A stretch of DNA of 64,000 nucleotides, from contig JAOZQY010000016.1 in assembly GCA_029931975.1 (NCBI GenBank), positions 348 to 64,347 of the forward strand, read 5' to 3'. Source of the stretch: Bacteroidales bacterium. GTDB taxonomy: Bacteria; Bacteroidota; Bacteroidia; Bacteroidales; GCA-2748055. Below the pieces are notes generated by a model that was not told the origin of the DNA, did no database searches, and worked only from the letters and a program-made list of their open reading frames with translations. Below are positions 1 to 64,000 of the stretch, in pieces (the first letter of the stretch is position 1; each line of letters starts with the position of its first letter). The position numbers and the translations under genes were made by a program.

Positions 1-1341
1 TCAGAGGTGGGGCACCTGAATATTGGTGCAGGTCGGGTGGTGTATCAGGACCTGGTTAAGATTAACAGAGCGGTAAAGGATGGGAGTATCAGCGAAAACC
101 CGGCACTGGTTGAGGCATTTTCTTATGCCCGCGACAATCAGAAGCAGGTGCACTTTATGGGTCTGCTTTCCGATGGGGGTGTGCATTCACTGGATAAGCA
201 CCTTTACAAACTCTGTGATATGACCGGCGAATACGGGATCAAGGATGTCTTTGTACATGCTTTTGGCGATGGCCGTGATACGGACCCCCAGAGCGGAAAG
301 GGATATATGGAGAACCTGGAGAAGCACCTTGCTTCTTCCAATGGCAGGGTGGCCTCTTTTGTGGGCAGGTTTTACGCCATGGACCGCGATAATCGCTGGG
401 AACGGATCAAGGATGCATACGACCTGTTGGTTCATGGCAAGGGAAGGGAAGCAAGGGACGTGGTTACTGCACTTCAGCAGTCTTATGATAACGGGGTGAC
501 CGATGAGTTTGTGAAGCCCATAGTGGTTGTGGATGAGGAGAACAAGCCCCTGGGAACTTTTCAGGAGGGCGATGTGGTGGTCTTTATTAATTTTCGGAAC
601 GACAGGGCCAAGGAGCTGACCATTGCGCTCACCCAGAAGGATATGCCGGAGCATGATATGCATACCATTCCCCTGCATTACTGCACCATGACTCCCTATG
701 ATGCTAAGTTCAAGGGGCTTCATATTATTTACGACAAGGATAACGTAAGCAATACTATTGGGGAGGTGGTTTCAGCAGCGGGATTAAAGCAGTTGCGGAT
801 TGCTGAGACGGAGAAGTATGCCCACGTGACCTTCTTTTTTTCGGGAGGAAGGGAAGCGGGGTTTAAGAACGAAAGCCGGATCCTGGTGCCTTCACCCAAG
901 GTGGCTACTTACGATCTTCAGCCCGAGATGAGTGCTTTCGAGGTAAAAGATGCGGTCGTCAAAGATATCAAGGAGAACGGTCCCGATTTTATCTGTCTCA
1001 ATTTTGCCAATGGCGATATGGTTGGTCATACCGGCATCTATGAATCCATCAAGAAAGCGGTGGTTACTGTGGATCAGTGTGTGGGTGAAGTAGTGGAAGC
1101 AGCCAGGGCAAATGGTTACGATGTGGTGATCATCGCCGATCATGGGAATGCGGATAATGCAGTGAATGCCGACGGTTCACCCAATACAGCTCACTCCCTG
1201 AATCCGGTACCGTGCATAGTGGTTACAGATGACTATATCAAAGTGAAGAAGGGAATCCTGGCTGATGTGGCTCCGACCCTGTTGCAGATCATGGGTGTGG
1301 AGCGACCTGCCGAAATGACTGGCAAGGTGCTGGTTTCTTAA
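1..1341 (+). CDS. gpmI: 2,3-bisphosphoglycerate-independent phosphoglycerate mutase (N-terminus cut by window edge)
   Basis: The frame is open from nt 1. The translation starts [18 protein letters not shown] and includes ADHGNAD, both typical of iPGM. The ORF-track entry 7..1341 is the same frame. Confidence 0.93.
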
Positions 1342-1350
1342 GGCGGCCTG

Positions 1351-2238
1351 TTAACGGTTTACCAGGGGAAAGATATCTTCTCGCAGCTGAACGATCATTC
1401 TGCAGATTTTTTCCAGGGTTTCGGGTGCGGAATTGATTTCAGCAATCCTTCCATGGAAAGCCTGTTCAGTACTACTCATTTCAAAGCCTTCGATCTCATA
1501 ACGAATATCCACATCGTTGTAGATGTCTTTTAGCTTTTCCACGGAGTGCATGTAGCGTCTGATCATTAGTGATTCTTGTTCAATGGCCAGCAATCCCGAC
1601 AGGCTGTTGAGGGAATATTTCTGCTGCAGGATCCTATCGCCCATTTCCAGAATATGTTTGTTTTTATAAATGGCAACTCCGATATACATGGTCTCTACCC
1701 AGCCTCCCAGCAGGGAGAGCGAAGCAAGGGATGACTGGCCACTTTTTTTGAAATGTGCGTCCATTTCCGTGTATATGTTGTCGATCAGGGTTCTGAGCGA
1801 ATCTGCATCTTCCAGGTTGGATTGATTATGAATGGGCGAATTATTCAGAATTGCTTCTGGAAGGTCCAGTTTGTCAGCCAGTAGATCGATGTGATTATAG
1901 TATTCGGCCGATTCGACTACCCGTTCAAACAGTGTGCAGTAACTCAGATCCACTCCCAGTATGCCCAGCAAAATGGCAATATGTTCCGGATTATCATACA
2001 TGGGAACTCGTTCTAGTGGACAGGGAACGCCGGGGTCAAAGCCGGTACCGGTCTCTTCAAAAAAGCTAACAATGTCGGTGGGGATATTCAGAGAGTAGAT
2101 AACCTCGCTTTTTTCGACAAGAGTGGATGGATGATCAGGATCGGCAATAAAATCATTTTCTCCGGGTTGGGGATTTTTGGGATTACATCCATAGAAAACT
2201 AGGCTCAGGATGAAAGCCCGGAATATAAATCGCAACAT
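1351..2238 (-). CDS. hypothetical lipoprotein
   Basis: 295-aa ORF with an ATG start, an N-terminal signal peptide and lipobox (LSLVFYGC). I recognise no family. Convergent with gpmI, 9 nt apart. Confidence 0.6.
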   Translation of the reverse strand: MLRFIFRAFILSLVFYGCNPKNPQPGENDFIADPDHPSTLVEKSEVIYSLNIPTDIVSFFEETGTGFDPGVPCPLERVPMYDNPEHIAILLGILGVDLSYCTLFERVVESAEYYNHIDLLADKLDLPEAILNNSPIHNQSNLEDADSLRTLIDNIYTEMDAHFKKSGQSSLASLSLLGGWVETMYIGVAIYKNKHILEMGDRILQQKYSLNSLSGLLAIEQESLMIRRYMHSVEKLKDIYNDVDIRYEIEGFEMSSTEQAFHGRIAEINSAPETLEKICRMIVQLREDIFPLVNR

Positions 2239-2282
2239 AAGAACGTAGTTAAGTAGTAGTTAGTGTAAAAATAGCAAAACTT

Positions 2283-2975
2283 TTAAATCATTAACCTGCT
2301 TCTCATGGCTGCGATTATTATATCTATTAACTCTTTTGATTCCAGCGTCATACAGTTTAGTTTGATATCAAAACGGGTGTAATCATTTCCTTTACCCTGA
2401 AAGAAATCTCGAAAGGAGGATCTTTTTTTATCGATGCTCTGTGCATAGTTCCGGGCCTGGTCAATGGTGAAACCGTGCTTATCTGATATCCGCAGAGCTC
2501 TCCATTCCAATGGTGCTTCCAGGAAGATATGGAGCGACTTTGGAATATCTCTGGTAATGGCCACACCACCTCTGCCCACGATAATGGCATTGCCGGCATT
2601 TGCAAAGTTCCTGATCACCTTGGCGATGGTAGTGCGGATTTTCATATCCGATTTATAGTAATCCTTGGATTGTGCCAGCAGCATGTCCGCAAGAACTCCC
2701 CGACTTTTGTAATCAAATACATGCTGGATATGGCTGGAATCAACCTGCAACTCTTTGGCCGATTCCATCATGATCTCTTTGTCAATCCATTTCCAAGGCT
2801 CATCCTTGGCATGCACTTTTTTGAGCTTGTTTAAGCGAAGGGAAAGATCTGTGGCAATTTTCTTGGCCGGGCACCCCACCTCTCTCGAAAAGGTCACCAC
2901 CGGGCCTGGAAAGATGTTTTTGGCAGGATCCTCCTTGTACCAGTTGTCCAGGTATTTTGACAGGTCGATTTTCAT
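2283..2975 (-). CDS. cytidylate kinase-like family protein (uncharacterised AAA/NMP-kinase-like)
   Basis: 230 aa. N-terminal GPVVTFSREVGCPAKKIA and IIVGRGG resemble the Cytidylate_kin2-type family. Assignment is from memory of the family, not from a search. Confidence 0.55.
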   Translation of the reverse strand: MKIDLSKYLDNWYKEDPAKNIFPGPVVTFSREVGCPAKKIATDLSLRLNKLKKVHAKDEPWKWIDKEIMMESAKELQVDSSHIQHVFDYKSRGVLADMLLAQSKDYYKSDMKIRTTIAKVIRNFANAGNAIIVGRGGVAITRDIPKSLHIFLEAPLEWRALRISDKHGFTIDQARNYAQSIDKKRSSFRDFFQGKGNDYTRFDIKLNCMTLESKELIDIIIAAMRSRLMI

Positions 2976-3119
2976 GGCGTTTTGAAAAGAAGGGATTCAT
3001 GAACAATTTACTATTTTTTACATCCAAAATCAAGGATTCGAGTTCTTTATAGTTTATATTAGTTGTCTCATTAAAAAACCTAAATGTTGGAATATTGTTT
3101 TTAATTAAAACCCTAGACT

Positions 3120-4070
3120 ATGAACAAAATTACTGTAATTGGTGCCGGAAATGTTGGTGCCACGTGTGCCAATGTGATAGCACATAAAGACCTGGCGAAC
3201 GAGGTGGTCCTCCTTGACGTGAAAGAGGGACTGGCTGAAGGAAAGGCCCTGGATATATGGCAAACATCGTCCATAAATCATTTTAACACCCGGGTTTCCG
3301 GATCCACCAACGACTACCTGAAGACCAAAGGCTCGGGGATCATTGTGATCACTTCAGGTATTCCGCGTAAACCAGGAATGTCGCGCGACGATCTGATCAA
3401 GACCAATGCTTCCATTGTGAAAGAGGTGACCGGGCGAGCTATTAAGTATTCACCCGATGCCATTATAATCGTGGTTTCGAATCCCCTGGACGTGATGACC
3501 TATGCGGCCTTTCAGGCAGCCAATAAAGATCCGCAAAAGGTATTTGGAATGGCTGGGATTCTCGACACGGGACGTTACAAGGCCTTTCTGGCCGACGCCC
3601 TGGATGTGTCGCCCTACGACATCCATGCCATGCTCTTGGGTGGACATGGTGATACCATGGTGCCACTGCCCCGTTACACGTCGGTAAGTGGAATTCCCGT
3701 AACCGAACTTCTGGGGAAACCTGTGATTGATAAAATTGTGGAGAGGACCCGCAAGGGAGGTGGTGAACTGGTGAACCTGATGGGTACATCGGCCTGGTAT
3801 GCTCCCGGAGCAGCGGTGAGTCAGATGGTGGAGGCCATTGTGGACGACCAGAAGAGGGTCTTCCCTGTTTGTGCCTACCTGAGTGGTGAGTACGGTCAGA
3901 AAAATCTCTACCTGGGAGTTCCTGTAAAACTGGGAAAGGGGGGTGTGGAGGAGATCATAGAGATCAGCCTGAATGAGGAGGAGAAGAAGTTACTTACTTC
4001 TTCTGTGAAAAGCGTGAGAGAGGTGATGAAGAGCCTGGACGACATGAAACTTTTCGAAGAGCAGCTCTAA
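3120..4070 (+). CDS. mdh: malate dehydrogenase (LDH-like, NAD-dependent)
   Basis: MNKITVIGAGNVGATCA Rossmann motif, the SGIPRKPGMSRDDL substrate loop and the catalytic GGHGDTMVP region. 316 aa. Confidence 0.93.
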   Translation: MNKITVIGAGNVGATCANVIAHKDLANEVVLLDVKEGLAEGKALDIWQTSSINHFNTRVSGSTNDYLKTKGSGIIVITSGIPRKPGMSRDDLIKTNASIVKEVTGRAIKYSPDAIIIVVSNPLDVMTYAAFQAANKDPQKVFGMAGILDTGRYKAFLADALDVSPYDIHAMLLGGHGDTMVPLPRYTSVSGIPVTELLGKPVIDKIVERTRKGGGELVNLMGTSAWYAPGAAVSQMVEAIVDDQKRVFPVCAYLSGEYGQKNLYLGVPVKLGKGGVEEIIEISLNEEEKKLLTSSVKSVREVMKSLDDMKLFEEQL

Positions 4071-4104
4071 GCATCACGTTGTCAAAGAAATATGTATATA
4101 GAAA

Positions 4105-4141
4105 TGTGTAAGTGACACGGAAGTCGCTTACACATTTTTTT
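4105..4141 (+). terminator. rho-independent terminator after mdh
   Basis: 12-bp stem tgtgtaagtgac / gtcgcttacaca (one G-U pair), 6-nt loop, then a T7 run. Lies 35 nt after the mdh stop. Confidence 0.7.
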
Positions 4142-4174
4142 ATGGCTTCTCCTTAAAGTGCAAAAAAATAGTGC

Positions 4175-4182
4175 TATATTTG
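4175..4182 (+). promoter_or_regulatory. putative Bacteroidota -7 promoter box (TATATTTG) for secDF
   Basis: Exact match to TAnnTTTG, 51 nt upstream of the secDF ATG. No clear -33 TTTG partner. Confidence 0.35.
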
Positions 4183-4232
4183 CGGCCTATTCGAAAAAGT
4201 CATACAAGTAACTATTAATAAACAAGTTAAAA

Positions 4233-7200
4233 ATGCAGAATAAAGGTGCTATAAGGTTCTTTACGATTGTTCTTGCGCTGGTGAGTGTTTATCAGCTTCT
4301 GTTTACAGTGTTTGCACAGAAGGTGGAGCGTAATGCCAGAGATTTTGCCAACGGTGATACCCGTATCGAACGGTCCTACCTGGACTCCATGAAGGGAGAG
4401 GTGATTTACAACATTTTGTTGAAAAAATATACTTACCAGGAGTGTAAAGAGAGAGAAGTTAATCTGGGTCTCGACCTGAAAGGTGGAATGAACGTGATCC
4501 TCGAGATCGCTGTAGAAGATATTATTCGTTCGCTGGCGGCAACGCAATTCCTGACCGATCCGGTTTTCACAGAAACCATGGCCCTTGCCCATCAGAAGAA
4601 GACAAATAGCCAGGCCGATTTTGTGGATTTGTTTGCAGAGGCATTTGAAGAGCTGAATCCTGGTGCCCAGCTGGCCCAGTTTTTTATGACTCCCGAAACA
4701 CGTGGCGATATTGATTTCAATACCACCAATTCTGATGTGGTTTCATTTTTGAAACTAGAAGCCGAAGATGCCATTGATAATTCATACAATGTATTGCGGA
4801 ACAGGATTGACCGTTTTGGAGTGGTTCAGCTGAATATTCAGAAGCTGGAACGTCAGGGCAGGATCCTTGTTGAGCTTCCTGGTGTTAAAGAACCGGAAAG
4901 GGTTGCTAAACTGCTTACCGGAACTGCCAACCTGGAGTTCTGGACTACCTACCAGGCTGCCGAGGTATGGAACTACCTGGATCAGGCCAATCGCACCATC
5001 GCTGATATTCTCAGGACTGAAGGCGATGAAGCAGCAGTTGTTGATGTGGAGACAGAAGAAGCGCTTACTGAAGAGTCTGCCGTACAGGACGAGCTGTTGC
5101 TGGATACGGCCGGACTCGATCTGCTGACCGATCTGGATACCACGCAGGTATTTGATGATCAGGAGGCACAATTTTATCGTGAAAATCCATTGATTGCAGT
5201 ACTGACTCCCTACCTGGATAATTCCAGGAACTTCATTCCCGGGTCCACAGTAGGAGTTGTACTCTTAAAAGATACTTCCAAGGTAAACGAGTACCTGCGC
5301 ATTCCACAGGTCAGGCAACTCTTTCCCTCCGATTTAAAATTTGCATGGCACTTTCAGCCCGAGGGAGAGGAGCAACAATTTATCAGGTTGCATTCCCTGA
5401 AGTCCACAAGGAACAACCAGCCGGTTATGGAGGGTAAATATGTGACCGACGCCAGGGTGGGTACCGATCCATATACAGGAGAGTTCAATGTAAGTATGAA
5501 CATGAACTCTGAAGGCGCCAAGAAATGGGCCAATGTGACCAGGGAAAATGTGAACCAGGCCATTGCCATTGTGCTGGACGGACTGGTTTATTCTGCTCCC
5601 AATGTATCGGAGGAAATCAAGGGTGGAAGCTCCTCCATTTCGGGGCAGTTTTCGCAGGCTGATGCAGATGACCTTGCCAACATTCTGAAGTCAGGTAAAA
5701 TGCCGGCTCGTGCTCGCATCGAGTCCAGCGAAGTCATTGGACCCTCACTGGGTGCCAAGTCGGTGAAGGATGGTTTGCACTCCTTCCTGATTGCCTTTGT
5801 TGTGGTTCTCGCCTATATGATATTCTATTACAGTCGCAGAGCGGGTATGGTCGCTGATATCGCACTGGTTGCCAATATGTTTTTCCTGATGGGTGTTCTT
5901 GCATCACTTCAGGCGGTACTTACCCTTCCGGGTATTGCCGGTATTGTGCTTACCATCGGTATGTCGGTGGATGCGAACGTACTGATCTACGAGCGGATTC
6001 GTGAAGAACTGGCAGCCGGAAAGAATCTAAAAACAGCTATCAAGGATGGTTACAAGAATGCCTACTCTGCTATCTTCGATGCGCAGATCACCACCTTTCT
6101 TACAGGTTTAATTCTATTCTTTTTCGGAACAGGACCTATTAAAGGTTTTGCCACCACACTGGTTATTGGTATCCTGACCTCGCTGTTCAGTGCCATTGTC
6201 CTTACCAGGCTGATGTACGAGCGCATGCTCGACAAGAATGCAAACATCACTTTTGATACAAAGATCTCCAGGGGCGCATTTAAAAATACCAGGATCAATT
6301 TCATTGGAAAACGGAAGATTTTCTATGTGGTTTCAGGTGTGCTTATTCTCGGGGGCATCGTGTCTCTGGCTACCAAGGGACTGAACACAGGTGTGGATTT
6401 TACTGGTGGACGTAACTATGTGATTGCCTTTAACCAGGAGGTGGAAACAGCCGATGTGCAGGATCATCTGGCGGCTGAATTTGGTGAGGCACCCATTGTG
6501 ATCACCTATGGATCAAAAAGTACGGTCAGGGTTACCACCAAGTATCTGATCGAGGATGATCGTCCCGAGGTCGATTCCATCATCAAGGCCCAGATGTTTA
6601 CAGGCCTCCAGCCTTACCTGGATAGTGATGCTAGCCTGGATGACTTTATGAACGGACAGGACTATATTATTAGTTCTCATAAGGTGGGTCCCACCATTGC
6701 TGATGATATCAAGCGGACAGCAGTACTGGTGATCTTTGCATCCCTGCTGATTATTTTCCTCTATATTCTTGCCAGGTTCCGAAACTGGCAGTTTGGACTG
6801 GGAGCACTTGCGGCTCTGGTACATGATGTGATTATCGTCATCGGGCTGTTCTCGCTATTGGATGGAATTATGCCATTCTCGCTGGAACTTGACCAATCAT
6901 TTATAGCGGCCATATTAACTGTGGTGGGTTATTCCATCAACGATACGGTGGTTGTGTTTGACCGAATCAGGGAGTATGTGGGATTGCAGAAGAAGCGCGA
7001 ACGAAGAGATATCATTAATTCTGCCCTGAATAGTACTCTGAGCCGTACTTTCAGTACATCATTGAGTACCTTCTTTGTACTGCTGGCCATCTTTGTATTT
7101 GGAGGCGACGTGATCAGGGGCTTTACATTCGCTCTCTTACTGGGTGTGGTTGTTGGTACTTACTCATCACTGTTCATTGCCACACCGGTGGTGTATGATA

Positions 7201-7253
7201 CGGTCAAAGGGGATGAGAATACCCGCATCCTGAAAGGTGTTGCAAGAAAATAG
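4233..7253 (+). CDS. secDF: protein translocase subunit SecDF (fused SecD-SecF)
   Basis: 1006 aa. N-terminal TM segment, a large periplasmic domain, then two blocks of 6 TM-like segments with SecD/SecF motifs (LGLDLKGG, GVDFTGG, SINDTVVVFDRIRE). Confidence 0.93.
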   Translation: MQNKGAIRFFTIVLALVSVYQLLFTVFAQKVERNARDFANGDTRIERSYLDSMKGEVIYNILLKKYTYQECKEREVNLGLDLKGGMNVILEIAVEDIIRSLAATQFLTDPVFTETMALAHQKKTNSQADFVDLFAEAFEELNPGAQLAQFFMTPETRGDIDFNTTNSDVVSFLKLEAEDAIDNSYNVLRNRIDRFGVVQLNIQKLERQGRILVELPGVKEPERVAKLLTGTANLEFWTTYQAAEVWNYLDQANRTIADILRTEGDEAAVVDVETEEALTEESAVQDELLLDTAGLDLLTDLDTTQVFDDQEAQFYRENPLIAVLTPYLDNSRNFIPGSTVGVVLLKDTSKVNEYLRIPQVRQLFPSDLKFAWHFQPEGEEQQFIRLHSLKSTRNNQPVMEGKYVTDARVGTDPYTGEFNVSMNMNSEGAKKWANVTRENVNQAIAIVLDGLVYSAPNVSEEIKGGSSSISGQFSQADADDLANILKSGKMPARARIESSEVIGPSLGAKSVKDGLHSFLIAFVVVLAYMIFYYSRRAGMVADIALVANMFFLMGVLASLQAVLTLPGIAGIVLTIGMSVDANVLIYERIREELAAGKNLKTAIKDGYKNAYSAIFDAQITTFLTGLILFFFGTGPIKGFATTLVIGILTSLFSAIVLTRLMYERMLDKNANITFDTKISRGAFKNTRINFIGKRKIFYVVSGVLILGGIVSLATKGLNTGVDFTGGRNYVIAFNQEVETADVQDHLAAEFGEAPIVITYGSKSTVRVTTKYLIEDDRPEVDSIIKAQMFTGLQPYLDSDASLDDFMNGQDYIISSHKVGPTIADDIKRTAVLVIFASLLIIFLYILARFRNWQFGLGALAALVHDVIIVIGLFSLLDGIMPFSLELDQSFIAAILTVVGYSINDTVVVFDRIREYVGLQKKRERRDIINSALNSTLSRTFSTSLSTFFVLLAIFVFGGDVIRGFTFALLLGVVVGTYSSLFIATPVVYDTVKGDENTRILKGVARK

Positions 7254-7269
7254 AAAATTTACATATCCT

Positions 7270-7953
7270 CTACTGAGGGGTGTGGGAGCTAATCTTTAAG
7301 ATGAAGCCCACACCCCTTTTTGTTTCCAGGGATACGGAGGGTTCCGCCTGGATGTATTTCCTCAGCCTGGAAATAAAAACATCCATTGAACGACCCAGGA
7401 AATAGTCGTTTTGTCCCCATAGCTCTTTCAGGATCTCTTCTCTTTTGACCACCGTGTTTTGCTTTTCGATTAGAAATTTCAGGAGTTCCGACTCCCTGGG
7501 GGTCATATTGAAGGTGTTCTCTCCGTCCTCAATCAACAATTCACCATAGCGGATACGGAGACATCCAACCTGGTAGGTGCTGGCATTCTCCTTTCCGGCT
7601 CGTTTCAAAATATTGTTCAATCGGAGTACCAGTTCTTCTGCCTCAAATGGCTTGGTGATATAGTCATCCGCTCCAATTTGTAATCCCTTTAGCCTGTCCT
7701 CTTTCTGGTTCTTTGCCGTCAGGAAAACCACAGGCATGGCCGCATCCAGTTTCCGTATCTCCCGGGCCAGGGCAAAGCCATCCATGACTGGCATCATCAC
7801 ATCCAGGATGCAGAGGTCCATATGATGCTCCTGGAACACCTTCAGGCCATGTTTCCCATGATTGGCTGTATAGACTTTATAACCGGAGAGCTCCAGGTAT
7901 TGTGCCAGTACCTTTTGGAGGTCAATATCATCTTCAACAAGTAAGAGATCCAT
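7270..7953 (-). CDS. response regulator transcription factor (OmpR/PhoB-type winged helix)
   Basis: 227 aa. Receiver domain (LLVEDD, DLCILDVMMP, phospho-acceptor Asp context) plus a C-terminal trans_reg_C-like region (LTPRESELLKFL...RLRKY). Confidence 0.9.
   Translation of the reverse strand: MDLLLVEDDIDLQKVLAQYLELSGYKVYTANHGKHGLKVFQEHHMDLCILDVMMPVMDGFALAREIRKLDAAMPVVFLTAKNQKEDRLKGLQIGADDYITKPFEAEELVLRLNNILKRAGKENASTYQVGCLRIRYGELLIEDGENTFNMTPRESELLKFLIEKQNTVVKREEILKELWGQNDYFLGRSMDVFISRLRKYIQAEPSVSLETKRGVGFILKISSHTPQ
7277..7325 (+). terminator. probable secDF terminator embedded in the 3' end of the convergent response-regulator gene
   Basis: 10-bp GC-rich stem ggggtgtggg / cccacacccc with an inner atctt/aagat stem, followed by TTTTTGTTT. 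Starts 24 nt after the secDF stop. Confidence 0.5.
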
Positions 7954-9286
7954 CTTTTCTTGGAATTTTAATATGAAATGTAGTTCCTATTCCGGGGGCA
8001 CTCTGAACCGTGATGGTCCCGCCGTGCGCCTCCACAATTTGTTTTACGTAGTAGAGTCCGAGACCCAATCCCTTTACCACCCTCTGTTTCGCTTCTGCTC
8101 CCCGGTAGAACTTCTCAAAAAGATGTTTCAGATCTTCTTTCCTGATACCCGGGCCGTTATCCGATACATCGATCCGGAGACAATGATCACTATCCCTTGC
8201 CACCAGGTCTATTATACAGGGCGTATTGCCGTAACGAACGGCATTTGAAAAGAGGTTGTTTAACACGGTGGCCATATGAACTTCATCAAGCAAATGGCTG
8301 GTCTCGGTCAGCTGCACATCTATATTGATCTTCGGGGAATTCTTGCCCTGTTCAAGCAGGAATCCTTTTACCAGCTGGTCGATCCATTTATCCAGAATTA
8401 CATGTTCGGGCCTAAGCTTGACCTGGTCCTTCTCCCAGATATTGATATCAAGAATCCGGTCGATCAGCTCCGACAGGTGCTTGTTCTGTCGCTTGATTAA
8501 TCCTGAAAGTTCTTCCACCCTGGCCGTATCTCTTATGATGGTCTGGTTCCCCAGTGAGCTGGAGGCGACAGAGATGGTAGACAGTGGAGTTTTCAGTTCG
8601 TGGGTCATGTTGTTGATAAAGTCGGTTTTCATCTCTGATAAACGCTTCTGTTGCAACATGTTACGTAGTGTCAGAATAAAAACAGTAAATACCAGGATCA
8701 GGGTACAGAGGTCCAGAACAAGGATCAACCACATTTCTCTCAGGATCAGTTTGGACCGGTTTATAAAATCAATATAGATACTGTAGGAAATATTAAAGAA
8801 ATTCCGTTCGTAGGTGACATTCCCGGCAAGCAATGCACTGGCTGGAGCCTTTGACAATGGCGTACCATTGGGATAGACCTGTTGCCGGAGGTCTATATCT
8901 ACCAGGTAAAGCTCATTGATCTGCAGGTGGTAGGTAAATTCAGGATCCTCTCCGGCCTTATTAAGATAGTCGCCTATGAAATATTCGGGTTCCCTGTACT
9001 GCTGGAGGATTTCCTGGAAAACCTCCGCCGGTGTGCGGCCCAGTGAGTCCTGAGAATCGAACATAAACTCAAGCGCCCTGTCGTCCAGGAGGAATAGCAC
9101 AGAATCAAAATCGTAATGATAATCCATGCTGTTGAACTTGGAAAGTCCCTCTTTCACAAGATTTCCAAAACGGGTATCGAACTGCTCCTTCTTGGTACGA
9201 TAGGTTTCGGTAATAACGATGTACTGAACGATGATAAGCACCAACAGGGCCAGGGCGGACAATCCTATGAAAAAGCGGCTCTTCAT
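7934..9286 (-). CDS. sensor histidine kinase
   Basis: 450 aa. Two TM segments flank an extracytoplasmic domain of about 160 aa. HisKA H-box FINNMTHELKTPL, and HATPase_c N/G boxes (NLFSNAVRY, DNGPGI, GLGLGL). Overlaps the regulator gene by 20 nt. Confidence 0.9.
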   Translation of the reverse strand: MKSRFFIGLSALALLVLIIVQYIVITETYRTKKEQFDTRFGNLVKEGLSKFNSMDYHYDFDSVLFLLDDRALEFMFDSQDSLGRTPAEVFQEILQQYREPEYFIGDYLNKAGEDPEFTYHLQINELYLVDIDLRQQVYPNGTPLSKAPASALLAGNVTYERNFFNISYSIYIDFINRSKLILREMWLILVLDLCTLILVFTVFILTLRNMLQQKRLSEMKTDFINNMTHELKTPLSTISVASSSLGNQTIIRDTARVEELSGLIKRQNKHLSELIDRILDINIWEKDQVKLRPEHVILDKWIDQLVKGFLLEQGKNSPKINIDVQLTETSHLLDEVHMATVLNNLFSNAVRYGNTPCIIDLVARDSDHCLRIDVSDNGPGIRKEDLKHLFEKFYRGAEAKQRVVKGLGLGLYYVKQIVEAHGGTITVQSAPGIGTTFHIKIPRKDGSLTC

Positions 9287-9377
9287 TTTTTATAACTGCT
9301 AAGCTAAGATAAGCTCTTTCCGGCAGCGTTAACCTATCATTAACACTCCATTAACCAATATGTACGGCCTGCTACCC

Positions 9378-9385
9378 TATTTTTG
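9378..9385 (+). promoter_or_regulatory. putative -7 promoter box (TATTTTTG)
   Basis: TAnnTTTG match 30 nt upstream of the ATG at 9415. Confidence 0.35.
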
Positions 9386-9414
9386 TATCAGAAATTCCTT
9401 AAAAGAACGACAGC

Positions 9415-10038
9415 ATGAAAAAATCTACCATGTTCAAAATCTTTCCCCTGATCTTAAGCTTGCTTTTGCTGGGTTCAGTGCTTATGGCCCAGACGAAAGA
9501 GGAGAAGGGGGCAGAGCTGAAAGCCAAGCAGGAACAAATTGAGATTCAGCGGAAGCAGATGAAGGAGCAACAGCTTAGAACAAGAGAGTTGGAGCGCCGC
9601 ATGGCGGAACAGGCCAGGGAAGCTTCCAGGGCCAGAACTTCAACCTGGGTCTATCCCGGTAGTACTGGTTTTGGAGATGAGTCTTCGTATTATTTTGTCT
9701 CCGAAGACCAGGGAAATCAGTCACAGCTTACCATCAGGAATACCTTCGATGGTAATAGCACCAGCTCGAAGGGTGAATTTGATGTGGATGAAAGCACGAG
9801 GTATATTCGATTCAGGATGAATGGAAAGGTTCGCTCAGGAGAGATTAGCATCAGGGTGGTATATCCTGGTGGAAAGGTATTTAAAGAACTCACTATGACC
9901 TCCCCCACCGACATCTCCTTTACCCAGTCGATTACCGTCAATGAAGAAGAAAAGAAAAAATATGTAGGATCCTGGCAGTATGAAGTATCAGCTGATAAGG
10001 CAGAAGGAAGCTATTCTTTGTCCTTTTCGACCCACTAG
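9415..10038 (+). CDS. hypothetical secreted protein (coiled-coil N-terminus, beta-rich C-terminus)
   Basis: 207 aa. Signal peptide MKKSTMFKIFPLILSLLLLGSVLMAQ, a K/E/Q/R-rich helix (aa 27-75), then a beta-strand-like domain. No family recognised. Confidence 0.6.
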   Translation: MKKSTMFKIFPLILSLLLLGSVLMAQTKEEKGAELKAKQEQIEIQRKQMKEQQLRTRELERRMAEQAREASRARTSTWVYPGSTGFGDESSYYFVSEDQGNQSQLTIRNTFDGNSTSSKGEFDVDESTRYIRFRMNGKVRSGEISIRVVYPGGKVFKELTMTSPTDISFTQSITVNEEEKKKYVGSWQYEVSADKAEGSYSLSFSTH

Positions 10039-10116
10039 GGTTACTACTTATAAAAGTTCCAAATACGTCCGGGGTCATTCTGATTCGATTCAGGGTGGCC
10101 TTCTTTATGGAATTGC

Positions 10117-10124
10117 TATATTTG
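10117..10124 (+). promoter_or_regulatory. putative -7 promoter box (TATATTTG) for tatA
   Basis: TAnnTTTG match 18 nt upstream of the tatA ATG. Confidence 0.35.
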
Positions 10125-10141
10125 CGTAAATCTTTGCAAGG

Positions 10142-10480
10142 ATGTTTGGGACTATATTATTTATTAGCGGGCAGGAGGTCATAGTTGTTGTAATGATCGT
10201 ATTGTTGTTATTTGGATCCAAGGAGATTCCCAGGCTTGCCAAGACCTTTGGCAAGGGGATGAAGGAGTTCAGGAAAGCCACCGAAGATATCAAGGCTGAA
10301 TTTGAAAAAAGTACGCCCGATGTGATGGACGATTTCAAGGAAATCAAGAGTAACCTGACCAAGGATGTCAATGACATAAAGAATAATCTTACTAAAGATG
10401 CCAGTGAGATCAGCAAGAATCTAACCAAAGATGCCAATAAAGTTGCGAAGGATGTAAAGAAGAATTTGGACATCGGTTAG
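10142..10480 (+). CDS. tatA: twin-arginine translocase TatA/TatE family subunit
   Basis: 112 aa. TM segment plus hinge (VMIVLLLFGSKEIPRLAKTFGKGMKEFRKA) matches the TatA signature. The C-terminal tail carries tandem repeats. Confidence 0.85.
   Translation: MFGTILFISGQEVIVVVMIVLLLFGSKEIPRLAKTFGKGMKEFRKATEDIKAEFEKSTPDVMDDFKEIKSNLTKDVNDIKNNLTKDASEISKNLTKDANKVAKDVKKNLDIG
10346..10444 (+). repeat. three tandem 33-nt (11-aa) repeats inside the tatA tail
   Basis: KSNLTKDVNDI / KNNLTKDASEI / SKNLTKDANKV. The periodicity is visible in both DNA and protein. Confidence 0.8.
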
Positions 10481-10494
10481 CGTAACACCCCAAT

Positions 10495-11430
10495 ATGGTA
10501 CAAGTTTATCTCTTACTGTTTGCTGGACTTATGTTGCTGTTCAGCAGCGGTAAATTCCTGGTTGATAGCAGTGTGGCCATATCGCGCCGACTGAAGATCC
10601 CCAGGATGATTATTGGGCTCACCGTGGTTGCATTCGGGACCTCGGCTCCTGAGTTGCTGGTCAGTTTGCAGGCCGCTTTTTCGGGTTACCCGGAGATTGC
10701 CATAGGGAACGTGGTGGGAAGTAATATATCCAACATCCTGCTTGTCCTGGCCATAACAGCACTTATTTATCCCATCCCTGTGCCTGCCTCTTCGGTGAAG
10801 CGCGATTGGCCCGTAATGATGCTGGTCTCCATCCTTCTATTGATATTCTCGCTGAATGGCTGGCTTACCCGCCTGGAGGGTGGGGTGCTTGTGGGTCTGC
10901 TTGCCGGGTATATTGCTTATTCAGTGCTACGTGCCAGGGGAGCTAATCCCAGTGTGACTTCTGAAAAGACCGAAGGGGCTATGAAGTGGTGGGTGGCCTT
11001 GATCATCTTCCTGGTTTCGTGTGTGGGATTGGCCTTTGGCGCTGATCTGCTGGTGGATAATGTGGCTATAATTGCGGAAGATATTGGCATATCCAAACGG
11101 GTCGTATCCATCACCATGGTGGCAGTTGGGACCAGTATTCCGGAACTGGCCACCAGCGTGATCGCCGCATTAAGGAAAGAGACCGATATTTCGGTGGGGA
11201 ATATCATTGGCTCCAATATCATGAACATTCTCTCGGTGCTGGGCTTTACCAGCTTGGTGAGCCCCATTAGAGTAAGCACAGAGATTGCCAGGTTCGATAT
11301 CCCATGGATGCTTGGTATTTCTCTGCTTTTGTTGCTGATGATGTTGCCTGCTTCCCGCTCGCGGATCACCCGTTGGGAAGGAAGCTTCATGATTATTATT
11401 TATCTGTTGTATATTTACTTCTTATTTTAA
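10495..11430 (+). CDS. calcium/sodium antiporter (CaCA / YrbG family)
   Basis: 311 aa, polytopic. Two alpha-repeat motifs, GTSAPEL and GTSIPEL, each followed by GNVVGSNI / GNIIGSNI. Confidence 0.88.
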
Positions 11431-11434
11431 CAGG

Positions 11435-12085
11435 ATGATCAGTGCATCAGAAATTACCAAGTTCTACGGGAACCTGCAGGTACTAAAGGGAATTGGTCTT
11501 GAAATAGCTGCCGGGGAGGTGGTCTCTGTAGTGGGAGCATCGGGAGCCGGAAAAACAACCTTGCTTCAGATCCTGGGGACACTTAGCAAGCAGGATGCAG
11601 GTGATGTTATTATAAACGGGATCAGAACCAGCGAACTTACAGGCAGCAAACTGGCCCGTTTTAGGAATATGCACATTGGCTTTGTGTTCCAGTTTCACCA
11701 GTTGCTCCCGGAATTTAATGCTCACGAAAATGTATGTATTCCAGGGTTTATTGCCAACAGATCGAGAAGGGAAGTTGAGGATCGTGCAAAGGAACTGCTT
11801 GATTTTCTGGGGCTACAGGGAAGATTCGATCACAAACCCTCGGAGCTTTCAGGGGGAGAGCAGCAGCGGGTGGCTGTGGCAAGGGCCCTGATCAACGATC
11901 CTGAAGTGATCCTGGCCGATGAGCCTTCTGGAAATCTGGATACGGAAAACAAACAGGAGCTACATAAGCTCTTTATGGAACTGCGAGATAAGTTTAAAAA
12001 AACTCTTGTAATTGTCACCCACGACCTCAGTCTGGCCGGTATGGCCGACAGAATCATCACCATGAAAGATGGTAGAATTGTTTAG
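11435..12085 (+). CDS. ABC transporter ATP-binding protein (LolD/MacB-type)
   Basis: 216 aa. Walker [10 protein letters not shown], signature [15 protein letters not shown], Walker [12 protein letters not shown]. Confidence 0.88.
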
Positions 12086-13434
12086 ATATCAGTGCCCCCA
12101 TGGTTCACAATGACTTCCTCCTCTATGAACTGAATCCCGTATTCCTCCAGTTCTTTAAGCACAGGATTGTATATATCAGGCTGAATAGGAAGCTGAACTC
12201 CAGTTCTCTGGTAGTCCCCTTCCAGGATTCTTCTGGCTATCATGGCCAGTGGTAGTCCCACAGTCATGGACATGGCCGTGTGCTTGGTATCCTGTCCAAT
12301 GTAGGCCATGGTGCTGTACCTTTTCAGGTGTAAGCCTTCCCTGTCGAAATCAAACATGTGTTGCATCAAGATCATATCTTTGTCGCCCGGCTCCAGATGC
12401 CATTTTTCTTCCAGGATCTTTTGAAGGATCTTGGCGGGAGTCAGTCCGGCCACCCCGATTTTAGTTTCTTCAAAGATGCCCAGCCATCTGAGCCGTTCCA
12501 TCATTTCAGAATCCCTGTCCAGATGCAGGTACTTTGCCAGTTTTTTTTCCACGGGAATATCGGTCCGAAAGGCCATGAAGCTGTTGATGAACTCCCGGTA
12601 GCTCATATCTTCGGTGTTCTCCATTACATAGGTGTCATCGGTGGCTCCCAGCTGTACAAAAGTATCCCAAGCCTCACAGTATCCCGGCCGGCGGATGGTT
12701 CCCCGGAACATGGTCTGCAGGTTATGGAGCCCATAGGTATCCCTGTAGGTGAGAGAATCCCTGTTTCCATATACTTCGTATTCACCCAGCTCCGGAACTT
12801 GAATGGTTTCGATGCGACTGAACACTTTATGGTAGGGGATGTATTTAAATTTGCCATTGTGAAGAAAGCGGGCGCCGTCATGGCCGGCCAACACTACATT
12901 TCTCGGATTCCAGGTGAATTTGTATTTCCAGGGATTGTTTTCATAGCCCGGAGCCACCAGTCCCCCGGTACTCGACTCAAAGGCTTTCAGCTCGTTACCC
13001 TCTTCCCTGATTTTGTTGATCATTTGCATGGCCGACATATGATCGATTCCGGGATCAACGCCACACTCATTCATGAGCACAATGCCTTTCTTCCTGGCTT
13101 CGCTGTCCAGAGCTTTGATGGCAGGAGAGAGGTAGGAGGCTGTGACCATATTTTTCTCCAGCTCCACACAGCTTTCAGCCACCAGGTGGTGCATTCTGGC
13201 CGGTAGCATACTGATCACTATGCTGGCCTGTTCTATTTCATTCCGGCGCTGCACGGGGTCATATACATCAAAACGAAAGGCTTCTCCATCGGGATGGCCC
13301 TCGATGCGTTCGACGGCGTTTTTTTCATTGATATCGCCCACACGGATCAGCCATTGATGCTGCGAGTGTTTAAGGAAATAGTTGATCAGAGATGTAGAGG
13401 AGAGTCCTGCCCCCAGGACTAAGATAGTTTGCAT
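12082..13434 (-). CDS. saccharopine dehydrogenase family protein
   Basis: 450 aa. N-terminal [10 protein letters not shown] Rossmann motif and [11 protein letters not shown], characteristic of saccharopine dehydrogenase/reductase. The 3' end overlaps the convergent ABC gene by 4 nt. Confidence 0.82.
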
Positions 13435-13438
13435 GGGC

Positions 13439-14038
13439 TTAGTTCTTTAGCTGTGCTTTCAGGATTCGGGCGATGTATTTTCCAATGATGTCGAACTCGA
13501 GATTAACCACACTACCCACCTTGAACTGATGGAAGTTGGTCATATTATAGGTGAAGGGGATGATGGCCACCTGGAATGATTTATCCTGCGAATTGATCAC
13601 GGTCAGGCTGACCCCGTTGACTGCTACAGAACCCTTTTCAACAGTGATATGTTCTTCGCCTTGCGGTTCGAAGGCAAAGGTAAAGTACCAGCTTCCATCG
13701 GCCTCATCGATGGCAGTACAGCTGGCTGTTAGATCCACATGTCCCTGAACCATATGTCCGTCGAGACGGGAATCGAGCCGTGTACTGCGTTCCAGGTTTA
13801 CCTTATCACCCACCTGCAGCAATCCCAGGTTTGATTTTTCAAGGGTTTCCCTGATGGCAGTAACCGTATAGCTATCGTTTTCAATGTCCACCACCGTCAG
13901 ACAGACGCCATTGTGTGAGATACTCTGATCGATTTTCAACTCGTCGGTAAACGAGCACTGCATAGTGATGTGCAGATTTTCCTGCTCCTGTTCCAGCCTG
14001 ACAACCTTCGCGGCCTCTTCAACAATCCCTGAAAACAT
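13439..14038 (-). CDS. ribE: riboflavin synthase
   Basis: 199 aa. MFSGIVEE start, two lumazine-binding repeats (SISHNGVCLTV and SVAVNGVSLTV). Confidence 0.93.
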   Translation of the reverse strand: MFSGIVEEAAKVVRLEQEQENLHITMQCSFTDELKIDQSISHNGVCLTVVDIENDSYTVTAIRETLEKSNLGLLQVGDKVNLERSTRLDSRLDGHMVQGHVDLTASCTAIDEADGSWYFTFAFEPQGEEHITVEKGSVAVNGVSLTVINSQDKSFQVAIIPFTYNMTNFHQFKVGSVVNLEFDIIGKYIARILKAQLKN

Positions 14039-14127
14039 AGACTTATGTTAGTATAGTTTATAAATAGTAAGAATGATGGAATAAAGCTAAACACAATATT
14101 TCAACGATCTAAGCCCTGAATATATGT

Positions 14128-15387
14128 TTAAGAAACTCCGAATGCCTTTTTAAATCGGTCTACGTAGTCCAGTTTCTCCCAGGTAAAAAGCTCCACTTCG
14201 ACGGTTTTTGGTTCCCAGTAGGGGGAACTAAAGGTCTTGGAGACGATCTGGGGGGTGCGTCCCATATGTCCGTAGGAAGCGGTTTCCAGGTAGATGGGAT
14301 TTCTGAGTTTCAGTCCATGCTCAATGGCAGCTGGCCTCAGGTCGTAGATCTCCTTAATCTTTTTGGCAATGTCATCATCACTAAGGTCCACCTTGGATTT
14401 TCCGAAAGTATTTACAAAGACACCGATGGGCTCCACGACGCCAATGGCATAGGAGAGCTGTACCAGGATCTCATCGGCAATGCCTGCTGCCACAATGTTT
14501 TTAGCAATATGGCGCGCAGCATAAGCTGCCGAGCGGTCCACCTTTGAAGGATCTTTGCCTGAGAAGGCTCCACCACCGTGTGCTCCTTTGCCCCCGTAGG
14601 TGTCTACAATAATCTTGCGTCCTGTGAGTCCTGTGTCGCCATGCGGACCACCGATAACAAATTTTCCGGTGGGATTCACATGCAGGATGAGCTGATCATC
14701 GAAAAGCGATTGCAGACGTGCAGGAAGTTGTTTGACCACCCTGGGAATCAGGATCTCTTTTACATCTTTCTTGATCTTCTCCAGCATGCGTTCATCATCA
14801 TTGTCGAATTCATCATGCTGGGTGGAGATCACAATGGTATGGATCCGTATGGCTTTGTCCTGGCCATCATACTCGATAGTGACCTGCGATTTTGAATCGG
14901 GTCTGAGGTAGGTCATCACTTTTTCCTCCCTGCGTATATCGGCCAGGGCGATCAGGAGCTTGTGACTCAGATCAAGGGGAAGGGGCATGTAGTTGTCTGT
15001 TTCGCTGGTGGCATAACCGAACATCATGCCCTGGTCGCCTGCGCCCTGTTCCATGGGATCGTCCCGTTCAACACCCCGGTTGATATCATGACTTTGTTCA
15101 TGAATCAGGGTGATTACTCCGCAGGAGTTGTACTCAAACTGGTAATCGCTTTTTGTATATCCGATCTTCTTAATGGTCTCTCTGGCCACCTTTTGAACAT
15201 CAATATAAGTAGAGGTCCGAACTTCCCCGGCCAATACCACCTGTCCGGTCGTTACCAGTGTTTCACATGCGACTTTGGATTGCGGATCAAAAGCAAGAAA
15301 TTCGTCCAATAATGCATCCGATACCTGGTCGGCTACTTTATCGGGGTGACCTTCAGAAACTGACTCGGATGTAAATAAATATGCCAT
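14128..15387 (-). CDS. metK: S-adenosylmethionine synthase
   Basis: 419 aa. [25 protein letters not shown] and [16 protein letters not shown] motifs. Confidence 0.96.
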
Positions 15388-15560
15388 GATACTATTAAAT
15401 TAGATGTAATGCATTAAGGATGAGGGAGGTGACTGACCGTAGATAAGTGCCTGTTTTAGCATTTTTTTACCGTGGTTGCAATCAGTCAAATCTTTCCACA
15501 TCGACCCGACAAAGGAAGTAATTTTCATGCTTATGAGCAAGAAATGTACTGGCTTTAACT

Positions 15561-15592
15561 GAAAAGAGACCATCCTTTCAGGGACAGTCTCT
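15561..15592 (-). terminator. probable terminator after the TPR gene
   Basis: On the minus strand: AGAGACTGTCC-ctgaaa-GGATGGTCTCT (11 bp including 2 G-U pairs) followed by TTTC. The T-run is weak. Confidence 0.45.
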
Positions 15593-15611
15593 TCTATATT
15601 TAGGTTAACTT

Positions 15612-16586
15612 TTAATCGCAGATGTCAACCATCTTTTTTTCAGCCTTGGCCAGGAAGGGATCTTCGGTAACCAACCTATATGCTTCACAGGCTTTGTCGT
15701 ATTTGGCGGATTTATCATAAGCCAGTCCCAGTTCGTAGTTGGCGGCTGAGGCCCATAGCGGATCTTTTTCATTCTGGACCGCTTTTTGTGCATATGAAAT
15801 GGCGCTGTCGTACCGGGAAGTCTTGTTAGAAACAAGGGCCATGTGATACAGTGCGCGTGGATTGTTGGGATTGGCGCCAAGGGCATTCTCGCAGGCTTCA
15901 ATTACGTATGAGTAATCGTTATCCTCAGGATCCACATTCTCCATCTCTTCAGTGATAAATTTATTGTAGTAGGAGTCGATCGCTCTATTGACCTTATCAA
16001 TGGTTTTTGTATCACCTTTGGCCTCTGCACCCGCTTTGGCTTTAGCAAAAGATTCCAGCATCATATCGGCTTCGTCCATGTCGAGGTATACCATTCCTTT
16101 CCCCTGGTGAGCCTGGTAAAGGGTCTCTTTCAGGCCAAGGGCCTTGTCGAAGTAAGCGAGGGCTGCATCGTAGGACTTGTTTTTCCATTCGTGGTTTCCT
16201 TCTCTTACATATAGCTGGGGCAGGTATTTGTTGGCCTTTTTGCTGATCTCTTCATTGTTGTTATACAGGGTAGCAGTCTCCACAGTTTTCTCGAGGAAAG
16301 GAATGGCATTGTCATATTGCTTTCTTTTCATGAAAACGGTGGCTTGCCTGTAATAGGCTGAAGGAATCATGTTTTCTGCCTGAGACTTCATGTCATTTCC
16401 TTCATCACCAATCTGTTCGGCCAGGGTTATGACCTGATTGAAGTGCTCAATGGAAATATCATACTCCTGACTGTTGAGTTTCTCAACACCGGTATTGAAT
16501 TCATTAATCACATCTGTGAGGGTTTGGGCAGACAGCATAGTGGTCAGTAGAACGCCTCCTAAAATAGCCAGTACTCTAAATTTCAT
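15612..16586 (-). CDS. tetratricopeptide (TPR) repeat protein, secreted
   Basis: 324 aa. Signal peptide ending SAQ, and repeated 34-aa A/Y/L-patterned units (e.g. YDAALAYFDKAL, YDSAISYAQKAV, YDKACEAYRLV). Confidence 0.75.
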   Translation of the reverse strand: MKFRVLAILGGVLLTTMLSAQTLTDVINEFNTGVEKLNSQEYDISIEHFNQVITLAEQIGDEGNDMKSQAENMIPSAYYRQATVFMKRKQYDNAIPFLEKTVETATLYNNNEEISKKANKYLPQLYVREGNHEWKNKSYDAALAYFDKALGLKETLYQAHQGKGMVYLDMDEADMMLESFAKAKAGAEAKGDTKTIDKVNRAIDSYYNKFITEEMENVDPEDNDYSYVIEACENALGANPNNPRALYHMALVSNKTSRYDSAISYAQKAVQNEKDPLWASAANYELGLAYDKSAKYDKACEAYRLVTEDPFLAKAEKKMVDICD

Positions 16587-16639
16587 ATAATAAACATTTG
16601 GTTAACAAATTTGACCGGTAAAAATATAAAAATATTATA

Positions 16640-16664
16640 CAAATACAATGCTAATTTGTATTTG
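16640..16664 (-). terminator. possible AT-rich hairpin terminator after the gldA-like gene
   Basis: 9-bp stem caaatacaa / ttgtatttg with a 7-nt loop, followed on the minus strand by TATAATATTTTTAT. The stem is weak and AT-only, and it sits in the TPR-gene promoter region, so it could instead be an operator. Confidence 0.3.
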
Positions 16665-16689
16665 ATACAACTATCAGACAAACAGATGT

Positions 16690-17607
16690 TTATTGATTAG
16701 TGAGTTCCCGAAAAACTTCCTCCAGGCTCTTTTTTTTCAGGGAAAGGGACAAAATAGTAAGTCCTTGATTGACAGCAAAATTAAAAATATCGCCCCGGAC
16801 ATCACGTATTTCTGGGGTTTCCAGCAGAAATTGCTTCTCTCCCAGGGGCTTCACATGGGAGATGAATTTTAAGCTTTGCCAGATCTTTGGATCGGGGCTG
16901 CTATCCAGTTCAATATGGATGGTCTGGGTGTAGCCCATTCCCGACTCTTTCAGGCGATCTGCATAAGCATCAGCCACAATCAGGCCCTTGTTAATAACAA
17001 GAACCCTGTCGCATATCGCTTCTACTTCCTGCAGGATATGGGTGGACAGGAGCACGGTTTTCTCTTTACCAATGTTGGAGACCAGATTCCGGATCTCCAT
17101 TAGCTGGTTGGGGTCCAGTCCGGAAGTGGGTTCATCCAGGATCAGGATCTCCGGATCATGAATCAGGGCCTGTGCCAGCCCAACCCGTTGCCTGTAGCCT
17201 TTGGATAGTGCCCCTATCCTTTTGTTTATTTCAGAAGAGAGAGCTGTCATTTCAATGACCCTGGAAATTCGCTCCCTGGCCACCTTCCCCTTAAGTCTAT
17301 ATAAGCCAGCCACATAGGACAAATATTCACGGATGTACATTTCCGGGTAGAGGGGATTGTTTTCGGGTAGGTATCCAATGAGTCTCCGAATCTCCTGTTG
17401 GTGTTCAAGCGCCGACAGGTCGTTGATTATAATTGATCCACTGTCGGGCGAAAGGGTCCCGGTAATCATTTTCATGGTGGTGGATTTACCGGCGCCATTG
17501 GGACCTATAAAGCCAACAATCTCTCCTGTTGAAACGGTAAAGGAAACATTGTTCACTGCAAGCTGAGTACCGTATTGTTTGGAAATCTCTTTGACTGCAA
17601 TGGACAT
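16690..17607 (-). CDS. gldA: ABC transporter ATP-binding protein, GldA-like (gliding-motility-associated type)
   Basis: 305 aa. GPNGAGKSTTMK Walker A, LSKGYRQRVGLAQAL signature, and IGYLPENNPLYPEMYIREYL as I remember it from GldA. No gldF/gldG permease genes are adjacent. Confidence 0.6.
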   Translation of the reverse strand: MSIAVKEISKQYGTQLAVNNVSFTVSTGEIVGFIGPNGAGKSTTMKMITGTLSPDSGSIIINDLSALEHQQEIRRLIGYLPENNPLYPEMYIREYLSYVAGLYRLKGKVARERISRVIEMTALSSEINKRIGALSKGYRQRVGLAQALIHDPEILILDEPTSGLDPNQLMEIRNLVSNIGKEKTVLLSTHILQEVEAICDRVLVINKGLIVADAYADRLKESGMGYTQTIHIELDSSPDPKIWQSLKFISHVKPLGEKQFLLETPEIRDVRGDIFNFAVNQGLTILSLSLKKKSLEEVFRELTNQ

Positions 17608-17616
17608 AAGAAGTTT

Positions 17617-17644
17617 GTTAGTGCCTGGTTAGTTAGTGCCTGGT
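17617..17644. repeat. 13-nt direct repeat x2 (gttagtgcctggt, 15-nt period) between the usp stop and the gldA-like start
   Basis: Exact copies at 17617-17629 and 17632-17644 within a 48-nt intergenic gap. Confidence 0.85.
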
Positions 17645-17655
17645 GAAGGAGGGCC

Positions 17656-18504
17656 CTAACCATACATGAACTGGCCCACCTTGGCAAAGTTAGATTTGGG
17701 GTTGACACACATTACAGGGATCTTTTCACTGTTGGAGAGGAGGTATTGCTCCTTGGCTCCGAAGATGTAGTCGAATTTGGTAATATGCTTGGTGGTGGTG
17801 ATCAGAATCAGATCGGCATTGATTTTTTTGCAAAAAGCCAGCAAGGCTTTCTGATAGTTTCCTGAACCTGATTTTGCAGAAGTATGAATTTCATATTCAA
17901 TGTTGTTCTGGATCAGAAAGCGAATGGCAAAATTGAGATTTACATTTACTTTTTTCTGAAGGTTTTTGTCCCCCACAGGTGCTTTATACAGGTGTATTTT
18001 CGAATTCAGGTATTTGCCCAGGAAGATGGCCCATTGAAGTTTCTCCTTATTTTCAGATTTAAAATCGATGGGGAACACGATATCGGTGTACCTGTCTTTC
18101 TCCGGAGGAGCATCTTGTATAACAATAAAAGGCACAGCTGAGCCGGCAATAACTCTCAGGGCCCAGCTTCCAAAGAGTTTCTGTCCTCCTTTCATTCCAT
18201 GGGTACCCATGACAACGAAGTTGACTGCGTTCTCATCCTTGGATGCATAGTCGGCTATCTCTTTGAAAATCTTACCATGATGAACAAAATATTTCACCTC
18301 CTCGCCAAGATCCTTTTTAATCTCAACTACTGCTTGGTCCATCTTAGCTCTGGCAACTTCCTCTTCAGATGGTTCATTCACAATATGAAACAATACTACA
18401 TTGTTTTTAAGAATGTGAGCCATCTTAATGGCATGCTTCAAGGCATTGTAGGATACAACAGAAAAATCCCAGGTAACCATTATGGATTTTCGCTCATGCT
18501 CCAT
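17656..18504 (-). CDS. universal stress protein (tandem Usp domains)
   Basis: 282 aa in two halves. The first carries the Usp-type glycine-rich stretch (VVMGTHGMKGGQKLFGS); the second half is more divergent. Confidence 0.75.
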   Translation of the reverse strand: MEHERKSIMVTWDFSVVSYNALKHAIKMAHILKNNVVLFHIVNEPSEEEVARAKMDQAVVEIKKDLGEEVKYFVHHGKIFKEIADYASKDENAVNFVVMGTHGMKGGQKLFGSWALRVIAGSAVPFIVIQDAPPEKDRYTDIVFPIDFKSENKEKLQWAIFLGKYLNSKIHLYKAPVGDKNLQKKVNVNLNFAIRFLIQNNIEYEIHTSAKSGSGNYQKALLAFCKKINADLILITTTKHITKFDYIFGAKEQYLLSNSEKIPVMCVNPKSNFAKVGQFMYG

Positions 18505-18585
18505 GGTAAAATTCTTTTTTGGTTTGAGTAAATTTAGCGATTTTAATAAGATTGTAAAGTTAACGAATCCAATTTGATAAAATTG

Positions 18586-18593
18586 TATTTTTG
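18586..18593 (+). promoter_or_regulatory. putative -7 promoter box (TATTTTTG) for asnS-rpoN
   Basis: TAnnTTTG match 23 nt upstream of the asnS ATG. Confidence 0.35.
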
Positions 18594-18615
18594 TAGCTTG
18601 TTTAAATAACAGAAA

Positions 18616-20004
18616 ATGAAGAGATCGACAGTTAAGGAGTTGCTGAGAGCAACAGAGAAAGACAAACAGGTGTTGTTAAAGGGATGGGTTCGGACCAGGC
18701 GTGGAAATAATCAGTTGGCCTTTATAGCCGTCAATGACGGAACCATTATACACAATATCCAGGTGGTAGCCGACCTGGCTTCATTTTCCGAAGAGGAGAT
18801 GAAAAGAGTAACCACAGGTTCAAGTATCAGCGTGATTGGTACACTGGTTGAATCCATGGGAAAGGGGCAGAATGTGGAGATTCAGGCTAAGGAGATTGAA
18901 GTATTGGGGGATTCCGACCCCGAAGTATATCCCCTGCAGAAAAAGGGTCACTCCTTTGAGTTTTTGCGTGAGATTGCACACTTGCGGTTCCGGACCAACA
19001 CTTTTGGTGCTGTTTTCCGGATCAGACATGCTCTTGCCTATGCCATTCATAAGTACTATAACGATAAGGGATTTTTCTACCTGCATACGCCTATTGTTAC
19101 GGCATCGGATGCTGAAGGAGCAGGGGCCATGTTCAGGGTAAGCACCCTGGATCCGAAGAATCCCCCCCTGAGCAAGGAAGGGGAAGTCGATTATAGCCAG
19201 GACTTTTTCGGACGCCCTACCAACCTGACCGTTTCTGGTCAGCTTGAAGGAGAACTGGGAGCACTGGCACTGTCGTCCATCTATACCTTTGGTCCCACCT
19301 TCCGTGCCGAGAACTCCAATACACCGCGTCATGTGGCGGAATTCTGGATGATTGAGCCTGAAATGGCCTTCTATGATATTACCGACAACATGGACCTTGC
19401 GGAGGATTTTCTGAAATACCTTATCCAGTATACCCTGGAACATTGTATGGATGATCTGGAGTTTTTGAATAAGATGGTTGATAAGGGCTTGCTGGAGCGC
19501 TTGAATTTTGTCCAGAAGCAGCCTTTTGAAAGAAAGAGTTATACAGAGGCCGTTGAAATACTGAAGAAGTCAGATAAGAAATTTGAGTTTCCAGTGAAGT
19601 GGGGTCTTGACCTGCAGGCCGAGCATGAAAGATATCTTGTGGAAGAGCATTACAAGCGCCCGGTGATTCTGACCGATTACCCCAGGGATATCAAGGCGTT
19701 TTACATGAAACAGAATGACGATGGAAAAACTGTCAGGGCCATGGATGTGCTTTTTCCCACCATCGGAGAGATAATCGGGGGTTCGCAAAGAGAGGAGGAG
19801 CTGGATAAGCTGCAAAACAGGATGAAAGAGATGAATATTCCTGAAGATGAATTGTGGTGGTATCTGGAAACTCGTAAATTTGGCACTGTAGAACATAGTG
19901 GTTTTGGATTAGGATTTGAGCGCTTAATTATGTTTATTACAGGTATGAGTAATATCAGGGATGTAATCCCCTTTCCGCGTACCCCGGGGCACGCGGAGTT
20001 CTAA
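18616..20004 (+). CDS. asnS: asparagine--tRNA ligase
   Basis: 462 aa. Class IIb motifs: GWVRTRR OB-fold start, [37 protein letters not shown]. Confidence 0.95.
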
Positions 20005-20013
20005 ATAGAAATA

Positions 20014-21465
20014 ATGCTTAAACAGAGGCTTCAGCAAAAATTACTGCAAAAATTATCTCCCCAGCAGATTCAGATGATCAAGCTGCTGGAGATTCCTGCC
20101 ATACAACTGGAGCAGCGGATCAAGAAGGAGCTCGAGGAAAATCCTGTCCTGGAAGAGGGAGCCGACGAGGGTCCTCTTGGCGACGAGGAGGAAATCAAAG
20201 AGGAGCAGACAAACGATCAGCTGGAGGAGTTTTCCCTGGAAGATTATATACAGGACGATGATATCCCCAGTTACAGGCTGAATGCACAGAACTACTCTTC
20301 TGATGAAAAACGGGAGGAGATCCCTTTTTCAATGGGGAATTCCTTTCACGAACAGCTTAAGAGCCAGCTCGGACTCAGAAATCTCACCGAGGAGCAGGAG
20401 ATACTGGCCGAATATATTCTTGGAAATATAGATGATGATGGATACCTGCGTCGGGAGATGGAGGCCATCGCTGACGATCTGGCCTTTTCGGCCGGACTGG
20501 AGGTTTCATATGAAGCCTTGCATGAGGTGCTGATGATTATCCAGGAGTTTGATCCTGCCGGGGTGGGAGCCAGAAACCTGCAGGAGTGTCTCTTACTCCA
20601 GATAGCGAGAAAGAATCTGGAGGATCCGGTTATAAAGCTGGCGCGGACTATCCTGAAAAATAATTTCGAGGAATTTACCAATAAGCATTATGACAAGATC
20701 ATCCAGCGGCTGAATATAGCGGAAGAAGAGCTTAAAATTGCTCTGGATGAAATCTTAAGACTCAACCCCAAGCCGGGAGGAGCCATGGGCGATTCACAGA
20801 ATAAGTCCTTTCACCATATTGTTCCCGATTTTATCCTGGAAGAAAGTGAGGGGAATCTGCAGCTTTATCTGAATTCAAACAATGTGCCTGAACTCAGGCT
20901 AAGCAGGACCTATTCTGATATGTTTGAGAGTTACAACGCCAATAAGTCATCGGCCAGTAAGGATGAAAAGGATGCCATTACCTTTGTGAAGCAGAAACTG
21001 GATTCGGCCAGGTGGTTTATTGATGCAATCAGGCAGCGGCAGAACACCATGTTGCTGACTATGAATGCGATCCTGGCATACCAGAAGGATTATTTTTATG
21101 AGGGGGATGAGACCAGGATGAGGCCTATGATTCTTAAGGACATAGCGGATATGACCGGTCTTGATATATCCACAATTTCAAGGGTGGTGAACAGTAAATA
21201 TATACAGACGCATTTTGGAATTTATGCACTGAAATACTTCTTTTCAGAAGGAATGCAAACCGATAGCGGAGAAGAGGTTTCCACCAGGGAAATTAAGAAG
21301 ATCCTACAGGACTGCATCGATGGCGAAGAGAAGCGTAAGCCACTTACGGACGATCGCTTATCGACCATTTTGAATGAAAAGGGGTACCAGATTGCAAGGC
21401 GCACGGTGGCTAAATACAGGGAACAGCTTGGATTGCCGGTGGCCCGGTTGAGGAAGGAATTATAA
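20014..21465 (+). CDS. rpoN: RNA polymerase sigma-54 factor
   Basis: 483 aa. N-terminal Q/L-rich region I (LKQRLQQKLLQKLSPQQIQ), an acidic linker, and a C-terminal RpoN box (ARRTVAKYREQLGLP). Confidence 0.95.
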   Translation: MLKQRLQQKLLQKLSPQQIQMIKLLEIPAIQLEQRIKKELEENPVLEEGADEGPLGDEEEIKEEQTNDQLEEFSLEDYIQDDDIPSYRLNAQNYSSDEKREEIPFSMGNSFHEQLKSQLGLRNLTEEQEILAEYILGNIDDDGYLRREMEAIADDLAFSAGLEVSYEALHEVLMIIQEFDPAGVGARNLQECLLLQIARKNLEDPVIKLARTILKNNFEEFTNKHYDKIIQRLNIAEEELKIALDEILRLNPKPGGAMGDSQNKSFHHIVPDFILEESEGNLQLYLNSNNVPELRLSRTYSDMFESYNANKSSASKDEKDAITFVKQKLDSARWFIDAIRQRQNTMLLTMNAILAYQKDYFYEGDETRMRPMILKDIADMTGLDISTISRVVNSKYIQTHFGIYALKYFFSEGMQTDSGEEVSTREIKKILQDCIDGEEKRKPLTDDRLSTILNEKGYQIARRTVAKYREQLGLPVARLRKEL

Positions 21466-21472
21466 CACGTAT

Positions 21473-22075
21473 ATGAAAAAAGTCGTCTCCCTTATCTCCT
21501 ACCTGTTTCATCCCTTGCTTATGCCCTCCCTGGGGCTGCTTATTATGCTGAACTCGGGTACCTATCTTTCATTGCTCGATCCGGCTGCCAAGCGCGCAAT
21601 ATTGTTTGTGATGGCACTGGGAACCCTGGTCTTTCCTCTGATGATGCTCCCGATTCTTCAATACAGGAACCTGGTCGTTAAGAACGGGGAGTCTACCCGG
21701 GAAGAGCGTTTGGTTCCCCAAATCATTATCCTGGTGCTCTACATTATCACTTTGGTTTATTTCAGGCGGCTCCCTTTGAGTCAGGCCATCCAGGCATATG
21801 TGCTTTCAGTAAACCTGACACTTTTCATGGTGATCCTGATAAATTTAAAGTTCAGGGTCAGTGTTCATGCAGCTGCCCTTGGTGGATTATGCGGATTGAT
21901 TATTGTCCTTATGCTTCTCTATGAAACGCCGCTTGAGGGTTTGCTGATGCTTACGCTTTTAGCCAGTGGTATTTCCGGTAGTGCAAGGATGGCTCTGGGG
22001 AATGGCTGGACTGAGATTCTGACTGGTTTTATCCTTGGCCTGGGCGTAGTTCTAGTGACGATTCTGGTGTTTTAG
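21473..22075 (+). CDS. hypothetical polytopic membrane protein (possibly a degenerate PAP2-like fold)
   Basis: 200 aa with about 6 hydrophobic segments. Starts 7 nt after rpoN. RVSVHAAALGG ... GSARMALGNGW weakly recalls PAP2 motifs 2 and 3, but the motif-3 His is absent. Confidence 0.5.
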   Translation: MKKVVSLISYLFHPLLMPSLGLLIMLNSGTYLSLLDPAAKRAILFVMALGTLVFPLMMLPILQYRNLVVKNGESTREERLVPQIIILVLYIITLVYFRRLPLSQAIQAYVLSVNLTLFMVILINLKFRVSVHAAALGGLCGLIIVLMLLYETPLEGLLMLTLLASGISGSARMALGNGWTEILTGFILGLGVVLVTILVF

Positions 22076-22451
22076 TCTCCTCTTTCTTTTCTTCTTTCTT
22101 GTTGTTTTCATCCAGCATAACATTTAGCTTAATCAACACATCATTGTAGACCTGATCAAGCAGTTCCGGATTTCGGGTGTAAACAATAATGGTAGTATCA
22201 AACTTCTGGCGGCTCACCTCGTATTTTTCCAGGATCGGTGAGAGTATATCGATGCTGTCCACTTCAAATTTTCTGTGAAATATCATGTCGTTGGTAACCC
22301 CGTCGGCCAGGTGAATATCCACCAGTATATCCACTAGCACATCACGTTTTATAAACGCCTTTCCATTGATACTCATTTCCTTATGACATGCGCTCAAGGC
22401 TAGTATCAGAAGGAGGATGAAGATCGTCGGAACAGGAAGTCGGATGGTCAT
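22029..22451 (-). CDS. DUF4296-like lipoprotein
   Basis: 140 aa. Lipobox LALSAC, DILVDIHLADGV as remembered from DUF4296, and a K/E-rich tail. Its start overlaps the upstream gene's stop (TAATG). Confidence 0.6.
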   Translation of the reverse strand: MTIRLPVPTIFILLLILALSACHKEMSINGKAFIKRDVLVDILVDIHLADGVTNDMIFHRKFEVDSIDILSPILEKYEVSRQKFDTTIIVYTRNPELLDQVYNDVLIKLNVMLDENNKKEEKKEETKTPESSLELRPGQG

Positions 22452-23347
22452 TATTTGATATCATTAAAACGATAACCTATCATGATCTCATGGGATCCGG
22501 TCTGGTACTTTCGGAGGGAGGAGATGCCAATGTCGTAGGAGTAACCAAAGAAGAGGGTTTCATCAAAGCTGTAACCCAGCAGGATCCCTATGGCCTCACT
22601 GTAACGATACGAAACAGCTGCCCACAACATCTTCTGCCATTCGACCCTGGCGGTCAGATCAAAACCCAGCTCTTTTGGAGCAGTACCCTTGATCATCAGG
22701 GAGGGCTCGACGAGCCAGTCCTCATTGATCCAGTAACGGTAAGCCCCGATCAGGTTAATATGACTTTTCAGGCGGTTCACCCCATCCTTATTGTCAAAGA
22801 TTTTTACACTGTTATTTAAAAGCTGGGCCACTGAAAGTCCCACATAGAACTCATCGGCATAGAGGTAAAGGCCAAGTCCGGCATCGGGCAGGTATGAAGT
22901 ACTGACTACCGAGAGAATGCTGGGATCGCTTACATCTGCGGGATTAAGTTGTGTTCCGTCGATGCGGTACTGCATGATGCTGGCAGACAAACCCATGGAA
23001 AGTCGTATATCGCCTGTAATTGCAATATTATAGGCGTAGCTTCCTGTGATTCCTGCCCTGCTGGTGGGTCCGGTAACATCGTTGTAGACATATCCCCCGT
23101 AACCCATATCAAGTTTGTTGTGCGGACCATAGAAGGCGATGGAATTTGTCATTGGAGGGTCCATGAGTCCCACCCACTGGAACCTGTGGTTGGTTCGGAT
23201 CTGATAGTAATCATAAACACCGGCAATGGCCGGGTTGATCACAAAATCATTGAACATGTACTGTGTATAGTGAGGCATCTGCTGCGCCTTTAATCCGGTC
23301 GAACATGCAATGATTGTGAACAATATGATGTATTTAACCCGTCTCAT
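22451..23347 (-). CDS. sprF: PorP/SprF family type IX secretion system membrane protein
   Basis: 298 aa. Signal peptide ending KAQQ, then the family N-terminal motif MPHYTQYMFNDFVINPAIAG. C-terminal TGSHEIMIGYRF. Starts 1 nt after the adhesin stop. Confidence 0.85.
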   Translation of the reverse strand: MRRVKYIILFTIIACSTGLKAQQMPHYTQYMFNDFVINPAIAGVYDYYQIRTNHRFQWVGLMDPPMTNSIAFYGPHNKLDMGYGGYVYNDVTGPTSRAGITGSYAYNIAITGDIRLSMGLSASIMQYRIDGTQLNPADVSDPSILSVVSTSYLPDAGLGLYLYADEFYVGLSVAQLLNNSVKIFDNKDGVNRLKSHINLIGAYRYWINEDWLVEPSLMIKGTAPKELGFDLTARVEWQKMLWAAVSYRYSEAIGILLGYSFDETLFFGYSYDIGISSLRKYQTGSHEIMIGYRFNDIK

Positions 23348-23348
23348 G

Positions 23349-26300
23349 CTACCTGATTATTGTTACGTTACCGGAAATAGGCTTGGCTCCCGGGTAGGGG
23401 ACAATAATATAATAGTATGTACCAAGAGGTGCCTCCTTTCCCCGCGCAGTACCATCCCACTCGTTTCCACTGCCATATCCCACAGTTGAAAAGATTAGAT
23501 CGCCCCATCTGGTGTACACTTCTACCAGCATTTCCGGATAACGTTCTACATTTCTAATTTCAAAATATTCGTTTATGCCATCTCCATTGGGTGAGAAAAC
23601 ATTGTAGGCTTTTAGATCCTCGATGAAGTCCACATAAACAGAATCCATCTCTTCGCAGCCATACTCATTGATGGCATACACATAGTACCTGGTTGATTCC
23701 GGGGGTGTGGCAATGGGGTCGGGTACGGTGGCATTATCAAGTCCCACTTCAGGTTCCCACCTGTAAATCTCAAAGGGTCCACCGTAGGCTTCTAGTTGAA
23801 CGGAAGCTCCGGCTAAAACAAAGGTGTCCTGGCTTGCTTCCAGTCCAACCGACGGGTATAAGTCCACTCGTACAGAATCGATGTTATAGCAATGATAAAT
23901 ACTGGCTGTTTCAGTAACTGTCAGCACAAAAGTGTTTGCTGAGGTCATCACTGATGTCTCCGGGTCAAATATGCTCTCATCTGAGAGGAAGGGCGATGGA
24001 TCCCAGGAGGGTGTTCCCGAGCCTGAGCCCTGCAACTGAACAGAACCTCCTGAGCAGACCGCAACATCATCTCCTGCATCAGCTACAACAGTTACCTCAC
24101 TGTTTACTGCAATATTTAAGGTCCTGGAACAGTTATTGTCATCTGTTACGACCACTGTGTAAACTCCAGAGAGGACGTTGGAACGGTCCTCTGTTGTGTC
24201 ACCGTCGGCCCAGAGATAGGAAAATGTACCCGAACCTCCCGATACGTTAATATCTATATAGCCCGTTGGGCTGAAAGCGTTGCATTCCGCACGGTTAACT
24301 GAATTATTAAAAACAATCTTAGCCGGTTCTGTGATATAGATTGCCCCGGTGAAGACTTTCCCGGAATCGTCCTGGGCCACCAAAAAATAGGTGCTATTGC
24401 CCCTGAGGTTTACAAAAAGCGGATCGGGCTGAAAGATGACTCCGCTATCGATGGAGTACAGGACAGCTCCTTCAGCATCCTGGGGAATAAATTCAATGGA
24501 TCCGTCGCCGGCTCCATAACAGCTTACATGAGAAACGTTGATCAGCACATCCAGTGGCGGTGTATCCAGGATCTCTACCGTTGTCTTAAAAAAACATCCG
24601 GCCACGTCCCTTACGATTACCTGATAGATACCAAGAGCCAGATCGGCATAAAAAGTTGTCGAAGTAAAAGGTCCGTCAGTACCGTTGATGGAGTATTCAT
24701 AGGGGGGCGTTCCGCCGCTTACATTTGAAATATTAATGGTCCCCAGGTTTCCGTAAACGGCATCTGTTTTTTCAACAGTGGCCATTATGGGGGCAGGTTC
24801 GGTAATTATTGTAGTGTCGGTTATGGAACAGGCATTCATATCCCGGATCCAGACAATATATTCCCCTGCGGCCAGGCCATTAAAGGTGCCGGTGTCTTGG
24901 TAGCTTGCATTGTCCAGGGAGAATTCAATACTGCCTGTTCCGCCGCTTGCAGTAACTTCAAGGCTTCCGTTTGTATCTCCGTTGCATCCGCTTACATCTG
25001 TGACAACGATATTGGTGATCGCCAGGGGTGGAGGAGCAAGAATCTCCACCATAGTATCAAGGGTACAGGTGTTGTCATCTATAAGAGTAAGAAGATGGGT
25101 TCCTCCAGGAAGATTCAGAAAATCTTCTGAAGCTTGCGGAGGAGCACCGTTAAGTGAATAGTTTATATTGCCGGTACCTCCTGTTCCGCTAATTGAAAGA
25201 CTTCCCTCTGCTGCATACGAACAGGAGGAGATATCTGTTTGGGTATAGGAAGCAATCTGAAGGAGCGGAGGTTCAACAAGCACATTCAGCATACCATTTT
25301 TAAGGCATCCGCTAGCATCTCTGACCACTGTCTGGTAAGTTCCGGGAGCCAGGCCGCTAAAAAAGTTGTTAGAATAGAAATCAGTTCCCGCGTTGATGGA
25401 ATATTCATAAGGTGCGAGTCCACCCGATACGCCGTTTATTGAAATCTCACCCTGCAGAGCTCCATGGCACAGGTAGCTGGCGATTTCTTCAGGGATCAGG
25501 ATCTCATCAGGTTCCAGGATGGTGATGGTGTCTGTAATCACGCAGGCATTTCCATCTCGGGTCCAAATGGTATAGAGTCCGGGGATAAGCGGTCCAAAGG
25601 TATCTCCTGCCTGATAGGTGGAACCATCGCTGGAATATTCATAGGATCCGGAACCTCCATTGGCAGTAACTGTAATGTTGCCGTTATCACCTTCGAAGCA
25701 GCCTATATCTGTTTTAGCCAGGTCAGCTTCCAGAAGCGGAGGTTCTGTAATGATGGCCAGATCGGCAAAGGTGAATACACAGCCATTGTCATCGGTGACA
25801 AGCAGAGAATAGGTTCCGGCCGGTAGTCCTGCTGGATCCTCCAGATCTGAAACAGTAGTTCCCGAACTATTGGTCCAGTCAAAGAGGTAGGGACCCTGCC
25901 CTCCACTTACATCAATCTCGATTGAACCACTGGAATCTCCATGGCACAGCACATCCACATGGAATACATAGCTGGCTGACACAGAAGAAGGTTCAATGAT
26001 GGTTTCCTGGTCGGGGAAGTTATATACACAATTGTTGCCATCGGTAATGGTCAGACTGTATGACCCGGCTTCAAGTTCGGTTAGATCCTCTGTTGTTGCA
26101 GTAAATCCCGAGGGTCCGGCCCATGCAAAAACGTAGGGAAGAGTTCCGCCATTCACTGTTATATCAATGGCTCCATCGCTGAGCCCCCCGCAGGAAATAT
26201 CAGTTTTCACAGCCGGGGCCAGAAGTTCGGCCGTTTCATTGATGGTGGCCATATCTGCAAAGTGTACCGGGCATCCGTTAAGGTCTGTGATGGTGACATT

Positions 26301-28553
26301 GTAGGTCCCTGCCTCCAGGTTTATGAGATCTTCTGTGTTTGCAGTGTATCCCGATGGTCCGGTCCATGCAAACCCATAAGGTGCTGTGCCCCCAACTACT
26401 GTCAGATCTACGGAACCATCTCCGGCTCCAAAACAGTCGATATCCACCTGGGTACTCGAAGCAGTAAGAAGCGGGGGAATATCAATTACCTGAGTATTCA
26501 TAAGCTGTGTACAGCCAAGGATATCGCTTACTTCCAGCACATAGGAGCCGGGTTCGAGTCCGGAGATATCCTCGGTGTTGGCTGTGAATCCGTTGGGTCC
26601 GCTCCATGAAAAGGAATAAGCACCGGCACCTCCCGAAATGCTTGCATCGATGACGCCATCGTTACTGGGGAAGGGTTCTCCGCAGCTCAGGTTAGTAGGA
26701 TCAAAGGAGGCTGTTATAATTGTATTTTCAGTAATAGTTACGAATCCAGGAAAATTACGAGTACATCCGAGGGCATCCGTAAGTGTCAGGCTGTAAGCTC
26801 CGGCTGCCAGTTCTGAAATATCTTCGCTTGTGGCAGTGAAGCCATCAGGACCCGACCAATCAAAGCTGTATGCAGGCGTACCTCCAAAGGGTGTGATGTC
26901 AATGGCCCCGTTTGTTTCTCCATTACAATTCACATGGGTTACCAGATCGATTGTCAGATCCAGCTGGGGGGGTTCACCAATGGTAACCAGGCTAAAGAAT
27001 CCAGAAGTACAAATATTGTTGTCAATGATCACCAGGTCATAGGTGTCAGGAGGCAGATTATCAGGATCCTCCACATTGGAAGTAAATCCCGTTACAACAC
27101 CGACCCATGAAAAGGCGTAAGGAGGAGTCCCGCCTGTGGCCGTTACCTGGACAGCACCGTTGCTGCCTCCAAAACAGGAGACGTCGCTCGATACATCCAC
27201 AGTGAGGTCTAAAACTTCAGGTTCGATGATGGTAAGCACATCGGAAAACATACGTGAACAGGAATGGTTATCCGCAAGGTTCAGGGTATACACATCGGCA
27301 GGCATTCCCGTTGGATCTTCTTCCGTGGAGGTGTAGCCCGATGTAGTTCCTATCCAGGAGAATGAATAATTAGGCATTCCCCCGGCGGCTGTAATCTGAG
27401 CCGAGCCATCAGTTCCGCCATTACAACTAACCGGATCGAAGGAATCAATGAGGATGCTCAGGGGGTCCGGTTCACTCATGGTTAGGAAAGAAGTAAAGGT
27501 TCTTGAACACCCGGAGCCATCTGTAATGCTCAGATCATATATGTCGGCCACCAGATTGGTGGGGTCCTCATCATTGGAAATCAGTCCATTGGTTTGACCG
27601 ATCCACGAATAGAAATATCCACCGGCACCTCCGTTTGTGCTAATGGATGCTGTTCCGTTGTTCTCCCCATGGCAAATGACCTCTGTACTGGCATCCAGGA
27701 ATGCATTGATCTGAGTGGGCTGACCTACGGTATAGGGTCCCATCATGGAAGAACAGCCGTTCCCGTCGGTGATGCTTACAAAGTAATCTCCGGCTTCCAG
27801 GGATGATATGTCTTCATCGATTGAGTTGAAGCCTGAAGGGCCGGACCACAAATAAGTATAGCCTGTACCCGAACCTGAGGGTGTTCCCCCGCCGGGTGTG
27901 ATGGCGATGGATCCTGAAAATTCCCCGAAACAGCCCGCATCAATGATAGCATCTACCGTGGCGGAAACAGGAGAAGGGTTATTAATGGTAATGCCGGGGG
28001 TAATATCGCTAGTAGTACAGACCGCATCCCGGGCAGTAACTGTATAGACTCCAGGGAGTAATCCGGTAAAGCTTCCCGAGGAATTACTTTCATTTTCCGG
28101 TCCCGCCAGATCGAACAGGTGGTTTTCTGTCTCCCCGCTGGCAGTAACAGTAATGGTTCCGTCATCGAAATTGTTACAGGTGAGGTCTGTGGCACCATAG
28201 TAGGTAATAAGGATTGGATCTGGACCATCCACAATAGCTGACATATATGAAACATCTTCCAGGCTGTCCTGAACAGCTATAAGATATAAGCTGTACTTCC
28301 TTCGCCCGACCGAGGTAACCGATGGTCCGGAGGTAACTCCAAAATCCACAGGCAGTCCGACCCCTTCATAAATAAACCAGCTGTACGGACCAACTCCTCC
28401 CGATATGTCGAAGGAGATGGTTCCCCCCGTTCCGTCTGAACAGGTGGTTGGGGTAGTGGTAACGTTGGAAATAGTAAGTACCTGAGCCGACAGGGCTATG
28501 AAGGATGTTGCAACAACAAGGACTAAAAATATACTATACCTGAATGCTTTCAT
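23349..28553 (-). CDS. SprB-repeat cell-surface adhesin with a T9SS type-B (gliding-motility-associated) C-terminal sorting domain
   Basis: 1734 aa with a signal peptide. About 18 modules of the C.G...G.I...V.GG..PY.Y.W...G....ED...L..G.Y...I.D..GC pattern. C-terminus is YNVFSPNGDGINEYFEI...GTYYYII...GNVTIIR. Confidence 0.88.
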   Translation of the reverse strand: MKAFRYSIFLVLVVATSFIALSAQVLTISNVTTTPTTCSDGTGGTISFDISGGVGPYSWFIYEGVGLPVDFGVTSGPSVTSVGRRKYSLYLIAVQDSLEDVSYMSAIVDGPDPILITYYGATDLTCNNFDDGTITVTASGETENHLFDLAGPENESNSSGSFTGLLPGVYTVTARDAVCTTSDITPGITINNPSPVSATVDAIIDAGCFGEFSGSIAITPGGGTPSGSGTGYTYLWSGPSGFNSIDEDISSLEAGDYFVSITDGNGCSSMMGPYTVGQPTQINAFLDASTEVICHGENNGTASISTNGGAGGYFYSWIGQTNGLISNDEDPTNLVADIYDLSITDGSGCSRTFTSFLTMSEPDPLSILIDSFDPVSCNGGTDGSAQITAAGGMPNYSFSWIGTTSGYTSTEEDPTGMPADVYTLNLADNHSCSRMFSDVLTIIEPEVLDLTVDVSSDVSCFGGSNGAVQVTATGGTPPYAFSWVGVVTGFTSNVEDPDNLPPDTYDLVIIDNNICTSGFFSLVTIGEPPQLDLTIDLVTHVNCNGETNGAIDITPFGGTPAYSFDWSGPDGFTATSEDISELAAGAYSLTLTDALGCTRNFPGFVTITENTIITASFDPTNLSCGEPFPSNDGVIDASISGGAGAYSFSWSGPNGFTANTEDISGLEPGSYVLEVSDILGCTQLMNTQVIDIPPLLTASSTQVDIDCFGAGDGSVDLTVVGGTAPYGFAWTGPSGYTANTEDLINLEAGTYNVTITDLNGCPVHFADMATINETAELLAPAVKTDISCGGLSDGAIDITVNGGTLPYVFAWAGPSGFTATTEDLTELEAGSYSLTITDGNNCVYNFPDQETIIEPSSVSASYVFHVDVLCHGDSSGSIEIDVSGGQGPYLFDWTNSSGTTVSDLEDPAGLPAGTYSLLVTDDNGCVFTFADLAIITEPPLLEADLAKTDIGCFEGDNGNITVTANGGSGSYEYSSDGSTYQAGDTFGPLIPGLYTIWTRDGNACVITDTITILEPDEILIPEEIASYLCHGALQGEISINGVSGGLAPYEYSINAGTDFYSNNFFSGLAPGTYQTVVRDASGCLKNGMLNVLVEPPLLQIASYTQTDISSCSYAAEGSLSISGTGGTGNINYSLNGAPPQASEDFLNLPGGTHLLTLIDDNTCTLDTMVEILAPPPLAITNIVVTDVSGCNGDTNGSLEVTASGGTGSIEFSLDNASYQDTGTFNGLAAGEYIVWIRDMNACSITDTTIITEPAPIMATVEKTDAVYGNLGTINISNVSGGTPPYEYSINGTDGPFTSTTFYADLALGIYQVIVRDVAGCFFKTTVEILDTPPLDVLINVSHVSCYGAGDGSIEFIPQDAEGAVLYSIDSGVIFQPDPLFVNLRGNSTYFLVAQDDSGKVFTGAIYITEPAKIVFNNSVNRAECNAFSPTGYIDINVSGGSGTFSYLWADGDTTEDRSNVLSGVYTVVVTDDNNCSRTLNIAVNSEVTVVADAGDDVAVCSGGSVQLQGSGSGTPSWDPSPFLSDESIFDPETSVMTSANTFVLTVTETASIYHCYNIDSVRVDLYPSVGLEASQDTFVLAGASVQLEAYGGPFEIYRWEPEVGLDNATVPDPIATPPESTRYYVYAINEYGCEEMDSVYVDFIEDLKAYNVFSPNGDGINEYFEIRNVERYPEMLVEVYTRWGDLIFSTVGYGSGNEWDGTARGKEAPLGTYYYIIVPYPGAKPISGNVTIIR
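24129..28442 (-). repeat. about 18 tandem SprB-type repeat modules (about 70-90 aa each) within the adhesin gene
   Basis: Counted by eye from the recurring Cys...GG.(P)Y.(F/Y).W...GC pattern between aa 38 and 1475. Confidence 0.75.
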
Positions 28554-28679
28554 ATAAACTCAAATTCGTTCCGCTACCAATGAAACAAGGATCATCTCTT
28601 ATTGGTTGCAACACTACCGGCTAATGAACCCGGATCGCTATAAAATTAGAAGTTCTGGTAATAAGAGAGATGCAAAGTT

Positions 28680-29921
28680 TTAAACAATTCCACCCCTTTC
28701 CAGGGAGGCCAGATACTTTTTAGAGATCTGTTGAACCGGGTACCTTGCAGCAAATAGTCCGATTACAAGTACAGTTATCCATATCAGGAAGATGTCAAAC
28801 GATTCTATTTGAACAGGATAGGAGTCAATAATAAAGGAACCGCTACCTGTGAGTTTTATTACTCCAAATCGTTGCTGGACCCAGCTGATGGCGGTCCCCA
28901 GGAAAAGTCCGCTTATACTACCAATGATTGAAATGAGCCAGCCCTCCATCAGAAAGACGCTTTTAATCAGCCTGTTACCAGCTCCCATATTGCGCAGAGT
29001 CAGAATATCTTTTTTCTTGTCGATAATTAGCATGGATAAAGAGCCAATCACATTAAAGGAGGCGATAATCAGTATAAAGGTCAGTATGAGGAATATGGCC
29101 CATTTTTCCGATCTCATCACCCGGTAGAACAATTCATTCTGTTGTTCCCTGTTTTTCACCTGGAAGCCTTCTCCCATCAGGGCCTGGATCTCTTTCTGGA
29201 CTCCATCGGCAGGAAAACCGGGATCCAGTTTCACTTCCAGGTGGCTTACCTCCGACAGGTAGGAGAGCAGCTGCCGGGCAAAGTCAATGGAAGTGATAAT
29301 GTATTTGGAATCGTAGTCCTGCTCAATGAGAAAAATTCCGGACGGGTAGAGAAAGTCTCGTCGAATGGATTCCTCAGGCTGTGACATATTGATTTTGGCG
29401 GTACGATCGATGGTATAAACATACAGGGGATTGATAAAGTTGAGACCGATACCGAGGCTGTAGGCCACGCCCTGGCCCACCACCGCATAAGATCTGTTTC
29501 GATCCTTCAGTTTCATTTCTCCGTCATAGATCATGGAATCGAGACCGCTTACATCTCTGAAAGCCTCATCCACACCTTTAATGGTGGCAATGTGCTGCTT
29601 ATCGTTATACAACAACAACACATTCTCTTCCAGCGCTTCAGACAGAGCAGCAACTCCCGGAAGCGCAAGTATGGCACTGGATTTTTCCGGATCGGGAGTA
29701 AAGGTCTTTCCCTCGGTGGCAGAAATTTGAATATCTGGATCGAAGGTATTAAAGAGCGATTTTACTACCGAGTCGAATCCGTTAAAAACAGAAAGGACTA
29801 TCACAAGGGCCATGGTACCCGTGGCAATACCCAGGATGGAGATGCCGGAGATGATATTGATTGCATTCTGGGACTTCTTCCCGAGAAGGTAGCGCCTCGC
29901 TATATAAAAGGAGAGGTTCAC
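28680..29921 (-). CDS. ABC transporter permease, FtsX/LolC-LolE family
   Basis: 413 aa. N-terminal FYIARRYLLGKK, TM1, a large periplasmic loop, and 3 C-terminal TM segments. GTG start overlaps the upstream stop (GTGA). Confidence 0.82.
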   Translation of the reverse strand: MNLSFYIARRYLLGKKSQNAINIISGISILGIATGTMALVIVLSVFNGFDSVVKSLFNTFDPDIQISATEGKTFTPDPEKSSAILALPGVAALSEALEENVLLLYNDKQHIATIKGVDEAFRDVSGLDSMIYDGEMKLKDRNRSYAVVGQGVAYSLGIGLNFINPLYVYTIDRTAKINMSQPEESIRRDFLYPSGIFLIEQDYDSKYIITSIDFARQLLSYLSEVSHLEVKLDPGFPADGVQKEIQALMGEGFQVKNREQQNELFYRVMRSEKWAIFLILTFILIIASFNVIGSLSMLIIDKKKDILTLRNMGAGNRLIKSVFLMEGWLISIIGSISGLFLGTAISWVQQRFGVIKLTGSGSFIIDSYPVQIESFDIFLIWITVLVIGLFAARYPVQQISKKYLASLERGGIV

Positions 29922-30727
29922 TTCTTACACTTCACTATAAGGCCGGTCCCGGTGCTGTGCTTACCCCTGACATCGGCCGTATTCAGCAGATAACAGAATG
30001 GATAGACAAGCAGGTAGTAGAAAGGTAGTAAGAGCAGGAAAAGTTTGCTGATATTGGCCAGCAATATGGGGTATTTCATGGATAGTTTCCAGGAGATTTT
30101 ACCCGGTCCGCCATAAGAATAGCGTATCTGGATATCAGAAAAGCCTGCTTCCTGCAGTTTTTCATTAATCTCTTCCATTCCATAGCCATCACGCACATGT
30201 TCGTCAATAAAGGACTCCTCATGTTCGTGATGAACGTCAGATCCTCCCTGGTCGGAAGGGGTGGAAATCAACAGCACTCCCCCCGGCTTCAAACCCTTAT
30301 AGATATGCTTAAATACCGTGCGATCATCTTCGATATGCTCCATCACATCTACGGAGAGCACCAGGTCCCAGGCTTCACTTTTCTCCAGCCTGGTCAGATC
30401 GACATACTTGAATACCACATTCCGGTCCCGTCCTATGGTAGAAAAAAACTGGTTACAATCGTCCACCTGCTCCTGTTTGATATCCAGTCCTTCAATTTTG
30501 GATTGGGGATATTTATGGGACAGGTAATATACATATTGCCCGAATCCGGAACCCGCATCGGCAATCTGCCCGGGCAAAAAACCTTCTTTTTTCAGTTTTT
30601 TTAACTCACGACGGATATGCCAGGAGCGCAGCAGAAGTAAATCCAGCAATCTGTAAAAAATTCTCCTCAGAAAAGGTGTGCTGTTAAATACCTTACCAAG
30701 GCTGCGTTTAATGGGATCGTACTGCAT
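29918..30727 (-). CDS. class I SAM-dependent methyltransferase
   Basis: 269 aa. Motif I IADAGSGFGQ, DLVLSVDVMEHIED and LKPGGVLLIS. A hydrophobic C-terminal segment is present. Confidence 0.8.
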   Translation of the reverse strand: MQYDPIKRSLGKVFNSTPFLRRIFYRLLDLLLLRSWHIRRELKKLKKEGFLPGQIADAGSGFGQYVYYLSHKYPQSKIEGLDIKQEQVDDCNQFFSTIGRDRNVVFKYVDLTRLEKSEAWDLVLSVDVMEHIEDDRTVFKHIYKGLKPGGVLLISTPSDQGGSDVHHEHEESFIDEHVRDGYGMEEINEKLQEAGFSDIQIRYSYGGPGKISWKLSMKYPILLANISKLFLLLLPFYYLLVYPFCYLLNTADVRGKHSTGTGLIVKCKK

Positions 30728-30729
30728 TA

Positions 30730-31068
30730 TTAATCTTTTAAAAGGTCCTCAATTCGGTCGATATAGTCCAGCGAGTCATCAAGGAAAAATGCAAATTCAG
30801 GAATATGTCTTAACTGGTTCCGGAGTATATTTCCCATCTCACTGCGTATCAGTCCGGTCCTGTCAGAGATGGTCTGAACGGTTTCGCCAGCTTTTTCACC
30901 GGGGAAGATGCTCAGGTAGACTTTTGCTACACCCAGATCAGGGCTGATGCGCACTACGGTTACAGTAATCATTTTGTCCCCGGCAAAGGCTGATGCGTGC
31001 GTCTGAAAATATTTTCCCAGCTCCTTTTGAAGCAGCCTGGAGACTTTATGCTGGCGGGTTGTGGTCAT
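30730..31068 (-). CDS. rbfA: ribosome-binding factor A
   Basis: RQHKVSRLLQKELGKYF and VTVVRISPDLGVAKVYLS are typical of RbfA. I prefer the ATG at 31068 (113 aa) over the track start at 31167, which would overlap the divergent trpS gene. Confidence 0.85.
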   Translation of the reverse strand: MTTTRQHKVSRLLQKELGKYFQTHASAFAGDKMITVTVVRISPDLGVAKVYLSIFPGEKAGETVQTISDRTGLIRSEMGNILRNQLRHIPEFAFFLDDSLDYIDRIEDLLKD

Positions 31069-31114
31069 TTGGGCAAAAGTACGTTTTTTCAAGAACATTT
31101 TATAGTTTTGCACG

Positions 31115-32104
31115 ATGGACACAGTATTAAGCGGAATCAGGTCGACCGGAAACCTGCACCTGGGCAATTATTTTGGAGCGGTAAAGAATTTTGTGAAGAT
31201 GCAACACGAGAACAGGTGCTTCTTTTTCGTAGCGGATTATCATGCCCTGACCACGCATCCCAAACCTGAAAACCTTCATGACAACATAAAGAAAGTGCTT
31301 TCCGAATACCTGGCAGCGGGCCTGGATCCGGAGGTGGCCACCCTGTACATCCAGAGTGATGTTCCAGAGATCATTGAGCTCTATCTTCTGCTCAATATGA
31401 ATGCCTATGTGGGAGAATTGGAACGCACCACCACCTTCAAAGAAAAGATCCGTAAGCAGCCCGAAAATGTAAATGCAGGATTGTTGACCTATCCGGTGCT
31501 AATGTGCTCGGATATTATCATCCACCAGGCCGATAAGGTCCCGGTGGGAAAGGACCAGGAACAGAATCTTGAAATGGCCCGCAAGTTTGCCAAGCGTTTT
31601 AACCACATGTACGGTGTGGAGTATTTTAAACTGCCTGAACCTTATAATTTCGGTGATGAGCTGGTTAAGGTTCCGGGCCTGGACGGTACAGGAAAAATGG
31701 GAAAAAGTGATGGCAATGGAATATTCCTCGCGGATGAACCCTCGGTGATACGCAAAAAGGTGATGCGTGCTGTCACCGATGCCGGACCAAAGGAAGTCAA
31801 CTCCACCATGCCCGAACCGGTCGCCAACCTTTTTTACCTCCTGGATCTTCTTTCAACGCCGGATACTGTGGAGCATTTCCGATCAGCTTATCATGACTGC
31901 AGCATTCGCTACGGGGATCTGAAGAAGCAGCTGGCCGAAGACATCATCAACTTTACTACGCCCATACGTGAACGGATCAATGACATCTACAACGATTCGG
32001 ATTACCTGCGCAAAGTGGTGAACATGGGAGCTGAAAAGGCCCGCGCAAGCGCATCGAAGACCCTTCGCGAAGTTCGTGAGATCCTGGGTTACAGACCTTT
32101 CTAA
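31115..32104 (+). CDS. trpS: tryptophan--tRNA ligase
   Basis: 329 aa. SGIRSTGNLHLGNY (HIGH region), KMGKS (KMSKS variant), DQEQNLEMAR. Confidence 0.95.
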   Translation: MDTVLSGIRSTGNLHLGNYFGAVKNFVKMQHENRCFFFVADYHALTTHPKPENLHDNIKKVLSEYLAAGLDPEVATLYIQSDVPEIIELYLLLNMNAYVGELERTTTFKEKIRKQPENVNAGLLTYPVLMCSDIIIHQADKVPVGKDQEQNLEMARKFAKRFNHMYGVEYFKLPEPYNFGDELVKVPGLDGTGKMGKSDGNGIFLADEPSVIRKKVMRAVTDAGPKEVNSTMPEPVANLFYLLDLLSTPDTVEHFRSAYHDCSIRYGDLKKQLAEDIINFTTPIRERINDIYNDSDYLRKVVNMGAEKARASASKTLREVREILGYRPF

Positions 32105-32274
32105 ATCATCCTCTCCCATTCTTTATGACCCCGGCACTTCTCATTCCAATCTATTATTATATCGAAAGTATGTTCAGGGAGAACACCTATAAATATTTGC
32201 GCCTTGGCGAAAAGATTTTAAGCGGCGACCTGAATATCCTGAAGATATAAGATGTTGGAATGCTATACCGGGGG

Positions 32275-32309
32275 TATAAAAAAGTAAAAGTCCGCCTGTG
32301 TAGACGGAC
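32275..32309 (-). terminator. possible terminator after ung
   Basis: Minus strand: GTCCG-10 nt-CGGAC followed by TTTTACTTTTTT. The stem is short (5 bp). Confidence 0.4.
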
Positions 32310-32381
32310 CTGGCCCTAATAATCAGGGATATGATTGGATGAACTGTCACTATCTATAAAACAAATTGCATGCCAAAGATG

Positions 32382-33059
32382 CTACAGAGCCCAATCAATT
32401 TCAGTTTTTCCTGTCCGTTTCAGGTATTCATTGCATAAGGAGAAGTGCCTGCAACCAAAAAATCCGTTATAAGCAGAGAGAGGAGAAGGGTGAGCAGCTT
32501 TCAGAACCAGGTGTTTGTTACTGTCAATGAGCGATTCTTTGGCCTGGGCAAAGCGACCCCAGAGCAAAAAGACCACGCCGCTTTTTTTCTGTGATACCAT
32601 TTCAATTACCCGGTTTGTAAAATTTTCCCAGCCTTTTTTCTGGTGTGAACCGGCCAAACTGTCGCGAACCGTCAGTGTGGCATTGATCAGCAGGACTCCC
32701 TGGTCGGTCCATTTTTCCAGATTACCACTTTCCGGAATTGGGAGGCTAAGATCCGTATTCAGTTCTTTGAAGATGTTGACCAGAGAGGGGGGCTTTTGAA
32801 TTCCCTGTGGAACAGAGAAACACAGGCCATGGGCCTGGCCCTTGCCATGATATGGATCCTGCCCCAGTATAACCACTTTTACAGAATCAAAGGGAGTGCG
32901 GTTAAAGGCATTAAAAATGAGCGGACCCGGAGGGTAGATAACATGATGCTTTTTCTCCTCCACAAGGAACTCCTTGAGAGTAGTGAAATAGGGAGATTGG
33001 AACTGATCCTTCAGTACCGCCTTCCAACCATCTTCTATGTTGGGATCAATTTTCTGCAT
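32382..33059 (-). CDS. ung: uracil-DNA glycosylase
   Basis: [22 protein letters not shown] and AAHPSPLSA motifs. The first ATG is at 33059; the track start at 33077 is a TTG. Confidence 0.93.
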
Positions 33060-33100
33060 ATGCCAGAAAGTTACCAAAAGTGACAGAGGGGAGCAAGGGT

Positions 33101-35491
33101 TCAGAGGGTAAATCGGGCCGTGAACACAAAGTTGCGTCCTGCTGCACTTATACCTGAAGCGTAAGATTTGTAAAACTGGTCGAACAGGTTTTCAATGGCC
33201 AGCACAAGATCAAAATGATCCCCTGCCTCAACGCCCACCTTAATATTGGCGGTCCACCACGAAGGAAATCCATATTCCATGGCTTCTTTATCATTATCCT
33301 CTCCATAGGGAGAGAAATCCTCTATATGTTTCCATCCCTGGTAGACAAAATAGGTATCCAGGAAAAACCGGCTCTTCCGATAGCTGAGTAATGTCCGGCC
33401 AAAGATGGGGGGAATATGTCCCAGCGGCACATCATCGCTCAGGTTTTGGCCCTTTGTGTAGTTAATGGTCCCTTTCAGGATGAAGTTTTCATTCAGGTTG
33501 GAGGTAATGCCCATGGAGGCACCATATATATAAGCTTCTCCTGCATTGTAGTTGGCTGTAATCTTATACAGATCCCCATCGTAGTAGAGAGAGTCTTCTC
33601 CATTCAGCTGATAATCGGTTCTTACAATGGCATCGTCCAGGTAGCTAACAAAACCCACCAGTTTTATCTTCATATATCCCTCAATAAACCTGCTGATTCC
33701 AATTTCCGCATTATAAGTATACTCGGGCGATATATTGGGATTGGGAACGATCACATAATCATCCTTGGCCCTTACCTTGCCATAATCATCCACATTGGGG
33801 CTCCTGAATCCCGAGGAGAGAATGGCGTTCAGCTGCCATTGATTGGAAGGAGTATAAACCAGTCCGGCACTTCCGGTAAGGGCTCCGTTGTTCATGCTGA
33901 TCTCATCATAAGGAAGCAGGGAATTGGAAAATAAAGAATACAAATGTCCCTGCATATACCTCGAGCCCAGGTTCAGAACCAGTTTATCATTCAGTAGCCA
34001 TTTATAACTGATGTAAGCTGAGGTACTCCAGGTCAAACTTCCTCCATCCGGGTAGCGGGTAAGAGCCTCCTGGAGTTCACCCGTTTTGACATTTTTATAC
34101 CAGGCATCTGAATCAAGCAGGTTGCTGTTTAGTTCTGCTCCATAGTAGAGTTTGTGCCGGGCTCCCCAGACCTTTAGCAGGTCGAAATTCAGACTGAATA
34201 CCATAACATCTTCCTGCTGGGTAAGTAGCTCGTCATTCCTGAACTTACGTGAATATCGATCCTCATCAATTTTCTGAAATGCTGCCAGAGTGGTCATATT
34301 GGTAAAAACAGGGTTGTCTTTTTTCAGGACGTTTTTCAGTGATACCAGGAACCTGTTCTGCGGACCATAGAAATATTCAGCATATTTGAGATCAGTACCG
34401 CTGTAGTCATTTAATTTATCAATCCGGTCGATATCCGAGGAAGTGGAATATTGCAAATTCAGAATCCAGTCCACATATTTGGAGGGAATATACCTGATTT
34501 TCTGAAGGATGTCGAGCTGACTGTAGCCGGTCTTTAGCTGTATAAGGGGGTTCCCATTGAGTATGGTAGAATCCACACCGTTTACCTGGTCCACAGAATG
34601 CATCTGCTTTCCCCAATCGCCCAGGGTGGGATTTCTCCTGCTTCCGATTCGGATATTGCCCAGGTTCTTGTAGGTAATGCTTGAAAGAGAGGCCCAGCGT
34701 TTTCTTCCGGCTGAAAAATCAAGATGACCCGTAAGGCCGTTCATGGCTGAAGCATATTGTGTATAGGCATGCGTATTAAAGTTGGTAGTGCTGTCGGTTC
34801 CCATCCGGGGATCTCTTGTATAGTAATGGACCACGCCCCCCAGTGCATCACTTCCGTACATGATGGAAGAGGGCCCGAAAATAACCTCGGTTCGTTCAAG
34901 AATGGAGTGATCAATGGTGATGGAATTCTGGAGGTGTCCGCTGCGGTAGATAGCATTATTTAACCTTACCCCGTCTACCACCAGTAGAATTTTATTGGCC
35001 TCAAAGCCCCGAAGAATAGGACTTCCTCCGCCTCCCTGGGTTCTCTGAACCATTATATTCCCGGTCTCTTCCAGGATATCAGCCGCGCTGAATCCGGTAG
35101 ATTCCATAAGCATCTCGTCCTTCAATACATTCACCAAATAGGGGATCATCAGACTGCTTTCCCTCGATTTGGATGCAGAAATAACATACTCATCTATCAG
35201 GACCCTTTTTCTTTGGAGTTCAAGCTCTTTCTGTCCGGCAATCTCCGCCTTAGTGCATCTCCTGCTAATAAATGAGGGATGCTGAAAGAATAATGTATCG
35301 CTATCGGGGAAAATGGCCATGTCAATTATACCCAGGGAATCGCTTAAGGTGTATTTTCCCCGGGTACTATTATATACTGCAACATTTTCAACGGGGGAGC
35401 GGTCGGAGGTGTTTATAAGCTGTAATTGTTGTCCATTTGCCAGGGAAGCAAAAACTAAGGCGTTAACTATAAAGAGATTACGATATGTCAT
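33101..35491 (-). CDS. TonB-dependent outer-membrane receptor
   Basis: About 796 aa from the ATG at 35491 (the track start at 35506 is a GTG). Signal peptide, an N-terminal extension, a plug region ([20 protein letters not shown]...[10 protein letters not shown]), and a terminal aromatic (FTARFTL). No adjacent SusD-like gene. Confidence 0.85.
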
Positions 35492-35578
35492 AAAAGAAAA
35501 AAACACGCAATAATATTACAAAAACTATACCACTCTTTCATGTTGGTAATTTTTCCACAATCCTGTGTTTGAAATTCA

Positions 35579-35586
35579 TATTTTTG
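35579..35586 (+). promoter_or_regulatory. putative -7 promoter box (TATTTTTG) for the three-gene cluster
   Basis: TAnnTTTG match 18 nt upstream of the ATG at 35604. Confidence 0.35.
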
Positions 35587-35603
35587 AATGAAATGGGAGC
35601 TAA

Positions 35604-38363
35604 ATGGTGAAACGCATTATATACGGGGGGCTCTTTGCGGTCATATGCCTGGGATTGCTGGTGGTAATTCTACTCAAACGCTTCGATGAAATAGAACCAA
35701 TTGAGGTCCTGAGAGCTATTCCTGAAGATGCTATTCTGTTTGCCGAAGATATCGATTACCAGTACCTGACAGAATCTTTTTTGTCGGAAAGCAGAATCTG
35801 GATCGACTTTGTGAATATTATTGAAAGAAGTGATCTGGATTCTACACTGGATGCCGTTTTTGGACAGATCCGTTCTTCGGAATTCCTGAACGACCTGCTC
35901 CTTAAAGAGGGCTTGAACCTTTCATTACACAAGCTTGGTAAAGATCGGCTGACACCTCTTTTTTACATAGACTATTCGGATGCGCACAGCGACCATGATT
36001 TTGACCATCTCATGAAGGAGCTCCTTGAGAAGAAAGCTATAGTGAATGAGAGGAAGTATGAGACTGTACTATTGAATGATGTTTCGGGGGGACCTGGATT
36101 TGTGCCGGGGAAGTTTTCCTATGCCTGCCTGGATGGACTTTGCCTGATCAGTCCGTCTTCCATGCTTGTGGAAGCAGCCATCAGAACCATTCATTCCGAT
36201 ACAAATCTTCCTTCCAGGCGAGGACTCCAAAAGGTGAGGGAAACCGCGGGCCGCTATGTTCATGCGAATCTCTATATCAATTATAAGGAACTACCAGGGC
36301 TTCTTTATCCCATCATCGATGAGTCGAAGTGGGGAAAGCTCGGCATTTTATCAGATCTGGCTTCCTGGGGCGAACTGGACATGGATGTGAAACAGGAAGC
36401 TCTGATCCTTAATGGAATGACATATGTGGAGTCGAATCTCCCTTTGCTCCTTGGGGCCTTCAGGGATCAGTCGCCGGTCAGGATGGAGTTGCAGGAGATA
36501 TTGCCTTCAGGGACCAGTTATTTTTTACATCTGGGTATTGGAGACAGGAAAAAGTTTAAGGAACAGGCGATTAGTTATCTGAATGGATTGGGAAAGGGGC
36601 CTGCGATTGAAGCTGAAATGCAGAGGCTCGATCAGCTCTATGGAATTGATCCCCTGGAGGATCTCTCCCGGGTCCTGGCAGATGAAATGGCCTGGTTTGC
36701 CATTGAAGGAGTGACAGAGAAGCCGGAAGATGAGTTTCTGGTCATCGAGACCCGAAGTCGCAGTGAAACTGTTGAAGTCGTTATGCGCTGGGTAGAGCAG
36801 TATCTCCAGCTACACGCTTTTGATATGCGCTCTCTGAGGCATGTGTATCAGCTTGACAAGCAGACCCTTTTTAATATTTACAAACTCCCCGATCAGTTTT
36901 TTAAAGGAACCTCTGCCGCTCGTCTTTTTAACCAGTACTTTACAGTTTATGAAAATTACCTGATCTTTGGACCTTCAGTGGATGCGCTGTCGCGTGTAAT
37001 CTACCAGAATGTACTTCATAAAACCTTTGTCAGCGATCCCGTTTACAAAGAGATTTCAGATTACCTTTCTAATCGCAGTACTATAACACTGTTTTTCCGA
37101 CCCGGTGCTTATATGGACTATAGGAAAGAAATGTTGACCGAAAAGATGAGAGGTTGTCTCGATCAGGTGGAACTGTTTTTGCGGCGGATTCCCGGGCTTG
37201 TGGTACAGTATAGTACCGAAGGCGATCTTTTCTATCATAGCATCAGTTGTAAGTATTTACCCCAGATAAAAGACAAAGCGCTGACTGTTTGGGAGAGCCT
37301 GATGGATACCTCTGTGGTGATCAAACCGGCACTGGTTGTCAATCATAATACATCAGAGAAGGAGATTTTCATTCAGGATCTCGCCAATAAGGTCTATTTA
37401 ATTAATGGTGCCGGGAGGGTACTCTGGAAGCAAGCCGTTGAGGGACCTATACTGGGAAGTGTTCATCAGGTGGATTTCTACAGGAACGGAAAACTACAAT
37501 ACCTCTTTAATACGGCCACTAAGATGCATTTAATTGACCGGAACGGGAATTATGTGGAGCGTTACCCTGTTTCATTCAGGTCCGATGCAACCAATCCCCT
37601 TGCACTTTTTGACTATGATAAGGGCCGTGATTACCGACTGTTTGTGGCCACAGAAGACAGGAGGATCTATGTGTATGATATTGAGGGAAATATGATTACA
37701 GGGTGGAAGTTTGGGAAAACCGAATCAAGGGTGACCGGGGAGATTCAGCACTTTAGAATCAATGAAAAGGATTATATTGTTGCCATTGATCAGAACAGGG
37801 CCTATATTCTTGATCGAAGAGGCAGGGAGCGGATCAAACTGAAAGAGAAACTGGTGTTGTCGCCTCAGAATCCGCTTAGTCTGGATATGAATATCAGGGA
37901 AGAGAAACCCAGGTTGATCTCTACCGATACTTCGGGAAGTGTGTTTGCCATATATATGGATGGATCTGTTTCCAGGCTATTGTCCAGGGAGGCCTCACCT
38001 GATCATTTTTTCCAGATGAAAGATTTGAACAGGGATGGAATCCCCGAGTTTATTTTTGCAGAGGGGGATGAGCTGGAGGTGCTTCATCAGGATGGCAAGA
38101 AAATGTTTACATATAAGGTGAAGGGCCGCATTGGTGAAATGCCCGATTTCTATAAATTTTCGTCTTCAGATATAAAAATCGGAATTACCGACAGGTCCAG
38201 GAGCAGAATATACCTGATCAATTCGGATGGCTCTCTTTATGAAGGGTTTCCTCTGGAGGGTTCCACCAGGTTCAGTATAGGGTATTTTGCCGGTTCCGAC
38301 AGCCGGTTCAATCTGATTGTGGGAAGTGGGAATAACTTCCTTTATAATTATTCAATTGAGTAG
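35604..38363 (+). CDS. hypothetical membrane-anchored protein with a beta-propeller-like C-terminal region
   Basis: 919 aa. Single N-terminal TM segment (GGLFAVICLGLLVVILL). The last 330 aa or so show repeated beta-rich segments (VYLINGAGRVLW, MHLIDRNGNYV, IYVYDIEGNMITGW, AYILDRRGRE, IYLINSDGSLYEGFP) and an FG-GAP/VCBS-like loop (DLNRDGIPEFIF). No family name recognised. Confidence 0.65.
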   Translation: MVKRIIYGGLFAVICLGLLVVILLKRFDEIEPIEVLRAIPEDAILFAEDIDYQYLTESFLSESRIWIDFVNIIERSDLDSTLDAVFGQIRSSEFLNDLLLKEGLNLSLHKLGKDRLTPLFYIDYSDAHSDHDFDHLMKELLEKKAIVNERKYETVLLNDVSGGPGFVPGKFSYACLDGLCLISPSSMLVEAAIRTIHSDTNLPSRRGLQKVRETAGRYVHANLYINYKELPGLLYPIIDESKWGKLGILSDLASWGELDMDVKQEALILNGMTYVESNLPLLLGAFRDQSPVRMELQEILPSGTSYFLHLGIGDRKKFKEQAISYLNGLGKGPAIEAEMQRLDQLYGIDPLEDLSRVLADEMAWFAIEGVTEKPEDEFLVIETRSRSETVEVVMRWVEQYLQLHAFDMRSLRHVYQLDKQTLFNIYKLPDQFFKGTSAARLFNQYFTVYENYLIFGPSVDALSRVIYQNVLHKTFVSDPVYKEISDYLSNRSTITLFFRPGAYMDYRKEMLTEKMRGCLDQVELFLRRIPGLVVQYSTEGDLFYHSISCKYLPQIKDKALTVWESLMDTSVVIKPALVVNHNTSEKEIFIQDLANKVYLINGAGRVLWKQAVEGPILGSVHQVDFYRNGKLQYLFNTATKMHLIDRNGNYVERYPVSFRSDATNPLALFDYDKGRDYRLFVATEDRRIYVYDIEGNMITGWKFGKTESRVTGEIQHFRINEKDYIVAIDQNRAYILDRRGRERIKLKEKLVLSPQNPLSLDMNIREEKPRLISTDTSGSVFAIYMDGSVSRLLSREASPDHFFQMKDLNRDGIPEFIFAEGDELEVLHQDGKKMFTYKVKGRIGEMPDFYKFSSSDIKIGITDRSRSRIYLINSDGSLYEGFPLEGSTRFSIGYFAGSDSRFNLIVGSGNNFLYNYSIE

Positions 38364-38365
38364 TC

Positions 38366-40000
38366 ATGAGGAAAATCTTAAAAAATAGCGTGAAATTCTT
38401 AATGGCTGGAGGCCTCCTTCTGACTTCCTGTCACAAAGAGTATTTTCAACTGGATAGATTGTCCGATGAGATGGAAATCAGTCCGGATGTTGTGGCACCA
38501 TTGGTGCACGGTTCCATGTCGATGGGTGATATAGTAGCCCGGTTTGATTCAACAGGTTATGTGGGTGAATTTGATGATGGTCTGATTTACCTGACCTATG
38601 CAGATACCCTGGTTGATGTGATGGTTGATACAGTTGATCTGTTGATTGACGAATTCTACCAAGAGGTGTATTTTGATCTGGAAATAGGCGATAATCCCAT
38701 TTATATCAGTAGTAATATTGGCGATACCCTGCACTTCAGAAAAAGCAAGTTTTACGGCTTCTCGGTGGATGGGGACACTCGTATAGACAGCATTATCTTC
38801 AAGGAGGGGGAAGTGATGACCGAGATACAAAGCACTTTTCTTCATGGAGGGATTTTAACCATAAGCTCCGATTACCTGAGGAATGAAAACAGGAATTCCT
38901 ATTCCAACACCATAACGATCAGTGAATCGGATGGAAGCTTCTCATGGACCGATCATCTCGACCTGGATGGCTATTACCTGGCAACGGATAAGAGTGGCGA
39001 TTCCGTCGTATTCAGGATGGATTATGACCTGGCCCTGATCAACTCCGGGAGTCCAATTAACCCGGGAGACCACTGCGAAATTAACTCCAACTTCCTGGAT
39101 CTGGGTTTTTACAGTATATACGGAGTAATTGATCCTGGTCAAATTGTTTCTGAGAGTGGTGTGTTGGATATTCCGATCTATGCGGATGTCCCGGAACTTT
39201 CTCATTTGAAACTTGCCGATCCCAGGATCAATATCTTTACAGAAAACTCACTGGGGCTTCCCTTTGAGCTGGAGCTTGATAGTGTCATTGCTACTGCTGT
39301 AGATGGTACCACTGCCACACTGGTACTTAATGAGCATCCTTTTAAAATTCCGGCACCAGATATTGCTCATGTGGGAGAGACAGCTTATGGCGAGATTAAT
39401 ATCAATAACCAGACCTCTAATTTCCAGGAGCTCTTAAATATTGCTCCCAGCACACTGTCCTATAGAGTAGAAGGGGGCCTTGACCAGGAGTACCTGGATC
39501 ACTTTATACTTGACACCAGCAGGTTTATGGTGGAAGCTGAATTTATGTTGCCATTGGATCTGAGCTTTTCTGAATATGCCCTGATGGATACACTTGAGTT
39601 TGAATTGGGTGAGGAAGGGATAGATACTGCGATTATTAAAGATGTGGTAATTTCTGTTTCCACCATCAATGAGCTGCCCATGGAGCTGGGTTTGCAGGTT
39701 TACATGCTGGATGAATCTTTTGTGGTGCTTGATTCTGTGTTTGATGATGATGCGGTTTTTCTGCCATCCTCGGAGGTGGACTCGGAAGGCAAACTACTTA
39801 GCGCCAGCGAAAACAACAATAGCATCAACTTTCATACGGAGAGATTGGGGAGCCTTGAAGAGGTTCGCTTCCTCAAGATAGAGGCCACTCTGCTCACTTC
39901 AGGATCCGGAAACCAGTTTGTTAAATTCTACTCCGATTATTCACTGGATTTTGAGATTTCTGTTTATGCCAATTTCAGAATTAATACAAGAGAACTATGA
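38366..40000 (+). CDS. hypothetical lipoprotein
   Basis: 544 aa with lipobox GGLLLTSC. Starts 2 nt after the upstream stop (TAGtcATG). No family recognised. Confidence 0.65.
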   Translation: MRKILKNSVKFLMAGGLLLTSCHKEYFQLDRLSDEMEISPDVVAPLVHGSMSMGDIVARFDSTGYVGEFDDGLIYLTYADTLVDVMVDTVDLLIDEFYQEVYFDLEIGDNPIYISSNIGDTLHFRKSKFYGFSVDGDTRIDSIIFKEGEVMTEIQSTFLHGGILTISSDYLRNENRNSYSNTITISESDGSFSWTDHLDLDGYYLATDKSGDSVVFRMDYDLALINSGSPINPGDHCEINSNFLDLGFYSIYGVIDPGQIVSESGVLDIPIYADVPELSHLKLADPRINIFTENSLGLPFELELDSVIATAVDGTTATLVLNEHPFKIPAPDIAHVGETAYGEININNQTSNFQELLNIAPSTLSYRVEGGLDQEYLDHFILDTSRFMVEAEFMLPLDLSFSEYALMDTLEFELGEEGIDTAIIKDVVISVSTINELPMELGLQVYMLDESFVVLDSVFDDDAVFLPSSEVDSEGKLLSASENNNSINFHTERLGSLEEVRFLKIEATLLTSGSGNQFVKFYSDYSLDFEISVYANFRINTREL

Positions 40001-41451
40001 GGATGAAACGTAGCATTATTATTGGCTTGGGATTAATCCTGGGGGCCCTCTTGCAACTCAGGGCCCAGCCCAGCAATTCTCTATACTTTATGCATGGGGT
40101 ACCACAGTTTAACAGGGTAAATCCTGCGCGGCAGCCGGCATGCGGCTTCTATATTGGAATGCCCCTGTTATCTCCTTTGAGCACTGAGCTGTCATCAAGT
40201 TCCCTTGCCTGGGAGGACTTGGTCTATCCGCATCCCACGGAAGATTCTTTGATCACCTTTTTGCATCCAGAGGGCGATAAGCAGGCTTTTTTGAATCAGC
40301 TTAAACCATTAAACTACGTCGTTTCTGATCTGGGGACTTCCCTTTTTTCTCTGGGTTTTCGAACCGGAGCAGGATTCTTTACCCTGGATGTCACCTCCAG
40401 AGTAGAGGGGAGTCTTTATTATCCGGGCGATCTGGCCCGGCTTGTACTGGAGGGTGCAGATGAAGGAGAAACTTATATCTTGAATGGTATGGGGACTGAT
40501 CTTTCAGCATTTGATGAAATCGCTCTTGGCTGGTCAGGAGCCATCGGAGATAAGTTGCAGATAGGGGTACGTGGAAAATTTCTCTTTGGTCTTGGAAATG
40601 TGTACACTTCAAACTCTCAGCTGGAGGTAACAACTTCCGAGGATGTCTGGAATATTGAATCGGACATGGAGTTTGATGTTTCTCTTCCTTTTGCTGAGGT
40701 GGTTTATGATGCAGATGGGATAATTGAGGATGTTATTGTAGATGACGATATTACGAATTTGAATCCCATGGCCATGGCCAGGCTTGCTTTCAACAAAAAT
40801 AATTTTGGCCTGGGTCTCGATCTGGGTATAGACTATAAGCCCTCAGAGAGCTGGCACCTGAGCGCCAGTGTTCTGGATATTGGTTATATCAGATGGACCG
40901 ATGAGGTACATGAGGTAAGCTATAATGCAGTATATGATTATACCAGTCTTGAGGTAAATCCCTTTGATTTTCTGGGCGAAACAGGGGAGAGTAATTACTT
41001 CGACAGCACCTTTTCCGAACTGTCCGATACCTTATCCGGGGCGCTTGAATTTACCCAGGGGGAGATTTACAATAGTCGGCTTCATACGAAGCTGTTTGTG
41101 GGTACTTCCTGGTATGTAACGCCGAAAATTAATTTTGGACTCCTTTCCAGGACAGACTTCCTGAGAGACAAGGTGGTTGAACAGCTAACAGCATCAGCTA
41201 ACTTTGCAGCAGGGCGCTTTCTTAACTTTACCCTGAGTTACTCATACATTAACAGTTACCTTAAGAATATGGGAACCGGGATCTCTTTCAATGCCGGGCC
41301 CCTGAATCTCTATTTGATCTCAGATAACACCCTGAACCTTATATTCTGGCCACAGGAAGCACAATCGGCAAATCTCTGGTTCGGGATGAACCTGATTTTT
41401 GGTTATAAGCAATTTAACAAGGTTGATAAAGACAGACCTCTGGTATATTAA
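39997..41451 (+). CDS. hypothetical outer-membrane beta-barrel-type protein with a PorP/SprF-like N-terminal motif
   Basis: 484 aa. Signal peptide ending LRAQ, then PSNSLYFMHGVPQFNRVNPA. Alternating beta-strand pattern and a C-terminal FGMNLIFGYKQF segment. ATGA overlap with the upstream gene. Confidence 0.65.
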   Translation: MRMKRSIIIGLGLILGALLQLRAQPSNSLYFMHGVPQFNRVNPARQPACGFYIGMPLLSPLSTELSSSSLAWEDLVYPHPTEDSLITFLHPEGDKQAFLNQLKPLNYVVSDLGTSLFSLGFRTGAGFFTLDVTSRVEGSLYYPGDLARLVLEGADEGETYILNGMGTDLSAFDEIALGWSGAIGDKLQIGVRGKFLFGLGNVYTSNSQLEVTTSEDVWNIESDMEFDVSLPFAEVVYDADGIIEDVIVDDDITNLNPMAMARLAFNKNNFGLGLDLGIDYKPSESWHLSASVLDIGYIRWTDEVHEVSYNAVYDYTSLEVNPFDFLGETGESNYFDSTFSELSDTLSGALEFTQGEIYNSRLHTKLFVGTSWYVTPKINFGLLSRTDFLRDKVVEQLTASANFAAGRFLNFTLSYSYINSYLKNMGTGISFNAGPLNLYLISDNTLNLIFWPQEAQSANLWFGMNLIFGYKQFNKVDKDRPLVY

Positions 41452-41464
41452 TACTTTTTGAGGA

Positions 41465-42214
41465 TCAGGCTTTTCGGATCTGCTTGGCCATATTGGTGGC
41501 AAAAACAAAATTATTCAGCGCTTCATTATCTGTCTGCAGAACCTCCTTACGGGTTCCCTCCCAGCACTTACAGCCCCTGTAGATAAAGATTACCTTATCG
41601 CCGATTTCAAGTACAGAATTCATATCGTGCGAATTTATAATGGTGGTCATCTGGAATTCTTCGGTAATTTCTTTGATCAGGTTATCTATAACGATACCGG
41701 TTTCAGGATCCAATCCGGAGTTGGGCTCATCACAGAGCAAGTATTGTGGATTAAGGGCAATGGCGCGGGCAATGGCCACCCGCTTCTTCATTCCTCCACT
41801 CAATTCGCCCGGGTACAGTTTGTTAGAACCGCTTACACGAACCCTTTCCAGGCAGAAATTGGCGCGATCCAGTTTCTCACTGGTGCCTTTCTCGGTAAAA
41901 AAGTCAAGAGGAAAGAGGACATTCTCTTCTACCGTAAGTGAATCGAACAGTGCTGCTCCCTGAAAAAGAACCCCCATCTTCTGGCGAAGCGCTTGTCTGG
42001 CACGGGCATTCATGTTGCTGAAATTCTGATCATTATACCATATCTCTCCATCATCTGTTTCGATCAGTCCGGCAATGGATTTCAGAAGGACGGTTTTTCC
42101 GGAACCACTTCGCCCGATAATCAGGTTGCATTTTCCTGGTTCAAATCTGGCGCTTACATCGTTTAAAACAAATTCGCCATCGAAGCTTTTAAAAAGATTT
42201 TTTACCTCGATCAT
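41465..42214 (-). CDS. ABC transporter ATP-binding protein (MlaF-like)
   Basis: 249 aa. GRSGSGKTV Walker A, LSGGMKKRVAIARA, LLCDEPNSGLDP. ATGA overlap with the MlaE-like permease gene. Confidence 0.85.
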   Translation of the reverse strand: MIEVKNLFKSFDGEFVLNDVSARFEPGKCNLIIGRSGSGKTVLLKSIAGLIETDDGEIWYNDQNFSNMNARARQALRQKMGVLFQGAALFDSLTVEENVLFPLDFFTEKGTSEKLDRANFCLERVRVSGSNKLYPGELSGGMKKRVAIARAIALNPQYLLCDEPNSGLDPETGIVIDNLIKEITEEFQMTTIINSHDMNSVLEIGDKVIFIYRGCKCWEGTRKEVLQTDNEALNNFVFATNMAKQIRKA

Positions 42215-42951
42215 TGGAGAATGGTTCTGGTTAGAATCAGGTTGGCAAGCAGGATCAGAATACTGCTCTGCACCACGGCTCTGGTACTGGACTTTCCTAC
42301 CTCGACTGCTCCTCCTTTTACATTGTAGCCATAATAGGAAGAGACAGTGGTAATGATAATGGCATAGAATACAGTTTTTGTCATGGCGTACCAGATGTAG
42401 TAAGGGTAGAAAGCATACTGGATTCCATATATGTAGTCACCGGGAGGCATCACATTGGCCAGTATACATGCGAGATAACCCCCGGCCAGTCCAACCATGA
42501 TACTAAGCAGGCAGAGAATGGGAAAGAACAGCACTGCGGCAATAATCCTGGGAAGAATCAGATAAGAGGCGGAATTGATTCCCATCACATCCAGGGCATC
42601 AATTTGTTCGGTTATTCGCATCATCCCAAGTTCTGAAGCAATGCTCGACCCCACTTTACCGGCGAGTATTAGTGCCACCATGGTGGAGGAAAACTCCAGG
42701 AGCAATGAATCCCGGACCGTGACACCCACCAGGTACTTGGGAAGAAGGGGATTTTCAATGTTGAAGTTGGTTTGTATGGTAATAACCGCTCCAACAAATA
42801 GTGAGATAAGCACTACAATTGGAAAGGAGTTAATTCCCACCTTCTCTATCTCCCGCATTGTTTGACGGTAAAGGATGGCGTGTTTTTCAGGCTGACTGAA
42901 AGTCCTCTTCATCAACAAAAAGTAGGATCCTATATGTATAAGGAGTTTCAT
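42211..42951 (-). CDS. MlaE family ABC transporter permease
   Basis: 246 aa, polytopic. ITEQIDALDVMGINS is the MlaE/Ttg2B hallmark as I remember it. Confidence 0.8.
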   Translation of the reverse strand: MKLLIHIGSYFLLMKRTFSQPEKHAILYRQTMREIEKVGINSFPIVVLISLFVGAVITIQTNFNIENPLLPKYLVGVTVRDSLLLEFSSTMVALILAGKVGSSIASELGMMRITEQIDALDVMGINSASYLILPRIIAAVLFFPILCLLSIMVGLAGGYLACILANVMPPGDYIYGIQYAFYPYYIWYAMTKTVFYAIIITTVSSYYGYNVKGGAVEVGKSSTRAVVQSSILILLANLILTRTILQ

Positions 42952-43081
42952 ATATCCTGATCAAATATATGTATTATTTCATTTATTGTATAAAACATCT
43001 ATCAAGGCAGGGCTATTCCTTAAAAAGCCATTATATTTAGTAGATAGATAAATAGCGCAAATCAATTTTCCTATTAAAATA

Positions 43082-44176
43082 ATGGATAAAAATTACTATT
43101 GTGTGATCATGGCCGGTGGCATAGGCAGCCGCTTCTGGCCATTGAGTAAGACAGAACGCCCCAAGCAGTTTCTTGATATCCTGGGTGTTGGGCGAACCCT
43201 GTTGCAACAGACTTTCGATCGGTTTCTTAATATCATGCCTTCCGATCATATTTTCATTGTAAGTAACCTGGAGTACAAAGAGATTATAGTAGAACAGTTG
43301 CCCGATATCCCGGTAGAGAATATCCTTCTGGAGCCTTTGCGTCGGAATACGGCTCCATGTATTGATTATGCAAACTTCAGGATTTCCAAGAAAGACCCTG
43401 ACGCCCGAATCGTTGTGGCTCCTTCTGATCACCTGATTATGAAAGAAGAGGAGTTCCTCAGGTCGGTGGAGCAGGGCCTGGAGTTTGTGACCGCAAATGA
43501 GGCCTTGCTGACCCTGGGCATTGTTCCCAGTCGACCGGAAACAGGATATGGCTATGTCCAGTCCATTGAGAAGGAAGTGAAGGGATATGAATCACTTACC
43601 CTGCGTAAGGTGAAAACTTTTACTGAGAAGCCCGATCTGAAGCTGGCCAGGGTTTTTCTCGATAGTGGGGATTTTTACTGGAATGCGGGTATTTTCTTCT
43701 GGTCGCTCAAAACCATTATGAATTCCTTTGCGACATATCTTCCTGAGATTCACACCCTTTTTAAAGAGGGAGAGGCGCATTATGGGACTGAGAGGGAGCA
43801 GTCGTTCATTCATGAAACCTATAGCAATTGCAGGAACATAAGCGTAGACTATGGAATCATGGAGAAGGCTGACAATGTTTTTGTACTGGTTTCCGATTTT
43901 GGCTGGTCCGATCTTGGTACATGGGGTTCCTTATACGAACAACTGGAGGGTGATGATCACAATAATTCTGTAACCGGGAAGCATGTTTTTATGTATGAAT
44001 CGTCCGGGAATATTGTGAATGTTCAGGACGATATGCTGGTAGTCTTGCAGGGCCTTGAGGACTATATTGTTGTACAAAATGAAAAGATCATTCTTGTTTG
44101 TAAGCGTGAGGATGAGCAGAATATTAAGCAGTACCTTACTGATATTAAGACCGAGGTCGGGGAGGATATGGTGTAG
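43082..44176 (+). CDS. mannose-1-phosphate guanylyltransferase
   Basis: 364 aa. IMAGGIGSRFWPLSK...PKQFL nucleotidyltransferase motif, FTEKPD, YWNAGIFFW. Confidence 0.85.
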   Translation: MDKNYYCVIMAGGIGSRFWPLSKTERPKQFLDILGVGRTLLQQTFDRFLNIMPSDHIFIVSNLEYKEIIVEQLPDIPVENILLEPLRRNTAPCIDYANFRISKKDPDARIVVAPSDHLIMKEEEFLRSVEQGLEFVTANEALLTLGIVPSRPETGYGYVQSIEKEVKGYESLTLRKVKTFTEKPDLKLARVFLDSGDFYWNAGIFFWSLKTIMNSFATYLPEIHTLFKEGEAHYGTEREQSFIHETYSNCRNISVDYGIMEKADNVFVLVSDFGWSDLGTWGSLYEQLEGDDHNNSVTGKHVFMYESSGNIVNVQDDMLVVLQGLEDYIVVQNEKIILVCKREDEQNIKQYLTDIKTEVGEDMV

Positions 44177-44250
44177 ATAGCTCGGTATTTCGTGTACTCG
44201 CTGTACCGTGTCGCTTCGCTCCCCGCAAAGGCTTCGGTTCAGTTGAGACA

Positions 44251-44284
44251 AAAAAAACCGCATCATGGAGAATGCGGTTTAATA
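44251..44284. terminator. bidirectional terminator between the mannose-1-phosphate guanylyltransferase gene (plus) and gldN (minus)
   Basis: The stem aaaccgcat / atgcggttt is preceded by an A8 run and followed by TTTAATAAT, so it can terminate either strand. Confidence 0.65.
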
Positions 44285-44302
44285 ATGAGGTAAGGAAATG
44301 TT

Positions 44303-45205
44303 CTAGTATTCCCAGAGATCGTGCTCCATAATGAACAGATCATTCTTGATACGTTCAGCTTCTATCAATACATCCTGGCCCAGTTTGTAATCTGTCAGCA
44401 GGCGGTTTCCAAATACATTGGATTCAGCAATAATGGTGCTGGAAAAACGACGTTGCATAAAAAGATCATCAAAAGAGGCAGACTGGGCATCATTGTTCGG
44501 GTTATAGATAGAGTGGGTGGCAAACAATCTTCTACATTGTGGAAAATGAACCACAAACGGGATCTGTAACCTGGGGGAGGGTAAGGGTTGATTGAATTCA
44601 TCATAGCGCTCATAATAGACAGGAGCCAGTGCCACAATACGCACCTTCATAGTAGAGTGCTGCTTATCAAAGTACCATTGCTCCTGCACCTGAAATTGCA
44701 TAACATTGGACATTCCCTGTCCAACCTTCTCAAAATTCCCATCATTATCATAGATGCTGTCACCACCCGACAGGCGGTAAATTTCTTCCAGATTGGTGAC
44801 CTTTGCAAAAGGATCTTTCCAACCTACAATCGGATTGAATTCGTAGGGGGTGATCTCTTCGGTTTTGATACCTTCCATCAACAGTCCAAACAGGCTGTAT
44901 CGTTCCCCATCACTCATGTTTCCCTCCAGGGGATAACGAAGGGGCATGTTCTGACGATGCCTCAGATCGATGGTTCTCCATATATCCTTTGCCCACATGA
45001 CATCGGATTCCCGAATGTAGCTGTATGGAACAGGTTTCTTTTCCGGAATGATCGTTTCTGATGTGTATACATCCGTTGAGGGGGAATAGGCGGTGATTAC
45101 CGGCGCGTTTCCAGGTGTAACGGACGTATTTACATTCTGGGCTGATAAGGACAATGTCCCAATGGCCAGAATTGCTGCTCCAAATATATACCTTCTTGCC
45201 TTCAT
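44303..45205 (-). CDS. gldN: gliding motility / T9SS protein GldN (PorN)
   Basis: About 300 aa from the ATG at 45205 (the track start at 45217 is a TTG). Signal peptide ending LSAQ, position immediately after gldM (TAAgATG), and conserved-looking VMWAKDIWRTIDLR. Confidence 0.8.
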   Translation of the reverse strand: MKARRYIFGAAILAIGTLSLSAQNVNTSVTPGNAPVITAYSPSTDVYTSETIIPEKKPVPYSYIRESDVMWAKDIWRTIDLRHRQNMPLRYPLEGNMSDGERYSLFGLLMEGIKTEEITPYEFNPIVGWKDPFAKVTNLEEIYRLSGGDSIYDNDGNFEKVGQGMSNVMQFQVQEQWYFDKQHSTMKVRIVALAPVYYERYDEFNQPLPSPRLQIPFVVHFPQCRRLFATHSIYNPNNDAQSASFDDLFMQRRFSSTIIAESNVFGNRLLTDYKLGQDVLIEAERIKNDLFIMEHDLWEY

Positions 45206-45206
45206 C

Positions 45207-46784
45207 TTATCGTACAATTATGGTAATGTTATTAAGATTTCTTACTTTACCGTCAGGGCCGGAGGCCTTAATTTTTTCAATCATGACCCGCTGACCGGTC
45301 CTCAATTGTCTGAACAGGTCCTTCTGTTGACTGGTAAATTTATCACTACTCGAGGGCATGGAACTCCAGATGCCACCCTGGCCCTGGAAAGCCACTTCAA
45401 AAGACTGTACCTTATATTCTACTTCAAACACAAAATCTTTGGCTTCGGCTCTTACATTCTTCAATTGGGACATACTTCCCACGGTAAGAGCTCCCTGGGA
45501 GCCTTGAATACCTTCCACCACTGCATCAGGTTTGGGAAGGTCGTAAACCCTGAAATCGGAACGGGTCATCAATCTCTTGGTACCATCTACGGTGGCATAT
45601 ACAGAGATGGTGGCTTTATCGTTCCGTGGACCAGGTTGTACCGTATAGGAACCTGTACCCACCTTATGGATACTTCCAGAGGAAATTTCGGGCTTTACAT
45701 CACTTTCAGGAACACCTCCGGCTGATATGGCAACCGGGTTAGGGATTCCCCTGTAAAACACGTTCATACCGGTAGCGGAGACTGTAGCAGTGGCTTCGGC
45801 TACTTCAAATTCTGCTTCAAAATCCTTGGATGTTACCTGTCCGTCTTTCTCAATGGAGATGGTACCTCCCCATTTGTGTATCCCTATGTTGTTATACGAT
45901 ACAGAGTAGATTCCCATGCCTTTATCTGTTTCAAGGACGGTTCCGTTATTCAGGGTAACCGTTGGTATGTTGGTGGAGTCATAGGCAGCAAGAAAAACTT
46001 CTGCGCGATACTCCTGTCCTTTGAATACATAATTGGAATTGGGAATAACCACGGGCTTGATCACGTTCACCTTGAAGTCGCCTGCGTCCACCTGTCCCAG
46101 CAGAAAGTTGAGCATCTCTGCTTCAACATTCCGGACATCCCCCTGCATTTTGGAGAGCAGGGTAATGACAGAGGCCAGGGGAAGATGTTCAAAATAGGTG
46201 GATTCCCAGGTTGGGGTCACACCCTTTTTGTGTCCATGATACAGGCTCTCGGGAACATCTGTACTAAGAATTCCTTCTATGGCGTCTACCGTGGTGGGAA
46301 ATTTCTCTTTCTCCTCTATCATGGAGAGCAGGAACTCCCTGTGATCTTCAATCTTGGCTTTGAGCTCCGACCCTTTTTTACCGACAATCATAATCTCAGG
46401 AGGAGTATTTGTGTTGTCTTTTTGTCCCACATCGGCCAGGTGAACCACACCATCGTGAATGGCTTCCTCATCCTTTACCTGAACAATCTCTACCTTACAC
46501 TCATTTATGAATTCATACAGCTCATTGGAACGGGCCTGAACCTCATCTGCCCTGGTTTTCCAGTCACCCACCTTTTCAGGATTCTGTTCGAAAGCCATAT
46601 TAAATTTATAATAGAGCCCGTCATTTTTGGCTGCAAAATTTTCAGTGGTTACCGTAAGACCTCCATCCACCAGGGTAAATGCATCCAGCACCTCTTTTGA
46701 TACATTTAATGCCAGCATCGCTGTCAGCACCAAATACATCATGCCGATCATTTTTTGTCTCGGTGTTTCTTTACCGTGTCCCAT
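45207..46784 (-). CDS. gldM: gliding motility / T9SS protein GldM (PorM)
   Basis: 525 aa. N-terminal ETPRQKMIGMMYLVLTAMLALNVS is the GldM signature TM region. A large periplasmic remainder follows. Confidence 0.9.
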   Translation of the reverse strand: MGHGKETPRQKMIGMMYLVLTAMLALNVSKEVLDAFTLVDGGLTVTTENFAAKNDGLYYKFNMAFEQNPEKVGDWKTRADEVQARSNELYEFINECKVEIVQVKDEEAIHDGVVHLADVGQKDNTNTPPEIMIVGKKGSELKAKIEDHREFLLSMIEEKEKFPTTVDAIEGILSTDVPESLYHGHKKGVTPTWESTYFEHLPLASVITLLSKMQGDVRNVEAEMLNFLLGQVDAGDFKVNVIKPVVIPNSNYVFKGQEYRAEVFLAAYDSTNIPTVTLNNGTVLETDKGMGIYSVSYNNIGIHKWGGTISIEKDGQVTSKDFEAEFEVAEATATVSATGMNVFYRGIPNPVAISAGGVPESDVKPEISSGSIHKVGTGSYTVQPGPRNDKATISVYATVDGTKRLMTRSDFRVYDLPKPDAVVEGIQGSQGALTVGSMSQLKNVRAEAKDFVFEVEYKVQSFEVAFQGQGGIWSSMPSSSDKFTSQQKDLFRQLRTGQRVMIEKIKASGPDGKVRNLNNITIIVR

Positions 46785-46804
46785 AGATCAGGATTAAGTA
46801 TTAA

Positions 46805-47767
46805 TTACTTTTTTCTAATGCTCATGGCGGTGAGCATATTACCGTATACATTGTTCAGTTCAGAGAGGCTATCGCTGAGTTTTACAATTTCGTTTTTGTA
46901 TTTCTGTGTTTCTTCAACAGAAGCCTGCAGACTGGCGATCATTTCGTTCAAACCGCTGTAAACACCAGCAGTTCCCTGTAGGTGGTCCTTACTTCCTTTG
47001 ACCTGTTCGGCGTAAGAGTTATTCAGTTCGGCAAGGTTTTTATTCAGGGTTTCAAGCTCTGCGTTAAATTGCTTCTGACTTAAAGAAATATTGGTGTGTT
47101 CCTGCTTTACTTCGCCCGACATGGCTTCGTAGGTAGCAGTCAGGTTTGAACTGGAAGCTGCAAATTTATCTGCTATATCCTTGCCTTTGGCATCGATCAG
47201 GCTGGCTGTATTTTTATAGGATTCGGCCAGGGTTGAAACAGATTCATTCAATTCGCCGGTATTTGTGCCATAAGCAGTTGCCACAGTGTCCATCTTCTGT
47301 GCGGCATTGCCCATTTTGTTGAAATACTCCTTGGTGGCCAGGGAAGCTGAGGTAATATCACCAATGGTTTCCGTGGTAGTGGATATGGTATTAAGATGTT
47401 TACCGAGGCTCCTTACATCCTCGGCGTTGATCTGGGATTGCTCGAAAAGTTCATCGAATTTTTGTAAACCCACATTCCGGTCAGCAATGGCCTGTTCTTT
47501 ATATTCATCAATCTCATCGGGGTCTGACATACCGGCCAGTTCGGGGTAAACGAGAGTCCAGTCCAGTTCTTCATGGAGCGGCTCAAATGCTGAGAAAAAG
47601 AAAATGACAGCCTCTATCAGAAGTCCTGATGTCAACGCAGCACCTGCTCCAGGCCAGTGCTGGATTTTAAAGAGTGCTCCAACAATTACAATGGAGGCCC
47701 CGAAGCCATAGAGTTTAGCCGTGAAACTCTTCCAGCCCGAACTTTGAACAATCTCTGTAATTCCCAT
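46805..47767 (-). CDS. gldL: gliding motility / T9SS protein GldL (PorL)
   Basis: 320 aa. Two N-terminal TM helices with LFKIQHWPGA and FFFSAFEP, then a long helical cytoplasmic tail. Confidence 0.88.
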   Translation of the reverse strand: MGITEIVQSSGWKSFTAKLYGFGASIVIVGALFKIQHWPGAGAALTSGLLIEAVIFFFSAFEPLHEELDWTLVYPELAGMSDPDEIDEYKEQAIADRNVGLQKFDELFEQSQINAEDVRSLGKHLNTISTTTETIGDITSASLATKEYFNKMGNAAQKMDTVATAYGTNTGELNESVSTLAESYKNTASLIDAKGKDIADKFAASSSNLTATYEAMSGEVKQEHTNISLSQKQFNAELETLNKNLAELNNSYAEQVKGSKDHLQGTAGVYSGLNEMIASLQASVEETQKYKNEIVKLSDSLSELNNVYGNMLTAMSIRKK

Positions 47768-47783
47768 TATATTAAGTATTTAA

Positions 47784-49169
47784 TTATTGATCACCTAAAT
47801 ATGCGCGTACGCATCTGAAACCGATGTAAGACTTAGTAGTATCCTGATATTCATAGTCGCGGGTGCTTACCTGGAGATAACGGGCAATGTCTTTCCAGGA
47901 TCCGCCCCTGATTACTTTCCGTTTCATCACCGGAGGATCATCAGGTTTAGCGTTGTAGTTGTAATAAGGGTTCATATCGTGCGAAAATACGTATGCAGAT
48001 GGATCGTATGCAGTAATGGTCCATTCGGCCACATTTCCAGCCATGTCATAAAGACCAAATTCGTTTGGCACTCCATAGTAAGCAACCCTGGCCGGATACA
48101 TGGAGCCATCATCGGTATAGTTGCCACGCAGGGGCTTAAAGTTGGCAATAAAACAACCCAGTTTGTTCCTCAGATATACACCACCCCAAGGATACATGCT
48201 GTGATCCAGACCACCTCTGGCAGCATATTCCCATTCAGCTTCAATGGGTAACCTGTAATCCTGCACGATGGACTGGCCATTGTTAATAAGTGCCTGATTC
48301 AGATAGTTAGTTCTCCAGACGCAGAAGGCCTTGGCCTGCTTCCAGGTCACACCCACCACCGGGTAGTTGTCATAAGATGGAGAGGAGAAATAGAGGTTGG
48401 TCATGGGTTCGTTGAATGAATAAGTAAAATCTCTGACCCATACCAGGGTATCCGGATAGACCAGTACCCAGTCTTTGTTCACAAATGACGAACGACTTGT
48501 AATTTCTTCCTGTTCACCGTTTGGTCTGGTCACTGTTCCGGAATAGGAAACCACCGGATCAGCATTTCCTCCAGAGTATTCGAGAGAAACTCTGTTGTTG
48601 GGATTTGCTGCCTGAGTAAGATCGAGCCAGTAGTAGTTATAAATCAGTTTGGTAACGTTCAATTCTTTTCCGTACAGAGAGAGCCGATCTTCTCCCGAGT
48701 AATAAATCTCCAGGTCATCAATTATCTGGTTGACGTTTCCTTCCTTATCCCTGGATGGATCCAGGGGAGTTTCCCAGTCGATGATTGGATCATCATTCAT
48801 GTCTAAATAGGCCTGATCTTCGCCGTCTTTCCTGATGTAATCATCAATACCCTGAATGGCAAGCTCTTTTCGGATAATGGAATCACGAACCCAGAATACA
48901 AATTGACGGTATTCATTGTTGGTGATCTCAGTCTCGTCCATCCAGAACGCATCAACAGCAACGGTTCTGGTCATACTGTTCTGTGTCCATGTAACGTCCT
49001 GATCACTGGCCCCCATTGCAAATGAACCCATGGGTACAGCTACCATTCCAAAGGGATCAGGTTCAGCATAGGCTTTTCTACCTTCAACACCAACCAGTTC
49101 ACCGGTATTATATGTACTACAACTCCCGATGAGAATCGCACTTACAAGAAAAATCACTATTCGTTTCAT
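47784..49169 (-). CDS. gldK: gliding motility / T9SS lipoprotein GldK (PorK), FGE/sulfatase-modifying-factor fold
   Basis: 461 aa. Lipobox LIGSC followed by NTGELVGV. C-terminal FGE-like motifs (YPWGG, GLYDMAGNVAEW, RGGSW, GFRCV). Confidence 0.9.
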   Translation of the reverse strand: MKRIVIFLVSAILIGSCSTYNTGELVGVEGRKAYAEPDPFGMVAVPMGSFAMGASDQDVTWTQNSMTRTVAVDAFWMDETEITNNEYRQFVFWVRDSIIRKELAIQGIDDYIRKDGEDQAYLDMNDDPIIDWETPLDPSRDKEGNVNQIIDDLEIYYSGEDRLSLYGKELNVTKLIYNYYWLDLTQAANPNNRVSLEYSGGNADPVVSYSGTVTRPNGEQEEITSRSSFVNKDWVLVYPDTLVWVRDFTYSFNEPMTNLYFSSPSYDNYPVVGVTWKQAKAFCVWRTNYLNQALINNGQSIVQDYRLPIEAEWEYAARGGLDHSMYPWGGVYLRNKLGCFIANFKPLRGNYTDDGSMYPARVAYYGVPNEFGLYDMAGNVAEWTITAYDPSAYVFSHDMNPYYNYNAKPDDPPVMKRKVIRGGSWKDIARYLQVSTRDYEYQDTTKSYIGFRCVRAYLGDQ

Positions 49170-49249
49170 AGCATATAGCTTAATAGATACAAACCAACTT
49201 TATACGAATTGTTTAAAATATATAAAAACAATCTAAATATAGATAAATT

Positions 49250-50191
49250 TTATAAAAATCTAATACTCTTATACTTTTGCGGGCTCTTGTCAACACTGAG
49301 ATCGAAGCAATATCGAACTGTTATTTCATGTGAGCCGCTATTATATTTTAAAAGTGGCGAAAGTTCAAAATCATATGAATACCCGATTTTGATTCCATTC
49401 ATCAATTCTATACCAAAAAGTGCAGTTAATGCACCTCCCACAGAATAGGAAACTCCTCCCCAGAACCTTTTATTGTATCGAATGTTGGTATTCAAATAGA
49501 CCAGGTTGGATCTGAGATCACTTTGAAGCATCAGTGAAGGCATGATCTCAAACATGGGATTGGCCAGCTGAATATTGTATCCGGCCATCAGATAATAGTG
49601 CCTGATTAGTTTTGTTTCGGCCAGGTCTTCCGGATAATCGAAGGAGGTCTGGTTCAAGTGGGTTGTTGAGATGCCAACATAAAGATTATCCGTATTATAA
49701 TAAGCTCCGAGCCCCATGTCAAAACCAAAAACACTTCCACCAGTTTGCGGGATGGCTACATCTCCTTCCGGGTTGATAATGCCGTCGCCATCGTCCCACT
49801 CCGGTGTGAGGGCCTGGTTGGCAAGCCCTATGTTGGCACCTATCCCCAGGCTTCCCTGCCCCAGTTCCATTCGGAAGGCATAGGATGCACTAAAATTAAA
49901 GTCGTTGTTAAAGGCCAGGTTATCGTTCATCAGGCTGACTCCAACACCATGTGTTCTTCCCAGGAGAGAAACCGGCATACTGGCTGTAAAAATAGTGGTA
50001 ACAGGTGAATTAGGAAGCCCGGTCCATTGGTTACGAAAGGCAGCCGCAAGGCATATTTTATCAGTACTTCCAACTGCACCGGGATTGTAAAACGGTGCAA
50101 GAAACATGTTCTGGCTGAATTTCGGATCCTGTTGCGCCTGAATATTAAGTGCAACTACTCCAAAAACAATTATATATACCAATCTTTTCAT
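49250..50191 (-). CDS. porP: PorP/SprF family type IX secretion system membrane protein
   Basis: 313 aa. Signal peptide ending QAQQ, then DPKFSQNMFLAPFYNPGAVG. C-terminal SGSHEITVRYCF. Lies directly upstream of gldK. Confidence 0.85.
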   Translation of the reverse strand: MKRLVYIIVFGVVALNIQAQQDPKFSQNMFLAPFYNPGAVGSTDKICLAAAFRNQWTGLPNSPVTTIFTASMPVSLLGRTHGVGVSLMNDNLAFNNDFNFSASYAFRMELGQGSLGIGANIGLANQALTPEWDDGDGIINPEGDVAIPQTGGSVFGFDMGLGAYYNTDNLYVGISTTHLNQTSFDYPEDLAETKLIRHYYLMAGYNIQLANPMFEIMPSLMLQSDLRSNLVYLNTNIRYNKRFWGGVSYSVGGALTALFGIELMNGIKIGYSYDFELSPLLKYNSGSHEITVRYCFDLSVDKSPQKYKSIRFL

Positions 50192-50363
50192 GGTCCGTTT
50201 AGCTCACTTCAGGGCAACTCTTTTTTGGCTTTTTCAAGATGGTAAATTAAACAAAAAATAGCCCACTTTAAAATTTTTTTCCCACCAGAGTATTTATAAA
50301 ATCAGGGCTCCCAGACAATTCGCGTTTATGCTTTATACTCCTAATTTAATTAATAAACGTGAA

Positions 50364-51539
50364 TTACTCATTTTCATTACTCAATCTGTTCAAAAAACGC
50401 CACCAGCGGTCCGGTATCTCTTGATTACTGGCTTGCTGGTAATCTTCATACGAACAGGACACAAAAAAGTTATAGCCTGAGTCGGGATTCTTTACTGGAA
50501 TCTCCATCCACCATCTTTCTGAGAGGGTGCTTTTATGAAAGATAATGTCGTGCCCGGCAGCATTCAGGGTGACGATGAACTTCTTAATATGTTCGGGGGT
50601 ATCAATGGGATTTTCACGGATGCGGTGGGTAAGTCCTTCCAGGAAATACCAGACAGACTGGGCCGCCAGGTGGGCTGTTTGACCATTAATATCGGAAGAT
50701 GGATTCAGTTCGAAGAATCCCAGGATGCTGGTATGTTCACTCAATCCGGCATACCTGGTGAGCTGACATAGCTCATCCCCAAAGAAGCCGTTAGGAGAAG
50801 CTAAGGTAGCTCCGGGAGCATCGGCATGCCTGACAGCACCCATATCTATACTGATAAATCTGGAATCACGTATCAGTGGTTCGGCCTGCCTGATTTCTTT
50901 TCGTGCCTCTCCCAGCCGGATGCTTTCCAGGTATGACTTTTCCAGTTGCTGTAGCTGTTTCTCAGTGACAAAATATGCCTGGTGTCCCAGGTTGGTTACA
51001 CTGAACTGTTTGAGCCCGGAGGTGTTTACAATCTGGTTTAGATAGTTGCGGGAATTCAAGCTGTCCTCGTTTAAAGAAAAATCAAGCATGGAATCGACGG
51101 TAAGGATCTGATGCAAACCCTTTTGTTTTTCAAGGGCCAGAAACACTCCCCGGCTCAGGTCCTGCGATCCACCAATAATGATAGCGATGATATCCCTCTC
51201 TAAAAGTTCCAGTATGATGTCTCTCAGAGCAAAATAGGTGTCGTTTATCGAGCCTCCGTTTTTTATATTTCCCAGGTCATAAATTTTCAGGTTGCTGTTT
51301 ATCTTGCGCAACTGATACAACTTGCTGCGAACCTGATCAGGTGCCTCTTTACTCCCTTTTATAAATCCATTAGTATCCACCGGAACCCCTATTAGGGCCA
51401 CCTGGTGTTTATCCAGTTCCCGGATGGGATGATCGGGAGTGTGAACAGAGATATGGTGACTAAAAGATTCAGTATGATCAAGGTTTTCGAATTCGGGCCT
51501 TTCGAGGCTTACGGGATCGAAATATCCATTCAGGTCCAT
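50364..51539 (-). CDS. arginase/formimidoylglutamase-fold protein (divergent metal-site motifs)
   Basis: 391 aa. The regions IIGGSQDLS, TVDSMLDF and ISIDMGAVRHADAPG align by eye with the ureohydrolase motifs GGDHS, DAHxD and DxDxxDPxxAPG, but several ligand positions are substituted. Confidence 0.6.
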   Translation of the reverse strand: MDLNGYFDPVSLERPEFENLDHTESFSHHISVHTPDHPIRELDKHQVALIGVPVDTNGFIKGSKEAPDQVRSKLYQLRKINSNLKIYDLGNIKNGGSINDTYFALRDIILELLERDIIAIIIGGSQDLSRGVFLALEKQKGLHQILTVDSMLDFSLNEDSLNSRNYLNQIVNTSGLKQFSVTNLGHQAYFVTEKQLQQLEKSYLESIRLGEARKEIRQAEPLIRDSRFISIDMGAVRHADAPGATLASPNGFFGDELCQLTRYAGLSEHTSILGFFELNPSSDINGQTAHLAAQSVWYFLEGLTHRIRENPIDTPEHIKKFIVTLNAAGHDIIFHKSTLSERWWMEIPVKNPDSGYNFFVSCSYEDYQQASNQEIPDRWWRFLNRLSNENE

Positions 51540-51559
51540 GGGGTGCGTTGTTTAACGTT

Positions 51560-53869
51560 TTACTTTTTTTTGGTACGGGAAGGGGCCTTTTCGATGATTT
51601 CCCGGCACTCTTCAAGAGTCAGATCTTCAGGCTTCTTGCTTTTTGGGATCCGGTAATTTTTCTTATTGAATGAGATATAGGGGCCGTAACGGCCATTGAG
51701 GATCAGCAGTCCGGGCTCCTCGTCGAATTGTTTGATGTTTCTGTTTTCCTCCTGGGCGCGTTTCTCGATAATGATCTCAATGGCCCGTTCGAGTTCTATT
51801 GTAAATGGATCATCGTCCTTTGCCAGACTGTAAAACTTGGATTTATGGCGGACATAGGGTCCGTATTTTCCTACGCCAATTATCAGTTCCTCCTCTTCAA
51901 ACTGTCCCAGGGTACGGGGCAGACGAAATAGATCCAGGGCTTCTTCCAGGGTGATGGTCTCCAGACTCTGACCTTTCAACAGGCTGGCAAAACGGGGCTT
52001 CTCTTCATCGCTGGCTTCTCCAATCTGTGCAATGGGACCAAAACGGCCGATTCTTACACTGATAGGTTTACCTGTCTTTGGATCCTCACCCAGGACCTTC
52101 TCTCCTTTAGACTTTTCTGCGGTCTGCGTAGCAGTATTAACTTTGGTGTGAAAGGGTGTATAGAAACGTTCAATCATTTTGGGCCAGTCCTTGCCCCCCT
52201 TTGCAATTTCATCAAACTCCTCTTCAACGGAAGCTGTGAAATTGAAGCTCATAATATTTTGAAAATTCTGCTCCAGAAAGTCGTTGACGATAGTACCGAT
52301 ATCGGTGGGAAAAAGTTTCCCCTTTTCGTATCCGTATTTTTCTTTAATCAGCTGTTCTGAAAGGCTATCACCTTTCAAAAGAAGCTGTACCATTTCGCGA
52401 TCAATTCCTTTGCGATCCTCTTTAATTACATACTCCCTGTTTTGTATTGTGGAGATGGTTGGCGCATAGGTGGAGGGTCTGCCGATTCCCAGTTCTTCCA
52501 TTTTTTTCACCAGGCTTGCTTCGGTATACCTGGCCGGTTGCAAGCTTGTTTTTTCTGTGGCTTCAATGAGCTCACGGGTCAGCTTATTCCCTTTTTCAAC
52601 CTGGGGAAGCAGCCCTTTTGCCTCTTCCTCCTGCTCCTCGTCAGACGATTCCATATAGACTTTCAGAAATCCATCAAATTTGAGCACCTCACCTGTGGCA
52701 ACAAAGCGTTCCGCTGCATGGGACACCATGATGGAAATAGTGGTCTTCTCCAATTGTGCCTCACTCATCTGGGAGGCAATGGTTCTTTTCCAGATCAATT
52801 CATAGAGCCGCTGTTCCTGCCTGCTGCCTTCAACGGAAGATTGATCCATGTAGGTAGGCCTGATGGCTTCGTGAGCTTCCTGGGCCCCTTTGGATTTCGT
52901 GGTGAAGTTCCGGATCTTCAGATACTTCTCTCCAAAATCCCCCTTGATTTTTCCTGCGGCCGTGCCAATGGCAAGTTTGGACAGGTTCACAGAATCGGTT
53001 CTCATATATGTGATCTTTCCCGATTCGTAGAGACGCTGTGCCACCGACATGGTTTGATTAACTGAAAACCCCAGTTTTCGGCTGGCTTCCTGCTGAAGAG
53101 TTGAGGTGGTAAAGGGGGGTGCAGGAGATTTCTTCATGGGCTTTTTCTCTATAGCTCCTATGGTAAAATCACTGGTCTGACATTTAGTAAGAAATGCTCT
53201 GGCTTCTTCGAGTTGATCAAAACGTTTTGACAGATCGGCTTTCAGCTGCGTCAAAGCTCCTTTTCCGTCCGGAACAGAAAATTTTGCTATTACCCGGAAA
53301 TATTTTTTGGGAGTAAATGCCTGTATCTCCCGCTCCTTTTCCACAATCAGTTTAACGGCCACCGATTGCACCCTTCCTGCAGAGAGGGAAGGCTTTACTT
53401 TTTTCCATAAAAGCGGGGAGAGTTCAAACCCCACCAGCCGGTCCAGCACCCTTCTTGCCTGTTGTGCATTCACCAGGTGGGTATCGATGTGCCGGTGGTT
53501 ATCCAGGGCATTCAGTATGGCATCTTTGGTAATTTCGTGAAAAACGATCCTCCGGGTTTTATCTTCATCCAGCCCCAGCTCTTCAAACAGGTGCCAGGCA
53601 ATGGCTTCTCCCTCGCGGTCCTCATCAGTGGCCAGCCAGACCATCTGTGATTCTGATGCCAGGCTTTTCAGCTCTTTGACAATTTTTTTCTTATCGGCCG
53701 GAACAATATATTTGGGAGTAAAACCTCCCTCAACATCGATTCCAAGATTCTTCTTGGCCAGATCTCTGATATGTCCAAAGCTGGATTTAACGGTATATCC
53801 TTTTCCAAGAAACCTTTCGATGGTTTTTGCCTTGGCGGGTGACTCAACAATTACAAGATTCTCTATCAT
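51560..53869 (-). CDS. topA: DNA topoisomerase I (type IA)
   Basis: LVIVESPAKAKTIERFLG Toprim start, DEDREGEAIAWH, and the active-site region ITYMRTDS. I prefer the ATG at 53869 (about 769 aa) over the track start at 53947. Confidence 0.95.
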   Translation of the reverse strand: MIENLVIVESPAKAKTIERFLGKGYTVKSSFGHIRDLAKKNLGIDVEGGFTPKYIVPADKKKIVKELKSLASESQMVWLATDEDREGEAIAWHLFEELGLDEDKTRRIVFHEITKDAILNALDNHRHIDTHLVNAQQARRVLDRLVGFELSPLLWKKVKPSLSAGRVQSVAVKLIVEKEREIQAFTPKKYFRVIAKFSVPDGKGALTQLKADLSKRFDQLEEARAFLTKCQTSDFTIGAIEKKPMKKSPAPPFTTSTLQQEASRKLGFSVNQTMSVAQRLYESGKITYMRTDSVNLSKLAIGTAAGKIKGDFGEKYLKIRNFTTKSKGAQEAHEAIRPTYMDQSSVEGSRQEQRLYELIWKRTIASQMSEAQLEKTTISIMVSHAAERFVATGEVLKFDGFLKVYMESSDEEQEEEAKGLLPQVEKGNKLTRELIEATEKTSLQPARYTEASLVKKMEELGIGRPSTYAPTISTIQNREYVIKEDRKGIDREMVQLLLKGDSLSEQLIKEKYGYEKGKLFPTDIGTIVNDFLEQNFQNIMSFNFTASVEEEFDEIAKGGKDWPKMIERFYTPFHTKVNTATQTAEKSKGEKVLGEDPKTGKPISVRIGRFGPIAQIGEASDEEKPRFASLLKGQSLETITLEEALDLFRLPRTLGQFEEEELIIGVGKYGPYVRHKSKFYSLAKDDDPFTIELERAIEIIIEKRAQEENRNIKQFDEEPGLLILNGRYGPYISFNKKNYRIPKSKKPEDLTLEECREIIEKAPSRTKKK

Positions 53870-53955
53870 CTTTCTAAATTTCCTTCGTTTTAGGTATTGA
53901 ATATAAAATAACTTAAATGAGTGTCCTGCTTCAAAATTTAACTCCAAATAATTAC

Positions 53956-53963
53956 TATTTTTG
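53956..53963 (+). promoter_or_regulatory. putative -7 promoter box (TATTTTTG) for the PBP1A gene
   Basis: TAnnTTTG match 20 nt upstream of the ATG at 53983. Confidence 0.35.
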
Positions 53964-53982
53964 ACACAAATCTGCCTTGGCC

Positions 53983-56370
53983 ATGGATAATAAACCCGGC
54001 AAAACTACAAAATATTTAATCATCCTCTGGACTCTATACACTCTTATGGTGCTATTGTTCATTGTAATCATGATTTTAATAGGTCACGGTAAACTCGGTT
54101 TTATGCCCGATTTTGCCCGTCTTGAAAACCCACAATCCAACCTGGCTTCGGAGTTAATTACCGAAGACGGGGAGTTGCTGGGGAAGTATTTTATTGAGAA
54201 CCGTAGCTATGTGGACTTTGAGGACCTGGCACCCCACCTGGTGGATGCGCTTGTGGCCACGGAGGATATTAGATATTACAGGCACTCGGGGATTGATGTG
54301 CGAAGCCTGACACGCGTCGCCATTAAAACTGTTCTGCTTGGGAAAGATGAAGGGGGTGGTAGCACTATTTCCCAGCAGCTGGCAAAAAATCTCTTTCCCA
54401 GGGATACCACTATTAATAAAACAAAGATCGGGAAGACCTTCCACCTGGCCATTAATAAATTTAAAGAGTGGAACACCGGGGTAAGGCTTGAAAGAAGCTA
54501 TAGCAAAAACGAGATCATTGCCATGTACCTGAACACGGTACCCTTTGGAGGAGAGTCCATCATTGGGATCAAGTCGGCTTCCCGGACCTTTTTTAACAGC
54601 TCGCCCGATTCTCTAACCATAGAACAGGCTGCCGTCCTGGTAGGTATGTTAAAGGCTCCCACGGCCTATAACCCAAGGGTCAATCCTGAGCGCTCATTTA
54701 CCCGGCGAAATACAGTGATCAACCAGATGGTAAAATACGGAAGTATTTCTGAGGAAGTGGGCGATTCGGTAAAACAATTGCCCATTAGTGTGGATTATAA
54801 TCTGGCCAGTCACCTGACAGGACATGCCAAGCATTTCAGGACCTTCCTTTCAAAATTTATGAACAAATCCCTCCCGATCCGCCCAAATGAGGGAGCAGGC
54901 ATATTGGCCTGGGAACGTTACAGGCGTGATTCCTTACGCTGGGTCAACGACAGGCTCTATGGCTGGATCAATAAGAATTACAAACCCGATGGCACACAGT
55001 ATGATCTTTACCGCGATGGACTGAGGATCTTTACCACAGTGAATTATAAGATGCAGGTTTATGCCGAGGAGGCAGTTGAGGCGCAGATGAAGGATTATCT
55101 TCAGCCCGAGTTTTTTAAGGAGAAGAAGGGTCGGTTCAATGCACCCTTCGAGGATATTTCATCCGAAGAGAGTAGCAGGATTCTTAACCGGACCGTCAGG
55201 CAGACTGAGAGATACAGGTCCATGGCAGCCAGGGGTGTTCCCTGGGACTCCATTTTACTGGCTTTTGATAAAAAGGCTCCCATGAAGGTCTTCTCCTGGA
55301 ACGGACCCAAAGATACCATACTGAGCCCCATGGATTCCATCAGGTATATGAAGCATATTCTGAGGGCCGGGTTTATGGCTATGGATCCGGTCAATGGATC
55401 GGTGAAAGCTTTTGTGGGGGGGCACAATTTCCGCTATTTTCAGTACGAGCATGTATACCAGGGCCGGCGCCAGGTGGGATCTACCATGAAGCCTTTCTTA
55501 TATCTGCTGGCCATGCAGGAGGGTTACTCTCCCTGCACTATGATTCCCCTGGTTCCAACCACCTTTGAGGATGTGGTCAATGATTCCACCTATCAGCCCA
55601 CAGCACCCGGGCGAAATATTTTTGCAGGTAAGAAAGTTACCCTGAAGTGGGGATTGGCCACCTCTCACAATTGGGTTTCGGCCTGGTTATTCAAAAATTT
55701 TAATCCTGAAAATGTGATCAGTCTTATGCGGAAAATGGGCGTGACCTCCTATATTGCTCCTGTACCCAGCATGATTTATGGTCCCTCCGACATCTCCCTG
55801 GAGGAAATGGTGGGGGCCTTTAATACGTTCTCCAACCGGGGGATCTATGTGAGTCCGGTTTATGTAACACGTATTGAAGATCATTATGGCAATGTGATCT
55901 CTTCATTTCATCCGGTAGAGTCTGAAGCAATCAGCCAGGAAACAGCTTACCTGATGCTTTCGCTCCTGAAGAATGTGGTGGATATGACTGGTCGCTACCG
56001 GGGCGAGTTTTATTCCGGAACTGCCAACAGGCTGCGTTGGAAATACGAGTTTGAAGGGGAGTTGGCGGGGAAAACAGGTACCACGCAGAATCAGAGTGAT
56101 GGCTGGTTTATTGGCCTTGCCCCAAGGCTTACTGCGGCTGCCTGGGTAGGTGGAGAGGACCGTTCCATTCATTTTGATAATCTGACCATGGGATCAGGAA
56201 CCAATATGGCTCTGCCCATTTATGGGGAATTTCTGAAACGGGTTTATGCTGACTCCACCCTTGGCATTACCATGGAGGATGAGTTTGAACGGCCATTGGA
56301 TTTTTATGTGGATATGGATTGCCCGGATATTATGGAGACCACCGGAGACAGTAAATATGGCGATTTCTAG
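53983..56370 (+). CDS. mrcA: penicillin-binding protein 1A (bifunctional transglycosylase/transpeptidase)
   Basis: N-terminal TM. GT51 motifs (ATEDIRYYRHSGID, GGSTISQQLAKN). Transpeptidase motifs: STMKP (SxxK), SHN (SxN) and KTGTT (KTG). The track start at 53977 is a TTG; the first ATG is at 53983. Confidence 0.92.
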   Translation: MDNKPGKTTKYLIILWTLYTLMVLLFIVIMILIGHGKLGFMPDFARLENPQSNLASELITEDGELLGKYFIENRSYVDFEDLAPHLVDALVATEDIRYYRHSGIDVRSLTRVAIKTVLLGKDEGGGSTISQQLAKNLFPRDTTINKTKIGKTFHLAINKFKEWNTGVRLERSYSKNEIIAMYLNTVPFGGESIIGIKSASRTFFNSSPDSLTIEQAAVLVGMLKAPTAYNPRVNPERSFTRRNTVINQMVKYGSISEEVGDSVKQLPISVDYNLASHLTGHAKHFRTFLSKFMNKSLPIRPNEGAGILAWERYRRDSLRWVNDRLYGWINKNYKPDGTQYDLYRDGLRIFTTVNYKMQVYAEEAVEAQMKDYLQPEFFKEKKGRFNAPFEDISSEESSRILNRTVRQTERYRSMAARGVPWDSILLAFDKKAPMKVFSWNGPKDTILSPMDSIRYMKHILRAGFMAMDPVNGSVKAFVGGHNFRYFQYEHVYQGRRQVGSTMKPFLYLLAMQEGYSPCTMIPLVPTTFEDVVNDSTYQPTAPGRNIFAGKKVTLKWGLATSHNWVSAWLFKNFNPENVISLMRKMGVTSYIAPVPSMIYGPSDISLEEMVGAFNTFSNRGIYVSPVYVTRIEDHYGNVISSFHPVESEAISQETAYLMLSLLKNVVDMTGRYRGEFYSGTANRLRWKYEFEGELAGKTGTTQNQSDGWFIGLAPRLTAAAWVGGEDRSIHFDNLTMGSGTNMALPIYGEFLKRVYADSTLGITMEDEFERPLDFYVDMDCPDIMETTGDSKYGDF

Positions 56371-56376
56371 AGGACT

Positions 56377-57735
56377 TTAGCCAAAGAGCAGTTTGGGCAA
56401 ATCCTGAACCCTGTTTACTTCAATGATTTCAAGATTAAATCTTGAAGGATCGAGCCTTTTTCGGTTGAAGGCCGGCATCAGGATTCTCTTCATCCCCAGT
56501 TTGTCAGCTTCCCCCAGACGTTGTTCGATTCGGTTAACCGGTCGGATCTCCCCCGAGAGTCCCACCTCCCCTGCAAAGCAGGTATTGGGGTCAATCGGAA
56601 TATCCACCGTGGAAGAGAGTATGGCTGCTACCACCGCCAGGTCAATGGCCGGATCATCTACCCGGAGTCCGCCCGCTATATTAATATATACGTCTTTGAC
56701 GGCCAGCTTAAAACTGGCCCGTTTTTCAAGTACTGCCAGTAGCATGCTCAGGCGGCGGTTATCAAATCCGGTGGAGGTACGCTGTGGGGTTCCATATACA
56801 GCGGAGCTCACCAGGGCCTGGACCTCAATCAGGATGGGACGTATGCCCTCCACATTGGCTGCAATGGCAGATCCGCTCAGATCGGGAGGTTGCTGGTTGA
56901 TCAGTAGCTCCGAAGGGTTCAGTATCTCGCGCAGTCCCTTGCCGGTCATTTCAAACACTCCGATTTCGGAGGTGGAGCCAAAACGGTTTTTGATGGAGCG
57001 CAGGATCCTGTAGAGATGGTGGGTGTCCCCTTCAAACTGGAGTACGGTATCCACAATGTGTTCCAGTACTTTTGGACCGGCAATGCTGCCATCTTTAGTT
57101 ATATGACCAATAAGTACCACGGGCATATGACTCTCCTTGGCAAGGCGGAGCAGCTGTGCAGCACAGTCTCTAACCTGGGAGATGGTTCCGGGAGCCGATT
57201 CAATGGCTTCAGAGAAGAGAGTCTGGATGGAATCAATGATGAGCAGTTCGGGTTTAGCCTGTGCGACCTGTGTAATAAGGGCCTGCAGGCTGGTTTCTGC
57301 AAGTATCTGGCATTTTCCATTCCCTCCTCCCAGGCGGTCGGCCCTTAATTTGATCTGTTGAGGGCTCTCTTCTCCGGAAACATAGAGGGTATGCTTATCA
57401 ATTTGCAGTGCAACCTGCAGGGCAAGGGTCGATTTCCCGATTCCCGGTTCACCCCCGATCAGCACCATGGATCCGGGAACAATGCCTCCCCCAAGAACAC
57501 GATTAAACTCTCCATTTTTCAGATCGATTCGGGAAACTGGTGCAGAGGCCACTTCCTCCAGATTCTGGGGGACTGCAAAATCGCGCCGTTCTGACATCCC
57601 CGGCTGAACCGGCCCTTTGTGTATCCGCTGTTCCACATAGGTGTTCCACTCCCCGCATGCATTGCAGCGACCGATCCATTTGGCCGATTCGGCGCCGCAA
57701 TTCTGACACACATATACCGATTTTATTTTTGCCAT
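56377..57735 (-). CDS. radA: DNA repair protein RadA (Sms)
   Basis: 452 aa. Zinc-finger CQNCGAESAKWIGRCNACGEW, Walker A GGEPGIGKST, KNRFG motif, and a Lon-like C-terminal domain. Confidence 0.95.
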   Translation of the reverse strand: MAKIKSVYVCQNCGAESAKWIGRCNACGEWNTYVEQRIHKGPVQPGMSERRDFAVPQNLEEVASAPVSRIDLKNGEFNRVLGGGIVPGSMVLIGGEPGIGKSTLALQVALQIDKHTLYVSGEESPQQIKLRADRLGGGNGKCQILAETSLQALITQVAQAKPELLIIDSIQTLFSEAIESAPGTISQVRDCAAQLLRLAKESHMPVVLIGHITKDGSIAGPKVLEHIVDTVLQFEGDTHHLYRILRSIKNRFGSTSEIGVFEMTGKGLREILNPSELLINQQPPDLSGSAIAANVEGIRPILIEVQALVSSAVYGTPQRTSTGFDNRRLSMLLAVLEKRASFKLAVKDVYINIAGGLRVDDPAIDLAVVAAILSSTVDIPIDPNTCFAGEVGLSGEIRPVNRIEQRLGEADKLGMKRILMPAFNRKRLDPSRFNLEIIEVNRVQDLPKLLFG

Positions 57736-58224
57736 CTACGGCTCTTTTCTATTGATGATCGAACTGGTGGAGTACCCTTCCAGTATGGGAATGGTTAACG
57801 CGCGTCCACCCCAGGAGGCAACCTCCAGGTGGCCAACAATTTCCCCCACCTCATAGTCGCCCCCTTTTACCAGCAGATCAGGTTGAAGGGTGGTAATCAG
57901 CTCCATGGGGGTCTCTTCCTCAAACACAATAATATAATCTACGAAAGCCAGGGCTCCTAACACTTCGGCCCGGGACACCTGATTGTTGACCGGCCTGCCG
58001 TGCCCCTTCAGTTTTGTAACAGAGCTGTCGCTGTTAAGTCCCACTACCAACAGATCGCCCAGCTCCCTGGCCCTGGAGAGATAATAAATATGTCCCCGGT
58101 GCAGCAGGTCAAAGCAACCATTGGTAAATACCAGCCGTTTTTCCTTTCTGAAAGGCCGGCTAAAGCGCCTGACGGCCTCCTCCAGGGGAATGTTTTTTTT
58201 GATGATCTGTTCGTAGGTGAGCAT
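57736..58224 (-). CDS. D-glycero-beta-D-manno-heptose 1-phosphate adenylyltransferase-like cytidylyltransferase (RfaE domain II type)
   Basis: 162 aa. FTNGCFDLLHRGHIYYL (HxGH nucleotidyltransferase motif). Its stop abuts the radA start with no gap. Confidence 0.75.
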   Translation of the reverse strand: MLTYEQIIKKNIPLEEAVRRFSRPFRKEKRLVFTNGCFDLLHRGHIYYLSRARELGDLLVVGLNSDSSVTKLKGHGRPVNNQVSRAEVLGALAFVDYIIVFEEETPMELITTLQPDLLVKGGDYEVGEIVGHLEVASWGGRALTIPILEGYSTSSIINRKEP

Positions 58225-58225
58225 A

Positions 58226-59263
58226 TCAGCTTGTGGATTTACCCTTGGTGACTTTTTTTTGGGAGAGCATCAGGACTGCATAAGATATTGCTCCAAGCAG
58301 GATGGTAAGAAGAGAGTTTGATTCATGGGCAAGGATGGCATAGGCAGTTCCGGTCTCAAGGGAGAAGCCATATACAAACATCAATCCCCTGGAAGTAATC
58401 CAGTGATAGGCGCCAAAGCCTGCTGTTACAGGAGCCGACATACCAAGCCCCCCGATCACCAGTAAAAACATTCCGTCAATAAAGGTGAGCCCGGAGAGCT
58501 CTCTCAGGGCAAAGACCACCACCCAGGTCATCAGAATATAGAGGAACCAGATCAGTAGAGAGTGGAGTACAAATTCCCATTTTCGCTTCATTCGATAGAT
58601 GGTCTTTAGCCCATCCAGAATTCCAATGAGAATATCTTTGATTTTGCGAACCAGGGAGAACCGGGCCAGTCTCTTTCGGAACAGGTAGATAAGAAGGAAA
58701 ACAAACAAAATTATAGCACCCACGATCAGCCAGAACACCCAGGTTCCTCCAAAGAGCTCTATAAATTTATGTTGTAGTGGTCCGTATACCTGTTCGCTAA
58801 AAAAGGCTCCAAACTTCTCCATCCAGCTGATTAACAGGATCAGCAGGATCATTAACAACATTAACAGGTCAATAACCCGCTCAATAATTACGGTCCCAAT
58901 GAGCGAATCAACAGGGATTTTCTCTCTTTTACCCAATGTGACGCATCTGGTAACCTCACCCAGGCGCGGCAGGGCATAATTGGAAAGGTAACCCACCATC
59001 AGGGAGTGGTAGGTAGAGCGGAAAGATGGTTTGTAACCGAGGGGTTCAATCAGGAGCATCCACCTGCGGGCCCTGCTAAAAAATGAGATACCCGCAAAAA
59101 AGAGAGAAAGCCCGATCCACCAGAAATTGACCGTTTTAAGCGTTGTGGCCAGTTCATCAAAGGCCACCCCCCTGAAAGCAAAATAGAGCAGCAGGATTCC
59201 AAGTGCCAGGAAGCCGGCAATTTTCAGAATTTGAAGGATGGCTTTTTTCAAAGGAGGGATCAA
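58226..59263 (-). CDS. flippase-like / lysylphosphatidylglycerol-synthase-TM-region family membrane protein (UPF0104-type)
   Basis: 345 aa with about 8 TM segments. [10 protein letters not shown] as remembered from this family. Apparent TTG start overlapping the panD stop (TTGA). Confidence 0.6.
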
Positions 59264-59610
59264 TTTATCTTGTTGGAGTCGGTATCGGGGAAGATCAATG
59301 CCGGTTTAAAAGATTTGGCCTCTTCGAAATCCATGGAAGCATAGGAGATAATGATGATGATATCTCCAACGGCCACCTTTCTTGCGGCAGGTCCGTTCAG
59401 ACACACCTGGCCGGATCCCCGCTGGCCGGTAATCACATAAGTTTCCAGTCGTTCCCCGTTATTGATATTGACAATCTGAACTTTTTCATTCTCAATCAGG
59501 TTGGCAGCATCCATCAGATCTTCATCGATAGTAATGCTACCCACATAGTGCAGATCAGCTTCGGTGACTGTTACTCTGTGTATTTTTGATTTGACAACTT
59601 CGATATGCAT
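59260..59610 (-). CDS. panD: aspartate 1-decarboxylase
   Basis: [23 protein letters not shown] contains the G-S self-cleavage site. The first ATG is at 59610; the track start at 59631 is a TTG. Confidence 0.93.
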
Positions 59611-59633
59611 GGCCTCTGACTTAGGATACAAAT

Positions 59634-60476
59634 TTAATCAAATTTCAGATTATCTATAAGCCTCACTCCACCTAAATGAACAGCTATACAGGCTACTTTG
59701 TTCACCCCGTCATCCCATTCCTCAAGGGGTATAAGCCCTTTATCTTCAACAATTTCAAAATATTCCAGCTCCATTTCGGCTTGCTTTCTAAACTGAAGGG
59801 CCACCCATTCTTTTAATTGTGAAGGGCTAAGGGACGCCGTTTTTCCCCGGGCAAGTTTCAGTGTATGATAAATAAAAGGTGCCAGTTTTCGATCCTCTTT
59901 GCTGAGTCTGACGTTCCTGGAACTCATGGCCAGGCCGTCCTTTTCTCTGATAATTGGACATGGAACAATGTTTATGTCAAGTTCCAGAATCTCCACCAGC
60001 CTCTCTATGATCACCAGTTGTTGAAAATCTTTCTGTCCGAAATAGGCCCGAAGGGGTTGAACCAGCAGGAAAAGCTTGCTTACGATTTGGGCAACACCAT
60101 TAAAATGTCCTGAGCGGTGCTTTCCTTCCATGACCTTGTCCAGATTTCCCAGGTCAAAGATTTGCGCATCCCCCCCGGGATACATCTCATTCGCCGAAGG
60201 AACAAATACCAGATCGGCCTCCAGGTGCCGTAGCAGTTCCAGGTCGCTGTCAAGGGTTCTGGGATAAAGATTCAGGTCAGAAGGATCATTGAATTGAGTG
60301 GGATTCACAAAAATGCTTACAACAACGATGTCATTTTCGGCGCTTGCTTTTTCAACCAGAGAGGCATGGCCCTGGTGAAGCGCTCCCATGGTGGGAACCA
60401 AAGCAATGGTTTTCCCTTCATTTCGCAAGGTATGAAGGTGGCCTGAAATATCCTTTTTGGTTCTGTATACTATCAT
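59634..60476 (-). CDS. panC: pantoate--beta-alanine ligase
   Basis: 280 aa. [31 protein letters not shown]. Confidence 0.95.
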
Positions 60477-60525
60477 ACAACAGGTGAGAGTACAAAGATA
60501 GATAAAAAGGTGTCAAAAATTTTTA

Positions 60526-60533
60526 GTAAATTT
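60526..60533 (+). promoter_or_regulatory. putative -7 promoter box (TAAATTTG)
   Basis: TAnnTTTG match 28 nt upstream of the ATG at 60561. Confidence 0.35.
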
Positions 60534-60560
60534 GCATGATTTCTAAACGATGCTTGCATA

Positions 60561-61370
60561 ATGGAGAGTAAAAAGGTATTATTTGTTTCTCAGGAGATTA
60601 CACCTTATTTGCCAGAGACGGAACTTTCCTTAATCAGCAGAAAACTTCCCCAGGCCATACAGGAAACCGGCAAGGAGATCCGGACTTTTATGCCAAAATA
60701 CGGAAACATCAATGAGCGTAGGAACCAACTACACGAGGTTATACGACTTTCGGGAATGAACCTGATCATTGATGACACCGATCATCCTTTGATTATAAAA
60801 GTTGCCTCCATTCAGGCCGCAAGGATGCAGGTGTATTTCATTGATAATGAGGAATATTTTCAAAGGAAACAGACGGTGGTTGATTCAAAGGGTGAGCACT
60901 TTAAGGACAATGATGAGCGGATGATTTTTTTCGCTCGTGGTGTGCTGGAGACTGTTCGGAAACTGCGCTGGTCACCCGATCTGGTACACTGCCATGGATG
61001 GTTTACCTCCCTGGTACCCCTGTATATTAAGAATGCTTACCGTGAGGATCCACTCTTTGCAGATTCAAAAGTGATCTTCTCATTTTATGATAACGGTTTT
61101 GATGGTTCCCTGGACCCTTCTTTCTCAAAGAAGATACTTGTGGATGGTGTTTCTGATGAACATATATCCATGCTTAAGGATTCGGGGTATGAAAATCTGG
61201 CCAGCCTGGCAGCCACCTATTCGGATGGGCTGATCCAGGGAAGTGAATCCCTGCCTGCTAAAGTTGACGAAGTACTGAAAAATTCCGGGAAACCCTACTT
61301 GAATTATGCTAGTGAAGAGAAATATGTGGAGGAGTTTTCCGTTTTCTATGACAGTATCATCAACGCTTAA
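60561..61370 (+). CDS. short glycogen/starch-synthase-like protein (N-terminal GT5 domain only)
   Basis: 269 aa. Starts VLFVSQEITPY and contains LVHCHGW, as in the N-terminal half of GlgA. A clean TAA stop follows and there is no C-terminal GT1 half. Confidence 0.7.
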   Translation: MESKKVLFVSQEITPYLPETELSLISRKLPQAIQETGKEIRTFMPKYGNINERRNQLHEVIRLSGMNLIIDDTDHPLIIKVASIQAARMQVYFIDNEEYFQRKQTVVDSKGEHFKDNDERMIFFARGVLETVRKLRWSPDLVHCHGWFTSLVPLYIKNAYREDPLFADSKVIFSFYDNGFDGSLDPSFSKKILVDGVSDEHISMLKDSGYENLASLAATYSDGLIQGSESLPAKVDEVLKNSGKPYLNYASEEKYVEEFSVFYDSIINA

Positions 61371-61383
61371 GATTATTTTTTTT

Positions 61384-62751
61384 ATGAAGAAGAAGTATTT
61401 GTGGGTAAGTGCAATCATTTTTGGATTGCTTGGATTGATGACTTCATGTCAGATTGGCGACAATGAGCTTGGTACAGATATACTACCTCCGGGCGACAAT
61501 GTGCTTGTGACTCTCGACACCATATTTGAGATTGATGCCTATCCCGTAACAGGGAAGCACATACTTACCTCAGAAACCTATAATGAAAACAGGATTTTGC
61601 TGCTAGGAGTGGTGGAAGATACCATTTTTGGAAAATCCACAGCCTCAGTGGTGACTCAGTTTAACACCACTTCAGCTTATATTCCAGCGGCCAATACAGA
61701 GATAGACTCTCTGTTTCTGGCGCTCTATATTGCTGATTTTCTTGGAGATGAGGACCAGGATCTCACTCTGAGTGTTTACGAGTTTACAGATCGAATATTT
61801 TTAGACTCGGTTTACTATTCAGACTATGATGTTGCGGGTAAATATGATCCGGTGCCCCTGGTGCAGAAGACCATCACTCCCGAGGCAGGAACTGCATATG
61901 AACTGCTTATAGAGGACCAGGACTTTATCGATAAGTTTTTGGCCATTGAGTCAGATACTACTACTTTTTACAGCGACTCTATTTTCAAGGACTATTTCAA
62001 TGGCTTTTATATTACTGCAGAACCCTCTTCAGCGGAAGGAACCATGGCCAGAATCCTGATAAACAACTCACTTTCACGGTTGACCATGAAATATGCCAAC
62101 GACTCCACAGATGTGGACTCGACCGTGGAACGCGACTTTTACTATGCACATTTCAGCATCAACGAATTCTCCTCTCAGAAAATTAATGTATTTGAGCACG
62201 ATTATACAGGAACCCGGCTTGGGGAGATTATCGATAATGAAACTGTGAGCACCCCATATAGTTATGTACAGGGGATGTCAGGTGTTAATACCAGATTCTC
62301 TTTCGCCAACCTGAGTGAGTGGATGGATCAGAACCCGATTATTATCAACAATGCAAGCCTGGTATTTGATGTGGTCCCCGAGGAGGAAAGCGGGATTCTT
62401 TACGACGATCTGCCGGGTCGACTGATGTTTGGAACCATCCTGGAGGATGACTCCTATGAGCCCATCTATGACTATAATGTGTTATATGGCAATGATGCCA
62501 CCCGGGTTGCTTCAGACTTTGGGGGATTTAGGAAAGGTGAATCAGCCGGCCTCTTCAGTGACACCACCTACACCTACCGTTTTAAAATGAGTCTCCACTT
62601 TCAATCCATGTTGGATGGGACAAAACCTGACAATGATTTTATTCTTCAGCTGGACGATGGACTTATTAGTCCAAAAAACATCAAGCTTTGGAGTAACCTT
62701 CCTACCAACGAAAGACGTATAAGGTTAGAAATTGTGTACCTTAAGCTATAG
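61384..62751 (+). CDS. DUF4270-like lipoprotein
   Basis: Start chosen at ATG 61384 (MKKKYLWVSAIIFGLLGLMTSC lipobox) rather than the track start at 61306, which overlaps the upstream gene. The N-terminal DNELGTDILP is as remembered for DUF4270. Confidence 0.6.
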   Translation: MKKKYLWVSAIIFGLLGLMTSCQIGDNELGTDILPPGDNVLVTLDTIFEIDAYPVTGKHILTSETYNENRILLLGVVEDTIFGKSTASVVTQFNTTSAYIPAANTEIDSLFLALYIADFLGDEDQDLTLSVYEFTDRIFLDSVYYSDYDVAGKYDPVPLVQKTITPEAGTAYELLIEDQDFIDKFLAIESDTTTFYSDSIFKDYFNGFYITAEPSSAEGTMARILINNSLSRLTMKYANDSTDVDSTVERDFYYAHFSINEFSSQKINVFEHDYTGTRLGEIIDNETVSTPYSYVQGMSGVNTRFSFANLSEWMDQNPIIINNASLVFDVVPEEESGILYDDLPGRLMFGTILEDDSYEPIYDYNVLYGNDATRVASDFGGFRKGESAGLFSDTTYTYRFKMSLHFQSMLDGTKPDNDFILQLDDGLISPKNIKLWSNLPTNERRIRLEIVYLKL

Positions 62752-62794
62752 TTTGTTTTAGCTCAGGTTTAATTTGCCTTAAATTATTTTACTC

Positions 62795-64000
62795 ATGTGT
62801 GGAATTGTCGGCTACATCGGGAGCAAAGATGCCTACCCGATACTTATCAAAGGATTAAAGAGACTAGAATACCGCGGATATGATTCCGCCGGGGTTGCCC
62901 TTTTGAATGGCGATACGGCCATCTATAAGAAGAAAGGGAAGGTAAGCGAACTGGAAGATTATGTGCGGGGCAAGGAAACAAAATGCTCCATTGGGATTGG
63001 ACATACCCGATGGGCCACACATGGCGAGCCCAGCGATTTGAATGCGCATCCTCACCAATCTGAAAAGGGACTTTTCACCATTATCCATAACGGGATCATT
63101 GAAAACTATTCAATATTGAAGAAAACCCTGATGGATCAGGGCATGACATTCTACAGCGATACCGATACCGAAGTGCTGGCCAACCTGATTGAATTTATCT
63201 ATACCTCGGAAGATGTAAGTGTGGAGGTGGCCGTAAGCCTGGCACTGCAGAAGGTTGAGGGTGCATACGGACTGGTGGTGATTTCCAGGGAAGATCCCAA
63301 TCTGATGATCGCCGCCCGCCGAAGCAGTCCCCTCGTGATCGGACTTGGAAGTAACGAATACTTCATTGCTTCCGATGCTACACCCATTGTGGAGTATACC
63401 GACCGGGTGATCTACCTGAACAATGATGATATTGCCCTGATCCGAAGGGATGAACTGGTGCTTAAAAACCTGGTCAGTGAAAGCACCCAGGTCAATATAA
63501 AGACCCTGGACATGGGGATCTCTGAAATGGAGAAGCAGGGATATGAGCACTTTATGTTGAAGGAGATTTTCGAACAGCCACGATCCATCATGGATACCTT
63601 TCGTGGAAGGATCATGTCAGAAACCAATGAGATCAGGCTGGGTGGACTGCTTGATGTGAAGGACCAGCTTGTGAATGCAAAACGGATCGTTGTGATCGCT
63701 TGCGGTACTTCCTGGCATGCAGGACTGGTTGGTGAATATCTGATCGAGGACCTGGCCAGGATCCCGGTGGAGGTGGAGTATGCTTCCGAGTTCAGATACC
63801 GTCATCCCATGATCGGTCCCGACGATGTGGTCCTTGCCATTTCTCAGAGCGGGGAAACTGCCGATACCCTGGCCGCCATTCAACTGGCCAAGGATGCAGG
63901 GGCGCTGGTGATAGGAATCTGTAATGTGGCAGGTTCAAGTATTTCCCGGGAGACCCATGCCGGGGTCTATACGCATGCCGGTATTGAGATCGGGGTAGCC
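62795..64000 (+). CDS. glmS: glutamine--fructose-6-phosphate aminotransferase (C-terminus cut by window edge)
   Basis: Absent from the ORF track because no stop is reached. ATG at 62795 gives MCGIVGYIGSKDAYPILIKGLKRLEYRGYDSAGVA...HTRWATHG. The frame stays open to nt 64000 (402 codons). Confidence 0.95.
   Translation, partial: MCGIVGYIGSKDAYPILIKGLKRLEYRGYDSAGVALLNGDTAIYKKKGKVSELEDYVRGKETKCSIGIGHTRWATHGEPSDLNAHPHQSEKGLFTIIHNGIIENYSILKKTLMDQGMTFYSDTDTEVLANLIEFIYTSEDVSVEVAVSLALQKVEGAYGLVVISREDPNLMIAARRSSPLVIGLGSNEYFIASDATPIVEYTDRVIYLNNDDIALIRRDELVLKNLVSESTQVNIKTLDMGISEMEKQGYEHFMLKEIFEQPRSIMDTFRGRIMSETNEIRLGGLLDVKDQLVNAKRIVVIACGTSWHAGLVGEYLIEDLARIPVEVEYASEFRYRHPMIGPDDVVLAISQSGETADTLAAIQLAKDAGALVIGICNVAGSSISRETHAGVYTHAGIEIGVA

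Follow-up and report, generated by a model that had tools for sequence, protein, structure and literature searches.

The window, a 64,000-nucleotide stretch of DNA from a Bacteroidales bacterium, contains three large open reading frames, designated here g1, g2 and g3, that follow one another closely on the forward strand (Table 1). The junction between g1 and g2 is of the TAGtcATG type, with a 2 nt gap (gagTAGtcATGagg), and g2 and g3 overlap by 4 nt in an ATGA sequence (ctATGAgg). The g3 stop codon (TAA, 41449-41451) is separated by 13 nt from the stop of a convergent ABC-ATPase gene at 41465. All of these elements, including the lengths of the frames and the TAnnTTTG box ahead of the first gene, agree with the original prediction made for this DNA.

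Table 1. Features of the g1-g2-g3 locus (window coordinates)
Feature	Position	Strand	Basis or remark
TonB-dependent receptor gene, divergent from g1	33101..35506	-	plug and barrel domains; generic by NCBIfam and PDB
Promoter box TATTTTTG (TAnnTTTG), Bacteroidetes-type -7	35579..35586	+	18 nt before g1 ATG
g1 ORF	35604..38363	+	919 aa; translated ORF
g1 N-terminal signal-anchor helix, residues ~5-27 (predicted)	35616..35684	+	hydrophobicity and model
g1 alpha/beta N-domain, divergent DUF3352, residues ~40-550	35721..37253	+	PF11832, model
g1 C-terminal 8-bladed beta-propeller, residues ~579-918 (modelled)	37338..38357	+	Foldseek on model
Ca-loop-like DLNRDGIPE in g1 propeller	38022-38048	+	D807, D811, G812, E815 invariant
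g2 ORF	38366..40000	+	544 aa; translated ORF
g2 conserved N-terminal core, residues 23-84	38432..38617	+	kept in ~221-aa short variants; aligns to 4H3W N-terminus
g2 C-terminal beta-sandwich domain, residues 405-544 (modelled)	39578..39997	+	kept in short variants; profile matches 4H3W 216-271
g3 ORF	39997..41451	+	484 aa; translated ORF
g3 N-terminal segment after signal peptide, residues 24-60, N42-P43-A44 motif	40066..40176	+	conserved
g3 C-terminal tail beyond last strand, residues 471-484, D479-x-P481-L	41407..41448	+	D479, P481 invariant

Across relatives the three genes are clustered rather than scattered. Among related loci whose contigs extend to the gene in question, g3 keeps its place in every one of 72 and g2 in all but one of 78. 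Order, strand and tight junctions are retained from 80% down to 33% g1 identity while the flanking genes differ. Inter-gene gaps range from 2 to 32 nt between g1 and g2 and from -4 to 36 nt between g2 and g3, except in six loci affected by frameshifts in the assembly, by disruption of g2 or by longer spacers. Of 71 loci, 63 have the TAnnTTTG box 23-40 nt ahead of g1, compared with 2.9% of random 70-nt windows. With gene order, close or overlapping gene boundaries and promoter box all preserved among deeply diverged loci, the three genes form one operon, as the translational coupling originally proposed had implied. Its invariant core consists of g1 and g3, g2 being the fastest-evolving of the three proteins.

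The g1 product has a near-invariant length across loci, its homologues (917-925 aa, 64-92% identity) aligning without gaps. A single, strongly hydrophobic stretch of 19 residues (mean Kyte-Doolittle 2.85) is preceded by about four residues, and residues 2-27 are helical in the AF2 model (mean pLDDT 82); a small-residue cleavage site after the helix is absent. These features bear out the lone N-terminal transmembrane helix proposed earlier, and g1 is predicted to be an inner-membrane-anchored periplasmic protein. The N-domain (pLDDT mostly 80-95) scores 17-19 bits against PF11832 (DUF3352), under the cut-off of 26.8; the same profile matches 14 of 22 g1 orthologues (best E 1.5e-22), that of locus L072 with 44.6 bits. 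Profile search found no PDB relative of this domain. The C-terminal region, previously described as propeller-like, is indeed modelled as an 8-bladed propeller, for which Foldseek returned designed 8-bladed propellers (TM 0.68-0.73), BamB (4imm, 0.60) and YxaL (0.58). It is the best-conserved part of g1 (47-51% identity at depth vs 26-28% for the N-domain), and its DLNRDGIPE loop, likened in the original prediction to FG-GAP, falls within an FG-GAP_3 match (residues 807-844), though a sub-threshold one.

The lipobox assigned to g2 (LLTSC) was confirmed, Cys22 being invariant in the family. The AF2 model (pLDDT 77) is all-beta, and g2 is predicted to be a lipoprotein of tandem beta-sandwich domains. 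Its best Foldseek match is BDI_1231 of Parabacteroides distasonis, a DUF4621 protein (PDB 4H3W; E 4.7e-7, probability 1.0), followed by CBM and jelly-roll proteins. The g2 family profile likewise reaches 4H3W (E 0.015) and no other PDB sequence, and the aligned parts of g2 are exactly those retained in short variants (~221 aa), in which residues 85-404 are deleted. The likeness is remote: g2 is some 220 residues longer, with two additional beta-sandwich domains, the TM scores are low (0.19/0.28), and the DUF4621 profile (PF15414) weakly matches 3 of 37 distant relatives but not the window g2 itself. The family is large and unnamed (3,246 clusters at 50% identity); g2 is absent from one locus, L026. 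At least two acidic residues among the six after the lipid Cys, the surface-lipoprotein criterion of PMC12578637, are present in 74% of the orthologues and in 82% of the distant representatives, the window's own g2 having only one. This signature, common though not universal in the family, and the fast evolution of g2 suggest that g2 is probably surface-exposed.

The barrel-type nature ascribed to g3 is well supported. The protein matches PF18990 (DUF5723) over the entire profile (E 1.2e-87, 295.5 bits), and all 22 orthologues match DUF5723. A signal peptide (residues 1-23, ending in LQLRA, with QPSN beginning the mature protein) is followed by about 14-18 amphipathic beta segments, the last strand being LWFGMNLIFGY. 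Elsewhere, a Brachyspira DUF5723 protein has been modelled as a 16-stranded barrel (10.1101/2025.01.03.631275) and OMVs of P. gingivalis were found to contain another member (PMC12937337). In the N-terminal segment Q24, P36, Q37, N42, P43, G54 and P56 are invariant. The likeness of this segment to the NPA N-termini of PorP and SprF-like proteins encoded in the window, and to that of a FadL-like neighbour, is confined to the motif level; hhalign found no relation between g3 and the FadL-like neighbour or PorP (probability 4-5%), and Toluene_X (PF03349) matches neither g3 nor its orthologues. The C-terminal tail might serve as a docking peptide.

The claim that the cluster has no recognisable family is overstated: it fails for g3 and partly for g1, with its DUF3352 domain and propeller, and g2 bears a remote likeness to DUF4621. 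The families matched (DUF5723, DUF3352, DUF4621-like) are all uncharacterised, and no characterised family or solved structure was found that accounts for the function of the trio. NCBIfam families of any kind gave no match to g2 or g3. The predicted distribution across the envelope was upheld, with g1 facing the periplasm on a membrane anchor, g2 as a lipoprotein and g3 as an outer-membrane barrel.

The divergent TonB-dependent receptor gene and the nearby porP-gldKLMN operon were both correctly noted in the original prediction. The receptor-g1 intergenic region measures 97 bp in the window and 97-300 bp across loci. The receptor keeps its place beside g1 in the near clade and also, at 38-40% receptor identity, in one deep clade; it is missing upstream in the deep clade formed by L060, L069, L072, L075 and L078, which keeps g1-g2-g3, and its membership in the system is uncertain. 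On the other side, gldN begins 2.85 kb downstream of the cluster, followed by gldM, gldL, gldK and porP; MlaFE (a pair without MlaD) and an NTP-transferase gene lie in between, in convergent orientation. Upstream lie an SprF-like gene and the gene of an SprB-like protein with a type B CTD. Conservation of this T9SS/gliding neighbourhood extends to 46 loci; a deep clade retaining g1-g2-g3 has no gld genes within 10 kb, and there the receptor is the more persistent neighbour. The wider region is core-chromosome and housekeeping in character (SecDF, PBP1, TopA). Lipid-related neighbours vary by lineage: MlaFE, a gene for a FadL/Toluene_X-like outer-membrane protein that follows g3 in the same orientation, or FabH with an SDR.

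We tentatively propose, with somewhat less than even confidence, that the operon builds an envelope module in which the g3 barrel, the g2 lipoprotein and the g1 propeller form a conduit or receptor chain that works passively. The g3 barrel would carry a conserved, hatch-like-looking N-terminal segment (Q...NPA). Most likely g2 would pair with it in the outer membrane, by analogy with other barrel and surface-lipoprotein pairs of Bacteroidota. Tethered to the inner membrane by its single helix, g1 would display its DUF3352 domain and propeller in the periplasm, the propeller docking onto g3 at its periplasmic face or C-terminal tail; the three proteins may thereby make up a physical trans-envelope complex. 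A hydrophobic or amphipathic molecule (a lipid-like envelope component or a nutrient) would pass between the outer membrane and the periplasmic face of the inner membrane, both cargo and direction being conjectural. No cytoplasmic domain was found in g1 and no energy source (ATPase or motor) in the operon; therefore we read the module as passive. We do not favour a role as a secretion motor or as part of the T9SS. That it perhaps handles a hydrophobic molecule is hinted at by the g3 N-terminus, similar to those of FadL and PorP-type barrels, and by the lipid-related neighbours, a weak association because these are convergent or lineage-dependent. The single acidic residue of the window g2 and the negative profile comparisons of g3 speak against the model, and the loss of g2 in L026 implies that the lipoprotein partner is not obligatory.

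Complexes of a barrel and a surface lipoprotein, among them that of the FadL homologue BamG and BamH, have been described as a hallmark of Bacteroidota (PMC12578637). Like SusC/SusD and BamG-BamH, g3 and g2 come from adjacent, translationally coupled genes, and the lipoprotein family mostly bears the acidic signature and evolves faster than the barrel. Unlike those pairs, they belong to other, uncharacterised families; g3 has no plug, TonB box or Toluene_X match; the lipoprotein is truncated or lost in some loci; and a third protein, the inner-membrane-tethered g1, is the best-conserved member. With FadL, PorV and BamG, g3 shares a middling size and an NPA segment directly after the signal peptide, but not the profile (hhalign probability 4%) and perhaps not the 14 strands, a DUF5723 member being modelled with 16; one clade has a true Toluene_X-like gene after g3. 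PorP/SprF proteins likewise have a Q-rich, NPA-containing mature N-terminus and the region is rich in T9SS and gliding genes, whereas g3 lacks TIGR03519 and PF11751 matches, is ~170 residues longer and shares its operon with no type B CTD partner. The architecture also recalls Mla, Tol-Pal and Lpt, which combine an inner-membrane-anchored periplasmic component with an outer-membrane lipoprotein and barrel, and MlaFE adjoins the cluster; however, no component is homologous, the operon has no energy-coupling subunit and it is convergent to mlaFE.

Among other explanations, g1-g3 could be accessories of the divergent receptor in nutrient acquisition, g2 capturing a ligand on the cell surface, g3 and/or the receptor passing it and g1 taking it over in the periplasm. 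The receptor's persistence in a deep clade whose other surroundings all differ, the resemblance of the g2 model to CBM and jelly-roll binding domains and a g2 family N-terminus that looks like a lipoprotein export signal fit this reading. We consider it rather unlikely, as the receptor is absent upstream in the deep clade that includes L060 and L078 and is generic, without a SusD-like partner, and a locus for substrate-specific uptake would not usually have a member as constant in length and as well conserved as g1. A role in outer-membrane biogenesis, with g1 as an inner-membrane-tethered BamB-like or chaperone-like protein that aids the assembly or stability of outer-membrane proteins or lipoproteins and g2 and g3 as partners or dedicated clients, is unlikely. 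The g1 propeller does resemble BamB structures (4imm, 7tt2_B, 6lyq_B; TM 0.54-0.61) and the housekeeping context would suit; yet any 8-bladed propeller is equally similar, designed proteins ranking top, and BamB/PQQ_2 stays under threshold in NCBIfam and Pfam (13.4 bits vs 27.6). Moreover, g1 is membrane-anchored rather than lipidated and adds a DUF3352 domain of roughly 510 residues, and NCBIfam, which holds at least one Bacteroidota BAM model (BamP), matches neither g2 nor g3 and g1 only once, sub-threshold.

The original suggestion of a T9SS or gliding accessory acting with porP-gldKLMN is not supported and appears very unlikely. The short distance to gldN, the SprB- and SprF-like genes of the conserved neighbourhood and the PorP/SprF-like N-terminus of g3 are in its favour. 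Against it, no NCBIfam T9SS model matches, the only hit scoring 33 bits vs a 600-bit cut-off, on the g1 propeller; g1-g3 carry neither a type A nor a type B CTD; other, convergent genes intervene before the gld operon; and hhalign gives g3 vs PorP a probability of 4.5%. The proximity to gldKLMN is synteny shared within one part of the tree and is absent in a deep clade keeping g1-g2-g3. That the genes are mere neighbours with unrelated functions is scarcely credible: one lineage dispenses with g2, but the arrangement persists to 33% g1 identity amid differing flanks.

Next to the passive conduit or receptor chain that we favour, the divergent receptor, as the most persistent neighbour, may point to another, TonB-linked role. 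In either case, g1-g2-g3, found in many uncultured Bacteroidales, is a real cell-envelope module composed of uncharacterised families.

The three genes of the envelope cluster, here called g1, g2 and g3, lie on the forward strand and have exactly the coordinates and sizes originally predicted (table below). Their junctions are also as predicted: g1 and g2 are joined by the sequence TAGtcATG, g2 and g3 overlap as ATGA, and the g3 stop codon is found 13 nt from the stop codon of a convergent ABC-ATPase gene. The anticipated TAnnTTTG box is present upstream from g1, where it reads TATTTTTG. The public contig record gives a 532-aa g2 protein, starting from an internal Met at 38402 instead of 38366; homologues keep the longer N-terminus, in support of an ATG start codon at position 38366 and of a 2-nt junction with g1. 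The neighbors are those described in the original prediction. A TonB-dependent receptor gene diverges from g1, while MlaF-like, MlaE and NTP-transferase genes lie downstream from g3, followed by gldN, gldM, gldL, gldK and porP. The MlaF-like ATPase and MlaE permease pair, convergent on g3, has no adjoining MlaD/Mce gene.

Features of the g1-g2-g3 locus and its surroundings (window positions, except where a locus from another genome, L plus number, is named)
Feature	Position	Strand	Remark
g1 ORF	35604-38363	+	919 aa
g2 ORF	38366-40000	+	544 aa
g3 ORF	39997-41451	+	484 aa
Promoter box TATTTTTG (TAnnTTTG)	35579-35586	+	upstream of g1
TTGGTAA(T/G)TT(T)CC block	~35544-35556		~50-60 nt before g1 ATG
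Divergent TonB-dependent receptor gene	33101-35506	-	neighbor of g1
MlaF-like ATPase and MlaE permease genes	41465-42951	-	convergent on g3
SprB-like protein gene	23349-28553	-	1,734 aa
PorP/SprF-like gene	22451-23347	-	follows SprB-like gene
metK (S-adenosylmethionine synthetase)	14128-15387	-	3′ of SAM-II riboswitch
SAM-II (long-loop) riboswitch	15446-15505	-	directly upstream of metK
DUF4270 protein gene	61306-62751	+	near window end
FadL/Toluene_X-like gene after g3, L061	16436-18073	g3 strand
FadL/Toluene_X-like gene after g3, L068	16225-17823	g3 strand
FadL/Toluene_X-like gene after g3, L071	16312-17967	g3 strand
FadL/Toluene_X-like gene after g3, L073	16065-17552	g3 strand
FadL/Toluene_X-like gene after g3, L079	16178-17902	g3 strand
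Short g2	L022 12764-13426; also L025, L027, L028, L030, L031, L038		~221 aa

The region is core chromosome, with genes for SecDF, MetK, an aminoacyl-tRNA synthetase, RpoN, TrpRS, TopA and PBP1. A 100%-identical g1, flanked by the same neighbor genes, is found on scaffold_308 of ENA metagenome assembly DOMB18-1 (SAMN06288063). Rfam models identified no RNA element in or beside the cluster, and a scan for sigma-70 promoters and terminators gave counts no different from those in shuffled sequence and is uninformative. The TTGGTAA(T/G)TT(T)CC block is conserved even where g1 identity is as low as about 42%, and may represent a -33 element or a site for a regulator in common with the divergent receptor gene. 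Elsewhere in the window, the SAM-II riboswitch upstream of metK scores 71.5 bits (cut-off 44), the SprB-like protein carries a type B T9SS sorting domain and forms with the PorP/SprF-like gene a typical adhesin and anchor pair, and a member of DUF4270, an uncharacterised Bacteroidota family, is encoded.

Scanning one genome per GTDB species with two g1 motifs identified 417 stretches encoding a g1 relative. The best 80 of the 417, all from Bacteroidales or Bacteroidota MAGs and with g1 identity falling from 80% to 33%, form the set of loci in which ORFs were called and matched to the window genes. The trio stays adjacent across these relatives, as expected of the unit originally proposed: g3 follows g1-g2 in all loci whose contig extends far enough (72/72), g2 is found in 77 of 78, and gene order and strand are identical in every locus. 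Between g1 and g2 there are 2-3 nt in loci of the near clade and 18-32 nt in most of the distant ones. The spacing of g2 and g3 lies between -4 and 36 nt in most loci; in six others the spacer is longer, g2 is disrupted or the assembly contains frameshifts. The g1 protein is 917-925 aa long throughout, and a TAnnTTTG box lies 23-40 nt before g1 in 63 of 71 loci, as against 2.9% of random 70-nt windows. The constancy of order, strand, gaps, g1 length and promoter box identifies g1-g2-g3 as a real operon under strong constraint. That the three genes are mere neighbors is hardly credible.

Across loci, g2 changes fastest, g3 at an intermediate rate and g1 about as fast as the TonB-dependent receptor and GldM. 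In seven loci of one subclade, g2 is shortened, keeping residues 23-84 and 405-544 with the two middle domains deleted. In one MAG (L026, 12760-12820), g2 is absent and g3 begins 30-60 nt past the g1 stop. These cases show g1 and g3 to be the invariant core of the trio. As a separate matter, g1, gldM, trpS and other genes are split into fragments in MAG contigs L001/L042, L007, L056 and L059, several of them from MFD assemblies, which are presumably long-read; the fragments look like assembly frameshift errors, not pseudogenes. One contig (L073) is labelled Thiohalospira sp., a gammaproteobacterium, yet bears a Bacteroidales-type receptor-g1-g2-g3-FadL locus; the label is probably a binning error.

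The g1 protein begins with a 20-residue hydrophobic helix followed by KRFDE, and the lipobox Cys is absent. In the AF2 model (mean pLDDT 82), this signal-anchor helix precedes an alpha/beta domain (residues ~40-550), a low-confidence linker and an 8-bladed propeller (579-918); a single transmembrane helix and a propeller-like C-terminus with a DLNRDGIPEF loop had all been foreseen. Foldseek matches of the propeller include 8-bladed designed propellers, BamB and YxaL, and the entire model retrieves propellers only. Comparison of g1 with PDB sequences, singly or as a family profile, gave no match. The protein aligns gap-free among 23 homologues (64-84% identity), and D807, D811, G812 and E815 of the integrin-like loop DLNRDGIPE are invariant. 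The propeller is the slowest-evolving part, retaining 47-51% identity at depth versus 26-28% for the N-domain. Against DUF3352 (PF11832), the window protein scores 17.4-19.4 bits, below the gathering cut-off of 26.8. The same profile is matched by 14 of 22 orthologous N-domains (best E 1.5e-22), and the L072 orthologue reaches 44.6 bits, its match extending from position 121 to 501 of the 536-position profile. Residues ~40-550 are accordingly best described, from profile matches, as a predicted divergent DUF3352 domain.

The lipobox predicted for g2 is borne out (LLTSC), its Cys22 being shared without exception by 102 close and 37 distant homologues. The model is all-beta, with tandem sandwich domains (pLDDT 77). 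The window protein matches no Pfam or NCBIfam family and has no above-threshold match to the DUF4621 HMM (PF15414), which 3 of 37 distant relatives match weakly (best E 3e-4). An exhaustive profile search places g2 in a large unnamed family, with 3,246 clusters at 50% identity having E<=1e-3 and 602 having E<=1e-30; lengths are mostly 530-570 aa among the best 150 clusters listed. Searching a word-indexed database with a profile of distant g2 relatives gave matches in the near clade only. Among solved structures, g2 comes closest to 4H3W (BDI_1231 of Parabacteroides distasonis), which is the top Foldseek match (E 4.7e-7, probability 1.0, but with TM 0.19/0.28 and an rmsd of 12 Å across a multi-domain model) and the one marginal PDB match of the family profile (E 0.015). 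A type V pilin assignment was considered and dropped, there being no FimA or Mfa-type structure among the 50 Foldseek matches listed. A study of the Bacteroidota BAM used at least two acidic residues among the six following the lipid Cys as its criterion for surface lipoproteins (PMC12578637). This pattern is seen in 58 of 78 g2 orthologues (74%) and 114 of 139 distant representatives (82%). Members of the family are thus likely to be exposed at the surface; this is not certain for the window protein, whose Cys is followed by HKEYFQ, with one acidic residue.

The third protein matches DUF5723 (PF18990) with E 1.2e-87 and 295.5 bits (cut-off 26.8), residues 43-443 covering profile positions 1-376 of 376. 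All 22 orthologues also match, and g3 is a full-length member of DUF5723. It has the signal peptide (…LRA|Q) and beta-strand periodicity ascribed to it earlier, with some 14-18 amphipathic beta segments by a crude measure. The mature N-terminus, directly past the signal peptide, is strikingly conserved (Q24, Y30, M32, P36, Q37, N42-P43-A44), its NPA triplet being invariant or nearly so. A tail C-terminal to the last strand, D479-x-P481-L, is conserved as well. The FadL hatch carries NPA. At the level of this motif, the g3 N-terminus resembles those of the window PorP and SprF-like proteins and of the FadL-like protein (YNPAG) encoded next to g3 in some distant loci. No g3 orthologue of 22 matches FadL/Toluene_X (PF03349) at E<=5, PorP/SprF models (TIGR03519, PF11751) are not matched, and hhalign finds no relation to the FadL-like neighbor family (probability 4.1%), PorP (4.5%), g2 or the TonB-dependent receptor. 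Comparison with PDB sequences, singly or as a family profile, gave no match. The literature on DUF5723 yielded nothing beyond a Brachyspira protein modelled as a 16-stranded barrel (10.1101/2025.01.03.631275) and a protein detected in P. gingivalis outer-membrane vesicles (PMC12937337).

The original prediction had found no recognisable family for the trio. Searches of Pfam, NCBIfam, PDB and Foldseek uphold this for characterised families, to none of which the trio belongs, but not for families in general: g3 falls in DUF5723, g1 combines a divergent DUF3352 domain with a propeller, and g2 is distantly related to DUF4621 and marginally to 4H3W. Sequence tests defining BamB, FadL, PorP/SprF and T9SS components were all negative. 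We found no functional study of DUF5723, DUF3352, DUF4621, 4H3W or BDI_1231, nothing matching in the literature on trans-envelope propeller systems in Bacteroidota, and no account of this operon.

A role as T9SS or gliding accessory, also put forward originally, draws on the gld genes that adjoin the trio in 46 loci. The full block, SprB-like … TrpRS-UDG-TBDR-g1g2g3-MlaFE-NTPt-gldNMLK (TBDR, the receptor), is a synteny that a single part of the tree has in common. Loci of one deep clade (L061, L063, L068, L071, L073, L079 and others) keep the receptor and g1-g2-g3 but have no mla or gld genes in the 10-kb flanks; g3 is followed there by a gene for a FadL/Toluene_X-like outer-membrane protein, with unrelated genes beyond. 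A second deep clade keeps MlaFE and gld genes and lacks the receptor in all loci except L067, and in L072 FabH and SDR genes lie upstream. Only g1-g2-g3 is constant across clades. Curated NCBIfam models of T9SS components gave a single match among the three proteins, T9SSA_dep_M6i on the g1 propeller (33 bits, cut-off 600), and neither type A nor type B CTD (TIGR04183, TIGR04131) was found in them; both match the neighboring SprB-like protein, and the same libraries recognise the window PorP (NCBIfam 228 bits), GldK-N and the SprB-like neighbor. The only tie is thus proximity; the T9SS link is not supported, and an accessory role in that system is highly unlikely. We also think it unlikely that the trio serves as an accessory of the divergent TonB-dependent receptor, which is kept in one deep clade and nearly always missing from the other.

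A third alternative, a BamB-like accessory of outer-membrane biogenesis, takes its appeal from the propeller. BamB likewise has eight blades, and its structures match g1 in Foldseek with probability 1.0 and TM 0.54-0.61 (4imm, 7tt2_B, 6lyq_B, 9mgf_B). However, BamB is an outer-membrane lipoprotein, whereas g1 has an N-terminal hydrophobic helix and no lipobox Cys; the BamB sequence family is also unlike g1 (PQQ_2 13.4 bits against 27.6; no NCBIfam BamB match at E<=1). The lack of usable NCBIfam matches rules out the T9SS, BamB and BamP families modelled there. We regard a BamB-like role as distinctly unlikely.

The trio would work most like the barrel and surface-lipoprotein complexes typical of Bacteroidota; what is new relative to such pairs is the inner-membrane-tethered propeller partner. 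Our preferred reading, which we hold tentatively, is that g3 and g2 form a pair of this kind and that g1, tethered in the inner membrane and devoid of a cytoplasmic domain, would use its propeller to reach the pair from the periplasmic side. As there is no energy-coupling subunit, the module would be passive, a conduit or receptor chain whose cargo is probably a hydrophobic or amphipathic molecule. Hints as to cargo, weak but consistent, come from the NPA N-terminus of g3 and the lipid-related neighbors found in different lineages (MlaFE, the FadL-like gene, FabH); against them, hhalign relates g3 to neither the FadL-like nor the PorP families. A bolder version, which we consider doubtful, has these uncharacterised families (DUF3352 plus propeller, DUF4621-like lipoprotein, DUF5723 barrel) forming an envelope-spanning Bacteroidales machine, in which the propeller would dock on the conserved g3 C-terminal tail, and a lipid-like molecule or lipoproteins would be moved between the two membranes and the surface.

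Bacteroidota envelope machines (BAM, T9SS, Sus-like) have repeatedly been found to use barrel and surface-lipoprotein pairs that model proteobacteria lack. To our knowledge, how lipids and lipoproteins move to and across the Bacteroidota outer membrane is still largely open. Were the operon merely a specialised uptake locus, its value would be modest, lying in the annotation of DUF families. As a set of deeply conserved, co-inherited genes, the trio gives a functional context to DUF5723, DUF3352 and the DUF4621-like family, and a testable hypothesis in which barrel, lipoprotein and inner-membrane-tethered propeller act together. If true, the machine would constitute an envelope-spanning route without identified precedent in Bacteroidota.
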